Assembly (NCBI GenBank): GCA_051362555.1
Contig: CM120640.1
Coordinates: 10,044,001 to 10,108,000, forward strand
From: Lingula anatina
Taxonomy: Eukaryota; Animalia; Brachiopoda
Length of the DNA: 64,000 nt
Reading direction: 5' to 3'
Position numbers and translations under genes: made by a program. Shown here piece after piece: positions 1-64,000 of this stretch (its first letter is position 1; the number at the start of each line of letters is the position of its first letter). The notes beneath the pieces were generated by a model, which saw only the letters and a program-made list of their open reading frames with translations, made no database searches and was not told the origin of the DNA.

Positions 1-3000
1 TGTCTCCAGTTCCATCAGTTTGTCTCTGAGGACCTTGGACTGTACCCCACTGCCAACCTCTGCCTGGCGGATCTGGACCATCTGCTGCTGGTTTGGCTTT
101 AAAACAATATCAACATAGCGCAATTAACCCTTTACCACATGGTTTTTAATCCATGTTCTTCTAAACATAACATGTCATTTTGAATTCCACTATATAGGTA
201 AAATATCTAAGAAAAAAAAAAGATTTTATAGGGCAGGGGCTGTCTTTTAGTTATGCATATAGCACCAACTCCTTAAAAGTGTTATAGGAAAATTTGGCAT
301 ATTTAAAGAATATTTCATGGCAGTACCTATCTCCAGAGTGGTGCATTTGCATACACATTAGCAGAGACATTTCAACTTTTGATTAAACACAATATTTTCT
401 GTATTAATGATATAATGATATATTTTAAACCTAAATAAATGACCAAACTGATGTAAACTGAATTCACAATGAAAAATACAAAAACATCTTATTATGCTGG
501 TAAAAAATTGTTATCAAATATATAAAACTTTTAATTTTTAAATAGATTTCACCATACCTGTATCTGTGGGCTAACAGCTTTCTTTTGTGGCTTCAACTGT
601 GGGAAGAGCTTAGTGACAAGCTTGGATGTTGGGGGAGTCCCTGCACCATTCACTTGTCCTGCACTACTACTGCCATGTGCATTCCCCGCCTCATCTTGGT
701 TTGTGACACCCCAACTTTCTGTGTCATCAAATTCAATGGACTGAGACAGGGGTGGTACCACTTGCTGTGTTAGCGGCCTGGGGGATGCCATTTTCTCTTC
801 ATGTGGAAGATGATAATATCCTTTGCTGTCAGCATTATTTTGTTCTTCAAATTTCCCTAGGTTGTCACTGTCTTCATCCTCTTCCTCGTCTTCCTCATCA
901 GAGCTTTCTGCCTCAGATTCCTCTTGCTGGTTAGTTTTGGATACAGCATGTTCTTCTTCTATGCTTTCTTCGTGTGCACTGCCTTTCATCTTCCCAAATA
1001 CACCCTCTGTTGAACTAATCACATTCTTCTCATATATTTCAGATTCAGACCTCACTTCTGCTCCATAATGGAGCACTTCAACCTTATTTTCCAACTTCTC
1101 CTCTTCTTCTACATTCTCCTCATCTCCAAGGCCATTTAACTGTCCTTGGTTCTTCTCTTGGAATTCATCATTTGAATGCCTTGTAGCTATCTTTCTGTGA
1201 ACTACTTTAACAACATTAGTGTCAAATTCCTCATCCAAGTTGTGTTCCTCCTGGTCTACCAATGTTTTGTTATTTTCCAATTCATTCTCCAAGTCAGTAT
1301 CCTCCTCTGATATACTGCTGCTACTATCACTGCTATCAGAAGACTCTTCATTCTCACTGTAAAATTTAACATTATGAGATTAAGATAGTGTGCACTGGTT
1401 TACTTTTAGGCAATTTACCTTTACTGGATCTCAAAGTGAACTTGTGACAACTGTGAAATTCAAGCCGTTTCTATTGTGATCTCAAAGTGGAGGACAGGAT
1501 ATTGATATCTACAAAACTCTAAATAACAGATGTTCACATCTGATGAAAGCAATGAGTCAAGGTTAAAAGACAATGGAATTTTGTGAAATTGTTTTTCTAC
1601 AAGCAGGATACCAGAGTCTAAGAACCTATTCACAGAAATAGTGGCCAGAAAAACTGAAAGCTACACAATTTCACTGGCTTGACTCAATTTTAAGGGTATT
1701 CTGCGCGGGACAAGTGTCAATGTCATAGGCTGTAGAAGGCCTACCTTTCCTCCACTGTTTTCTCTAGCCTGGTATCCTGTGGGCTTTGATGCAGATGGTG
1801 TTTCATCTTGGCTGCCTTGATGTGTTTGGATAATGGAGACATCTGGTGGTTAACCTTGAAGCACCGAAATAGAAAGAAATGAAAATATGTGAAAATTAAC
1901 ATAAAAGATCAAGCACAATAAAGATATTTACTTATACATAACAAAATTAAACTTCAAAAAAAAAAAAAAAAAAAAACAAGGCAGCAAAGCTGTCAAATGT
2001 ACAGACAAAAAGCAGGAAATAACTATGCACAAAATAGGCTACTGTCAATTCTGATGCAAAAGTACATTATGTTAAACTGCAAATTCAACATCAAATTTTA
2101 ATTATGCTCAACAGGTAATACCAATGAAAGTAAAATGTGTAACAAGCATAAGGCTTCAGGCCCATGGCAGCTCAAGTTCACACTTTGAAAATGTATAACT
2201 TCCAGAAAAAGAAGCCAATTAGACTGCTTTTCCAACTCAGGCTGCATTTTAGTCCTGTATTTCTTTTCTGAACGTTTGGCAATCATCAGTAACATGGTTT
2301 TCCCATAATGGTCATCATGGCAGCAGCACCCAAAATTGTGTTTTCTTCTATTCTGATGCAATATTACATAGTGGTTAACAGCATAATGACCATCAATTTT
2401 TAATAATAAAATATGCGTATCATGGATTTTCAGAAAATGTGACTAGCATGTGTCTTCAAGCCCATGGAACTTCAAAGTCACACCTTGAAAATGCCAATAT
2501 GTGAAAAATTAAATTTTCACAAAAAAAAACTGTTTAACTAGCAGAAAGAATTACCAAACAGACTGCATTGCCTACTGAAGCTGTATTTTAGTCCCATGTT
2601 TCTTTCCTGTAAGTTTGAGAACAGTAAGTGACATGATTTTTCTTAAATGGTCATCATGGGAGCAGTGCCCAAAATATTTTTTTCCAAATTTTGATGCAAT
2701 ATTACATAATGTTTAACAGCATAATGACCATCAATTTTTAATAATAAAATATTAGTATTATGGATATTCAGAAAATGTGACTAGCAAAGGTCTTCAGGCC
2801 CATGGAACTTCAAAGTCACAACTTGAAAATACCAAAATGTAAACAAGACAGCACTGTTCTGAAATGTTTTTTTTTCCATTTTTAACACTTTATTAACATA
2901 AAACAAAATTAACAGTTTACTGCCATTTTTATATGATCAACTAAGACAATTGATGAGATGTGAAAAATATCAATAAAACGGTGTCAAATGTCCAATTTCC

Positions 3001-6000
3001 TCCATTCTGAGTTTCTGAACATAGTGAATGATTGAATCTTATCAACTGCAGTGATATGAGTTTATTTCCATTTTTGAAACTTTATTACACAATACACGAT
3101 AACAAGTTTACCATCATTTTTACAAAATCAACTAACAATGTTGTAAAGATGCAGGAAATGTCAAACAAACACTTTTACTTATCTTATTAATTAAATAATG
3201 AAACTGTTAACATGCCTAAAAATTGAATCTGAGGAAATGTGAAACAAGACAGCACTATTCTGAAATGGGTTTATTTCCATTTTTAACACTTTTTTAACAT
3301 AAAACAAAACTAGAGGATCAGAGAGGCGATACCACCTCCGAATATTGTACCACCAGCTGGAGCAAGAGCATTCGTATAGACCCCCACATATACAAAATAA
3401 GGAACACAGCCACCAGTCTTGTGCTTGACAAGCTGTAAAAATGCAATCAACAAGAATTTTCAAAATATGCAAAAAATATATATATTACTAAAAATGGTAC
3501 AATCAAAGTTAAGTTCATCGTAAGGTAGGTCAAAGGTCAATTCCAAGGTCACAGTAAATTGCCAGTATATGACTTCCTATTCAACTTCAATAGTAACTAT
3601 GGGCCTATCTCTGCCAGGTTTGGAGTTAAAAGAGAAAGAAATTAGCAGAGTTCAGTTCATGATAATAAGTAGGTCAAAGGTCAATTTCAAGGTCACACTT
3701 AGATTGCCAGTATATGACTTCCTATTCACGTTCAATAGTAACTATGGACCTATCTCTGCCAGTTTTGGAGATAAAGGGGAAGCAAAATATGCAAAGTTCA
3801 GTTCATGGTGAAAAGTAGGTCAAAGGTCAATTTTAAGGTCACATGTAGATTGCCAGTATATGACTTCCTATTCAACTTCAATAGAGACTATGGACCTATC
3901 TCTGCCAGTTTTGGAGATAAAAGGGAAGCAAAATTTGCAAAGTTCAGTTCATGGTGAAAAGTAGGTCAAAGGTCAATTTTAAGGTCACATTTAGATTGCC
4001 AGTATATGTCTTCCTATTCAACTTCAATAGTAACTATGGACCTATCTCTGCCAGTTTTGGAGATATAAGGGACTAAATGTTATAATTTTGGAGTTACCAT
4101 AATGTGCCATAAATTTCCTACAGAAAAAATTAATTAAAATAAAGAAAAGGTCATTTTGGTCAAAATTCTTGAAATGGGAGGTGCTCTGAAGTTCCAGATG
4201 TTCAAATTTGATGAAATAATGTCATTTTTGACCACAAGTTGTCTGCTTTGCCAAGCCTTATGTTTTATTTTTCCGGAGTTCAAAATTTATTATCCATTAC
4301 CGTACTGCACATTTTGCTTTCACCACCAATATGTACTTTTTGATACAGCGTAACTCGAAAACCGTATGGAATACAAAAAAACGGAGACCACCTCCAGTGT
4401 TGGGCTTTACATGCTCTACAAAATGCAAAAAAGAATGGGTGTCTGGCATTAACGGTTCCCGATTTAGAGACAGTTTTCAGTTTCGATATCTTATGGCCGC
4501 TAATTCCGTGAAAATGCACCGATTGACCCCAAATTCACGGAGATGAAAGATGACCTGAAGGGTAACACTTTCCATTAATATTATTAGTTAAGTCTGTGTG
4601 GTGTCTGAATAAGACCGCAAATAATTTTTTTTTCAGCAAAAATTTTGTTTTTTTGAAAATTTTGGCCCATTTGACCTTGAAATAAAGGTCAAAGGTCAAA
4701 TCCAAGGGCATATTTGAAATCTACACATATGACTTTTGGAAAGCTGTCTGTAGAAATTTTTCCCATAATTCCTTCCGTAGGGGAGATAATTAGCATTTAA
4801 TTTTGCCATTTTTGGACAAGGGTGCATTGCAATGAGTGCCACACCTAGACCCCAATACCGACAAAGCCCAAATTTTACGTGGAACGAGTTGAGATTATAG
4901 GTGACCTAAATCCAAGAGATGGGTATGGAGGCCATTACCGTCTAGGAGGAGAAGCGGTAACGGTGACTTGGCGGCGGAGCCGCAGGAGCCGCAGGAGCCG
5001 GCGGAACATACGGGTCGGGACTAAAACCATGTGTACCGCCAGCGCCTACGCTGGTGGTACAATTAACAGTTTACTGCCATTTTTATATGATCAACTAAGA
5101 AAATTGATGAGATGTGAAAAATATCAAAAGAACAGTGTCAAATGTCCAATTTCCTCCATTCTGAGTTTCTGAACATAGTGAATGATTGAATCTTACAAAC
5201 TGCAATGATATGAGTTTATTTCCATTTTTGACACCTTATTACACAATACACGATTACAAGTTTACCATCATTTTTATGTAATCAACTAACAATGTTGTAA
5301 AGATGCAGGAAATGTCAAACAAACACTTTTACGTATCTTATTAATTAAATAATGAGACTGTTAACATGCCTAAAAATTGAATCTGAGGAAATGTGAAACA
5401 AGACAGCACTATTCTGAAATGGGTTTATTTCCATTTTTAACACTTTTTTAACATAAAACAAAATTAACAGTTTACTGCCATTTTTATATGATCAACTAAG
5501 AAAATTGATGAGATGTGAAAAATATCAATAGAACAGTGTCAAATGTCCAATTTCCTCCATTCTGAGTTTCTGAACATAGTGAATGATTGAATCTTACAAA
5601 CTGCAATGATATGAGTTTATTTCCATTTTTGACACCTTATTACACAATACACGATTACAAGTTTACCATCATTTTTATGTAATCAACTAACAATGTTGTT
5701 AAGATGCAGGAAATGTCAAACAAATGAGACTGTTAACATGCCTAAGAATTGAATCTGAGGAAATGTGAAAAAACAGCATAACTTATAAAATAATGGTCCG
5801 ATTATGCTGATTTTCAAACTTGACCTGCGTTTTAGTAAGATTGATTACTCCTGTGAGTTTCATGACAACAGGCCTATGGGTTTTCCTTGAAATGTGTTAA
5901 CAGTGTTGCATATATGCTGAAAAGTGAAAAAACAGCATAACTACTAAAATAGTGGCCCGATCATGCCGATTTTCGAACTTGATCTGCGTTTTAGTAAGAT

Positions 6001-9000
6001 TGATTACTCCTGTGAGTTTCATGACAACAGGCCTATCAGTTTTCCTTGAAATGTGTTAACAGTGTTGCATATATGCTGAAAAGTGAACAAACAGCATAAA
6101 TTCTACAATAATGGCCCGATCATGCTGATTTTCGAACTTGACCTGTGTTTTATGAATATTCATCAGCTCTGTAAATATAAAGCCAAAAAGTAAAACTGTC
6201 TTCCACTTATGGTGTTAACTCAGAAAGTGCATGGCGACGGCGACATGATCGGCGACGGCGACGGCGACGACAGACGCAGGTGATGGCAATATGTACAGAC
6301 ACATCTGTGTCTGTACATAAAAAAAAAAAATCAGGGTCTTGGAAGTATTCGCTTTTCCTTTCTTATAAGCATAATAAGTAGTGACAAATACTTAAGACAC
6401 TCACACAAAACACATTCATTGCGAGAAAAGTAAGTATTTCAGTTGACGTAAAAGTACTGATTTTATAAATAGCTAGTGTTGACTTACTTGTCCTTTCTTG
6501 GCCTTGTCCCTGTCTATCAATTTTACCACTAAGGAAGAATTACTGGAGAAAGAGATATTATCATCAGCATACTGTTCTAGAAGTTCAAACTCCTCGAGTT
6601 CTTCTGTCTCTATCTAAAAGCGAATAGATGAGATGGTTAGAGAAAAAGAACTAAAACACTAATTTGAAGTATTTTATTGCATTTCTTGGAAACAAACACA
6701 AACTATTTTTAAATTTAAAAAGTAGCTGAAAAAAATTTCTCTTAGCATACTGGTCACGAAGATGTTCACGTTTAGATATTAATCAAAATAAGCATTATTT
6801 ATAGGTTTACCTTTTCACTTTCAGCCCTTTTTTTAACAGCAGACAGAAAAGACGCATCAATAGATGAAGTCATTCCAGCATTATCACCCATCTTCTCCAA
6901 ACTGAAGTCAATTAATTTGATGTGAAATAAAATTTTAATTTACAAAATAATGCTTATCATGTACAACTCTTCTTTGGTGCTTAAAAACAAACTGAATGAC
7001 CATCAAACATGAATTCTAATTTTTTTTTTTTAATTCTTGTTACAACATATAGCCAGACAAATTTTTTCACCTGCATAAAAGGGGAAGAAATAATATCATA
7101 AAATATCTCATAGTGCAACCATTCCATGTCATTATCAACTACAAACAAACCTAAATGGCTTTCCTACTGGCATACTCTTGGACACAGGAGAAGGATTATA
7201 CATTTTAGGAGATGGCTTCAGCTGCAGACTTGGTATAGGATGACGAGGTGATGATGGTGTTTTTGAGGCAATTTTTCTGGGTGGAGTAACCTATAGAATA
7301 TAATCACATAAAGTTCAATTGCTTTAAAAAAACATATTGCTATTACATTGAACTTAAAACATTTACATAGAAACCCTGAAAATCTGAATGTCTTATTGAT
7401 TAAAAGTACATTTTGACAAGTATTCTAAAACTCTTTTCAGCAGAGAGTATTTAACAAGAAGAAAAATACATTTCTTTCTCGAAAGATAAGTGTGGACTGG
7501 TATGAAAGACATAATCTTATCTTCTAAATCTTTCATACCCTGTTTTCTTCAATATGTTGGGTTGCTTTAGGGCTGTGAGATTCATTCTTTGAGGAATTTT
7601 TTTGAGTCATCTTCTGCCTATTTTCTGAACTCAGACCAAATCTTGTCAAACCCTGTCCTCTCTTCAGAAAAGATTTCACCACATTTTTGGTTGTCTTATT
7701 TGCCTGCTTCTGGACGTCTTCTTTCTGTAGTGAATATGTTTTATTAAAAAAAAATTAACATTATATATGAAACTTTAAGGGAGATAAGACAATTATTTGT
7801 CAATTGTTTGACTGACTGCCATAAAATCTATTCTTAATGAAGACCAGCTCTGGTGATTTTTGTCTCAAAGGTATATCTTTTAATACAACTTACAGTTAGC
7901 ATACCTGTTTTTCTTGCTGCAGCTGTTGCTCCAAAAGTTCTTCAAAAGTTCTTGTTCTATCTAAAAGAAAAAGATGGTTATGTTTAAAATTTCTTGATTA
8001 CAAAAAAGTTTACTTTATCCAGTGCTTCATTATTTCTTAACCATGTTTGTGATTAAACAAGCACATCATAATTATAATATTCTAAATAAAGAAACCCTTC
8101 TTTGTCCCAATACCAATATATATTCCAACACATGTATGTACATCAAACACATTATTCTGGGTGGGTAACTTAAACTTATTTCCACTTACTAGATAATCCT
8201 GGTTTTATTGGTCTATCATCATCATCTGGAGGCTGTGAAGAAAACAAAAAGTTAGTTGATATACATATTTTAAAACCCTTCAATTAATCAGTCATTTCCA
8301 AACAAATATTCTATCAATGGATTGTCTTAAAATTCAATTTAAGTTATAAGATAAATTACTGTCTCTTTAATCACAAGGTAAGTACATTTTTCAGTCCCTG
8401 TCAACAGAAAATAAATTAACCAGAAACCAGAAAAAAACAATGTTATCATCTATTCAAAAACATAAGAAAGAAATGGAAATATATCTTAAAATGCACACTT
8501 TTAAGATGCACATACCTGTGAATTTTCATCTGCTTTCTCAGGTCTTTTTTTCTCAGATTCTAGCTTGTTTGTGTGCTTATTCACTGACTGCTGCACATGA
8601 GGTTGTTGCATCATTTCTGAAGATCTTTCATCCAATCTTACATCAATATCCTCTATTGAAGGTTGTTCTTCCACTGCTGGTAATGCTTGTGATGGTGGTG
8701 ACAACTCTTGAGGTGCCTCACTCATTTCAGAGGCTGTGTCAGGAAGTGGGTACACTCCCTCTGTACCAAAAGTGTCAGCATTGGACTCTGTATCACTATG
8801 GAATTCTGGTTCTGGCAATGCTTTCATTTCAGGATCATCCTACAATACCCACCAAGAAAACATGATTTCATAACCATTGTGAAAGTTTTTTTTAAATACC
8901 TGATACTTGCATAAACTCACAATGACAAAATGGCTATTTTTATAATTTAATTCCAATTTCAAAATAACTTGAACACGAGCCAGTAGCAACTCTCAATCAT

Positions 9001-10799
9001 GAGATAAAATATAAATATTTAATACACTGCAAGATCTTTCCCAGAAATTAAACTCAAAACCAGATTCATTCTGAAACTGAAAAAGGACATATTCATAGTC
9101 ATGAACATGGTGACTAACCTGATATTGTGGAGATCTGGACACAGCCATGAAGCCACTGGCCAGGGCTTGAGGCACTGTTCTACCCTGGGGACGCTTATCA
9201 CTCCTTGGTGGGGTGGAAAATGGGGTAGAGCTTGCTGGCCTCAATTTCTTAGGGCTACCACCTGTTGAGATTGCAGAAAAAAGGAACTGTACAATAACTT
9301 TAAAAAATCTTTTTCCATCAGCACTGATGATGATGATGACCTACTAGTTTATATACTTGTTACTTTTTATGTCATGTTGACTGTAAATCAACTTAATCAT
9401 CGTTTTTTCAATTACATTACTAATGTGTTGAACAAACAAATCACTTTTAAATAAAATTAAGAACCTTCTAAACATACATCTTTTGAAAGCATCCCCATCA
9501 ATGCATTATCAATTCAATAACACAAATATATTCACACAATCATTTTCAGAATGGTTACCATACCTCCCCACTGTTGTTCTCTCTGCCTAGCTATCATATT
9601 TTGGATCCTTCCCTGCTCCTCTTTCAGGCTCTGAAGTTGCTGTTGCTGCTGCTGCATAAGAATATCTTGCTGTTGTAGTTGCATCTGTCTGAGTTGCTTA
9701 AAACGCTGAAGTAGCTGGGCTTGCTCCACTGCCTGTTGCTGCTCATACAGGTCTGACACTGTGGGGGTAAAGTCAAACTATTATTATTATTATGAACGCA
9801 ACTATATGCAAAAAAAAAAATTTTTTTAATGATATCCAATTATATCCAACAATGTCCAGTGAACTTTTGTACAAGGCTTGAAAAGTATTTTTTTTTTGTT
9901 GGTAAATGAAACCTGTACTATTTTCTATCAGAAAATATGCTTATATTATCGTTATCCTCCACCATTCGTGAAAAAAGTTTACCTTGACTATCATTAAGGT
10001 TCTCCTTTCCCTCTTCCATCATATCAGTTCCTTGAATCATAGCATCAAAGTTCACAGCCTTCATGAAATTATTAACTGGAAGGTCCAAATTCAGCATGGG
10101 ATTCAATGTCACTCCTGGACTTAACATATCTCCAGAACCTGTCAGGTTGTGGGAAGGGGACCCTGTTCCAACTCCAGAACCAGAGCCAATAAAAGATCTT
10201 GACAACAAACCAGACCCAGACTGTAGGTAACCAGCATTCATTAACTGGGAATGCATGAGCTGAGTTTGCAGCAAGGGGTCCATGTACCCTGGTCCACTAC
10301 CAGATCCACTGCCAAAGCTTTGACCAGACCCAGTTCCAAACCCAGGATGTAAATATCCAGATCCAAATCCATGCCCTGATCCTTGCCTTAAACTCTGGCC
10401 GTTTATCATTTGAGTTTGCATCATTGGATCCTGTATGTGCATTGCACCAGACCCAGACCCTTTAAGTTCAGCAGACTTGGTATGCAAAAGTGGATTAAAG
10501 GAAGAAACATTTCTGAAGTCACCCTGACCCATGGGATCACTTGATACCAATCTGTCTTTGCCTGAACCATCTACAGACTGAAGGAGTGCCCTTCCATTAA
10601 ACTGCTGTACCTGGAGTGGATCAAAGTTTTTTCCATTATGGTTTTGCTCAGAGAGTGGGGCTGTCTGTGCCATGCGTTGTTGAAGTGACATAAAGCTGGA
10701 GTTTGGGTTATAACCCAAGACAACACCTGCTCTGGAACTCCATCCATCTTGGGGGATGTTTTCCTTCAAATGGTGTTGCTCATTCCTTGTGTTGTCCAT
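1..10799 (-). CDS. CENPJ: Centromere protein J / CPAP / SAS-4 (centriole assembly), multi-exon, 3' part beyond the left edge
   Basis: Inferred coding exons (minus): 10799-9983, 9758-9564, 9261-9119, 8839-8516, 8232-8190, 7960-7905, 7724-7539, 7290-7151, 6901-6811, 6613-6488, 1854-1745, 1357-558, 96-<1, all with GT-AG boundaries. Peptides match CPAP hallmarks in order: Q-rich coiled coil (QLLQRFKQLRQMQLQQQ); PN2-3 tubulin-binding region (DDRPIKPG...RTFEELLEQQL...KSFLKRGQGLTRF); ELEEFELLEQYADDNISFSSNSS; PPTSKLVTKLFPQLKP; and VLRDKLMELET at the start of the C-terminal coiled coil. A non-coding exon 1 has its donor (G|GTAAGT) at 11516. Confidence 0.9.
2150..2835. repeat. Diverged tandem repeat, ~300-340 bp unit, about 2 copies
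   Basis: The marker CTTCA(G/A)GCCCATGG..CAC..TTGAAAAT recurs at ~2154, ~2454 and ~2792. The block GATGCAATATTACATA...GACCATCAATTTTTAATAATAAAAT is present twice. Confidence 0.8.
2835..5765. repeat. Tandem repeat, ~401 bp unit, about 3 copies; second unit split by the 3310-5062 insertion
   Basis: The marker AAACAAGACAGCACT recurs at ~2841, ~3242 and ~5396. The last spacing equals ~401 after subtracting the 1753-bp insert. The third unit has a short internal deletion. Confidence 0.85.
3310..5062 (-). mobile_element. Non-autonomous Helentron/Helitron-like HINE element, copy A (1753 bp)
   Basis: Near-identical reverse complement of 39409-41461. Read on the minus strand: 5'-TTGTACCACCAGC with adjacent inverted repeat; GC-rich 9-mer microsatellite; 146-bp tandem array (~3.7 units, ~3500-4070); subTIR GCTGGTGGTACAAT; GAGG(C/T)G-GTAT-CGCCTC hairpin; 3' CTAG. 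Inserted at A|T with no target-site duplication. Confidence 0.88.
5765..6150. repeat. Tandem repeat, ~160 bp unit, about 2.4 copies (inside the older HINE)
   Basis: AAACAGCATAA...CCGATCATGC(T/C)GATTTTCGAACTTGA recurs, with variants, at ~5770, ~5930 and ~6090. Confidence 0.85.
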
Positions 10800-11515
10800 T
10801 CTGAAATGTAAATAATACAACATAAAACAGAAAAATATTATAATTTCTGATAAAACATTCTTTAAAAAAACTTTTAGTTATGTCTTATTTTCTTTAAAAA
10901 GAGAATGTGTTAACTTACACCACAACAACAACCACAACAAACACCAATATCAGATTTCTTGTATGGTCTGATGCACCTTTAGCATACATGGAAACATGTA
11001 ACAAAAATATAAGGGCAATTAGGGTTCACTGAAATCCTGACTTCATGTTGTAGTCAAAACAAAACATCAAACATACTGTACAATGAAATACTGAACAGAG
11101 TAAAAATTTAACATGTGAACTTCACAAAGTTCAAAGTTCAAAAGTTAAATCATATTCTCATTCTTTCCCAAATCTTGGATTCTTTCATTGGCAAATAATA
11201 TGAGCATTTGTTTGGTTTCATTTCATTTTCAAGAGTACCAGTATGCAGCTTGTGACAAGGGGGCAGTGAAAAAAAAAGAAAGCTTGGGGAAGCTGCAGAT
11301 GTTCTTTTCCCCATTCACGGGCAGAAATTCAAGGCTATTCCTAGTTTAATTCCACATAAGGAGTACGATTTTACGGAGTTACTCGAGAATTAGCTTTTCT
11401 CTTGTCAGAGATGTCAGAATGAAACTGTTGAGTGTGAAGTATTTTGCCTTACACATCAGCATTTCCATTAAGTAATTTAATTATAAATTCCATTATGTAT
11501 ATATAGTGGACTTAC

Positions 11516-11940
11516 CTTTTGTAATTTAAAGAATTGTCTTAGTTTATTTGAATTGTTTAACAACAAGAATTGCAATCAGTACAACGAGTCCTCTCATTCA
11601 TCTGTATCCGGAAGTTTTGTGCGTGCCGCCATTTTCAAACAAACTTGAATTGCTACCGAACGAGATTTTTCGAGAAAGACTCTATTTTAAAACAATTCTA
11701 TGGCAAAATTTATTTTATAATGCTTTCGAATGAATTGAAAAAGTCAGAGAAAATAATTAATATTAAATTCAATTCATAATTTTTGAACTGATCGACGACA
11801 GTCTAAAATCTCCGCCTTTTACACTCGTATTCACTTTGCCCTGGATTAACTGAACTGGTGTTTCACAACGAGGCTTCAGCTTAATGAAGAGGCGATGGAC
11901 AAAACTTGCACGGGGTCTCATCAGGCTAATTCTTTTAACG
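11516..11940. promoter_or_regulatory. Putative bidirectional promoter between CENPJ and the DUF4807 gene
   Basis: CpG-containing patch between divergent genes. ETS/GABP motif CCGGAAGT at 11608-11615 and YY1 motif GCCGCCATTTT at 11625-11635; both are typical of TATA-less bidirectional housekeeping promoters. Confidence 0.6.
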
Positions 11941-12613
11941 TAGGAATTAATTTGGGATCCTGAAGCACGCTATTTAATTATCATTATTAATTTCTTGAAC
12001 TTAAATATGGTCCCAATGTTTCGCAAAGTTTTGCTTCAGTTCAGTGCTACTAGTACTGCCATTCTGAACTGAGTGATGTGTTGTGTAGGCCGGTTGTGTA
12101 GATGCTGCACCTATGGCAATGTAATGTAGATTAAATAACTATATGCAGAACACCCAACCACAGTGTCCAGTGACAACAAAGGAGCCTTGACTCTAGAAGA
12201 TTTTTGTGTTATTTTGTTTGGGGGGGTGGGGGGTGGGTGTTTGCATTTTCACTTTCTTTCTATTTATTTCATTTTGATTAAATTATTACTTTGAACGGAC
12301 CCTTTCAAACAATGAAATCTATCTTATATTTTAACAACTTACACAAGGTATTTATTTCTTTTGTGTGACATTTAATTGCCACACAAATTAACTGGCGTAT
12401 ATAACAATCTTCAAAAAATAGTTTGGTAGTAGTTATTCCAGTAATATGTACATGTATAGTACCCAGTTTACTGGTACTATAAATTAATTGCTATAAATTT
12501 TGATCATTTTAAGTTTTCAATAAAAAATTATATTTTTCTCATTCAGATATACATACATCATTATTTCTTTAAGGTGATCTTTTATGTGGGATCACATTGA
12601 TTAACAATCAAAC

Positions 12614-14333
12614 ATGACATTGCCAAAGAAGAAACTGGGAAATGGACTAAAAATGATAGCCAGTGTTTCCTTTGTGGAAAATGGATCTAAGACCATCTGT
12701 GATATATGGCTGATAGACTCCTATTATAGAGTGGTTTCAGCAGAAGACTTATACTGCCAACTGCAGAGCTGCCAGCATGAAAACTCCCTCTTTAACCCAT
12801 ACAATCAAAATATCTGTGATCAGGAAAATATAGAAAATGTTCAAGAAGGATCAAATAGTCTGTCACATTTAACATTGCAAAACTGTTATGACGATGAGGA
12901 CGAGGACCAAACTTGTGTTTCCAGCAACCGAATGAATACTGCTACATTACCTCAATTGCACAACAGGATATTGTCTCGAGTAAAAAACACACCGTCCATT
13001 AGTGAATTTTATGACATGTCTGTAAATGCCATAGTAGCAGCATGTTTGATACAGACATTAAAATTGTCTTCAGTCTTTTGTTCTAGGTTTATAAGATATA
13101 CAAGAAGAAAGATTCTAAGATTAGAAAAGTTAAGAAAAACAAAGAATGACTGTTTGATCTTGGAAATGCAGTTGCAGTGGCCAGAAAAAATTCCTATAGA
13201 CTTTGCATGGTAAATTACATTTCTCAAAACCTTTTTTGATTTGTAAAAATGTATCCAAAGTTCAAAATTGGTATTGTGAAATTAAATGTATGCATTTTTA
13301 TGTTAGGTATATTTAGGTTCTTGAAATAATAAGATGTTTTAATTTACAAAAATATTTGGTAATTAAACCTTTGATTTAAATGTACTTTTCTTATATTTAC
13401 ATTAGGTGCTATAGAGTAACAGACATGGTGGTTCAAAGGTTAATTTTAGATGAAGCTATGGCGTGGCTATCTACACTTGGTGGAGCATATTCTGCACTTG
13501 GAGAATACTTTCAGTTTCATGTATGTACACTGCATCAAGTGAAGCATGAATAACAAAATAAAGAAATTAGTGGGGTGCTGAATATCAGTAAGTTATAAAT
13601 TATTGTAATTTCAGATTAATATTATTTTAAAATATTCAAAATTATATAAAAGAAGCAGAATTTCTCTGGATGCTTGATTTTCACCATCACCTTTGATAAT
13701 TTTTACATCACTTTTTTTTAGGCACAGCAAGCTGGAAATGTATCCATGAAGCAGTTAAAAGTAGCCTTGAAAGTTGGAGATCCAATTTCTATAGCTAAAT
13801 GTAAAGTTTTCTATGCACAGAGTTTAGTCCAGCAAGGACATTGGAAATTGGCCAAGAAAATTATAAGGTACATTTAACACGATTTTATTGAGAAGAGGCT
13901 GTTGGATTTGCAGTAATTCATAGCAAAAGCTTGTAACTTTTCTCTTTCAACATGAACTGAATAGCATATCTTCAGACAGTAATTATAAAATGATTGGATA
14001 ATTTAATGTAAAAAGTTTTATTTTTAAATTTTTCATTGCTTTAAAAAGTAGCCAGCCATTTTTATTTATTTGTATACAAACATTTATCAAACCAAGTTTA
14101 TTTAATGATTTCTTGACTTAATGTTGTATGGTAATTTGGCATTCTGTAACACTATCTGAAATGTGTTTTTAAAGTTGATCTTAATTTTTTTCAGGGTTCA
14201 GTACCAGTTTGCAATCACCATGGGTAGAAGAGATAAAATACTAGTCTCCATGTGCCATGCATTATGGGGAAAGTTGCAATATCTAAAAAGACAAAGGAAA
14301 AGCACAAATAGTCAAATTGATCCTGAAAGATAA
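12614..14333 (+). CDS. DUF4807-like conserved uncharacterised protein (C. elegans F58A4.6-like), 4 coding exons
   Basis: Exons 12614-13209, 13406-13520, 13722-13867 and 14195-14333 splice in frame to give ...DFAW|CYRVTDMVVQRLILDEAMAWLSTLGGAYSALGEYFQFH|AQQAGNVSMKQLKVALKVGDPISIAKCKVFYAQSLVQQGHWKLAKKIIR|VQYQF...MCHALWGKLQYLKR...*. WLSTLGGAxSALG is recalled as the DUF4807 signature. AATAAA follows the stop (~14339). The start codon is uncertain (12614 or 12653). Confidence 0.75.
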
Positions 14334-14819
14334 TTAAAAATAAAACCTTTTTTTGTCATTTTTCTGTAGTTATTTTCAGACATTTCACATGAACTGAAGC
14401 TGCTTATGGGACATTAAAAATCTTGATTAGTGCTCAAGCATCTTTTAATACCAACTGATTTAAAAGAAAGTTCCAATTAAGGAATCTAAATCATGTGTTC
14501 TAGTACTATACCCCAGTACATGCACCCTTCAGTGGGCTACATGCAGAGATATATTGAAAGGTAAAGTGCAGCAGTTATCTACAGTTAATAGATCTTAATA
14601 CTGTTTTAAATATTGCACTGAATTCACGAAGAAAAATTGTTTTTAAAAATGCATTAAACAGCCTATTTTCCCTTTTTTTCCCACATGAAGATCTCATTTG
14701 AAAATTATGAATAAATTCTCTAAAAAGCAAATGGACTTTTTATTTTTTCATTTCATTAGACCTAAATATATTTTATTAATTATTATTTTGAAGTATACAT
14801 TCAACATCATTTTTGCCCA

Positions 14820-15148
14820 GTTACACGTGATTCATACAAAAACGGGCACTGGGCTATTTACAGTAGTCAGTTCTTGTTAAATGACATCCCTTCACGTTCT
14901 GGAGAGAGTATGAAACGCCGCATCTTGCAACGAAAAATATACGCTTTACTTTCCCCACCTTTAATGATTATGTGTTTTCGTATCGTCAAAACCGCAGCTA
15001 GAATATGACGACTCCCGATTGTGAACATAATCGCACCAAAATTAGCAAATGATGAGAAAGAGAAGTACCATTTGCCGCCGAAAACGAGACTCCTTTTGGA
15101 GTGTCGTGACTGCGCATGCTCATAGTACAAATCTCGATGGTAGACGAA
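14820..15148 (+). promoter_or_regulatory. Promoter and non-coding first exon of the EEP gene
   Basis: CpG-rich patch, NRF1-like TGCGCATGCT at 15111-15120, and strong donor AA|GTGAGT at 15148/15149. The next acceptor is TTTCAG at 15786. Confidence 0.55.
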
Positions 15149-15837
15149 GTGAGTGTTTCAGGATATTTTTTCCTATAAATGCATTTATCATTTGGGTTGT
15201 CTTTGGATTATAAGCTTATGATTGAGTTAGCATTATATTAATTGTGAATACCACCTTTTGCAATGAAAATTGATAAGCATACTTCCCAATTATTTCATTA
15301 CCGGCATCTTGCCTTGGAACTTGCAAAGTTTAACTTGCACAACTGCAGCGTAGGGTCTTCACTGTACATGCAGTAGGAGTCCCGTTGAGGTTTTACTCAC
15401 GTTGTGTTTGTATGAATTATCATTTAAATGGATATGAGTTTAACTGGTGGCCAGCATCGTCAGTTATCAGGTTATTGGATCTTAGCAAATTTTGGTTTTG
15501 GAACTAAAAATCTTATCATCTCAAGTTTAAAGTTGAACACAATTATCCTAGTTTCTTGAATGTTCACTATTTTTTTTTTCATTTTTTTTTTTTAATTTTC
15601 ATGTCAGCCCATGAACCAAACATTGTCATGATAGTTATAAGTTTTTGCCTCACTGCATGCAGAAAAAAAAGAAAAAAAAATCAGACCTATCACTAATTAC
15701 TCATGGATCAATTAAATTTCAAAATCTTAAAAAGTCATTGAAAAATGCTACTGGATATCTTCTACATTTTATTGTCTTTATTTCAGTGACAAATTTAAAG
15801 CTATTAACTTTTGGAGGCCTTATATAAACAACACAAC

Positions 15838-18800
15838 ATGCCCCGAGCAACACGAAGTGCACTACGTGCAGCAGAATCAGCAGCAGATTCTGCAAAAAGT
15901 ACAACCAAGAAACAAAGTCAGGAAGAACCTACAAAGGGTCAAACACAAAAAGGGTATGAAAATGATCTGGAAACAAATAATACAATTAAAATTTATTGAT
16001 AAACTAAAGGTGACTTCTTTACATTGAAAGTAAACAACTTAATTGTGTATTTTCAAATGAAAGGACCATCGTGAGGTTAACCCTCTTGCTGCAGTATTTT
16101 ATTTCTGAAAATAAGGAATGTTATTAATACACCAAGAGTTTCTGAGTGCGAAGCACGAGTAGATATCACACATACTTGCTATCAGAAGGTGTATATAATT
16201 TGAAACATAGCAGATTTGAAAAAGAAAAGACCCAGGCACTTTTGCTCTCAACATCTGCAGTTATATATAAACATATTTGTTGGTTATTTTCCAGAAGGGG
16301 TAGGGGCAGGTCAGCAGGTAAAGTCGATGCACCCAAAGAAGAAGAGATTCCTAAAGAACTTCCTGCCAGGGGTAGGAGGGGTGCCAGCAAGGAAACTCCT
16401 CCACCAGCAGAAGCTCCTGCAAGAGAAGGCAGAGGACGTAGAGGCAAAGCAACAGAACCAGGTATAGACAAATATTAAGGTTAAGTTCTCCTTGGAAATT
16501 ACACCTGAAGACTTTAATAGCAGTTTAAAGTTTTGATGTAGAGATGAGGGTAGATGAAATATATTCTTCATCAGTCAATCATTTAAATTATTATTTTTTA
16601 TTCACTATTATTGCCTAAATGAATAGCTTATTTTTAAGTATGTAGATGTCAGGAGTTAACATTGTTTGCCACTGAATTTGAATGTCAGGTAGCATTCGTG
16701 AGTTAATTGTGCTTTGTTAAATGGTCTTCCAGAGGAAGTTGTGGAATCTGGAGATGCTGCAGATACAACGAAGGTAGAATCACCATCAGGAAGAGGAACA
16801 AGGGGAAGAAAAGCAGTCAACACTGTCCCCTCTCCAGCTAAAACTGAAGTAAGTTTTGAGAAGAGACTGATACCTTCAGATTCGCTGCATCATTCATGGT
16901 GCATTATCAGTCCCCAACAATATCTTGTCATGACTGGTATATATTTATTTCCTTTTTAATTTATATTATTATTTTGACAGTGTTGACAGCTTTACAATTA
17001 GATTGTCTTACATTTTTAATCCTTGCAAAACTGCCAATTAATATTCTTTTGGTTTAGATGAACATCGTTTTTTTAAAGGTTAAGTCAAGATCAAAAGCCA
17101 GACAGAGCACACAGAATCAACAAGAACAGGAAGCACTTCAGGCTGAACCCATTGAATCTAGTCCCAGGGGTAGACAGAAGAAAGCCCAGACCCCAAAGCA
17201 GTCTCCCAAAGAGACATTAAAAAGTCCTACAAGGTCTAGGACTCGTGGCAAGGGTGCTATACCTGAACACCAGGAACCAGAACAGGAACCCATTCAGGAG
17301 GAGGTACCTGTTGAACCAAAACTAGCTAAGACTGATGCTCCAACAAAAGGAAAAATGACACCAAAAAAGACGTCCGCTGCAGAAGCTACAGTTGTAAGCA
17401 CTGATGTTGAGATGACAAGAGATGAAACAAAGGTCAAATCAGTGGAGCAAGAACCTCCAGTGGTGAAGGTGGATAAACAGCCACCAGTTCAGAAGGACCA
17501 GTCAGGTGCTTCTGCTGCCCCCCTATCAGCCTTATCCCCATCAGGGCACAAGAGAAAGTGGTCATATCCAGATGATGATCTTGGGATGAGTCCACCAAAG
17601 AAGAGGAGAGAAGTTGCAGATGAAAGCTCAGTCCCAGTGACAGCAAGTGCTGTGCAAGCTGCAGAACAAGCAGACAAGTCTGCAGATAATGAGCTGGGAG
17701 AATATGAGGTGATCCAGATGTCTGATGTGCCAGCTGCAGATAGCCAAGAGGTGGCAGCAGCAGTCCCCAAACTGTCTCAACCTGGTGTGGAGTCCATGGA
17801 AACGGAAGAAGCACCGGTCAATTTTACCTCTTCCCAGGGTGCCAGTGCTTCAGTTGTGTTACCACCTGTGAACCAAACTGTCCAAAAACAACCTTTGTCC
17901 CAGCCAGCGATGATAAATGGAAATAACAGTAATGAAAGTACGGTTGACCCACTCTTGAATAGGAACTTCATACCAAACCCACATTTACAGGGGCCAGTGG
18001 ATTCTTCCAAGAAGTTTTCTATTGTGTCATACAACATACTAGCTGAGTGTCATAGGAAAAGGGGAGATTACAGCTTCACCCCAGAGGAGTACTTAGACAT
18101 CAGTTACCGACACAAGAGGATGATGGAAGAATTGAAATATTTGGATGGAGATGTGTTGTGCCTTCAGGAGGTGGACCCTGATTACTACAGAGATATTTTA
18201 AGTAAAGAGTTACGCAGGTAAACTGAATTGCATATATTTGGATTAGTTGATTATTATTTTGAGTTGGTCACTTCATTAGAAGAAACTAACATTTTTGGCT
18301 AGATTTTTTAAATAGGATGGTTATGTAACAACTTAATGAGAATGATAAAAGATTATAATTTTAGTAATAAAAACGGTTTAAAATATGTTGTGAGCACAAT
18401 GTATAAAGTCTATTTTCATTCTCTTGTCATAATTATCCAGAAAAAGGTAATTGTAATTGGATAAAGTTTTTTTAATGAATTTGCAGCTTAGGCTATGAAG
18501 GTGTCTTTAAGAAGAGAAATAGTCCCCATTATAATGAGGGTGAAGCCACATTTTGGAGAACAAGTCGTTTTACCTTGGTGGATAACACACCTCTGTTGCT
18601 TCAGGACATCCTACACAAGGTGACCCTATTTGCTGTTTAACTAAGTATAAACTTATATTGGTAATGGAGTATGCTAGTTATGGAGGTGCTAAATGACCTG
18701 CTTTGTTTCTTACATGGTGTTTAAATTTGAATGACACAACTGAATTTCATAATAGGCAGTTTTTGTAAAAAAAAATTGCTAACATGATTGGGAACCCTTT

Positions 18801-21800
18801 GAAAAAAATCTTTAATACCCTGATTTCATTGTTTTAGGATGTGGATGCCCTTGAGCAGTCTGATGCAGACAAGGCAGCTATAAGAAAGTACCTTGAGGGT
18901 CCCATTGTAATGCTGATCACCAGGCTAAGGTGTTGCACCACTGGAACAGTACTCACTGTGGGCAATGTCCATGTCATATGGGGCAAACTTAAACTGACTG
19001 ACATACAGTGTATGCAGGTACTTAGGAAGATAATATTCTCTTTCTAACTCTTTCAGTGAGCATTCTTGTAGTTAGTAGGAATTTCTACAATTTTCATATA
19101 CAGGCACTTATCTCTGGACACTGAATCATCACTTGAACACTTTCCATCTCTATTTTTTAATTCAGACTCTTGATTTATTTATTTATTGTTCTCTTAGGCT
19201 GCTGCAGCAGTGAGAGAAGTTGTGAATAAGGCTGGCGGTGCTCACAATCCTCACATTGTCTGTGGGGATTTTAACTCTTTCCCAGATTCTTGTGCTTACC
19301 AACTCCTCCAGGATGGTTACCTGAGTGACAATTCCATCAATCAGCTACAAGAGGTGACCAATGTGGAGCTGTCTGACAACAGTGTAGGTGTTTATGTATA
19401 GAATATTTGGTTTTGATATGCTGTATCATGGTTATAAATGAGCTAATTCAATGTCTTCTCATTGAGTGCATCCAGATAGCTGGACACCACTTCTAGTTGG
19501 AATATGAAGTGTTTTTAATATTAAAATAATTTTTTCTTTTAAAGAATTTAAAAAACATGTCCTGGATGACCCTTGGATGCACAGATTTTTAGTTGTATCC
19601 TTCCTTCTCTCTAAAGTGATGTAAATTGATAATGTTTGTATTTCAGAAAGCTGCTTTAGTGAATTTGCTTTGGAAAGGATTTCAACACACTTCTCCCCAT
19701 TTGAAGAGTGCATATGCTACTGTACAGGTAACTGGCATCGATTCTTCATTATTGAAATATATTTAAAATGATTGATCTTAAACTAAAGAACTTTGTCTAT
19801 CAATTTTAATGAATATTAGGAATTAGAATTGTGAAAATGTAAGAATATCTGAAAGTGTACATATCTGTTAAGCAAATGTTTAAATGTGCATGATTATTTT
19901 AACTCTGTTACAAATTTTTAGTGATTGTCTTTGGTGATTTAATACTCCTTTTGTTAACTTAAAATTTGCTTCTGGAAGAAATGTTTTCTCAATACCCAGT
20001 ATTAGCTTTGCTTTGCATTATGTCATCCTCTTTTAGATAGAGATCAAAGTATGATGTTATATTACCTTAATTGTGTTTTCACTCATGTACTTCATTGTGT
20101 CTTTTCATTCTTTTTCTTTTACACACAAATAAGTTCCTGGTGAATTTCTGGTGCTTAATCACCATAACCGTTTGCCACTTGTCACTTAAAAATATTAATT
20201 TAAATGAAGAATATCTTTCAATTACCTATAGCTATCTTGCCTCACGTGTGGTTGTTGGGCTTGCACATAGACTATGTTTTATGGGGAGAGTTAAGGAAAT
20301 GAGATTTTTGGCAATGTTTTTTGTTGTTTGCAGTTTGAAATGTTTTCATGTTTTAGGAGCTTCATGTGCCATCTAAATTGTATGTCTAATACGAGCAACA
20401 GAATATGGAGCTGGAATCTCGGAATGCTTAAGCATTAAAACTCTTTCCTCCCTTTCTCTGCTCTTTTAGATGCTTATATAGAAAGGAGTTTGCTTGCATA
20501 ATTTGCACCAACTGGGCAATTTTATTATCCTTTTAGGGGAAAGAGCCAATTTCCCGCTGCAGTGCTTCAATGCGTCAACATTATCATTCTGACTACTTTT
20601 GGTACAGCACCAGCTTGCAGACTACGGGCATCCTAGAGGTGCTCAACCACACCAATGCCCCCTATCCAACCAAAATTCTCCCCTCAGATCACATGTCTAT
20701 AAAGGCTGAATTTTGTTTCTTGTAATGGTATGTTTTCTTCTCTTTTTTTCCTGAAAAATATAATGCAATCATACATTCATACTGGATATGGCTTTCTCTA
20801 GTTAGAGTCTGTTAGCAAATTACTCTGTGTTAAATTGATTTGTGATGCAAAGAATTTGTTTAGTTAGGGTAATTTTCACACTGGTATAAGTTAGAAATTT
20901 AGATCTTCCCTTTCTCAGATAAATAGAAAAGCACACTTTTGAAATAATGTGTAGACTAAATGAAGCAAAGAATGCATTGATCTTTATAGATAAACTTTAA
21001 CAGATGTTCTAGAGTTATGTTAGGCTTTTTATTGCAGGAAATAACCATTGGTGACCTCCAGTGATGTCCACTGATTCAGAAAAAATAAAACAATAGTTGA
21101 GAAAACACTTGGTTTTTGCTTTTCTATTTAATATACCTCTTAGGTATACTTCAGCTCCACCCTAGTACTGCTATGTAATTCTTTTCTATTAATCTAGGGA
21201 CAAGAGCCCTTAGTGTCCAGCTCAAACAACCTATTCACCCTCTGTGTGGATTATATATGGGGGAGTGTGAATGACCAACTGAAACTGACAGGTGTGACCG
21301 AAGTGGCAAAGATTGACCACCACATACCAACAGTCATCTTTCCATCAGATCACATTTCTCTCCAAACTGAGTTTGCATTTGCTTAAGTTACGTGGCTGAA
21401 ATTGACAAATGAATTTACAGCCTACTTAAAAAGATACCAATGCAAGGTTAACAGTGGCATCATAGATGGTTCTTTGGTTGGATAACATTGAAAAAAAATT
21501 TCCCTGTGAATTATTCCTCTTAACTGTTTTTAAAAGGTGATAGATGTTTTTCTAGGAAGTTATTTTTTTGTTGATGTCCTATTTTTCATTATATAAACAT
21601 ACACTGCTTTAAAATATTGATGATAAATTACCTGTTTGTGGGTATTTTGCATTGTAAATAATGCATTTGTAATGTATAGGACTTGGTGCTTCCCCATCAG
21701 TTTTTACAGTTGTAAAATGATTTTATAGGGATGTACAAAAATTGAGTCACTTGGAAAATTATTTTGTTTCGAAGTAGATGTAATATAGAGAGAAAATGTG

Positions 21801-22283
21801 GAACTAAAAAGTATGCAGTTGGATTTCTATTTACTTATTTTTATTTTTTAGAAAAAAATTCTAGAGCAGTTGCCTTCTGGGCGAAAACAGTAGGGCCTTG
21901 TTAGTCCTGAACACAACAGATAAGATGCTGATCCAAATATCACTTCATTACACTCCAGCTTACAGCAATGCATGATCACTATCATTGTTTTTTATGTTTT
22001 TCACTTTCAGGGTCTAGGAAGTTCATAGTTAGAATATTTTTGTTTCTGTCTAACTCTTCTGTGATGGTGTTATTTTTAATCAAATTAGAATAAAGAACCA
22101 ACGAGGACAACCTTCAAAAACTGCTACGACTATATTTGGGGCAGCTTTAACGATCAACTTACACTATTAGGAGTAATCAAAGAAGCAAACATTGAAAGCC
22201 GTATACCCAGTGCTGTTTTCCCCTCAGATCATACTTCAATCAAAGCTGAATTTATGCTTTTGGTAAATAATAGTCAATGCTGA
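15838..22283 (+). CDS. CCR4/Angel/Nocturnin/PDE12-type EEP (exonuclease-endonuclease-phosphatase) protein with long disordered N-terminus and three alternative last exons
   Basis: Common exons 15838-15953, 16295-16461, 16733-16848, 17079-18217, 18487-18619, 18838-19017, 19198-19383, 19647-19727. Motifs in order: FSIVSYNILA, DVLCLQEVD, EGEATFWR, VGNVHVIW, IVCGDFNS, LKSAY. The DY(I/F) and PSDH motifs lie in the alternative last exons. No LRR (CNOT6-type) domain is seen. Confidence 0.88.
20537..20725 (+). CDS. EEP gene alternative last exon A (62 aa)
   Basis: Acceptor TTATCCTTTTAG, phase 0. Encodes GKEPISRCSASMRQHYHSDYFWYSTSLQTTGILEVLNHTNAPYPTKILPSDHMSIKAEFCFL*. AATAAA at 21084-21089. Confidence 0.85.
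   Translation, partial: GKEPISRCSASMRQHYHSDYFWYSTSLQTTGILEVLNHTNAPYPTKILPSDHMSIKAEFCFL
21198..21386 (+). CDS. EEP gene alternative last exon B (62 aa)
   Basis: Acceptor CTTTTCTATTAATCTAG, phase 0. Encodes GQEPLVSSSNNLFTLCVDYIWGSVNDQLKLTGVTEVAKIDHHIPTVIFPSDHISLQTEFAFA*. Confidence 0.87.
   Translation, partial: GQEPLVSSSNNLFTLCVDYIWGSVNDQLKLTGVTEVAKIDHHIPTVIFPSDHISLQTEFAFA
22089..22283 (+). CDS. EEP gene alternative last exon C (64 aa)
   Basis: Acceptor TTTTTAATCAAATTAG, phase 0. Encodes NKEPTRTTFKNCYDYIWGSFNDQLTLLGVIKEANIESRIPSAVFPSDHTSIKAEFMLLVNNSQC*. Downstream AATAAA at 23198, 23749 and others. Confidence 0.83.
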   Translation, partial: NKEPTRTTFKNCYDYIWGSFNDQLTLLGVIKEANIESRIPSAVFPSDHTSIKAEFMLLVNNSQC

Positions 22284-25200
22284 TATCCTGGCCATAGTAT
22301 TTGCAAAGCTCAGGTAGTTGCTACAATGAAGTAGAACTGAAAGTTAATTGAGCCTAAGTTGACATATTTTATCATTTATTTGAGAAGCAATTTTTATTTT
22401 ATGAAATGTAATAATTATACAGGTTTTGCTATAAATTGAACAATGCCCAAACCAACAAATACAGACTATTGTATCACCATGCTCATTTTTTAATGGTAAA
22501 TTTTTGCAGCTTATATTATGTGGTATAAATGGGTCTATATTCTTACAGGATTATTAGCACATTGTATTTTGTGAAATGACAGGTATGTGTCACATACGTA
22601 TTGGCTTGGTCTGAATAGCAGATCTTGATTGTATAGGTAAAAGGGTTTATTATAAGGTTAACTTTTATGGGACAAGGCATATGTGTATATTTAAACTTTT
22701 GTTAAAAATTGTTTTGAGAGTTTATTGACTTGGGATGATTTATAGACTGTTATTGATGTATATTCATCTGCTATATAGCATATTACACATCTATGATTTA
22801 TAATTGTAATTGACCAGTGAATGGTAACAAGACAAGTTTCACTTGGAAATTACGTACATTCATTTTTATGCATCAATTTTCATTTCTGTTTTGTGGTATT
22901 GCTTTCATGTTTCACTAGTTTTACCATCCTATGATCCTGGTGTAGTTTTTTCTCAACACTTAAACAAATTTTATATTTCGAATTAAAAGTAGTTTGGGCA
23001 AATTTAAGGATATGTAGATTTCAGTGTAGTATGATAAAAATTATCAATTTGTGAGGCTTTTATTGCTTTTGATTGTTATTTTTAGTCAGATGACCAATGT
23101 AATTATTACATTTGAAGATGCAATGTTATGACTTAACAATAATAGTGCAGGTATTAAAGGATTTGGCTTGAGAAATAAGCTTTCATAGATGTTAAAGAAT
23201 AAATGAGATCAGTAAAACTGATACATTGAATGGAGGTAATAGGTAAACTGATTTAGAATTTATAAAATGTTTTAAAATACCATTGTTACATTGTTGAGGA
23301 TTTCTTAAAGACAGCGATTTTTTATTTCTGTGGGTGCACATGCTAACATCAAGGGCAAGTCTTGTATTTTAGAAAATAAATACTTATTTAAAGCAGTTGT
23401 AGAGGTTAAATTGTCTTTTAGTATTTTCTTCAATATGCACATGGTCTCAGCTCCATGACTTGGGTCAACTTGAAAGTTGCTGTCACATGGTCTATTCCTG
23501 ACCCTGACTTCAACTTTGTAAACAAAATCGCTTCTTAAAAATATTCTCCTGGTTTAGAAATTTCCGCAGTGTTTTTATTTTGGAATATGCAGTTTCAAGA
23601 TGGTTTAATTAGAATAAAAACTTGGTCAGTTCCATAGTAAAGTGATACTTGAAGAAAAAGATTTAGATATACATAAAAGTTTTTAAAGGAAAGATCTTAA
23701 CTAGTTTTTGCAAAGTAGTTTGGTTTTACTGTATTTATGTTTATACTAAATAAAGGCAAAGTATTTGTGATTTGACAGAAGCAATGTTCTTTTCTGCTTT
23801 ACTTAGTTAATAAATTGTGAGGATACTTGTTTAATCAGACCTTGTTCCTTTTCCATTGGGGGCTGGGGGTGTTGACTCAAACTGGTGCTCGGAGAGACAA
23901 AGGAGTATTGCATCTGAGAATGCCTTGTTTTTAAACATTTTATTTCATATCAAGCTCACTACATCACAGTAATTTGTACAATATGAATAAGGTCACTAAA
24001 TCATCCATAAGATCACAAATAAATCTCATATTCTCTTCTCTTAAATCAGCAATTAATCAATGAACTAATAAAGTGACCAAAAGATAAGTCTTTTTAATTA
24101 ACTTTCAAAAAGTTAAGATCAGTTAATGTCATTGAATACTCTACACGACTAAGCTAATTACAATAAGAACAGCCTTTTCTTAGATAACATAATTTGCTTA
24201 ATGTTGCACTGATTAATTATTTTTGGATACAAAGAAAGTTTTGAAATTGGAAATCTCAAATAAACTGCTTGCTTTTGAATATATACAAAGCCATAACAAC
24301 AACAGGAAAATATACATAAATCAAAATCTTAGCAAAATCTTTCATAACTGCTCAGGATTACTGACATTAAGCATTTAGTTTGTCTTCCTCTATATGCCCA
24401 AAGTATTTTGTCTTTTTAAATATAATAATGTACATTAGAATGGAACATGGATTCCCTATAACTAGGGTAGGGTAAATAATAACTTTTTTTTTTTGGAAAA
24501 CTCTAGAGGAACAGGTGTTTTTAGAGGAAAATGGATCAAAAAATCCAATGAGAAATTTAGGCTACGAGTATTATTTAGTTCGGTAATTTCACCATTCATG
24601 GAAACGCATACAACAGCAATTGTAACTATATACATGTATATACCTATATAGAATAGGGTTGGGCGAATCTCAAATGTTTTAAATGACAGGTGTTTGCAGA
24701 AATTGATGATAAACATACATCTGACACCTTTTTTTCATAACAACAATCTAGGTTTGTAAAATGACTTTTTTTTAAATGGCAGACAAAATGCCCTAACAAG
24801 AGTTTGGACATAGGCAATTAAAGGACCCATAGTTTGTTTAATGTCTTTTCTTATGTTTTCAGGACCATAAAATGTATTTTTCTTAGGTTAGCACTGTCAT
24901 TTTCACATTTTAAATGGAAAATGATTACCTTACCTTGTGTAAGGCTGATAGATCACTGTCAAGCTTAATGAAAGATCCAGAATGTAAATCAATCAAATGA
25001 GGAGTGGTAAGATCTCTTAAGTTCTCCTGGATGTGAATTACAAGGAAAAATCAGAATTATCCTAACCTCAAGCAACCACAAGGTGAATATCTTTAAATTA
25101 TAAAAAAACGATGGATGATAAATCTTAAATGTATAAATGTATGAAGCAGGAAACAATCCTTGTCATACACTGAGACCAGCAAAGAAGTTGCCAAGGAAAT

Positions 25201-26489
25201 GCCCAATGTCTGGATCTCCAAAAATATCTTTCATTTGAAACAGAATAATGTATAATAATACATTCAGGGAACAAATGAACCTGTGCTGCAGAGTGAAATA
25301 CATGAATGGTGAAGGATGGATGGAACATGTATATGACAATGGGGATTTCGATCTTAACATGACAAAGAATGATTATGATATAAGTCACATGGCTTACAAG
25401 TTTTTTTTTTGTCATATTGTGGTTACATTTTGTAAGCATAGTGCTTATGATGAGGCTTATATCATAAACATTCTTCTTTAAACTGAACTCCTTCCCCTTC
25501 ATTAATTATCTGCCACTTTTAATTCTTGCATTCACAGACAGGTACTGCTTTATTAGTTCCCTGAATGTATTATAATCAAACATTATTCTCTTGGAAATGT
25601 TTTCCCCTAAAAAAATGGAAAAGCATCCGTTGGAGATTCCAGCATTAGAGATTCCCTTGGCAACTTCTTTGCTGACTTCAGCTTTTGAAAGTGATATTTT
25701 TGCAGCTTCAAACATGTACAAATACTAGTAAAACAAAGGCATATCACCTATCTTATATTAATAATTTTAAAAACATTCACTTTTTTGTTATGATTATTGA
25801 TTTTTCCTTATGATATAATATAATATACAGATGTTGGAAGATCTTATCAATCCTCATTTTGACTGTCACCATCATCAAAGTTTCTGGCCCTTCCGTCTAG
25901 TTGGACAGTAAACCAGTCCACATGGTGATTGGATTCATTCTAAAATGTACCTATTACAGGTTTAACATCAAAAATGAATTCTAAACCCTTAAAACATTGA
26001 AAAAAAAAAACATATGGCACATTATAGTGCCTTAAATTGTTGTTGATGCAACTTGAGGCTATTTTGGCTGCCATTTTGAAAATTATCATCTTACTGATAT
26101 TAATAATTGTTGTAGCAATAACTGTCAGATTTGTATTCAAGATCAAATTTCCCTCAGAAATCACCAATTATGAAAATTTTTTCAGATTTACCCTACTCTA
26201 CTATGATGCTTATATCTTTCCCCTCTTTGAGTAGAGCACTTGCAACACTTCTACTATTTCTTGACTCAAATAAAGTCAACATGCCACGGCATTAACCAAA
26301 TGAATCACTCAATCGACCATAAAAGAGCTTTTTCAAATTTACAAACTAAAGAGATAAATAAGAAAGTCAGGTTTGCAACCAGAAATTAAAATAAGGTGAC
26401 AATAATTTGATATGCCTAACATGCATATTCATAGCGTATGTAATCACCTCTTTTGATTTTTATGCTAAATGTTTCCATGTGTACCAGAC

Positions 26490-26630
26490 AGGGGCGTCTT
26501 GATAGTCTGAAGGTTCATTGGTCTGAAAGATCGTAACATTTACAACACTTTTTTAATCAAGATTTCGTTAGACCAAAGGTTCTATTGTGAACATTCGGAC
26601 CAATGAACCTTCGGACTTGCTATGGCCCCT
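26490..26630. mobile_element. Small inverted-repeat element (MITE remnant) at the start of the A20-like 3' UTR
   Basis: The left arm AGGGGC......AGTCTGAAGGTTCATTGGTCTGAA pairs with the right arm TTCGGACCAATGAACCTTCGGACT......GCCCCT. Confidence 0.65.
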
Positions 26631-26640
26631 ATCAAACTTC

Positions 26641-29600
26641 TCAATAACGATTATAAGCAGGAAAACAACTATTACAGTACCCCCTATTCCTAGAATTTCC
26701 ATAGTTACTGCACCCTGCACCTTTGCATTCCCCTGTTGATGAGCGAATGGCAGTGGCATGGCGCAGCATATCATCTTCAAAGGTCATCTGACCTGCAGGT
26801 CGCCTCGATACAGAATTTTCTCTGCAGACCTGAGATGTCGATCTTCTTGGCATCACTTTTGGCTGGCGCAGATGCTCCACCTCATATGTGTTATAGGAGG
26901 GTAACGAATTGGCTCTGTCTTCAAGGAATAATGAAGATGAAAGCACATCAAAGGAGCGACGAGTGAGCATGTAGTGCTCATGACAATAACCCTCTTCTGC
27001 TGGATCACCAAATCGGTCACAATATTGAACGTTGCAATGTTTAGCTGCACCCGGAACAGGTGGTCTAGTAGCTGGTAGAGTGGGTATTTCAACTAAGTGA
27101 AGCAACAAAAGAAAATAACCCATAAATGATAATTTATATATTGTTTTAATGCAGCTACAGTGGAGATCCCCCTTCCTAAGCAAATGGGTTCTAACTTTGA
27201 AATGACACAATCATGCACTTCCATTGAATAAAAGCAACAGCTTTTCCATAACTTAATACAGATGTACACCATGTTGCAGTCAGAGACACAGCTGTCATTA
27301 ACTTCAAGAACAAATTTGACTAATTCTAATTGATCATCAAACCAAAGAACTGACACTTTAAACAAATAAAATCCCTTAAGAATATTAACACATGCAATCT
27401 AAACAGAAGATGGGAATTTTAAGACAATGAAAGTTCTGTGAACTGTTTCTCACTACAGAGACATGGGTCAAATAGACTAGTATTAATGCATACCTTCATC
27501 TCTAGCAATCTTCTCCATTAAGCATTTGTGGCAATATCCATTTTGATTAGGAGTACCAAAGAAGTTACAGCCTGGAGTAATACACTTCAAATGTAGAGCT
27601 TCATAATCTGGAGCTGAACAGAAAAAACAATACTTTAGGCAGATCAACATTTAAAATTAAAATAAAAATGTTAAAATAATTTGTTTACAGGCATTCAATC
27701 AGTTTCCCCAAAACATCATATTAATTCATTTAATCTTTAAAAACCTTTACCAGATTGAAAAGCTAGGCCATACTGATACTGTTTTCTGGGAGTTCAACTT
27801 TTCTACAGGGAATAACCTACCAGAAAATAAAATCAAAACCAAAATTTATGATGTAAGTCAGCAATTTAAAAAGAACTTAATCAAAATACCTCTGCTTTCT
27901 TCTGGAATATGGATTTCTCCTGACTGCAGACGATAAGCCTCTGCCATGCAAATTCTATTGAAGCAGTCCTGGCACAGTCCATTGGTGTTATCATAACCAA
28001 AGTTGCTGCAATTCTCAGTGGTGCACTTCTGTTGGGACATCTCATGTCCATTGGGTATCACTTTAGATGTTAGTGAGGTGAACTGTGGCTGCTCATAGTC
28101 TGACAGAGGGGAACTGTGGACTGCAGGTTCTTTGGAGAACTTCATTTGTGAAATTCGTGGGCGCTGATCCTGGGCTGAGGCTTCAATAAATGGCTGTTTC
28201 CCGTGCTTTTTATCTTTAGAGCAACTGAAGCAGTAGATGGTTTCACGAAGGCATACTCCACAACAGCCTTGGGTGGCACACACATCTCTCTGAGTGGAGT
28301 CTAGTCTTCTAGAGGAATCAGGTTTGTGTTGAGGGGGTTGTTGTTGTTGTGTTTTCTTAGATCCATGAGTCAAACGGTAGAATCTGACATAGCACTCTGT
28401 GCATAACCCACTAGTTGATTCATGGCCAATTTTATTACAATCTGATGTGACACATTTGTAATACCTGCGGGCTTTGGACCTTTCCTCAGGATTTGACGCT
28501 GGCAACTTGGCAAGGATCTGCATGGAAGTCAAGTCTTCATCATCATCATCTTCATTACCTGCTGCCTGCGAGGCAACATATTCCCTGGCCCCATGGTTTA
28601 CATAACACTGGGAGCAATAGCCTTTCGTCTGTGGATTGCCTCCATACTCACACCCAATGGTTCTACATTGCTGAACATCATTAAGCATAGACTGTTGATA
28701 CTGCTGTGTAACAGGCTGATCATCAAAACCTTTGTTGGCAGAGCCCGATTTTTCTACAACTGGATAAGAAACTTGCTTGTTTTGTGCCTCAACCTTCTTC
28801 TTGTGACATTGCGAGCACAGGCCCTCTAACTGATGGCTCCCATTGAACTGACAACCTGGAGTAAGGCACATACCCGACGTAAAACTTTTCACATTGGCTG
28901 GTGCTTGCATTTTACCTGTTCCCTTAAAGGGCGACTTCTGTGGAACAGCATCTTTGAAACACTGGGAGCAATAACCATTGCACTGGCTGCTTCCAGTAAA
29001 TAGACATCCCGGTGTCTTGCATAATCCAGTGGTGACTGGTAATGGGTTTTCTGCAATGCTGCCACCCTTGGTGGCGCTTTGTTTTGGTGTACCAACATAT
29101 TTTACAAAACATCCTGTGCAAAGACCATCATAGTGAATGGTATCTCCAGGGTTCCTGCACCCAGGTGTTTTACAAAGTGAGGTCGTGGCTGGAGAGGGTA
29201 TTCCAGTAGCTTGTCCAGCATATTCATGACGTGGGTCTTCATAAGCACCTCCAGAATACATAGTGGATGAAGCACTCTTCTTCGTTACAGATTCATGTAG
29301 ACGTCTCAAGCGGGTCTCATCTTCTTCGAAATGCTTGGAGCACATCTGCCTCTGTTCAAGACGGCCATAAAGTTGGCATCCTGGTTGGATACATTTCTTC
29401 CCATCTTTAGAAGCAGTTCTTGACTGCTCTCCTGTACTATCCGAACCCTTCCTCTGCTTCTGTATCTTTTCTGCACACTCTCTGCAATATGGATGAGTCT
29501 TCACTGATGCCATGTATGCACAGCCTGGTGTCTGGCAATGGTCTCCTGTCACAGAAGGAATATAGGACTTTGGTGGCTCCATACTACTGATTGGGACCAC

Positions 29601-31863
29601 CTCTGGGCTGGCAGAGTAAAGATCTTCTGGCTCCTCCTCTCTTGCCTCAAAAATGGGGGCTGATGGTCTGATGTCATCATAATAAGGTCTCATCAATACA
29701 GTGTCTTCTGTTTTGAAGTCATAGCCAGGGCTTGTGAACCCAGCCGGTTGGTTTGGTTGATGTGGCTGTTTGGTGACACTTTTTCTCTGTTCAAACAATG
29801 CTTCTTCTTTAGATTTTTGAAACTTACTTTCACAAGCTCTGATAAAGTCAGGGATGAGATTAGCATCATCGTCCAATTGCTTTGGTTGCAGCTTTGCAGA
29901 CAGAACAATGTTTGTTCCAGTAGCTGTGGTATATGGCACCTCTATGACTTTCATGTAGTCTTGCATTATCTCATACACCTTTCTTTCTTCTTCTTGGAGC
30001 AAAAAGTGTACAGTCAGGGGTTCATACTCATGAGTAACTAATGGAACAGCATGCAATGAACTTAAAGCTTTTGCATCTTCATGAGGGGCATTTTCAGCAC
30101 TGGCTAGAGGTGTAAAATGATAACCATCAAAAGCAAGCACTATGGGAGATTTTTCACAATCTTGAGGCTTCCATAACAGAGGTAAATATATTCCCCCAAA
30201 ATAGTTGGGGCCTACAGTAACTTCTTGGATATTTCTAATAACAGAGTCACATAAAATAATAATTGGCCGCCGGAGAATATTTGCAAGAACAAAGATATGG
30301 GCTTCTTCTAGTGATTCATAAGGCAGTTCATCAGCACACCTGTTTGGTTTTTTTACATCTTTTGCAATACGTACAACTGTGTCCCATTCTCTCTCCCACT
30401 CCTGTAATGACAAGGAAATAATTTTACTTTTTTTTAAAACATAAATAAATTGACAAAGCTTTTAATTTATTTTCATTAAAACTGCAAAACTTTGTCTACT
30501 GATACAAAGATGATAACATTAAACTATTGTATAAATATGAAAAAATGAAAACCAATAACTGTAAAAATGTTCACTTATCTAAATTAATGGAAGTTCGTCT
30601 GACTTATATTTACCCCAGTGTTATATCTGAAATTTCCTGGTATGTCCTCGTTCTGTGCAGCTCTTTCCCTCATCCATCTTTGCTTGAACTTCCCTGTACC
30701 TTCATCATCTACTAAAGTGACGTATATTAACCGTCTCAAGAACAATGTCTCATCCTGAACTCCCCACATACCAAGAGACACTGCATGAAGCAGGCAGTTC
30801 CCATCACCTGAAATATCATTCAGGTTTTTATGTAAAATGTCATATACTACAGGGGCCATTCAGAATAGAAGATCTGAGTATCAAATGGTCATAGGCTCAA
30901 ATATGGCAGACCCTACATGAAAGGAAGACTGCTTAATCATTAAATGGTCTCTCCAACTTCACCACGCCTCCCCACGCGTCTGGTCAATTGGCGCCAAGAT
31001 TTAATGGTAGTGACCATTACAGAATTAAATGGTCTTCCTTTCATGTAGGGTCCACTATATTTGATCCTTGGACCAGTTGATATTCGGATCTTTTATTCTG
31101 AATGGCCCCATATACTGAAGGATTAAAAGCTTTGGCTTTGCATACTCAAGGGGGAAGCTGGAACAGTGGTGACTGTGATAATTATGATTATGAAGCTAAG
31201 TATGCTTGCCTTAGCTATACTCTTTTCACTGACACTAACTTGATAACCAATCCCTTGACAAGTATTGATAAGGAAAACTTTTTACACATGATATATGCAG
31301 ACATTTGTTCAAAGTCACAACTTATCATTATGGCACTACTGTAATACCAGGGGCTCATAATTCATGTTGTTAATTCATGGCCAGAAATTTATCAGTTTAC
31401 CAGAATCCTTTTTTTTTTTTTTGACAATTATGGATTCCCTATGTCCTCCCAGAATTGTTATATTTGCTGATAACATGCATCAAACAAATCTACATATTTT
31501 ATTATATATAAGTTGAAAAATCTGTTAAGTAAACACATCATATATCTACCAACCTGTTGTAGAAACAGCATACAATGGCTTGCAAGTACGACACCAGTTC
31601 AGAATCTTAGCCTTTTCCAATGCGTCTTGCATCCCCTTATCTAGCAAACAATTCTTCAAGAAGCCTGCAAAGTCAGCTGGATACATTTCCAGTGGTGGCA
31701 GCATTATTGTAAACCAAGACATCAGGTTGAAAAATGGAATATTAGGTGGATTCTGTGGAACAACAACATCACTTTGGACCTTGTTCCATATTATTTTCAT
31801 TTTCTCTGGATTAACACTGGAGAGTGTTGGTTGAGGACTGGGCACCCTTTTCTTATTTTCCAT
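26641..31863 (-). CDS. TNFAIP3: A20/TNFAIP3-like OTU deubiquitinase with about 12 A20-type zinc fingers
   Basis: Exons 31863-31554, 30807-30614, 30401-27890, 27613-27494 and 27092-26641 join in frame. OTU catalytic motifs: TTG|DGNCLLHAVSLGMWG, YESLEEAHIFVLANILRRPII, GGIYLPL, PIVLAFDGYHFTPL. These are followed by repeated Cx4Cx10-12Cx2(C/H) fingers. A multi-finger tail favours A20 over OTUD7/Cezanne. Non-coding 5' exon donors at 34428 and 35031. Confidence 0.88.
30851..31110. mobile_element. Palindromic MITE (~260 bp) in an A20 intron
   Basis: Imperfect inverted arms of ~100 bp: GGGGCCATTCAGAATAGAAGATCTGAGTATCAA...GACCCTACATGAAAGGAAGAC versus GTCTTCCTTTCATGTAGGGTC...TTGATATTCGGATCTTTTATTCTGAATGGCCCC. 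TA lies at or near both flanks. Confidence 0.8.
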
Positions 31864-32294
31864 CCTGATGCTATTTTCGTTTTATTTTCTGTTGTTATCT
31901 TCTTTTAGTATGTTTCTAGAAAAAAAATTATGAAACTATTAACCTCAGTAAACCAGGGCTCTACATTAACTCTTTCAGCCACTTGACACTGTGGGGAAAG
32001 TGGCTGGCGAAATGTACTTGTCTGAGCTGGAAATTCACTTGCCCATACTTTATTTATCAAAAGATTAACAAAACGGTACCCACTATTTTTTTTTTCATTT
32101 CAATCATTTATGCTGAATATTTGTACATTTTATTTTGGTGTTTGTGTTACTATTCTTCTATTCCACCAAATTACTAACTATATTGTTTCTCAATGTATAT
32201 TTTATCTTTATTCTTTGTATAGTAGTAGTCTAGTGACCACTTCCCTTTCTCTAATTCTTCCTTATCACTCTTTTTAGGTAGAGTAAAACCAAAC

Positions 32295-33355
32295 TTTAGC
32301 AAACGTTTGATAGTGTGCACAGGGAGACTCTTTGGAAGTCATATGGGATCCCTTGCAAGATTATCACACTTATCAAACTGTTTTATCATAATTCTGAGTG
32401 CAGCGTTATTACTGACAACAGCACCATTTCAGAACCATTTCCAGTGAAGTCTGGATATATCCTCTCCCCAATATTATTCCTTGGAACATCTATTGGATAA
32501 TGTGACAGACAACATCAGACAAGGCCAGAGGCATACACTGGACCCTTTTCTTACACCTTGAGGATATAGACTTTGCAGATGACCTGGCAGTCCTCTATTC
32601 AAGAGGTGATCATCTACAGGAGAAAACTGACACACTAGACAAATTTTTCAGCCAAATTGGACTTTCATTATCATCAATACCTCAAAGACCAAAGTCATGC
32701 CAATCAACTTGAGCAATCCTCTACCAATAACTGTCCATGGAAAAGTGCTTGACCCTATAGATGAATTCACCTATCTAGGTAGTCTCATTAGCAAGCATAA
32801 TGGAGCTAGGAGAGACATTCAATCAAGGTTAGGCAAGGCACGAGTGGCCTTTGCGTGGCTTCAACCCATCTGGAAATCCAGCACAGCTTGTAGACCAAGA
32901 TACGACTGTACAGCAGTAATGTGTTATCTGTCCTCCTTTACAGATCCATGTGTCGGCTTATGGTGAAGACAGACATGGATTATATCAGTGCTTTCTACAG
33001 CGAATGCCTGCGGAAGATATGCTGCATTTTTTTACTTCAAAAGATATCCAACAAAGATCTATGTCACAGTACGGGCTCCAACAACATTGTACTTGAGATA
33101 AAAGGCCGTAGTCTGAATTACCTTGGTCATGTCCTCAGGATGGAACAGGGGAGAATCCCCCAAACATCGATCTGGTGGACCCCTGTCAGGAGGCATAACC
33201 CTGGTGACCTAAAACAACTTGTAGAAGAACAGTCCAGAGCAAGTTCCAGGTGATGAGTTTGGCCTGCTTTAAAGCAGCATAAGACTGAACAGAATGGCAT
33301 CACCATGTCGCAGCCCTATTTCCCAACAGGGAAGATGTGGATAAGTGAAGTGAAA
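32295..33355 (+). mobile_element. 5'-truncated, degenerate RTE-like non-LTR retrotransposon (reverse transcriptase fragment), antisense in an A20 intron
   Basis: Frameshifted RT motifs: FDSVHRETLWK, FPVKSG..ILSPILF, LEDIDFADDLAVL, FTYLGSLIS, DIQSRLGKARVAF, CLRKICCIF, YLGHVLRM. Short TAAG/TGAAG-type tail near 33340-33355. Confidence 0.85.
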
Positions 33356-33502
33356 GTCAAATTTTGACAAATACATGATCTGATGATTGCTGAAATGATT
33401 CCATTTAAATCTGCTAGAAAAGATCAATGTTTTATGGCAGTGCTATTCAAACACCCTTAGAGAGTTGTGTTAGAACAAATGCTCCTGGCCAGTTTACTGG
33501 TA

Positions 33503-33890
33503 AACGAGAGTGCAGAATTCTGCCAAAGCAGCAGTCTCCACCCAATACCGTTTCACCCCTAAATCTTCATTCTATAATGATTAAATTTTTTTTGATTATT
33601 GATTATTGATTGATAATTGATCCGGATCACCACCAAAAACTAATCATCTGTTCCTTGGCCCACTTCTGACAGTTCCTGAAACTTTCATCAAAATAACTTA
33701 GTTTTTTATTTTTGATTATTGATTGATTATTGATCCAGATCACCACCAAAAACTAATCACTTCTAAGTTAACCCATTTCTGACCTACCCGGAAAATTCCA
33801 TCAAATTCATCCATAACTTTTTGAGTTATGTTGATGACAAACAAACAAACAAACAGGGGTGAAAACATAACCTCCTTGGCGGAGGTAATA
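33503..33890 (-). mobile_element. Short HINE/DINE-like non-autonomous element
   Basis: (AAAC)n microsatellite followed by the hairpin TAACCTCCTTGGCGGAGGTAA (~33868-33888). Two internal ~110-bp tandem units (GATTATTGAT..GATCC(G/A)GATCACCACCAAAAACTAATCA). The other end has the hairpin GCAGAATTCTGC with a subTIR-like CTGCCAAAG. Confidence 0.6.
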
Positions 33891-35030
33891 AAGCACTGTC
33901 AATCAAATGAAATCAAGCAGAGGAAGATGCTCAAAGATGGCCAGAGCCATACACAAATAGAAAGTGAAGTTTTGATTCAAAATTCAAAATCTCTATCTTT
34001 TTGCTTTATTTTATCACCTGCCAACTCAGCCAAGCAATTAAGCGAGTGGACTTCCCCGAAATTAGTGTGTACTTGCCCCAGGCAATCCTTATTGTCGAGC
34101 TTTTAAGGCATAGCATAATACATTCAGCATAAGAGCACATTTATCATCACAATCTGATTCAACTTTGCGCTTGTTTCACTTTCAAGTTGTTCTTCACAAG
34201 TGAAAGGTATCCACATACAACTGAAAAGTTTAAACAGCCTAAATTACGCTTGCAACAGAAACTGAAAGTGAAAAAATCAATTCACATATATAACTGCCAA
34301 TTCAATGGAAAGAGAATATTATGTGATAATAAACTGTTATCTGTGATATTCTGAATACTTTAGAAATAATGAAATATTAACATGAAAAGCATTCTTGAAT
34401 TTTGAACAGAAATTGCTTAAGAGTTACCTTTTTTGTTGTCGCAGACGTTCGTTGGCTATCTTTAAAAACTTTATGACATTCCCTAAATATAGTTCATTCT
34501 ACACTGGGAAAACCCAACACCTGAAAATAGAACATATTTATTCATTGGTAAGTTTTGCAAGTCCAGCCTGTCAAGTTTCTAAAAGGAAGGGCAAAACAAC
34601 CGTATATCATATAACATATTACCTTATTATATTCTAATTCATAATACACAAAGACGCATTAAAATCAATAAAAAAGCGTCGTCTAGCGTAAACATTATGA
34701 GTCACTGTGCCTGTGACCCCACATCCCATCCCTCCCTCTAAACACTGAAACGTATCAACAAAAAATACGACGCAATATATGTATTCATGTCATAAAGTTT
34801 CAAGAGAATCTGGAAATAATAAAAAGCATTTACATATGATATTCTACAAAAACAGTCGTTACTTAGATATTTAATAAAAACAACCCGTAAGTAAACAAAT
34901 CAACATATTTGAGTAACAACAAATTAAACGTTTAACAAATACCCAATACGCCAAAAATTAACAGTTTAAACGATTCCAGACAGATGTTTACAATGCATAT
35001 TAACTTAAAAACGTACTTATTGTTACTCAC

Positions 35031-35237
35031 ATCAAGTAATAAGTAAGAAATTCGTGATTTTCTTTTGATGCCTGCCCATGTCACAAGGAAGATGCAACTG
35101 TTACACCGGAAAATTTCCAGTTGGAAGGGGATTCCCCCGCGTCATTGAGCATGCGCTTTCACACTCTTTCACACATGATTGTGCCCTCAGTGCCCTCTAT
35201 CGACTAAACTGATATATCTCATCGGCTAGTAATGCAG
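35031..35237. promoter_or_regulatory. Bidirectional A20-like / FAAH2-like promoter with paired NF-kB sites
   Basis: Minus-strand donor GTGAGT at 35030 and plus-strand donor CAG|GTAAC at 35237 are only ~200 bp apart. Between them lie GGAAAATTTCC (35108-35118), GGGGATTCCCC (35127-35137), a CRE half-site CGTCA (35140-35144) and NRF1-like GAGCATGCGC (35147-35156). Confidence 0.7.
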
Positions 35238-36584
35238 GTAACACAAGAACATTTTAATGGTTTTTTCCTTTAACCGCGTTTGTTTTAATGATATTCTTAA
35301 TTTGTGTTTTTCTCTCATTAAGTTTGTATTACCTGCTTCTGTCAAGTTTTGAAATTTAGCTAGCGAATAATTAACATGTTTACAAGTTACCCGATATATC
35401 CTTGTCACATTCATGATTCAGTAAAGTCGAACACCTTAAAGAAGGCAAGAAGGTACTAAAGGGTCATGATCATCCATTTTTATCATTTTCACAAGCCTAC
35501 AAACCGTATGCTGGGGAGAAAGGGGTTAATACCAGCACTTTTGAAAGATAATACAAATTATGATCCAAATTGATATGTCAAAGCTCATCATTTTAGTTTT
35601 TCACTTATATGTACTGTACTAGTAGTGCTCTCAGAAAGGGGGGGTCTGAAAAATTGTACCCTTTTCAGACGTCTGAAAATGATGCTAAAAATGGATTACC
35701 CCTTTTTACGGTATGCCCCCAGAAGTATGAGTCTTTTATTTACATTATTTTTCTAAATTCATTTGTTGTTCAGCATGTGACATGACAACCCTGCAAATAC
35801 AGAAAAATACCATCATGTATATAATGAAATGTAAGGGAAATATGCAAGCTTTCACAAACTAGCATTTATGTTTGGCACTACCAATGCGATAAGAGTGGCT
35901 TATAGTTCACATACAGGGATGAAATTTTTCCAACTATCGGCAGATTTCCTACTTTATGGATGCCAAAAATATCATTGGTCTTACTCTACCAGTAAACTCC
36001 CCCCCCCCCTTGACCTCATGTCATATTTTTCTACTTAATCACTAATCACTGAATGGCAGTCTCACCCCTGTAAGTAAAATGGTCTATTAAGCTAAAGAGC
36101 TTTTATAATTCCCAAGAGTACAATCTAAAGCAAGTTCGATCTCTGCCAACAGTCTATGGTTGCCTTTGATTAAAGCACAGAAGTACTTCTATGATTAAAG
36201 GGACTCTGCACATGTTTGAAAATCCCCCACAGTCATATTTTTATCCTGTTAAACTATTTGTATTTCACATAACATGACACAGGGCCACAATGCCAAAAAC
36301 CCTGCCATTTTCTTGTGTAAAAACAAGGCAATGCATGTGAAGGCACATATCATTTTATTTGACTGGCCAGTCATTTAGAACTGAACAACTAATTTGAACA
36401 TGGAATAAGATATAGCCCTAGTGCAAGGATGGGTTAAGCAGTGATTTGTGAGAAGGATGATAAATTGGACTTTATCTCAGGAAAATTTGTTTTTGCTGCA
36501 TGGAGAACACCTTAAAGTGTTATCAAGTTTTCATGGACTATAACCATTGAAACCCCATATATGTATTTTGCAGGTTATGGTAAG

Positions 36585-39500
36585 ATGAAGACTTGGCAAA
36601 GGATTGTCTCTGCTGTGCTGGGGGTGGTTGGCTTTGTACTGAAGCCTATCACCAACTGCATATTTGCATTAATATATGAGAGACATGCAAGGAAAGTCCC
36701 TCCCATCACAGACAGCATTCTGCTTCAGAGTGGCACTTCACTGGCTAAAAAGATTAGAAAGAGAGAGGTTAGTATGAATTCTCTTTACCAAAATAGATGT
36801 ACATCATCCATTTAAGTAACTGTTAGTTAATGGATTGATGTACATATTTATTTTGGACCAGGTTTCAAGAAGGTGAGCAAGATGCATGGGTCTCAACCCA
36901 TGGTGTTACTCCCTTGCCTTACATTATAAGATAAGAGATGAGATGTGAGACCACTAATATTGTGTGGCATTTGCTGTTATTCATGATGACTGGGGCTTGT
37001 CTCACAAAATAACTTCTACTCCAAAATAGTCCACTGATTCAGAAATGAAATTTTGCACCTGTTTTTAAATTTGAATATTATCTGTGTTAGATCAGTAGCT
37101 ACTCTATTTAAGTTTACTATAACAGAGATATACAGAATTGAATGACTGAAATTGAGGTAAATTTTGGCCTAAAATTCTTTTGTGAAACCAGCCTCTGGCT
37201 ATTACCCACAAGGTATTCACTCAGTTGTGGTATCCGTATATTCTTCACTGGGGTAGCGCTAGGATTTTTTTTTTTTTTTTTGCTTTAGCCAAACTTTTGA
37301 AAAATTTTAGTCTAATCAAAAAATGTTTAGCCAACTTAAAATATTTTTATAGCACATGCTGAACACGCTTTAAGAAACTAATTATTTACAGGCACAACGC
37401 TATTGGGTAAAATCGGCATTGCATCATGGGTCAATTTCTTTATATGGTAAATTGACCTTGCTATAAATAGATTGTATTCTAAACATAATCGGGTGCATGT
37501 TAATGCCGTTTTCAAAGTTGTGACGAACAGTTATGTGAAGTTTGTGTACCTGGCTCGACCAGATATGCTTTGGCCAAATTGTCAGTTAATTTTCGCATTT
37601 GGCGAAATTGGCGAGCGCTAGCGAGACCCCAGCATCATCTCACTTTGAAGTAAAAAAAATTTTAATCATTCTTTTTAGGTCACATCAGAACAAGTTGTTG
37701 AAACCTTTATTAACCGCATTAAAGTCATTAACCCCATTGTCAATGCAGTGGTGTCAGAAAGATTTGAGGATGCCCTAGCAGAAGCCAGAGAGATAGACTC
37801 CATAATTGGTGCTGGAAAACTGGATGAGAGATACTCAGAAGTGAATGCTCCATTCTTGGGGGTTCCTTTTACAACTAAAGAAGCATTTGCTGTTAAAGGT
37901 ATGTTTTAAAAAACCTGCAGCTGCTTTTATGGCATGATCACCCTGCTTGTTAATATTGATGTGTGATGTGGATTTGACTTATCTTAGATGTAATGATAAA
38001 TAGATTCTGTAAACTTGCTAGATTTGTATTTTCATAAAAAAAATGCATTATTACCATTGATAGGCATACATGTAGCTGGTGTTCTGTTTGGTAAGAACTA
38101 ACAAACTACCCAATGCATATTGTCAGTACGCATAGTTGATTGCTAAAAGCATTATTCATTATTTAAAAATGATTCAGTTGTATCTTTTATTTCTAGGTCT
38201 ATCAAATTCATCAGGGTTGAAAAGTAGATCTACCATCATAGCTGATGTTGATGCCCCCGTGATTAAAAATGTCAGAAAAGCTGGTGGCATTCCTCTGTGT
38301 GTGACCAATGTAAGTGAACTATGTATGTGGTGGGAGAGTGCTAACACGGTCTATGGGAGGACAGGGAATCCATATAACAACAGTAGAATCGTAGGAGGGA
38401 GTTCAGGTATGTCAGGCCTGCCTAACTACTAATAAGACAGTTTTATCACTATTTCCACACAATTTTGCAGTTTTGCTGCTGTTTTTCCATGTCCATCTTA
38501 TGTGGGCACATCCCACCTATGAGATTTTTTGTACTTTGGCATAATGTGCACATACATATACATTTTAGGGCCTTCACAGCCCGTTTTCTGCTGGAGCATC
38601 TTTCAGTTAGTACATACTATTATATGAATTTTTCTAGCTATACAACTGACTGGGAACAGTGGTCTTTTACCCAGGTAAGGACAGGCTAGTGTTCTTGGTC
38701 AGCTGGAGATGACTGGACAGGGTGAACTTCCTTAAAGTGTGTTAATCTGTTAATCTGATTGTCTTCAGCAAAACTCCTCGTGGAGTTGGATCGATCTACG
38801 TAGAACAACTGTTTCATGTGGAATAAGTCCAAACTTATTTAAAAAACTTATCATCATCTAGCCTGTGATCATCAGTATGTGTAAATACTCCTGTATGTCC
38901 CAGTCATTGCTAGTCAGTTCAAAGAAAGATTGTAGGGAGGGACTTCTCAAGATACCCTACTGTCACTCTACATAAAAAAAGACATGCTTTCCCAGCCATC
39001 TCCTCTGGAGTTAGGTCTGTGTCTTTTTGCAATGGCCCTATGAAAACCTTTGCTTGGCCAGTTTCATAAACATCATTTTTGCTTATAAAATAATTTGCAA
39101 TTTAATAGGACTGTCTTATCTTTTTATTTCCTAATTAAAGGTGGTGAAGCATGCACCTTGTCAGCAGCAGGCTCCGTGATAGGTGTTGGTTCAGATATTG
39201 GTGGTTCCATTCGCCTGCCTTCTATGTTCTGTGGAATCTTTGGGCACAAGCCTACCTTTGGTAATTATGACTAATGTGTAGAATTAGAATTAATCATTTA
39301 TATTTAATGGTGTTTTTTGAGAATGGTGTAAAATTAAAATCTGCTATAAAATCTGCTTAATCTTTAAATTTAAACAATGTGAAAAACTTTATGCTGAAAT
39401 GTTATTTATTGTACCACCAGCGTTAGCGCTGGCGGTACACATGGTTTCGGTCCCGTCCGGATCGTTCCGCCGGCTCCGCCGGCTCCGCCGGCTCCGTTGG

Positions 39501-42500
39501 CTCCGCCGGCTCCGCCGGACGGCTACCGTTACCGCTTCTCCTCCTAGACGGTAAGGGCCCCCGTACCCATCTCATGGATTTAGGTCACCTATAATCTCAA
39601 CTCGTTCCACGTAAAATTTGGGCTTTGTCGGTATTGGGGTCTGGGTGTGGCACTCATTGCAATGCACCCTTGTCTAAAAATGGCAAAATTAAATGCTAAT
39701 TATCTACCCTTCGGAAGGAGTTATGGGAAAAATTTCTATAGACAGCTTTCCAAAAGTCATATGTGTAGATTTCAAATATACCCTTGGATTTGACCTTTGA
39801 CCTTTACTTCAAGGTCAAATGGGCCAAAATTTTCAAAAAAATGAAATTTTTTACGAAAAAAATTTTTTTTGCCCTGTTATTCAGACACCACACAGACTTA
39901 ACCAATAATATTATTGGAAAGTGTTACCCTTCAGGTCATCTTTCATCTCCATGAATTTGGGGTCAATCGGTGCATTTTCACGGGAGTATCGGCCATAAGA
40001 TACCGAAACTGAAAACTGTCTCTAATTCGGGAACCGTTAATGCTAGAGACCCATTCTTTTTTGCATTTTGTAGAGCATGTAAAGCCCAACACTGGAGGTG
40101 GTCTCGGTTTTTTTGTATTCCATACGGTTTTCGAGTTACGCTGTATCAAAAAGTACATATTGGTGGTAAAAGCAAAATGTGCAGTACGGTAATGGATAAT
40201 AAATTTTGAACTCTGGAAAAATAAAACATAAGGCTTGGCAAAGCAGACAACTTGTGTTCAAAAATGACATTATTTCATCAAATTTGAACTTCTGAAACTT
40301 CAGAGCACCTCCTATTTCAAGAATTTTGACCAAAATGACATTTTCTTTGTTTTAATTAATTTTTTCTGTACGAAATTTAAGGCACATTATGGTAACTCCA
40401 AAATTATAACATTTAGTCCCTTATATCTCCAAAACTGGCAGAGATAGGTCCATAGTTACTATTGAAGTTGAATAGGAAGTCATATACTGGCAATCTTACT
40501 ATGACCTTGAAAGTGACCTTTGACCTACTTTTCACCATGAACTGAACTTTGCAAATTTTTCTTCCCTTTTATCTCCAAAACTGGCAGAGATAGGTCCATA
40601 GTTACTATTGAACTTGAATAGGAAGTCATATACTGGCATTATAAATGTGACCTTAAAATTGACCTTTGACCTACTTTTCACCATAAACTGAACTTTGCAA
40701 AATTTGCTTCCCTTTTATCTCCAAAACTGGCAGAGATAGGTCCATAGTTACTATTGAACTTGAATAGGAAGTCATATACTGGCAATCTAAATGTGACCTT
40801 AAAATTGACCTTTGACCTACTTTACACCATGAACTGAATTTTGCAAATTTTGCTTTCCTTTTATCTCCAAAACTGGCAGAGATAGGTCCATAGTTACTAT
40901 TGAACTTGAATAGGAAGTCATATACTGGCAATCTAAATGTGACCTTGAAATTGACCTTTGACCTACTTTTCACCATGAACTGAACTTTGCAAATTTTGCT
41001 TTCCTTTTATCTCCAAAACTGGCAGAGATAGGTCCATAGTTACTATTGAACTTGAAAAGGAAGTCATATACTAGCAATCTAAATGTGACCTTAAAATTGA
41101 CCTTTGACCTACTTTACACCATGAACTGAACTTTGCAAATTTTGCTTCCCTTTTATCTCCAAAACTGGCAGAGATAGGTCCATAGTTACTCTTGAACTTG
41201 AATAGGAAGTCATATACTGGAAATTTACTGTGACCTTGAAATTGACCCTTGACCTACCTTACGAAGAACTTAAATTTGATTGTACCATATATATTTTTTG
41301 CAATAGTTTAAAAATTCTTGTTGATTGCATTTTTACAGCTTGTCAAGCACAAAACTGGTGGCTGTGTCCCTTATTTTGTGTATGTGGGGGTCTATACGAA
41401 TGCGCTTGCTCCAGCTGGTGGTACAATATTCGGAGGCGGTATCGCCTCTCTGATCCTCTAGTTTTTCAAATATTGACTTCTGGTATTTATTAGGTATAGT
41501 AAACAATGATGGGCAATATCCTAATGCCACTGCAAAAGAAAAAGACTACCTAGTGACGGGACCCATGTGCAGATATGCTTGTGACCTCAAACCTATGTTA
41601 AAGATATTAGCTGGTGACAAGGGAGCAAAATTAAAACTGGACCAAGAGGTAAAAAATTGAAATAGTGATGGATGATCAATCTTTTATTGATTGATTGGTT
41701 GGTTGATTGATTGGGGGGGGGGGGGCATCTTTCAACACTGTAGAGTCAGCAAAGGAAAATGTCAGCATGTTCACTGCACAGACAGCTTTACATCAAAAAA
41801 ATATATATGTAATGACTTGATCTTGTCAATGGGCAAAAATTATCAATATTTCAGATACATAATTTAAGGATCATAAAAATTATATTTCTGTCTAGCATTT
41901 GTGGTGCTTTAATGCATAGAATTGTACTATAGGGTAGCCTGCTTTTCAATTTTGTTGCTACCACCACATAGGAAAGTTTTAATTTTAAAAAATTATGACA
42001 AAAAATACAGTAAGTGTAAAATTTATTATTTCCCCCATTGAAAAGATTGTCATTACCATATATATGGAAAACAAAAACTAGGAATTGACTGTAGCATTGT
42101 CTGCTTAAAGCATTTAGACTTCACAATCTATTAGAGTTGATCATAACAGGGAGTGTATCTAAAATAGTTCATGCTATATTTCCACACCACATATTTGAGT
42201 CCTGTGCAAGCATTGTCAAGTCTTTATTCTGTTTTTAATTACACCACACTGAAAAGGTTTTTATTTATTTTTTTCACTAACTGAAATTATTTCCAACAGG
42301 AAGATATAAGAAAGCTGCGCTATTTCACCATGGAAGATGATGGCGGGGATATGTTAGTCAACTCTGTGGATTCTGAAATTAGAGCAACACAAAGAGAGGT
42401 AATGGTTGCATTGAATTGGAATACTAACTTTGATGGGTCCTAGTATAACCTAATTCAGTAAAGATGTATTTCACTAGTATATGTCCTTGTTTTAGAATTT

Positions 42501-43341
42501 GAAATATACAAAAGATTATCTTACAGAAAAGAAGGAAAGATTTTTAGTTCTAAGTTTTAATGTATGAACATTTTTTACTTCTGTGACATTTATTACATCT
42601 ATGACTTTTTCCTAGCTTGTAAAAATATACTAACAGTTTCAGAGTGTCTGTTATCTACATTTTATTTTATTTATTTATTTTTTTTTTTTTTTTGTTGTTT
42701 GTTTGTTTGGCAGTCAAATCCTCAGCTTATTTACATAGATTTTTTTTCTTTTACAGCTTGTCAAGAAACTTACTGAGAGCCTAGGGGTAACTGTTCAACC
42801 TGTCCAGCTCAGCAAACTCAAGTATTCTCTTGAGATGTGGGAGGCCAAGATGTCCACTTGTGGAGGTACAACATTCTGTGAGCTTATGGGGAATGGTGTG
42901 CCAGTCAACCCCTATCTGGAATTCATCAAGTGGTTGGCAGGACTTTCCAATCACACCCTACCTGCTATTAGTCTTGGCATGACAGAGAAATTGGGGAGGC
43001 TTTTTCCAGAGAAACAGAAAAAGGCTATAAGTATATGTGAGAAGCTGAAAGAAGAATTCCAGGAGTTACTCGGAGACAACGGAGTATTGATATATCCCAC
43101 ACAACCCCGAGTGGCTCCATACCACAACCAGCCATTGTTAATGCCATTCAATTTTGCTTATACTGGAGTGTTTAATGTGTTAGGCTTGCCTGTCACTCAG
43201 TGCCCTGTTGGGCTGAATAGTGAAGGTTTACCTATGGGTATACAGTTGGTGGGCAGTCTGTATAGTGACAGGCTGACCATAGCTGTAGCACAAGAAGTGG
43301 AGAAACTTATGGGTGGCTGGCAACCACAAATTAGAGGATAA
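36585..43341 (+). CDS. FAAH2: Fatty acid amide hydrolase 2-like amidase, 7 coding exons
   Basis: Exons 36585-36767, 37679-37898, 38197-38406, 39141-39260, 41494-41648, 42300-42398, 42757-43341. Amidase signature: [13 protein letters not shown] (catalytic Lys), [30 protein letters not shown] (Ser-cisSer), GIFGHKPT, and C-terminal [26 protein letters not shown]-terminal hydrophobic helix as in FAAH2. Confidence 0.9.
36992..37195. mobile_element. Possible small MITE
   Basis: Imperfect terminal inverted repeats GGGGCTTGTCTCACAAAA / TTTTGTGAAACCAGCCTC. Confidence 0.4.
37248..37632. mobile_element. MITE (hAT-like termini) in a FAAH2 intron
   Basis: Inverted ends CTGGGGTAGCGCTAG / CTAGCGAGACCCCAG. 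Subterminal TTTAGCCAA / TTGGCGA motifs. CpG retained relative to the flanks. Confidence 0.55.
39409..41461 (+). mobile_element. Non-autonomous Helentron/Helitron-like HINE element, copy B (2053 bp)
   Basis: 5' TTGTACCACCAGCG-TTAG-CGCTGGCGGTACA hairpin; (CCGGCTCCG)n microsatellite (~39467-39516); 146-bp array (~5.7 units, ~40415-41270); subTIR GCTGGTGGTACAAT (41414-41427); hairpin GAGGCG-GTAT-CGCCTC; 3' CTAG then TTTTT. A|T insertion. No Rep/helicase coding capacity. Confidence 0.88.
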
Positions 43342-45745
43342 AATACTATCACCAAATTTATTAAATATAAAAATAAGAATCAGTTATTTTTCCTGCATAC
43401 ACTGGTACTTAAAGATTCAGTGACAGATCACTTAACTAAATTGTTCTAAATTATGATATCATTGTTGCCAGCATTTTGAAACAGGTCCTGATAATGTAAT
43501 CATATTGCTTATATGTCATTATATTGTGCCAAATCCGAGCAAGATAAAACCTTGTAATTTATTGTTTGTGCCTAGATTGTTCGAGGACAGTAAATTATTT
43601 ATTGTCGACATGTAATGGAAATCTCAATGCCATACAAATATTAGAACACTATGAATTTTTTTTTTCTATAGACTGTTTTGTGAGTTTTAAGTTTTCAATA
43701 TTTGAGACTTTTTTGTAGTGTAAATCAGGATTGGTAGTTAACTCATGTAATGGTAGAAATGACAAACTAAGAGCTCAAGCATGGGTTAACGTTGTAATTT
43801 TTCTCTGTGGTTTTAGATAGGGTGTACCTTTATGGTAAATAGAAAATTACTGAAAGTACTAGAAAGGTTTTTCTGTATAAAGATCTAACACACCTTGCAG
43901 GTCTTTAATGATGGGAAAAGTATCTCTACTGAAAAGATCTCTCTTTCAGACCATTTTGGAAACTTAACTATATTTTAGAACTTCAAAATCTCTTAAGGGT
44001 TGATGTACCCTGAGCTTCAGGTCCAATGGGTGCTAACTTCTTTATTTTCAAACCTCTATATCATCTCAGGCCAGATTGAGGAGTTCATCTCATTGAAAGA
44101 GTTTACATTGTCTAGGTCCCCATTATTTTTTAATTTTTTATTTATTTTTTTTTTTTTTCAGAAAAAGCTGGTATGATAAAAAAGGTAGAATTGATTGGTT
44201 TGGTACATAAAGAAGTGAATTATTGCATTAAACAAATTTATGCCTATCTTTTGCTGCAGTGACTCAGTATTTTCAGTTTCAGATTTTAAGTAATGAAAAG
44301 TTTCATTAAAAGCACTGTGATAAATGAATTTGGAGGTGGGACATGAAAGTGTTTATTACTGATATATTTATTTAGTACACTTTTTTATTCCAATATAGTA
44401 CTTAATTATACACATAATATGTTTATTTCACAAAATGTCATTTTTTAACTGTGGAAGTCAGTTTGACTTTAAAATTGGTTTGTGTGAATAATTTGATTAA
44501 GATTTGTAAAACAGAGCAAAAAGAGTAAAATATTGGGAATAAGATAGATAAGCAGTTTGTACGGGTAAGATGAAATAGTTACCAGGATTATTGAAGCACA
44601 CATGCTAAGACCTTTTAATGTTCCAAAAAATGTACACCAGTGAAAAACTTTACAGTTAAGCATTTTGTGTTGTATGTGCTAAATGTAAAATTTAAAGTCA
44701 ACCTACTTAATAGTGCTGTATAATTTATTTGATTCAGTAAACATGTAAATGAAAAGCTTTTTTTCTTTTTGTATCATGAGTAAGGGAGTAATTAAAGGTC
44801 AACTCCATGGGATTTACCTTCCAAAATGGATTTTCCCAAGGAAATAAGCAATTATTCATTTTCACAAATCATTTATCTATACCTCTCTTCACTTGGATTC
44901 TACCATAGCTACTTCTCTGATTCTACCTTGAATTGAACATAAAGGTTGATTTAGTTTAAAATGACTTGCCAGTCATCATAACAGGGACAATCTCCCTAAG
45001 CTCCTCTGGAAATATCAATTACAGGTTCACTCCAGCAAAATATTTTGTAAGAGGTTAAATCATTTTTAAGGTGTATGTACCAGTAAGGTTTTATAAGAAG
45101 CTGCAGATGGCAAAAATAAGCATTTGGTGGATTTTCAAACCCATGAAGTGTACCTTTGAATGTTAAAATTAGGAATAAAAGCTAATATGCATTTTACTTG
45201 CTTATAAAAACAACTTTTGATTAGTTATATTTTAAAAATGTTTAATTAACTCAAACCCATGTTAATATGTTTTAAACTTCATTTATTTTTGTCTATAACT
45301 GGCATTACTGACAACATCAAAACTAGCAATAACATGGTATGCAAAAAGTAACATCGGTATACTAGTATATATATATATACAAGTAAGTACATTTCATGTG
45401 TGTTCAGTACCAGACTGCAACCATCTTGATGAAATTCGTTTTCTTAATTTATTTACTGAATGTAGCTGGACTTTCACAGCATATCCATTCATACCACAGG
45501 TACACATACAAATCACTCCGAGTTCCAGTCCTATCAAAGGTCTGTCTATTACATTCAAGAACTTTCAAAAGTTTTGTTTACTATCTCTGTTTTAGCATTC
45601 ATCAACTTGTGCATGTTTCTTAGCATCTCAATGACAGCATAATACTAACTGGACAATATATAATAATCTTATCTGTAGAGTGTAGCACTTTCAGGTTAAG
45701 TGTGACAGCACAGATAGGGAGTTATCCAAGGCTTGCCAAAAGTTT

Positions 45746-45974
45746 GGACCAGTTTCCAGTGAAATTGGATCCATTCAACTGTGTGCAATCTCAACAGGCA
45801 CTGTGATTATGATTATTTTACATAAAAGATATCGATCTAATGGTCTGGTGTATGCCTTGATTGCTACGGCGATACTAGAGGATTATATTGGCTTCTTTTA
45901 GTTTAATTCGTATACAGCCTGCCAACTGAGATAGTGCTTAGTCAGGCCAAGCCAACTTAACTGGAAACAGGTCC
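45746..45974. mobile_element. Possible PIF/Harbinger-like MITE
   Basis: Inverted ends GGACCAGTTTCCAGTGAAATTGG / CCAACTTAACTGGAAACAGGTCC (reverse complement GGACCTGTTTCCAGTTAAGTTGG). Confidence 0.5.
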
Positions 45975-46402
45975 TAAAAGCTAATGGTCTAATAAAACCA
46001 TTGTCAGAAACTCGAGTCATTTCACCTGAAGTTTGCTGCTGATAATCAAACAAAAATCAAAAGTAAGTTAACTTGAAAACAAGTTTACAAGATATTAACC
46101 AGTATATATTGAGCACTTTGAATAAGATCCATAAAAGATAAAAGAAACATTTAAGACATTTTGTCAAAACTGGCAAGAAGTTACAATGAATCATTGTAAT
46201 TTTTATTATTTTTAAAGATGCCTTTCAAGAAGATGGAATCCCAATGAAAAATGTAATTCCAATCTAAATCCAAAAGTATGTTTGAGAAAAACGGGAGAAA
46301 AAAAATGAAATTGACTTGTTTGTGCTATGATGATAAAAAACTTCTTAGAATGTAAATTTTAACAATTTGAAATGACAGAGTTGTCTCAGTGCTTTGTTTT
46401 CT

Positions 46403-47206
46403 TTAATAACAGTCATTTCCAGATGTCTGTGTTTCTGTTGTTGCTGCTGTCTCTAGCTTATGTTCTGTGGACACATTGCCCAACAATGCCAAAAGTTCTT
46501 CAGTCAAACCGGCCATTGAGGGATTGTTCTGTACAAGTAATGCCAGCTGATATGCATATTCAGAGAAAGGATCCTGCCCATTATCAAGATCCTCTTCATC
46601 AGAGCAACTGTCGTATTCATCATCATCATCATCATCACCATTCATTTCTTCATCATCACTTACATTTGTTCTTAAATCTGAGAGTTTTGATAATTCTGCG
46701 TATATCCTAGAATGAAGTTCCTGTTGTGATGAAGATGAGGAAGCTGAGGATGAGGATGGCTGTACGTGATCTGGAATTACTGTGGACTCTTGGATTGCAC
46801 TTGTCTCTGAATTAAAACCATAGCTCATATTATTGTGAGTCTGTGGGACAACCATGGAACCAACTGCTCCTGGATTATTGTAAAATGAAAAATTGTGTCC
46901 ACCATCCCAATGAAAAACATTTTGGGAGAATGGTATATTTGCTGCCAGCAGCTTTTTTTGCTCTACAAGATGTTGTTGAAGCCCTACCACCAGGGGATCA
47001 GTCTGAGGAATATTTTCAACTTCTGCTAAATATCGCATTGCCTCCTCCATGCAGTCTTGGTAACCAGCCAGGTAAGAATTATGGGATGCCAATATGGCCG
47101 TTGAGGTGAATTCACTCTCTTGGTTAGCTGTGGTTGTACAGTGGGGTGATGGTGTACCAGATGTACCTTCATTGTGACCCTGCTGCAGTTGACAATTGTT
47201 TTGCAT
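46403..47206 (-). CDS. Orange-domain protein (HEY/clockwork-orange-like Orange helix pair), apparently without bHLH; acidic C-terminal region
   Basis: Open exon after acceptor TTTCAG at 47219; first in-frame ATG at 47206 (267 aa). YLAGYQDCMEEAMRYLAEVENIPQTDPLVVGLQQHL fits the Orange pattern G(F/Y)xxCxxExxRYL...DPL..L..HL. A Ser tract, an Asp/Glu tract and the helix YQLALLVQNNPSMAGLTEELLALL follow. Minus-strand AATAAA at ~45282. Confidence 0.72.
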   Translation of the reverse strand: MQNNCQLQQGHNEGTSGTPSPHCTTTANQESEFTSTAILASHNSYLAGYQDCMEEAMRYLAEVENIPQTDPLVVGLQQHLVEQKKLLAANIPFSQNVFHWDGGHNFSFYNNPGAVGSMVVPQTHNNMSYGFNSETSAIQESTVIPDHVQPSSSSASSSSSQQELHSRIYAELSKLSDLRTNVSDDEEMNGDDDDDDEYDSCSDEEDLDNGQDPFSEYAYQLALLVQNNPSMAGLTEELLALLGNVSTEHKLETAATTETQTSGNDCY

Positions 47207-50200
47207 TTCACTTTTATTCTGAAATAAAAAAGTAAAAAGTATAATTAAATGCATCCAAACTAAGCATTAAAGTTGGAAATAGTAAATAAGTGGGTATCTT
47301 CTATATGTTCAGCAGGTGTCCTGGAACAGAAAGCATTTCAAAGAATCACTAGGTTTGTTCCTTTTGGAGTTTATTTTACCTTCTTATTTTACTTTAAAAA
47401 GAACAAAATAATTTGATAAATTTGTAAACTGAATTAATTTTTCTTAAATATGTCTCATTTTAAAAAAACGTCAAATAAATTAAAGGTCAACAATTTCAGA
47501 TAATAAACGTATGCACTCTTACAAAGTTTTTGCAATAAAAAACATCTTCTTGTCAGTCAGATACCTGGTGTGGAAGCCACTGCTTTTTCAGACCCTTTCA
47601 TTGTGAAAAGCAAGTAGAAAAAAAGGACTTCAGAGAGCCTGGCGTTCCAATGAAAGCAATCTAGATTAAAACCTCCCAATTTCTTCTCACAAATCCAGAA
47701 TAAATTGGAAGGCAGTATCCTGAACTGGATTGTATGGGCATCTTAAAGTGGAAAGGGAGTGAAGTAGAGAATATATCAAGGTAATCTGAGCAGATTGAGA
47801 TGTGGGGTTCTCAGCAAGCCTTGGATGGTTTTTGACAGTTTTACCCCAACATAAAAGAAGACTTTGCAGCATGTTTGAAGGAGACTCTGAGAGTGGGCCA
47901 ATCTTCTCTGTAGGGGAGCCTAAGTGGGCAGCACCACTTCATACAGAGAGTTGAGGTAGAAATTCAATTAGCGGTCCAGCTTTCCTCTAAAGTGTGAAAT
48001 CCTATCAGAGGTCTGATTGAGAAGAGGTACATATATGGGGTTTACATGTTGTGCTGTGCAGTAGTGACCTAGGTCATTACATAGAGTGATCGTTGCCTAA
48101 AAAAGCATATCACAGTTTTGTGGGCTTTTAATTAAAATTACAGTATACTTAAGCTGACTAATGAAAACACAATTAGACATTTAAAGATATCAATAAAACG
48201 TGACATACAATATTGAATATATAGGTGAGCTAGGACCGCTGGTCAGTATACGTGCATGTAAATAAAACTCACTCAAATAAAAACAAGAAAAAATTTATTG
48301 TACCAGCAGCAACTTTTTTCATAATAACCTTATTCGTTTGCACCCAATAACATAATTGAGCTTTTCTCTAAGTATAACAGAAATGCAGTCCTAGAACTAT
48401 ACTGATGTAGAAAATACCCTCTACAGGAGCTTCGCAGAGATTATTCATTGAATATTTTCATATATTCTCGTTTTGCTTGTTTCATTCGTCTAAAAAGATA
48501 TGAACACGTCAAAAAGGCAATAATCGAGTTCGCTGATTTTGAAAAAATCGTGGGCGTTTATTGAATAGGGCCTATGTATATTTGAACCCAGGGGTGTAAT
48601 TTGTGTATTTCCACTTTTGAGCGTACCCAGTCCTCTTATGCAACAAAAGTACTTTTTATTTGAGGCTATACAGCAACTCTTGGGAAATATTAACAAAAGT
48701 TGACTTATACTACAACTTTAATCAAGAAAACAACAAAAGCTTTTAAAAACTTTTTTCCTTGTGATGCTCGTAGATAAAAGGCCTTACTGTAATATCGTGA
48801 AGTACGTCCTCTATTTAGAGAGGGTTTATGAAAGAATGGCCTAGGTCAAAAAGAATTAATTTCAAATTATGCTAGGCGTATGTACGGTGCTCACGTATTT
48901 TGTTCACCATCTCATGTGCCTTATCTCAAAAAGTTATCAACCCCACACATTGTTCGTCAGCGGAGATGATATTTCCCTAGCCCTGGTCCCATAGAACTTG
49001 TTTAATTGTCTGAACATAATGAGAGAATGGTAAAGGTTAGGTTTTTTTCCCTTAACTAAAGCGCTTCACTTCTGGGTCTCGGCGATGGTCAAAAAGTTGA
49101 ACTTTCACACAGATCACTGTTAACTCAATCTGTGTTTGTATGGGACCCTAACTTTGTCTGAAATATGACCTCAACTACAAGAGATCTAAAGAGGATTCGG
49201 CCATAGGGTTGACAGAGGTGACTGGTTGGGTGTGTAGCTGTCTCTCCAGTGTAGCTGATGTGCTTCAGTTACGACACTGTGTAACTCAGCTTGGGACAGG
49301 TATAAGCTGGAAGGAATATAAAACCCTGTGGGAAATAGAACCCGGGACGAATGTTCCCACTGGCTTGTCTGAGAATTTCTCTTGTGAATTTACAGCACCT
49401 TGCGTCCACTTGACTTACTCCAGACGCTTGGGCAAAACAATCTTTAAATCCGATTTTCAACTCGGACATGACAAAATAGACTCAAAATATTTACTTGTGG
49501 GAAGAACTTGCGATTTTCAGGGTATGAGGGGCACATCCTTGAAGAATTTTTCATTCTTATATACCCGAGTAATCGCATCATTAGAATGAGAATCGTTTTA
49601 TGTATATTTTGTTGAAATATAAACTCAACCTGATTATGCGACGGTTTACTTCCTTTCTACAAGTTACAGATATGTTACTTTGCGTGTTTGTGGTTATCAG
49701 GTTCCTACATTCCTTTGGTAGATTAGAATAAGTATTCCTGGTTGTTTTATCATATCGTTTTTTTTTAAACAGAAACATTACATATCCATTTCTACATTGC
49801 CTTCACCGCCGGCTGGGAAATCGATTACCAGTGGGGAGTGGGCATTTGAGTGTGAAGAGAGGTTGAAAAAGATGCACCGTGGTGACCTGCACGCGCATTG
49901 CGCCCGAATAAGGTTTTGAGAGTTAGGAAAAAAATCAAAAGGAAATCGAAAAGAAACAAAATCAAGCTTAAATGCACATTTTACATCAGAAGCAGCGTCA
50001 GGTACCGGGGTTTTCTAAGGTTTTCTGTATGGAAAATGTTACGTATGAGTTTAACACCGTTAACACAATCCTTTATATATATATATATATAAAAATGATA
50101 AAAAATAAAAATAAACTAATACTAGAAGACCAGCAAGGTCAACGTTTTCTTCCTGACATTAGAGATAAACCGGACTAACGTGCTGAGAAAATTTCCTTTT

Positions 50201-51579
50201 AATAATCATTTTCATATTTTCAGGACGAAGATTATTAGTATTCCGGGACTCCACATAGAGAACTTGCTAACATGATAAGTCCATCATCTACATGATGTAT
50301 TTGAACGATATATATATACATGAAAATATTTCAATATGCTGTTTCAAACTTGACATTTACGAAAAAGTTACTATAATTAGACAAGGAACTCGAATTTTGG
50401 ACCCATCGGTCCAAGTTTGAATGATTTGCCTTATTGCAAAGACAGAAATGAACCCCAAAGACCTTCTTTTCAACAAACAAACAAACATACCTTGATCGTC
50501 TGCATTCGGTAGATTTTTTTAAGAATCCGGATCAGGTGTCTCCGGCACGTTGAAATATTTTACTATCTTGATAAAAAGTCCCACTACTTCCTTACCAACC
50601 CGGCGTAAATCAAGTCGCCTTTTTCACGGCACATGTGTTAAGCTACCTGCATAAGGGGGTGGTGCTTAACGCGACAGCTGCCCGGCGTTTGTTTCACCAT
50701 ATGCTCGTGTCTACTAAACAAAAGAAATTCACAGAGACCCGGACACATCATTAGCGGCTTTATAGAGAACCCACCTGAAAATCGATAGATAGGACCCTTA
50801 GGCTTCTCCGTCACCATAGTAATCAACTATGACTTATATGCACTCCACAGTTAAGGACTAAAATCAGTAGAATTCTCTAAACAACCGTTTCCTGTATGCT
50901 GTGGTATTTGATTATTTAAAAGTGTCTAACAGGATTTTTTTCAAGAATTAATAGAGCCCTTGTGCATTATGTAGTTCTGAACTTTTCATGCATACCATAT
51001 CGTTACATTGTACGGCACTAAATAAAATGTTTTGATGATAAACGGATCAAAGCAAATCATCATGAATCATTTTCCTTTAAATTTTCAAGTTTCCAAAATT
51101 GAACAGAAACCAATCGCTTTATCGGCCCACGTCCTTTATATACAACGAATGTGACACTAAAACATCCATGTAGCAACACTCGCGGACGCCTACAGATGTA
51201 AACTTTCTCATCATTGAGTCACTTGTTCAAATTTAACATTGACTGATATGGCGTGCTCTACCAATATGGACAATAACTACTTCCCTCCCGTTATCTTAGA
51301 GGGTCGGCTCCATAGTATTATTTCATAAATTCGACCTTAACCTCGAGGATTTAAAGGCCATGACAATGCAATGCGTGTCAGACGGCAGGAGCGGTGGCAG
51401 CCGAGCGAGCAGCTGGTTCACCTGTCACTGGGACAGCTGCACTTACTAACCGTTTTATGAATGAAAACTGCATAACCTTCAAGTAGGAGCGGGGTCGCGA
51501 TGGGATCGAAATACTAGTAACATAATTTTAGGAATGAGTTGTTATTTATAAATAAACGTGATTTTGCATTTCTGCATGG

Positions 51580-51615
<36 letters not shown>

Positions 51616-51645
51616 CACACACACACACACTCACACACACACTCT
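51580..51645. repeat. Compound (CT)n(CA)n microsatellite
   Basis: Directly visible. Confidence 0.95.
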
Positions 51646-54600
51646 CATTATTGTCAGTATTTTCAGAAACACTTTTATGCCTGTAGTAAGGAAATTGCCT
51701 AATCCACCAAGACTTTAATAACCTGCAGTTGCCATATATAGGTTGTATTTATCTCAAAGAAACCAACAATAGAATAGCGTTTTGCAGGCCAACGCAAAAG
51801 TGCCTGAACAACTCTTCTAGTTGACACACGCCTACTGTATTTTCGTAGCAGCAAATTGCCCACAAACTTATTTAAAACCGTTCATCGAACCTAAGAAGAA
51901 ATGTGGAACACCGTTAAATAGAAGCGCGGCTGTGTCAATACACCAGGCAGTGTTGGAATGCGCCAAGGTAAAGTGAGCAGAGTACGTAATAATATGCATA
52001 GCGTGCAGCTGTCGCCTAACATAACATTATTAACAGTGGGGAGATATTTCAATATAATCCAGTATGAAACAAAATCATCGTCTGTCTCTTTGAGATGATA
52101 CTGGAATAAACTTTTTTAAATAATGAGATTTTAATTTTATCCAACTACTTGGATGTTCTGGTAGAAATAGCAAATGAAAATGTTCGGGTTAAGAATTTAA
52201 ATGTCCGGACACACAAAGAGAAATGCGTCTGTATCTGTGCGCACGTCTGATGCAGGGGGATGTGGAAATTGAGCCGCAGGATGCGGGTAGGCTGAAGTTA
52301 ATCTTCCACTTATAACACAGAAAAGTGTCGGCGTCGGGGTCAAACATACCTTTAACCGAGCTATACCTGACGCTATAGCGAACTATTGCTCTATGCCTAA
52401 TTATTCAATATTCAGGTTATTCTATATTAAATATAAAAAAGATCTTGGAGTCATCATGCAAATGCCCAGCTCTCTTTACATTGAATAGCGTAATATCTTG
52501 TAAATGTGAATGTTGTACACAGACTAAAACAAAGGCTTGTATCCGCATTAATGAGAAGTGTTATAATGACATGCCCCGTGTAATCCCAGTGTTGTTGTTG
52601 TTTAACTTGTGCAGCATAATCGGCGTTTTTTTTTCTTACTATATCCTGACCACGCCACTGAACCCGATACTCTCAGAATATTATGAATGAACAGAACTTA
52701 CCTGCGACTTGTTCGTTCCTTTGCAAACTTCTTCCTCTACGTCTGCGTCCTTTCGCTGTATCAGGCTATCTGCTCTGTGTTAAAGAGTTCAGTAGCGTCT
52801 CCGAGAGCAGAGAAGGGCAGCTGCCGGGGGTGAAGCGGACGACAAATGATATGGCACGGCGGCAGCGTGTGCACTATTGTGTACTATACACATGTCCACC
52901 TGTTTACTTTTGTAAGGGAGTACGATTAAGTGTGGTCGTTTTTTTAAGGGAGAGACATCAGTGCAAGAAATGTTTTCTCCCTTAAAGTTCTAAATTTGCT
53001 TTGTTGGTATAAAATGTTAAAAATATTAAGAATAATTATCCTTTGTTTAATGCAAAGACAAGGTATTGCTTTGCAATTGCATACTTGAGGGACAAATTGC
53101 AGTAATGATTCCTCGTATCATTATCTCCGTCCTCTCCCCAAAATATATGCTATTCCGCATCTCGTTGGGTTTTAAAGGCTCAAGCAGAGTATATCACCAT
53201 TCAGTTTCTGCACAGAATGAGATGTGTGTCAACAAGGCGATCACGCGCTGAAGTGTACATAGTTAACCGAAAGTGTTTTCCCCATACAACTTTTTTAATT
53301 TTTGAATAGTTGCGTTCTTGTTTTTCGTTGACAAACATTCAAACACTGAAAAAAAGAAGAAATGAAAATAAATTTTGGATATTCACTAACTAGGGCATGC
53401 AGAGGAGGAAAAAGTTTGCAGCTGTCGCTTGCCGCCGTCTATCTGTGTTCCCTGGTCTATCATCTGTATCATCACTGATAGGCAGATTCTGCACCCTCGC
53501 TCCCGGCACATCATCTAATCTACACCTTCCCTCAATTGCGAATAAATACAGACAATCCGTTTTTAGTATACATACAAGATAGTTATCATTATCTCTGGAT
53601 TTCTCATTGAATAGATACACGTAGAAAATCTTCCTGATATCGAGTTATGTCAAAAATTTAGTATGGGCTGTGTTGAATAAGTAAAAAGAAAAATGATATA
53701 TACATAGAAATGGGCGAATTAGTTCATTCTCAATTTCATCAAACATTATCCTGACATGTAGCAATTTTGTTCAAAAACATTTATAATTTGAATTTGGGCA
53801 AGGCACGGAGAGCTAGTTGCACAATTTGTAATGTAACCTTCTGGTAAATAGTGAATACAGCAGATTAGAGTGAAACAAGACCTAATTAGGTCCCAGGTTA
53901 AGAAGGCCAGATAGAGCTAGGGAGGGGGGCTAGGCTGGGCTGTGGAGTGCTCATAATGGATTCACATTCCTGAATTCTAACTCCATAATTTAGCTACACT
54001 CCGACTTACTTTGATATTTAGTTCAATGACTTCGAAAGTATCATTATTTTGTGGTTTTTGCCTCCCATAATGTCCGCTTCTAAAAGGTAACCCTAGGGGG
54101 ACAACTTCTGCCACGCCTTCCTTGGGGCGGCTACTCCTTTGAAACGACTAAATTCGACACTATTGCATTGATATTACATCAACATCATTACTAAACATCG
54201 ACCTACTACTACATCACATGGTGTACATCTTTCATTTTATTACAGATTTATTCTATTTTGTAAAACATTTTTGCTAAGCGTTTTCTTTGTTTGAGGTAGA
54301 AAATGAATTTTATTACAATTTGACGTTAAAAATTATAATAAAAACAATGTTCATATCATTCCATTTTGAGAAGGATACGGACGTAATAACAAGATACCTT
54401 TTGTTTTTTTCTTTCTCTCTTTCTTTTTTTTCCCCACTTTAAATAACTTTATTCACCACTGAACCGACAAATTGCTTTTTGTGAGCCCGGATCTTCTCTA
54501 CTGCAACAAACACTTGGAGAGAACGTAAGATTAGCTTGCGTTTTGGTTGTCCTCAGTAATTTAGGAAAAACGTATTTTAAGAAGAATAATCAATGTAATG

Positions 54601-57600
54601 TGCTCCCAATTCACCAGCTCAAAACCTTGGTCCAACCTTATTTCAGAATGATGTATTTGTTTAAATGTGATTTCACAAAGTTTCGTTTCAACTTGTTAGT
54701 GCTCTAATGGTGAACCGCGCTCTATTTCCGTAAAGTAAAGCATCGTAACTTATATAAGCATAGTGTTGGCAATACACAGAATGCTTTTTGGTGTTTTAAT
54801 AAGCAGTGTACCAAGCACGTGCTCTTTGTCCAAATGCTTCCAATAGGCTCCAACACTTAACTTGTACATTTAAATAATTGTGAAATTGATAAATTCTATT
54901 TCAATAATAAATCATACGGTAATTATCTTAATCAAATGACTGATAATTTCTACTTCTACAGTTTAATTTTTGAATAAATTTAACTTTCGGTTGTCTACCA
55001 TCATTAGGTCCATGCTACCATAAAGTCCTTTATTCCTACCAACCATGGACCTAATGAGAGAACATGTACTAACTAAAATGAACTAAATGTCTGAAAAGAT
55101 TTTCTTTAAAAATATTGAAAGAACACATCAGTTAAATCAAGAAGATATTCACATATTGATACGGAGTTTTTATTTCAAAATAGACAATTTTTCTAAAATG
55201 GAAAATAGTTTTAAAATCATGGCGGTCGGTCTCCGGGGCCTCTACCTCTGTATGTGGTCATCACACCGGCATGAGTCACTAATTTCTTCTTTACATTCTC
55301 ATTATAGCCCTCTAAGCAGGTAGATTTACAAAACCAGCAAAGTATCAAAACCCTTTAATGACGAGTCCGTGTTCTACCAAAATGTTCGTCCCTACCCATT
55401 CAGAAAGTAATTTGCTGGCTGTTTATCTTGGCTATTGTGTTGAAAAAGATTAGAGAGGCTGGTTGTTTGTTCAGGAGATAGAGTACCACATCCTCCTGCG
55501 ATGTTCTTTAGTTTTCAATGGCCAAACATGGGAGAAAAATGAAGCCTCTGTCAACACCTTGCCTCCAGAAGGTGAGAACAGCGTGTGGCATTCTCCATTC
55601 GACGCCTTCAATGATAGTCTTGGCACGCGGTTTTAAGATGGCAGCCAGCGAAATGAATATTTTTCAAAAATAATAATAATAAATAAATAAAAAAGGAAAA
55701 ATGAAAACACCGATATAAATACTAATATCGATCATAAATTTTGTTATATTTCTGTTATTTTACATACTCAGTAAATATTCGTTTGAAAAGTATAATTTCA
55801 AAACTTTAAATGACGAGCCCATTTAGATTAGACCACCCTATTCTTTTAAAATATTTCCATATGTAAAGCATTAAATCAATTTGAACGTGTCTTGGACAGA
55901 AGAACAACTTTAATCAAGGAGTTATAACAGAACTCCTTGCTTTAATTAAGTTTGTACATGGACATAATTATTATGTCCATGGTTTGTACTACAACTTTAT
56001 TTTAGTGTACGTGTGAGAGAAAGGGAAAAGGGAATATTTAGTAAAGTTTTATCAATTGCTTTTTTCCTTTTATGTCTTTATGATGCTTTTTAAGAATGGT
56101 TGTTGTCTCTTTAAATATGATTTATTTACCCACTTTATTTTTTAAATAAGATATACATAAATATCCATATGACCTAAAATACTTTTCCTGTTTTTAGTGG
56201 AATAAATTTCTTAATATATTAAAATAAATTTCGGGTCTTTGTTGTTTTATATTTTGTTATGGTTCAACTTTTACAAGTCACTGTTGTTAAGAATAAAAGA
56301 ATGGAATTACAATACAGAAAAGCCTCTAGCTTACTTATATGTCTGTAATTAACGGCCAACGGTGGGAAAAAAGGTCACTGCAGCCTCAGCAACCTCTTGG
56401 AATTCAAATCTTTTTATATGTTATGCAATAAAGCAATACTCAAAGTACACGATGATGCGAGCCTTCTTTTGAGCATATGAGGGTTGTCTTGTTTGGTGGT
56501 TTTGTTTGCGGTGTGAGTTTGGTTTGCCCTTTGTATCCCATTGAGATGATCATTTTGATAACGGACGTTTGGTCGTAATATTTAATCCGGTATTGCGACA
56601 CGTACGACGCGAGATCGATCATTCTCCATCAAAGCGACGGAAGGAGGGGAAACCTGAGCCCCCATCGAAAGACACCGCGGTGCTTTAAGCCGGGAGATGA
56701 TGCCGTCTAGAATATACCATATTGACATCACTGTTCACGGGCACCGCAAGAAGGCATTGTGCGTCTTAAGCTGAAAATAAGATTACTTTCGCAATTTTTC
56801 TAAAGGTAAACACGGTAAAAGAATCGTCCAATATTTACTTTGAGCATCTGGTTAATTAAACCCTTGATGCTGCGTCTTCTGTGCAGTCTATTATTTGATA
56901 TGTTTGTCATTAAATGATACTAATTGGACAAACAGGTTAAGACACTGCATTGTGTTTGTGCAGAAGATCGAATGCCATCCTTTCCCGCCATACTTTCCAG
57001 TGCCGTCCGTCTGCTGTCTTCAATTACTATCAATTCCATTATAACAAAAATCCATGGCAGCACTACACTGGGAGGACGACTGCGTTCCTATCACACGGGG
57101 TTCTATTAATCAATTAATAACAATCTTTTCTTCTTCACTGTAAGGAGTCACGGACACGATACCCCAGCTGCGATTTTTTTGCTGTTTTTTTTTTTTCTAC
57201 TTCACAAAAAACCAACAGTGCCACCATTGTTTTTTGCAACACATAAAGTGTTTCCAAAAAAGCTATGAACGCGTATATCGATGCCTAATTTCTTTGAGCT
57301 GCTTAAAAAATCTCATTCAAAGAAGACATTCTACTATAATAATTGCAAAAGCACTCCTGATGATAAACTTGCTGCATACTATCATTATTAAGTATGTCTT
57401 AAAAAGCAAGGAATTATTTATGTCATCAACGAATAACTTTAGTAATGATCGACCTTCTTTATTCTTTATACGGCCTCAACACATACCTATAAATAAAAAA
57501 ATGAAATGTTTAAAAATTTTTCCCAAAAGAATACTATTGCCGTGCAATAAACCGTAGATAGCCGTATGTAGATATTTATCAATTTGACAATCTTGACAAT

Positions 57601-58050
57601 CACCCTTATATTCAAAGTCAGTAGAAATAACCACCAGGTTCTTTCATGGTAAATGGTTTTAAAAAGGATCTGTTTTTCCATGTAAGAAAATTCTAAATTA
57701 CCTGTTTTTTTTCTCGTTTTTTAGGAGACATATCAGTAACCCTGCGTTTGACAAAATGTTATTCACACCAGCTTATCTTGTATGCCTGGACACATACCGT
57801 TTGGTTATGTCTGTTCTGTCGTGCAAGACGAATCGCAATTCAATGCTATGGAACTCCGGGTGGTTTTTGTTAAATTGGTGAAAAAGAGTTTGCCCATTAT
57901 AGACAAATCACACACCTTTTAAGCGGAGTGGTGCGATTGATACATATCACGCGATATGTGTTGTTCAATACATTTTTACCTACTTCGGCTGTTCTTTCTT
58001 TCTTTTTTCATCTTTTCAGCTTTGCTGTATAGTTCTCTATTCATGCTGAA

Positions 58051-58056
<6 letters not shown>

Positions 58057-58121
<65 letters not shown>
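58057..58121. repeat. Compound (TC)n(AC)n microsatellite
   Basis: Directly visible. Confidence 0.95.
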
Positions 58122-58124
<3 letters not shown>

Positions 58125-60660
58125 GTCATTTACCTCAAACTTTATTTCTGTTTCACCATTTCGTACTTAACTTGTTTCAGCAGATTTTAATTAGAATCCA
58201 ACAAGTGTATATTTCCACCGTTTAATTTAACGTTCACAGCACAGTGAAATAAAGAATACCAGTATCTCTCTCAAAATAGTCACTCTCTTCCGATTAGTTG
58301 ATAACCTTCTGACACTACAGTATGGTGCTCTATCCAGCTTTTAATTAACGATCAAATATCCTATGAACTGATAGTATACCTTCTGTTACTAGATCAAGTG
58401 TTGCTATCAGTCCGTATATCTGCCAACTTCACAGATTTTTCGTATTGCGGAGACACAAAAATGGCTTCATTCTACAGAATCGTGTCCTTTAAAGTGTACA
58501 CCCGCAACGCCTTGGTGAATTGAGATTTAAAAAGATTGAAAACAATACCGAGATTATACTGCAACCGGAGGAGATGGATAATTTTGTGAAAGAAAAGCAG
58601 AATCGTTGCAACAAAGTTCTTGTTTTACCTCCATTTGCCAACAATTGTTCAAGAAGTTTTGAGTTTTTTCCTAATCAATGTTTTCATCTCTTACTCACCT
58701 TTAGTTACTCGGTAAATTCCATTTGATGATTAACAAAAATACCTGAAAATAAAAGAGAAGGGTGTGAACCATTACTGAAAAGTGCTATATGTGATATCGA
58801 ACCCAGTTATAAAACATAATAGGTTTTTAATGTTAAGGTTGTGTTCAAGTAGATATTTCAAATACTGTCACAATTCGTAAAGAAAAATTAAGATCATCTT
58901 TGTAATCCTTGCTAACTTTGATGCAAAGCATGACTTACGGATACAGTCGTCTTTTTAGAGAAACGAAGAACGCAATTATTTTGAGAGAATAATCAAAACG
59001 CGCGCCTGCGAGAAGAAGAGAGAGAGAATGAGGGTCGCAGAGGATATCGAATTCGAATATGCTAAAATGAACGGAGAGGATTCATTGCGAGCTTCACCGC
59101 GCCTACCTTTTTCTTTGTTCTTTACAGAAAATATGTCTTTTATGTCAAATTGAGTAGAAATGCTCAGAATTTTATTTCATCTTAAATTTCAAATTGCTTT
59201 TTTGCGAAAATCTTTTGAAGTAAGGACTTTTGTTAGAATTCAATAACAATAGTAAGAAATTTTTTAAAAATTACCAAATTTTGAGCGAGAAAAAAACTTA
59301 CAAGGGCGAATATATATATATATCATAAATATGTGTAACACTTTGACGACACAGTCGCTTTTAGTATATCTACGATTGTTACCAATATTATTTAATCATG
59401 AGTATTCCAATATAAAAAAAGACTTACAAATTGCGATCAAATGCATTAGAACGCAAGTGCATTAAAAAAGAGAGAAGGGCCTATACAAGTGACGAAAAGC
59501 TAAATAAAATCTTTTTGAACATTAAGCGACGTTAGATTGCTGATTGCTACTGTTGGATAATAATTAATAATGGTTCAGTTCTGAACAGCGGTCGTAAAAT
59601 GGCACTTTTTCACATTTTATAAAAATATCACATTTCCGTTCATCTTGATTAATAATCGTCTTGGTTAATTGCAATATATGAAATGGTGATTATGCACATG
59701 AAATTAAACTAAAGTGAATCTAAGAATCCCACATGATGAAATATACATAAAAATGTATGGAAAGGGCTACACAGTCTTTACATCACTTTTTCGCTTCTGT
59801 GGGTTTGGAAAAGAGAGAATTCTTTTCCAGCAAACTCGAAAACTCATTCTAGTTTCAGATAAATAGTTTATTTAGAATAATCAGCTTAGACATTGATTTC
59901 AAAAATACATGTCTATGTTTTTCTTTTCGATGTTGATGATTATTTAACGATTATTATTTAACGTAATATCCGTGTCATTCGACTGACAGTGAACTTATAT
60001 GATCACAATTAAATATTAGCAAATTATATCTTTAACATGTCACTTTAAAATGCTATAGGCTGGGGTATATGTTAGTGACATTCTATCAAATATCAACATA
60101 GTGGGTAAATTGATTTCAACCATTTTGTCAAAACTGCATTACACTCGTGATGGCATTGGTCAGTTTCTAAAACTTAAAAGTAGTTAAGCATAAAACATAA
60201 CAACGGGAATGAAAACAAACTCGTTTTACTTATATTCTTTGAGAAAATTTGCAACTATCTTTACCTGTTTTTCAAATAAAGAAACGGCATTGAAATGTCA
60301 GTCAAAAAAGTATTACGCTCAAGATATATTTGAAGTTATATCAACAGATCTGTTTTCTGCACTTTTGCAAATAAAGGCATGAACATTTAAGATGGACAAT
60401 GCGGCTTTGAAGGTAAAATATACAGTTATGTAAGCATAAGCTGAAGTCTTTCACAATGATTATGGTTTCTTCTTCTAAATGAGTCTTTATGTAAAAGACC
60501 CACTAGCAATTATGCATCAATTACAAGCTTATAACTACTAAATGAAAACTAGGTATTAATACAAAAAATGCGAAAGTATTTTTAACTGTCTCTTTTGTCT
60601 TGCATCTATTTCTGTACATTTTCGTCAGATTAGCATATAAAAAGTTTTTAATTTTCAAAA

Positions 60661-61392
60661 CTAATTTCGCTGTTTTCCTGGGGACAAGTCACCAGCCGTT
60701 TCCGTAGCAGTGGTGCAGTGCTGGCAGGCACACGGACATGGCGGGATGTGGACCGCAGGCAGACGACCAACGGTGAAATTCATTGCAAGAGCTGGTGGAA
60801 AAGTTGCTCGAGGCTGAAATAATTCCCTAGATACTGGCTGACTGCCCGAGTCCACTGGTGATGGCATCAAAACTATACTTGGTGGGCTTCTGGGCGACAT
60901 TTTTTGGAAAGAGTGCGAACGCTGTTGCATCTCACACACCAATTTCTTCATTTCTTCTAATGACCGCGTCAACGTGATGATGTAATTTTTGGCTAAGAGA
61001 AGAGTGGCCATTTTGGAAAGTTTTTTGACTGACGGCCCATGTCCGTATGGCATAACTTGTCGTAGCCCATCCAACGCTGAATTGATATCATGCATTCTTT
61101 GGCGTTCTCGCATGTTAATTCGCAAACGAAGCACATCTCTTTCGTCAGAATTAATGTCTTTTGAGCGCTTCTCCTGTCGTCTGTTCAGTCGAATTTTCCC
61201 TGGCACAGAAGAACGCTTAGCTGTAAAATTGTCTGTAATACAATCATTTTGCCCATCATCTGAAATGTCACAATTGTCAGTTTCTAAGTCTTCGCAGGCA
61301 TCATCTTCATAGGCACTGTCAACTACAGGCAACGCTCTTGAATCATTGCCGTGGTCAGCTTGATCTGAATCCCTGTTCTCGAGCGTGGTCAT
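60661..61392 (-). CDS. Olig: Olig-class bHLH transcription factor (Olig/bHLHe22-23 family), intronless
   Basis: bHLH LRLRINMRERQRMHDINSALDGLRQVMPYGHGPSVKKLSKMATLLLAKNYIITL matches the Olig loop VMPYxHGPSVxKLSK. Cys motif PCPCACQHC near the C-terminus, as in Olig/Beta3 proteins. Likely start ATG 61392; an upstream in-frame start at 61485 is possible. Confidence 0.88.
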   Translation of the reverse strand: MTTLENRDSDQADHGNDSRALPVVDSAYEDDACEDLETDNCDISDDGQNDCITDNFTAKRSSVPGKIRLNRRQEKRSKDINSDERDVLRLRINMRERQRMHDINSALDGLRQVMPYGHGPSVKKLSKMATLLLAKNYIITLTRSLEEMKKLVCEMQQRSHSFQKMSPRSPPSIVLMPSPVDSGSQPVSRELFQPRATFPPALAMNFTVGRLPAVHIPPCPCACQHCTTATETAGDLSPGKQRN

Positions 61393-61524
61393 AATTTCTA
61401 AGTAATATTGCAATCTTATTTTTAATTTTTTCCCCTTTAAGTCCACATAAAGAATTGTCAAGTCACTGACTGCTTCGCAACGCATAAACAGCCTTTTTCT
61501 CAGTTCCAGCTCACAAAGGGCCGT

Positions 61525-61534
61525 TTTTATATAA
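61525..61534 (-). promoter_or_regulatory. TATA box of the Olig-like gene
   Basis: TATATAAAAA on the minus strand about 135 bp upstream of ATG 61392. Confidence 0.6.
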
Positions 61535-64000
61535 TATTGCTATTCAGATTTCCCTCTAAGGAATTTTTGTATGCCAATTTAAGTTTAATGTCGATAAATT
61601 ACTGTGAGAAAATACCGCTGCAGATTAGCCGCTCTTGCATCGTCAAATGAAAAAGTTTGCCGATGTTCACTCCTCTCAGCATGGCGTGTGTTTCTCTGCT
61701 CGCTTCACTTCCATCAGCTCTCTAATATACCTGCGCTCAGGTGAATATTACACCTTTAATACTTACCTTATTGGTTGGTATTTAGATAATACCCAAGATA
61801 ACGGTTGAGTCTATACAGTCGGTGCCGTCAGAGTGATACAGGTCATTCCGGATCATCGCACACGTCATGTTGTCTTGAGCGTCAACTGAAAAGTACCCTG
61901 GCGAACTATTCGAAGCGCTGGTCTGGCGACACATCTTTGATATGGAATTTTGTCAAATTCAAAAATTCAAATCTAACACTCACCTGCGGGTCTTGTTTTA
62001 GATTGACATATTAATGAAGGTTTTAGATGGAGGTTCCGCGTCGCAAAGGTGATACACTAACACGAAAATAAGAAATGAATATGTATTTTTCTTTTCGTAT
62101 CTGAAAGAGTTTTGCTTAAGTAAAGGCACTGTTTGTTTTCGTCCCAACAACAATTTGTAACAGTGTAACAACCATTCGATAGTTCCATTTGGCCTATGTC
62201 GTTAAAAACTCCCCTAATTTGACGCGGCAAAACAATATGTAAAGTACATTTATTTTCAATGTTTCATGCCCCAGGTGTCATATTTTCTACATATGTTTCA
62301 AAATGAATAAGTGCTCGAATACGCTTCGAATTTGAATTAGGTCCTATTTTGTTTGAAATGCAGATGTTAATTCTTCGACTTTATTAAAAACAGACGAAAG
62401 GAGTCGGGGAAATTATAAAACACATTTAAACTACAGAAGGTGAAAAACGCAGATGGTCATTAGTAAAATGATACTGGGATTTAATCTGCCACCATAGAAC
62501 ATAGGGCGACAAATGACAGTTAAATGGGTGTTAAATTATTGGGCAGATTACTCCCATTCCTTCTTAAGCCTTTTCAGATAGTGATAATTGATAGGGGCAG
62601 ATCACCAAAAAGTGAACACATATTTTTCTCAGTTTCCACCACTTGATATGTAGCTTCTTAGGAACATAAGTTAAAACCCGGTTAATGTTTCGTCTTTGAT
62701 TCATTGCTCTTTTTTCTTTAAGGTAGGCATGCGGGTCTCTAATTCACATTTCTGAAAACTTATCAGCGCAAAGAAGCCGTGATATCCGTGCACAATGTTT
62801 AAGTATTCAAAACATATTTTACCCCGCCCCTTCCCTTGCGGGACTTAAGTTAATGCGATTTGCACGTTATTCAATAAAACACGTTAGAAAACCTTACTCA
62901 TAGTTATAAAAAGAAGATAAAAAATAGGGTGACAAAATGCGAAGAAGTCTCAAACTAAGAACATTGATACAGATTTTGAGGCAGGTGGCACCGACAGTTT
63001 AACCTTTCGTTACAGTGCATAAAGCAGCTGTCACTTTTACAATCATTTAATGATTAGACGTTAAATTCAGTAGGAAACAGAGAACTGTAGAGACAAACAA
63101 CGTATCACAGGTGGAACAAAATATGTGTCATGTCAGATGATCACTCTAATCTTATTGTTACTTCCCACGTTAAAGTCAAGTTTTAAGCGATCTTATCTCG
63201 GAGGAAATGATCAAGTCTTTGAAATGTAGAAATACATAGGCCTTCCTTGTTCTGTTTAATGCCCCCAAAATAGTAGTATGGAGTTTCTTTGGCATCTGCA
63301 GTTTTTCATTGGAAAAGTGTCGTTCATATCAAAGAGGGGCACCCTGAGTGTCAGGGTATTTGTTGTCAATTATCTTTGGATATTGAGCATCGAAACTAAA
63401 TTTATCTGGTGTATCATTTAAGATGCTTTTTTTCAGTGACAAAACAAATTTGGAATTGTTCAGGCTTGGTTGAAGAACATTGGTTGAAGAAAGTTTATTG
63501 GCTCCCGAGTATTGTCTGAAACTGTAAAAGAATAATGGAATGACTTACAAGAGGTGTTCAAATAGGTAGACGCAATTAGCTTGCATTCTAGAAGAAATGG
63601 ACATACAAAAACGTTTTCGTTACTTTTTCCTGTAAGGTGCACTCGTTACTCCGACGCTGTCTTTTTTTCCCCGAAAGTTAGAAATTCTCAGCTGTTAGCC
63701 CTTCATCCTTACCACTGTGCCAAAGATTAATAGAATGTCGTTGCATCCTTTTCACATTTTCTGAAACCAAGCATCTCTTTCGACATGTCAACTTTAAACA
63801 ACAGCTCCTACGCGTGAGGAACCCCTACGTAGAGAAGATAAGTTTTGCTTTTAACGCTGCTTTGACTTTGACTATAAAATAAAAGACACAGGGGTGAGTT
63901 TGTGAGAAAAATCTTGTAAAAAGACCTTTGAAAAACTTCACTGAAACAGAACCCTGGAGCAATAGCTTTTTTTATCATTACCCCAATTAATAAAATCCTG

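What the first reader, a model, noticed from the sequence alone, without database searches (positions are those of the whole stretch)
20537..22283. Three tandem alternative last exons each supply a different half of a nuclease/phosphatase active site
Seen: after the last common exon (phase-0 donor at 19727) come three separate phase-0 exons at 20537, 21198 and 22089. Each has a proper AG acceptor, an intact 62-64 aa frame, the same skeleton (x(K/Q)EP...DY(I/F)W...G(I/V)...P...PSDH.S...EF) and its own stop. They are heavily diverged at DNA level, yet all keep the catalytic Asp (DY) and His (SDH), which argues for old duplication under purifying selection rather than decay. Established: in CCR4/CNOT6, PDE12, Angel and Nocturnin, the segment between EP and DY(I/F) lines the substrate pocket, and these paralogues act on very different substrates (poly(A), 2-5A, 2',3'-cyclic phosphate, NADP(H)). 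Here that loop is the most variable part: ISRCSASMRQHYHS, LVSSSNNLFTLCV, and the shorter TRTTFKNCY. The Phe five residues before the Asp, base-stacking in CNOT6L as I recall, is kept in B and C but is Gln in A. Inference: alternative splicing/polyadenylation yields three enzymes of different specificity from one gene. I know of no description of this for the family. All three exons are absent from the ORF track.
Basis: partly seen in the sequence, partly recalled or inferred. Interest (0 to 1): 0.9.

Follow-up and report, generated by a model that had tools for sequence, protein, structure and literature searches.

The report
Three swappable active-site end exons
A lamp-shell (Lingula) gene for an unstudied RNA/nucleotide-trimming-type enzyme splices its shared front part onto any one of three anciently duplicated end exons that keep the same catalytic residues but differ in a loop predicted to line the substrate pocket, which likely tunes what the enzyme cuts; a ribbon worm's version of the gene is annotated with two such ends at the same point.

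Summary
Three homologous phase-0 exons (A 20537, B 21198, C 22089) follow the donor at 19727. RNA reads join that donor to all three: 60, 24 and 22 reads over 8 runs. The gene is from Lingula anatina, and RefSeq already predicts the three proteins (X3, X2, X1). Synonymous sites are saturated while family-conserved residues are kept, so the copies are old and under selection.

Corrections: (1) The exons appear to share one 3' end. A splices on to B's acceptor 2 nt after its stop, and B reads through C, so the choice is between acceptors, not poly(A) sites. (2) Each exon supplies the same two catalytic residues; only the loops differ. (3) The gene is not CCR4 or PDE12 but a separate lophotrochozoan clade, in which that Phe is not conserved. 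C's Phe aligns to another position.

New: the nemertean Tubulanus has two homologous C-termini at the same boundary, and a bryozoan's end groups with exon B, hinting at a very old duplication (weak support). Different substrates remain untested. This is a known kind of event, for which my searches found no description in this family.

The parts
15137..15148 (+). 3' end of an upstream 5' exon; its ATG opens a 4-codon uORF that stops at the first codon of the next exon
   Evidence: Loose read ends before 15787 match 15138-15148; sequence read directly
15787..15953 (+). First coding exon, ATG at 15838
   Evidence: junction reads; the 769-aa database protein P0004 starts here
16295..16848 (+). Coding exons 16295-16461 and 16733-16848, low-complexity N-terminal region
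17079..18217 (+). Large exon: predicted disordered linker, then start of the EEP domain (SYNIL and CLQEV motifs; Asn195 and Glu240 equivalents)
18487..19727 (+). Shared EEP exons 18487-18619, 18838-19017, 19198-19383, 19647-19727 (NxHxxW and GDFN motifs); phase-0 donor GT at 19728
   Evidence: every junction read in RNA
20537..20727 (+). Exon A: 62 codons, TAA 20723-25, then a GT donor at 20728 that splices to exon B's acceptor; the most used end in pooled reads
   Evidence: 60 junction reads in 6 of 8 runs; onward joint 8, 11 and 3 reads in X1, X2, X7, not listed in the other five runs; RefSeq X3
21198..21386 (+). Exon B coding part: 62 codons, TAA; the most family-typical loop (13 residues); also serves as 3' UTR of A transcripts
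   Evidence: 24 junction reads in 6 of 8 runs; RefSeq X2
21387..22088 (+). B-to-C interval: 3' UTR in A and B transcripts, intron in C transcripts
   Evidence: Covered by sense-strand reads at depth about 7-14 in X1 and X2; the A-B intron has no depth in X3 bins 20786-21013
22089..22283 (+). Exon C coding part: 64 codons, TGA; loop shortened to 9 residues
   Evidence: 22 junction reads in 4 of 8 runs; RefSeq X1
22284..23400 (+). Likely shared 3' UTR; AATAAA at 23198 and 23375; end position approximate
   Evidence: Sense-strand depth falls away in bin 23350-23683 in all four runs

Best explanation
One Lingula gene for an uncharacterised CCR4/PDE12-like hydrolase splices a shared donor to one of three anciently duplicated exons, giving three proteins that keep the same five catalytic residues but carry different loops predicted to line the substrate pocket, and so likely differ in preference or rate on related RNA or nucleotide ends. 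Shown: the three junctions, the onward splice from A to B, old divergence with purifying selection, and an annotated two-ended orthologue in a nemertean with the same boundary. Inferred: the three acceptors compete for the donor at 19727 and the transcripts end at a common poly(A) region near 23400. A behaves as a stop-carrying cassette whose junction lies 2 nt past the stop, too close to trigger nonsense-mediated decay under the 50-55 nt rule (general knowledge). Predicted: each exon completes the EEP fold and delivers the Asp489/His529 pair to the shared Asn/Glu/Asp metal site. Untested: catalysis and substrate. My bet is Mg-dependent trimming or dephosphorylation of RNA/oligoadenylate 3' ends rather than NADP(H), with the loops shifting base preference and kinetics within that one chemistry.
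For: Junction reads 60/24/22 (43/22/15 distinct starts). pS 0.76-0.91 (saturated) against pN 0.30-0.45, pN below pS in 1000 of 1000 bootstraps for each pair, and no similarity left in flanking introns. Of 20 conserved last-exon columns A keeps 17, B 15, C 16, within the 14-20 range of 37 subfamily members. AlphaFold models of A and C complete the domain; best Foldseek hit CNOT6L, E about 6e-26. The loop holds the adenine contact in CNOT6L (Phe484, PMC10590902 passage) and Nocturnin (Arg367, PMC6542800 passage). The shared part has the Asn412 equivalent (GDFN) and a Trp three residues after the NxH His, as CCR4 and some PDE12 proteins do; PMC6542800 says a deadenylase Trp clashes with NADPH, and that this is the same Trp is my recall. 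Isoform ratios differ between samples (permutation p 0.008 on reads, 0.037 on starts within study P1; B share P1 vs P3 p 0.0015 on starts). Tubulanus X1/X2 share 921 residues and then diverge at the same boundary into two homologous ends.
Against: No activity data. The loop is very variable across the whole subfamily (12-14 residues in 36 of 37; Asp-5 is one of 11 residues), so loop differences may be tolerated drift. A has Arg where 37 of 37 relatives have Thr/Ser, and Ser where 37 of 37 have Val/Leu; its loop is modelled at only pLDDT 67, so A could be weak or inactive. C has Tyr at the Val/Leu position, had 0 of 13 last-exon junction reads in study P3 (p 0.07 on reads, 0.19 on starts), and carries a segregating 1-nt indel near its end. 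The A-to-B joint was not listed in X3 despite 21 A junction reads, so A's 3' end is unresolved there. Insect laccase-2 splice isoforms act on the same seven substrates with efficiencies within about 4.5-fold (PMC3313952 Table 3). B was not folded. Tissues and stages of the runs are unknown to me.
Confidence: 0.58

Rival explanations
1. Splicing is an activity switch: B (and perhaps C) is the working enzyme, while the abundant isoform A is a weak, dead or binding-only form that keeps the Asp and His for structure.
For: A alone loses the Thr/Ser at Pro+3 and the Val/Leu before the Asp, both 37 of 37 in relatives; low loop confidence; longest branch of the three.
Against: A keeps 17 of 20 conserved columns and all catalytic residues; a one-residue register shift would put its Ser at Pro+3; dead enzymes usually lose catalytic residues over saturating time (general knowledge).
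Confidence: 0.15
2. The three enzymes are near-equivalent; the copies are kept for regulation (3' UTRs of about 2.2, 2.0 and 1.1 kb, stage or tissue control, stability), not for substrate choice.
For: Loop variability is normal in single-ended relatives; UTR lengths follow from the read map; ratios vary by sample; laccase-2 precedent.
Against: UTR control would not need three coding copies 39-50% identical; each copy has its own loop length (14, 13, 9); B's distinctive residues recur in a bryozoan.
Confidence: 0.13
3. One reading: the isoforms act on different substrate classes (poly(A), 2-5A, 2',3'-cyclic phosphate, NADP(H)).
For: The swapped loop carries base contacts in CNOT6L and Nocturnin; the tail profile scores best on Nocturnin (53 bits) while the whole domain scores best on PDE12 (170 bits).
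Against: Other determinants (the deadenylase Trp, the alpha5-beta5 motif of Nocturnin, Asn412) lie outside the swapped exon by my alignment and recall, so all three share them; no exon resembles the 17-residue Nocturnin loop; the Phe is not a subfamily feature.
Confidence: 0.12
4. Two of the exons are decaying pseudo-exons used through splicing noise.
For: C is unseen in P3 and has an indel polymorphism.
Against: All three junctions are used, the rarest in 21% of pooled reads; silent sites are saturated yet frames and motifs are intact; the indel falls after the catalytic His, and that allele ends at the same register as A and B.
Confidence: 0.02

Closest known systems
C-terminal tandem exon duplication-derived substitutions (77 of 236 human events; PMC8373072, passages read)
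   Same: Tandem homologous coding exons used alternatively, swapping a homologous C-terminus; typically ancient; three or more copies occur.
   Different: That paper attributes C-terminal swaps to alternative poly(A) use; here the reads point to competing acceptors and a common 3' end. The words 'catalytic' and 'active site' had 0 hits in its main text; its supplementary gene list was not read.
CNOT6L/CCR4 and PDE12 EEP hydrolases
   Same: Same fold and five catalytic residues; best structural and sequence hits.
   Different: About 22-27% identity; no LRR or PDE12 N-terminal domain; separate clade; long low-complexity N-terminus; Phe484 position not conserved.
Nocturnin and Angel2
   Same: Same fold; Nocturnin's Arg367 sits in the loop swapped here.
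   Different: Different loop length; lower whole-domain scores (114 and 123 bits against 170). Animal Nocturnin and Angel were not in my tree.
Insect laccase-2 A/B splice isoforms
   Same: Alternatively spliced enzyme isoforms; that they come from duplicated terminal exons is my recall.
   Different: Assayed, with overlapping substrates and modest rate differences (Table 3 of PMC3313952; the primary paper was not held).
Human MASP1 (MASP-1/MASP-3) and Anopheles delta GST alternative ends
   Same: One gene, alternative catalytic or substrate-binding C-termini; MASP1 is named in PMC8373072.
   Different: They swap a whole domain; here a 62-residue slice inside one domain is swapped. Their substrate differences are recalled, not read.

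Membership tests
Tandem exon duplication-derived C-terminal substitution | Homologous exons in tandem in one gene | tested here: met
Tandem exon duplication-derived C-terminal substitution | Each exon is spliced alternatively to the same upstream exon | tested here: met
   three junctions from 19727
Tandem exon duplication-derived C-terminal substitution | Protein isoforms are made | not testable with these tools
   No proteomics; RefSeq entries are predictions
Alternative last exons chosen by alternative polyadenylation | Each exon has its own poly(A) site and 3' UTR | tested here: not met
   A splices on to B in 3 of 8 runs; continuous depth from B through C to about 23400; X3 unresolved; short reads only
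EEP superfamily, CCR4-like group | PF03372 domain above the curated cut-off | tested here: met
   43.2 bits against 24.5 for isoform B, 41 for isoform A
EEP superfamily, CCR4-like group | Five catalytic residues (Asn, Glu, Asp, Asp, His) | tested here: met
   N227, E272, D416 shared; Asp and His in each exon
EEP superfamily, CCR4-like group | Mg-dependent phosphoester hydrolysis | not testable with these tools
   No assay
CCR4/CNOT6 deadenylase | Leucine-rich repeat domain | tested here: not met
   Only PF03372 in the 769-aa protein
CCR4/CNOT6 deadenylase | Groups with CCR4 in a domain tree | tested here: not met
   own clade of 31 rows, SH-aLRT 99, quick search
PDE12 | PF21171 N-terminal domain and grouping with PDE12 | tested here: not met
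   named PDE12 proteins including Mytilus carry PF21171
Nocturnin | NADP(H) pocket (Ala instead of Trp, Arg290/Arg367, alpha5-beta5 motif) | tested here: inconclusive
   Trp present in the shared part and loop unlike Nocturnin's; position of the Ala recalled; no Nocturnin in the tree
Angel | Grouping with animal Angel proteins and cyclic-phosphatase determinants | not tested
   Only plant CCR4 homologues were in the tree; Angel2 scored 123 bits

The most novel reading that the evidence does not exclude
An uncharacterised lophotrochozoan EEP hydrolase subfamily has carried a swappable pocket exon since before brachiopods, bryozoans and nemerteans split (over 500 million years), and splicing uses it to give one gene several nucleotide or RNA-end substrates. 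It would be a natural domain-swap experiment on the open question of what sets specificity among CCR4, PDE12, Angel and Nocturnin.
Probability: 0.15. Interest if true: 0.8.

Novelty: new member of a known kind. Interest (0 to 1): 0.5.

Why it matters
Enzymes of the CCR4/PDE12/Angel/Nocturnin group share a nearly identical catalytic centre yet act on very different substrates, and the determinants are only partly known (PMC6158716, PMC6542800 passages). Here three natural proteins are identical except for the last 62 residues, which hold the catalytic Asp-His pair and the pocket loop, so one small assay panel would measure what that loop contributes. The gene also marks a widespread invertebrate EEP clade with no known function, now mis-named after CCR4 or PDE12 in databases, and the same exon is duplicated in at least one other phylum.

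Tried and rejected
No genome was held, so neither other Lingula EEP genes nor relatives' DNA could be searched; per-exon dN/dS across species was not possible. A fourth exon copy was sought and not found. Pfam misses the single exons (0 of 3). Isoforms with two homologous ends were sought among 248 of 279 proteins with the boundary in view: only Lingula and Tubulanus; Littorina X2 leaves at the same boundary into an unrelated tail. Trees of 66 columns could not tell shared from independent origin for Tubulanus (5 AU tests, p 0.11-0.31). The excess of Watersipora-B identity (52%) over its 41% background is not significant (p 0.11). P0154 dropped out of the common-region tree through an extraction failure. 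The regex table mis-parsed several rows; counts come from the alignments. The joint 15954>16296 (TA..GA) is taken as an allele or alignment effect. The bacterial promoter scan and PMC4195677 gave nothing relevant. Earlier-findings look-ups returned nothing. Paper searches listed no description of alternative ends in this family or of this subfamily; only open-licence papers are searched and no supplements were read.
Full report
Check of the observation. The window shows a plus-strand gene with an unbroken 706-codon frame from ATG 15838 over eight exons to a phase-0 GT donor after 19727. Three AG-preceded frames follow: A 20537-20725 (62 aa), B 21198-21386 (62 aa), C 22089-22283 (64 aa). They are 40% (A-B), 39% (A-C) and 50% (B-C) identical, with 16 invariant columns. 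A profile of relatives without Lingula finds exactly these three in six frames of the window.

Identity. The protein matches Lingula anatina RefSeq entries. Isoforms X1, X2 and X3 end in C, B and A, and a 769-aa database protein has my start and ends in A. So the three proteins are already predicted, though under a misleading CCR4 name.

Expression. Eight of nine offered RNA runs were laid. Reads joining 19727 to A, B, C: X1 19/2/2, X2 15/8/14, X3 21/4/4, X4 0/0/0, X5 2/0/2, X7 2/6/0, X8 1/3/0, X9 0/1/0; total 60/24/22, or 43/22/15 distinct starts. Ratios differ within study P1 (permutation p 0.008 on reads, 0.037 on starts) and B is commoner in P3 (p 0.0015 on starts). P3 reads are more distant from the window (14 of 271 at 99% or more in X7), so this may be a population difference, a tissue difference or mapping bias.

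How the choice is made. An unexpected joint runs from 20727, 2 nt after A's stop, to B's acceptor (GT..AG; 8, 11 and 3 reads in X1, X2, X7). In X1 depth stays flat to the end of A (15.8 then 14.0). Sense-strand depth is continuous from B through the B-C interval and C, and falls near 23400 behind AATAAA at 23375. I infer three acceptors competing for one donor, with a common 3' end and 3' UTRs of about 2.2, 2.0 and 1.1 kb. Against this: the joint was not listed in five runs, including X3 with 21 A reads, where depth drops towards A's end (the tool warns that dips are not findings). Alternative polyadenylation is therefore not supported as the main route, but long reads are needed.

Selection and age. 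Between copies pS is 0.76-0.91 (saturated) and pN 0.30-0.45 (dN 0.38-0.68); pN was below pS in 1000 of 1000 bootstraps per pair; flanking introns show no similarity. Of 20 columns conserved in at least 75% of 37 subfamily members, A keeps 17, B 15, C 16 (members 14-20). A 1-nt deletion at 22251 segregates in P3 (4 of 10, 6 of 10, 10 of 11 reads; absent in P1). It lies after the catalytic His, and that allele ends four residues after the last Glu, as A and B do, with Phe at the conserved column; the window's longer tail is probably the derived state.

Family. The closest relatives are mollusc and other lophotrochozoan proteins at 43-52% identity. In a domain tree of 74 rows they form a clade of 31 (SH-aLRT 99) inside a wider group of 49 that includes echinoderm, cnidarian and amphioxus proteins, apart from CCR4, PDE12 and plant homologues (quick search, midpoint root, no animal Angel or Nocturnin). 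No LRR or PDE12 N-terminal domain is found. AlphaFold models of C and A complete the EEP fold; 10-residue blocks over the loop score 82-89 in C and 81-67 in A; Foldseek ranks CNOT6L first for both. B was not folded.

What the exon supplies. CNOT6L's catalytic set is Asn195, Glu240, Asp410, Asp489, His529, with Asn412 and Phe484 contacting adenine (PMC10590902, passages). The first three and the Asn412 equivalent are in shared exons; each alternative exon brings the last Asp and His plus the loop. In Nocturnin the adenine lies between Arg290 and Arg367 (PMC6542800, passages), and Arg367 is in the same loop. So the loop is a real pocket element. B has it. C lacks four loop residues and its Phe aligns to Pro+5, where 28 of 37 members have Tyr/Phe. 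One oyster protein has the same 9-residue loop (P0153). A departs most: Arg at Pro+3 (Thr/Ser in 37 of 37) and Ser before the Asp (Val/Leu in 37 of 37). A Trp three residues after the NxH His is shared by all isoforms (39 of 53 matched members have it); the paper says a deadenylase Trp excludes NADPH, and that it is this Trp is my recall.

Other species. The Tubulanus polymorphus orthologue has RefSeq isoforms X1 and X2, identical for 921 residues and then split at the same boundary into two homologous ends 38-40% alike; these are predictions, and I saw no DNA or reads for them. No such pair appeared in the mollusc clusters opened. The Asp-to-SDH spacing is 32 or less in only 7 of 67 rows: A, B, C, Tubulanus X2, Lineus X2, the bryozoan Watersipora and unnamed P0154. 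Watersipora's end groups with B (98/84 under LG+G4, 94/82 under a mixture model) and shares four rare residues with B alone, against four shared by B and C alone. Holding A, B, C together was rejected at p 0.019 and 0.044, holding B and C together was not (0.093, 0.13). With about a dozen AU tests, 66 columns and a long A branch, this is a hint only; without Watersipora A+B+C was not rejected (p 0.53). Brachiopods and bryozoans are both lophophorates with a record over 500 million years (abstract starts in the listing).

Mechanism, best reading (0.58). Shown: three spliced ends, onward splice from A, selection. Inferred: acceptor competition and a shared 3' end. Predicted: three folded enzymes. 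Untested: activity and substrate; I expect differences of preference and rate on RNA or oligoadenylate ends rather than wholly different chemistry. Rivals: A as a weak or dead regulator (0.15), regulatory redundancy (0.13), distinct substrate classes (0.12), decay (0.02).

Comparison and novelty. The event type is known: 77 human C-terminal substitutions come from tandem exon duplication (PMC8373072, passages). Laccase-2 isoforms show that such variants can differ only modestly (PMC3313952, Table 3). PMC6158716 (passages) states that specificity determinants in this family are incompletely understood. Searches (listings only) found no account of alternative ends in this family or of this subfamily; subscription papers and supplements were not seen. 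Verdict: real, a new member of a known kind, interest 0.5. It would rise to about 0.8 if the array proves shared across phyla and the substrates differ.

Noticed in passing
window 15137-15148 joined to 15787-15789: A 4-codon upstream ORF is created across the first intron, 49 nt before the main ATG; it could damp translation.
   Followed up: partly
window 22251: A 1-nt indel polymorphism in exon C; the allele in study P3 ends at the same register as exons A and B.
   Followed up: yes
window 16817: A 3-nt insertion allele in about half of the reads of X1 and X2, in frame, in the low-complexity region.
   Followed up: no
window about 23700-25000, minus strand: An opposite-strand transcript ends close to this gene's 3' end, strong in run X4; probably the long 3' UTR of the OTU/A20 zinc-finger gene at 26644-31881.
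   Followed up: partly
window 11516 (minus) and 12605-14560 (plus): Two further genes lie head to head just upstream; no Pfam match for the pieces tested.
   Followed up: no
window 36500-43340 (+), 46406-47266 (-), 60664-61539 (-): An amidase gene, a Hairy-Orange gene and a single-frame bHLH gene; ordinary neighbours.
   Followed up: no
window about 3200-5000 and 39300-41500: Two similar copies of a repeat or transposon-like stretch, judged from near-identical translations; a reverse-transcriptase-like remnant at 32631-33250 by my recall of such sequences (no Pfam hit).
   Followed up: no
proteins P0010/P0019, P0012/P0017, P0016: Gastropods seem to hold a second whole-gene copy with a different loop (Batillaria, Haliotis), a parallel route to loop diversity; Littorina X2 leaves at the same exon boundary into an unrelated tail.
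   Followed up: partly
RefSeq XP_023932186-188: Three accessions encode protein A, which suggests several transcript routes downstream or upstream of exon A.
   Followed up: no
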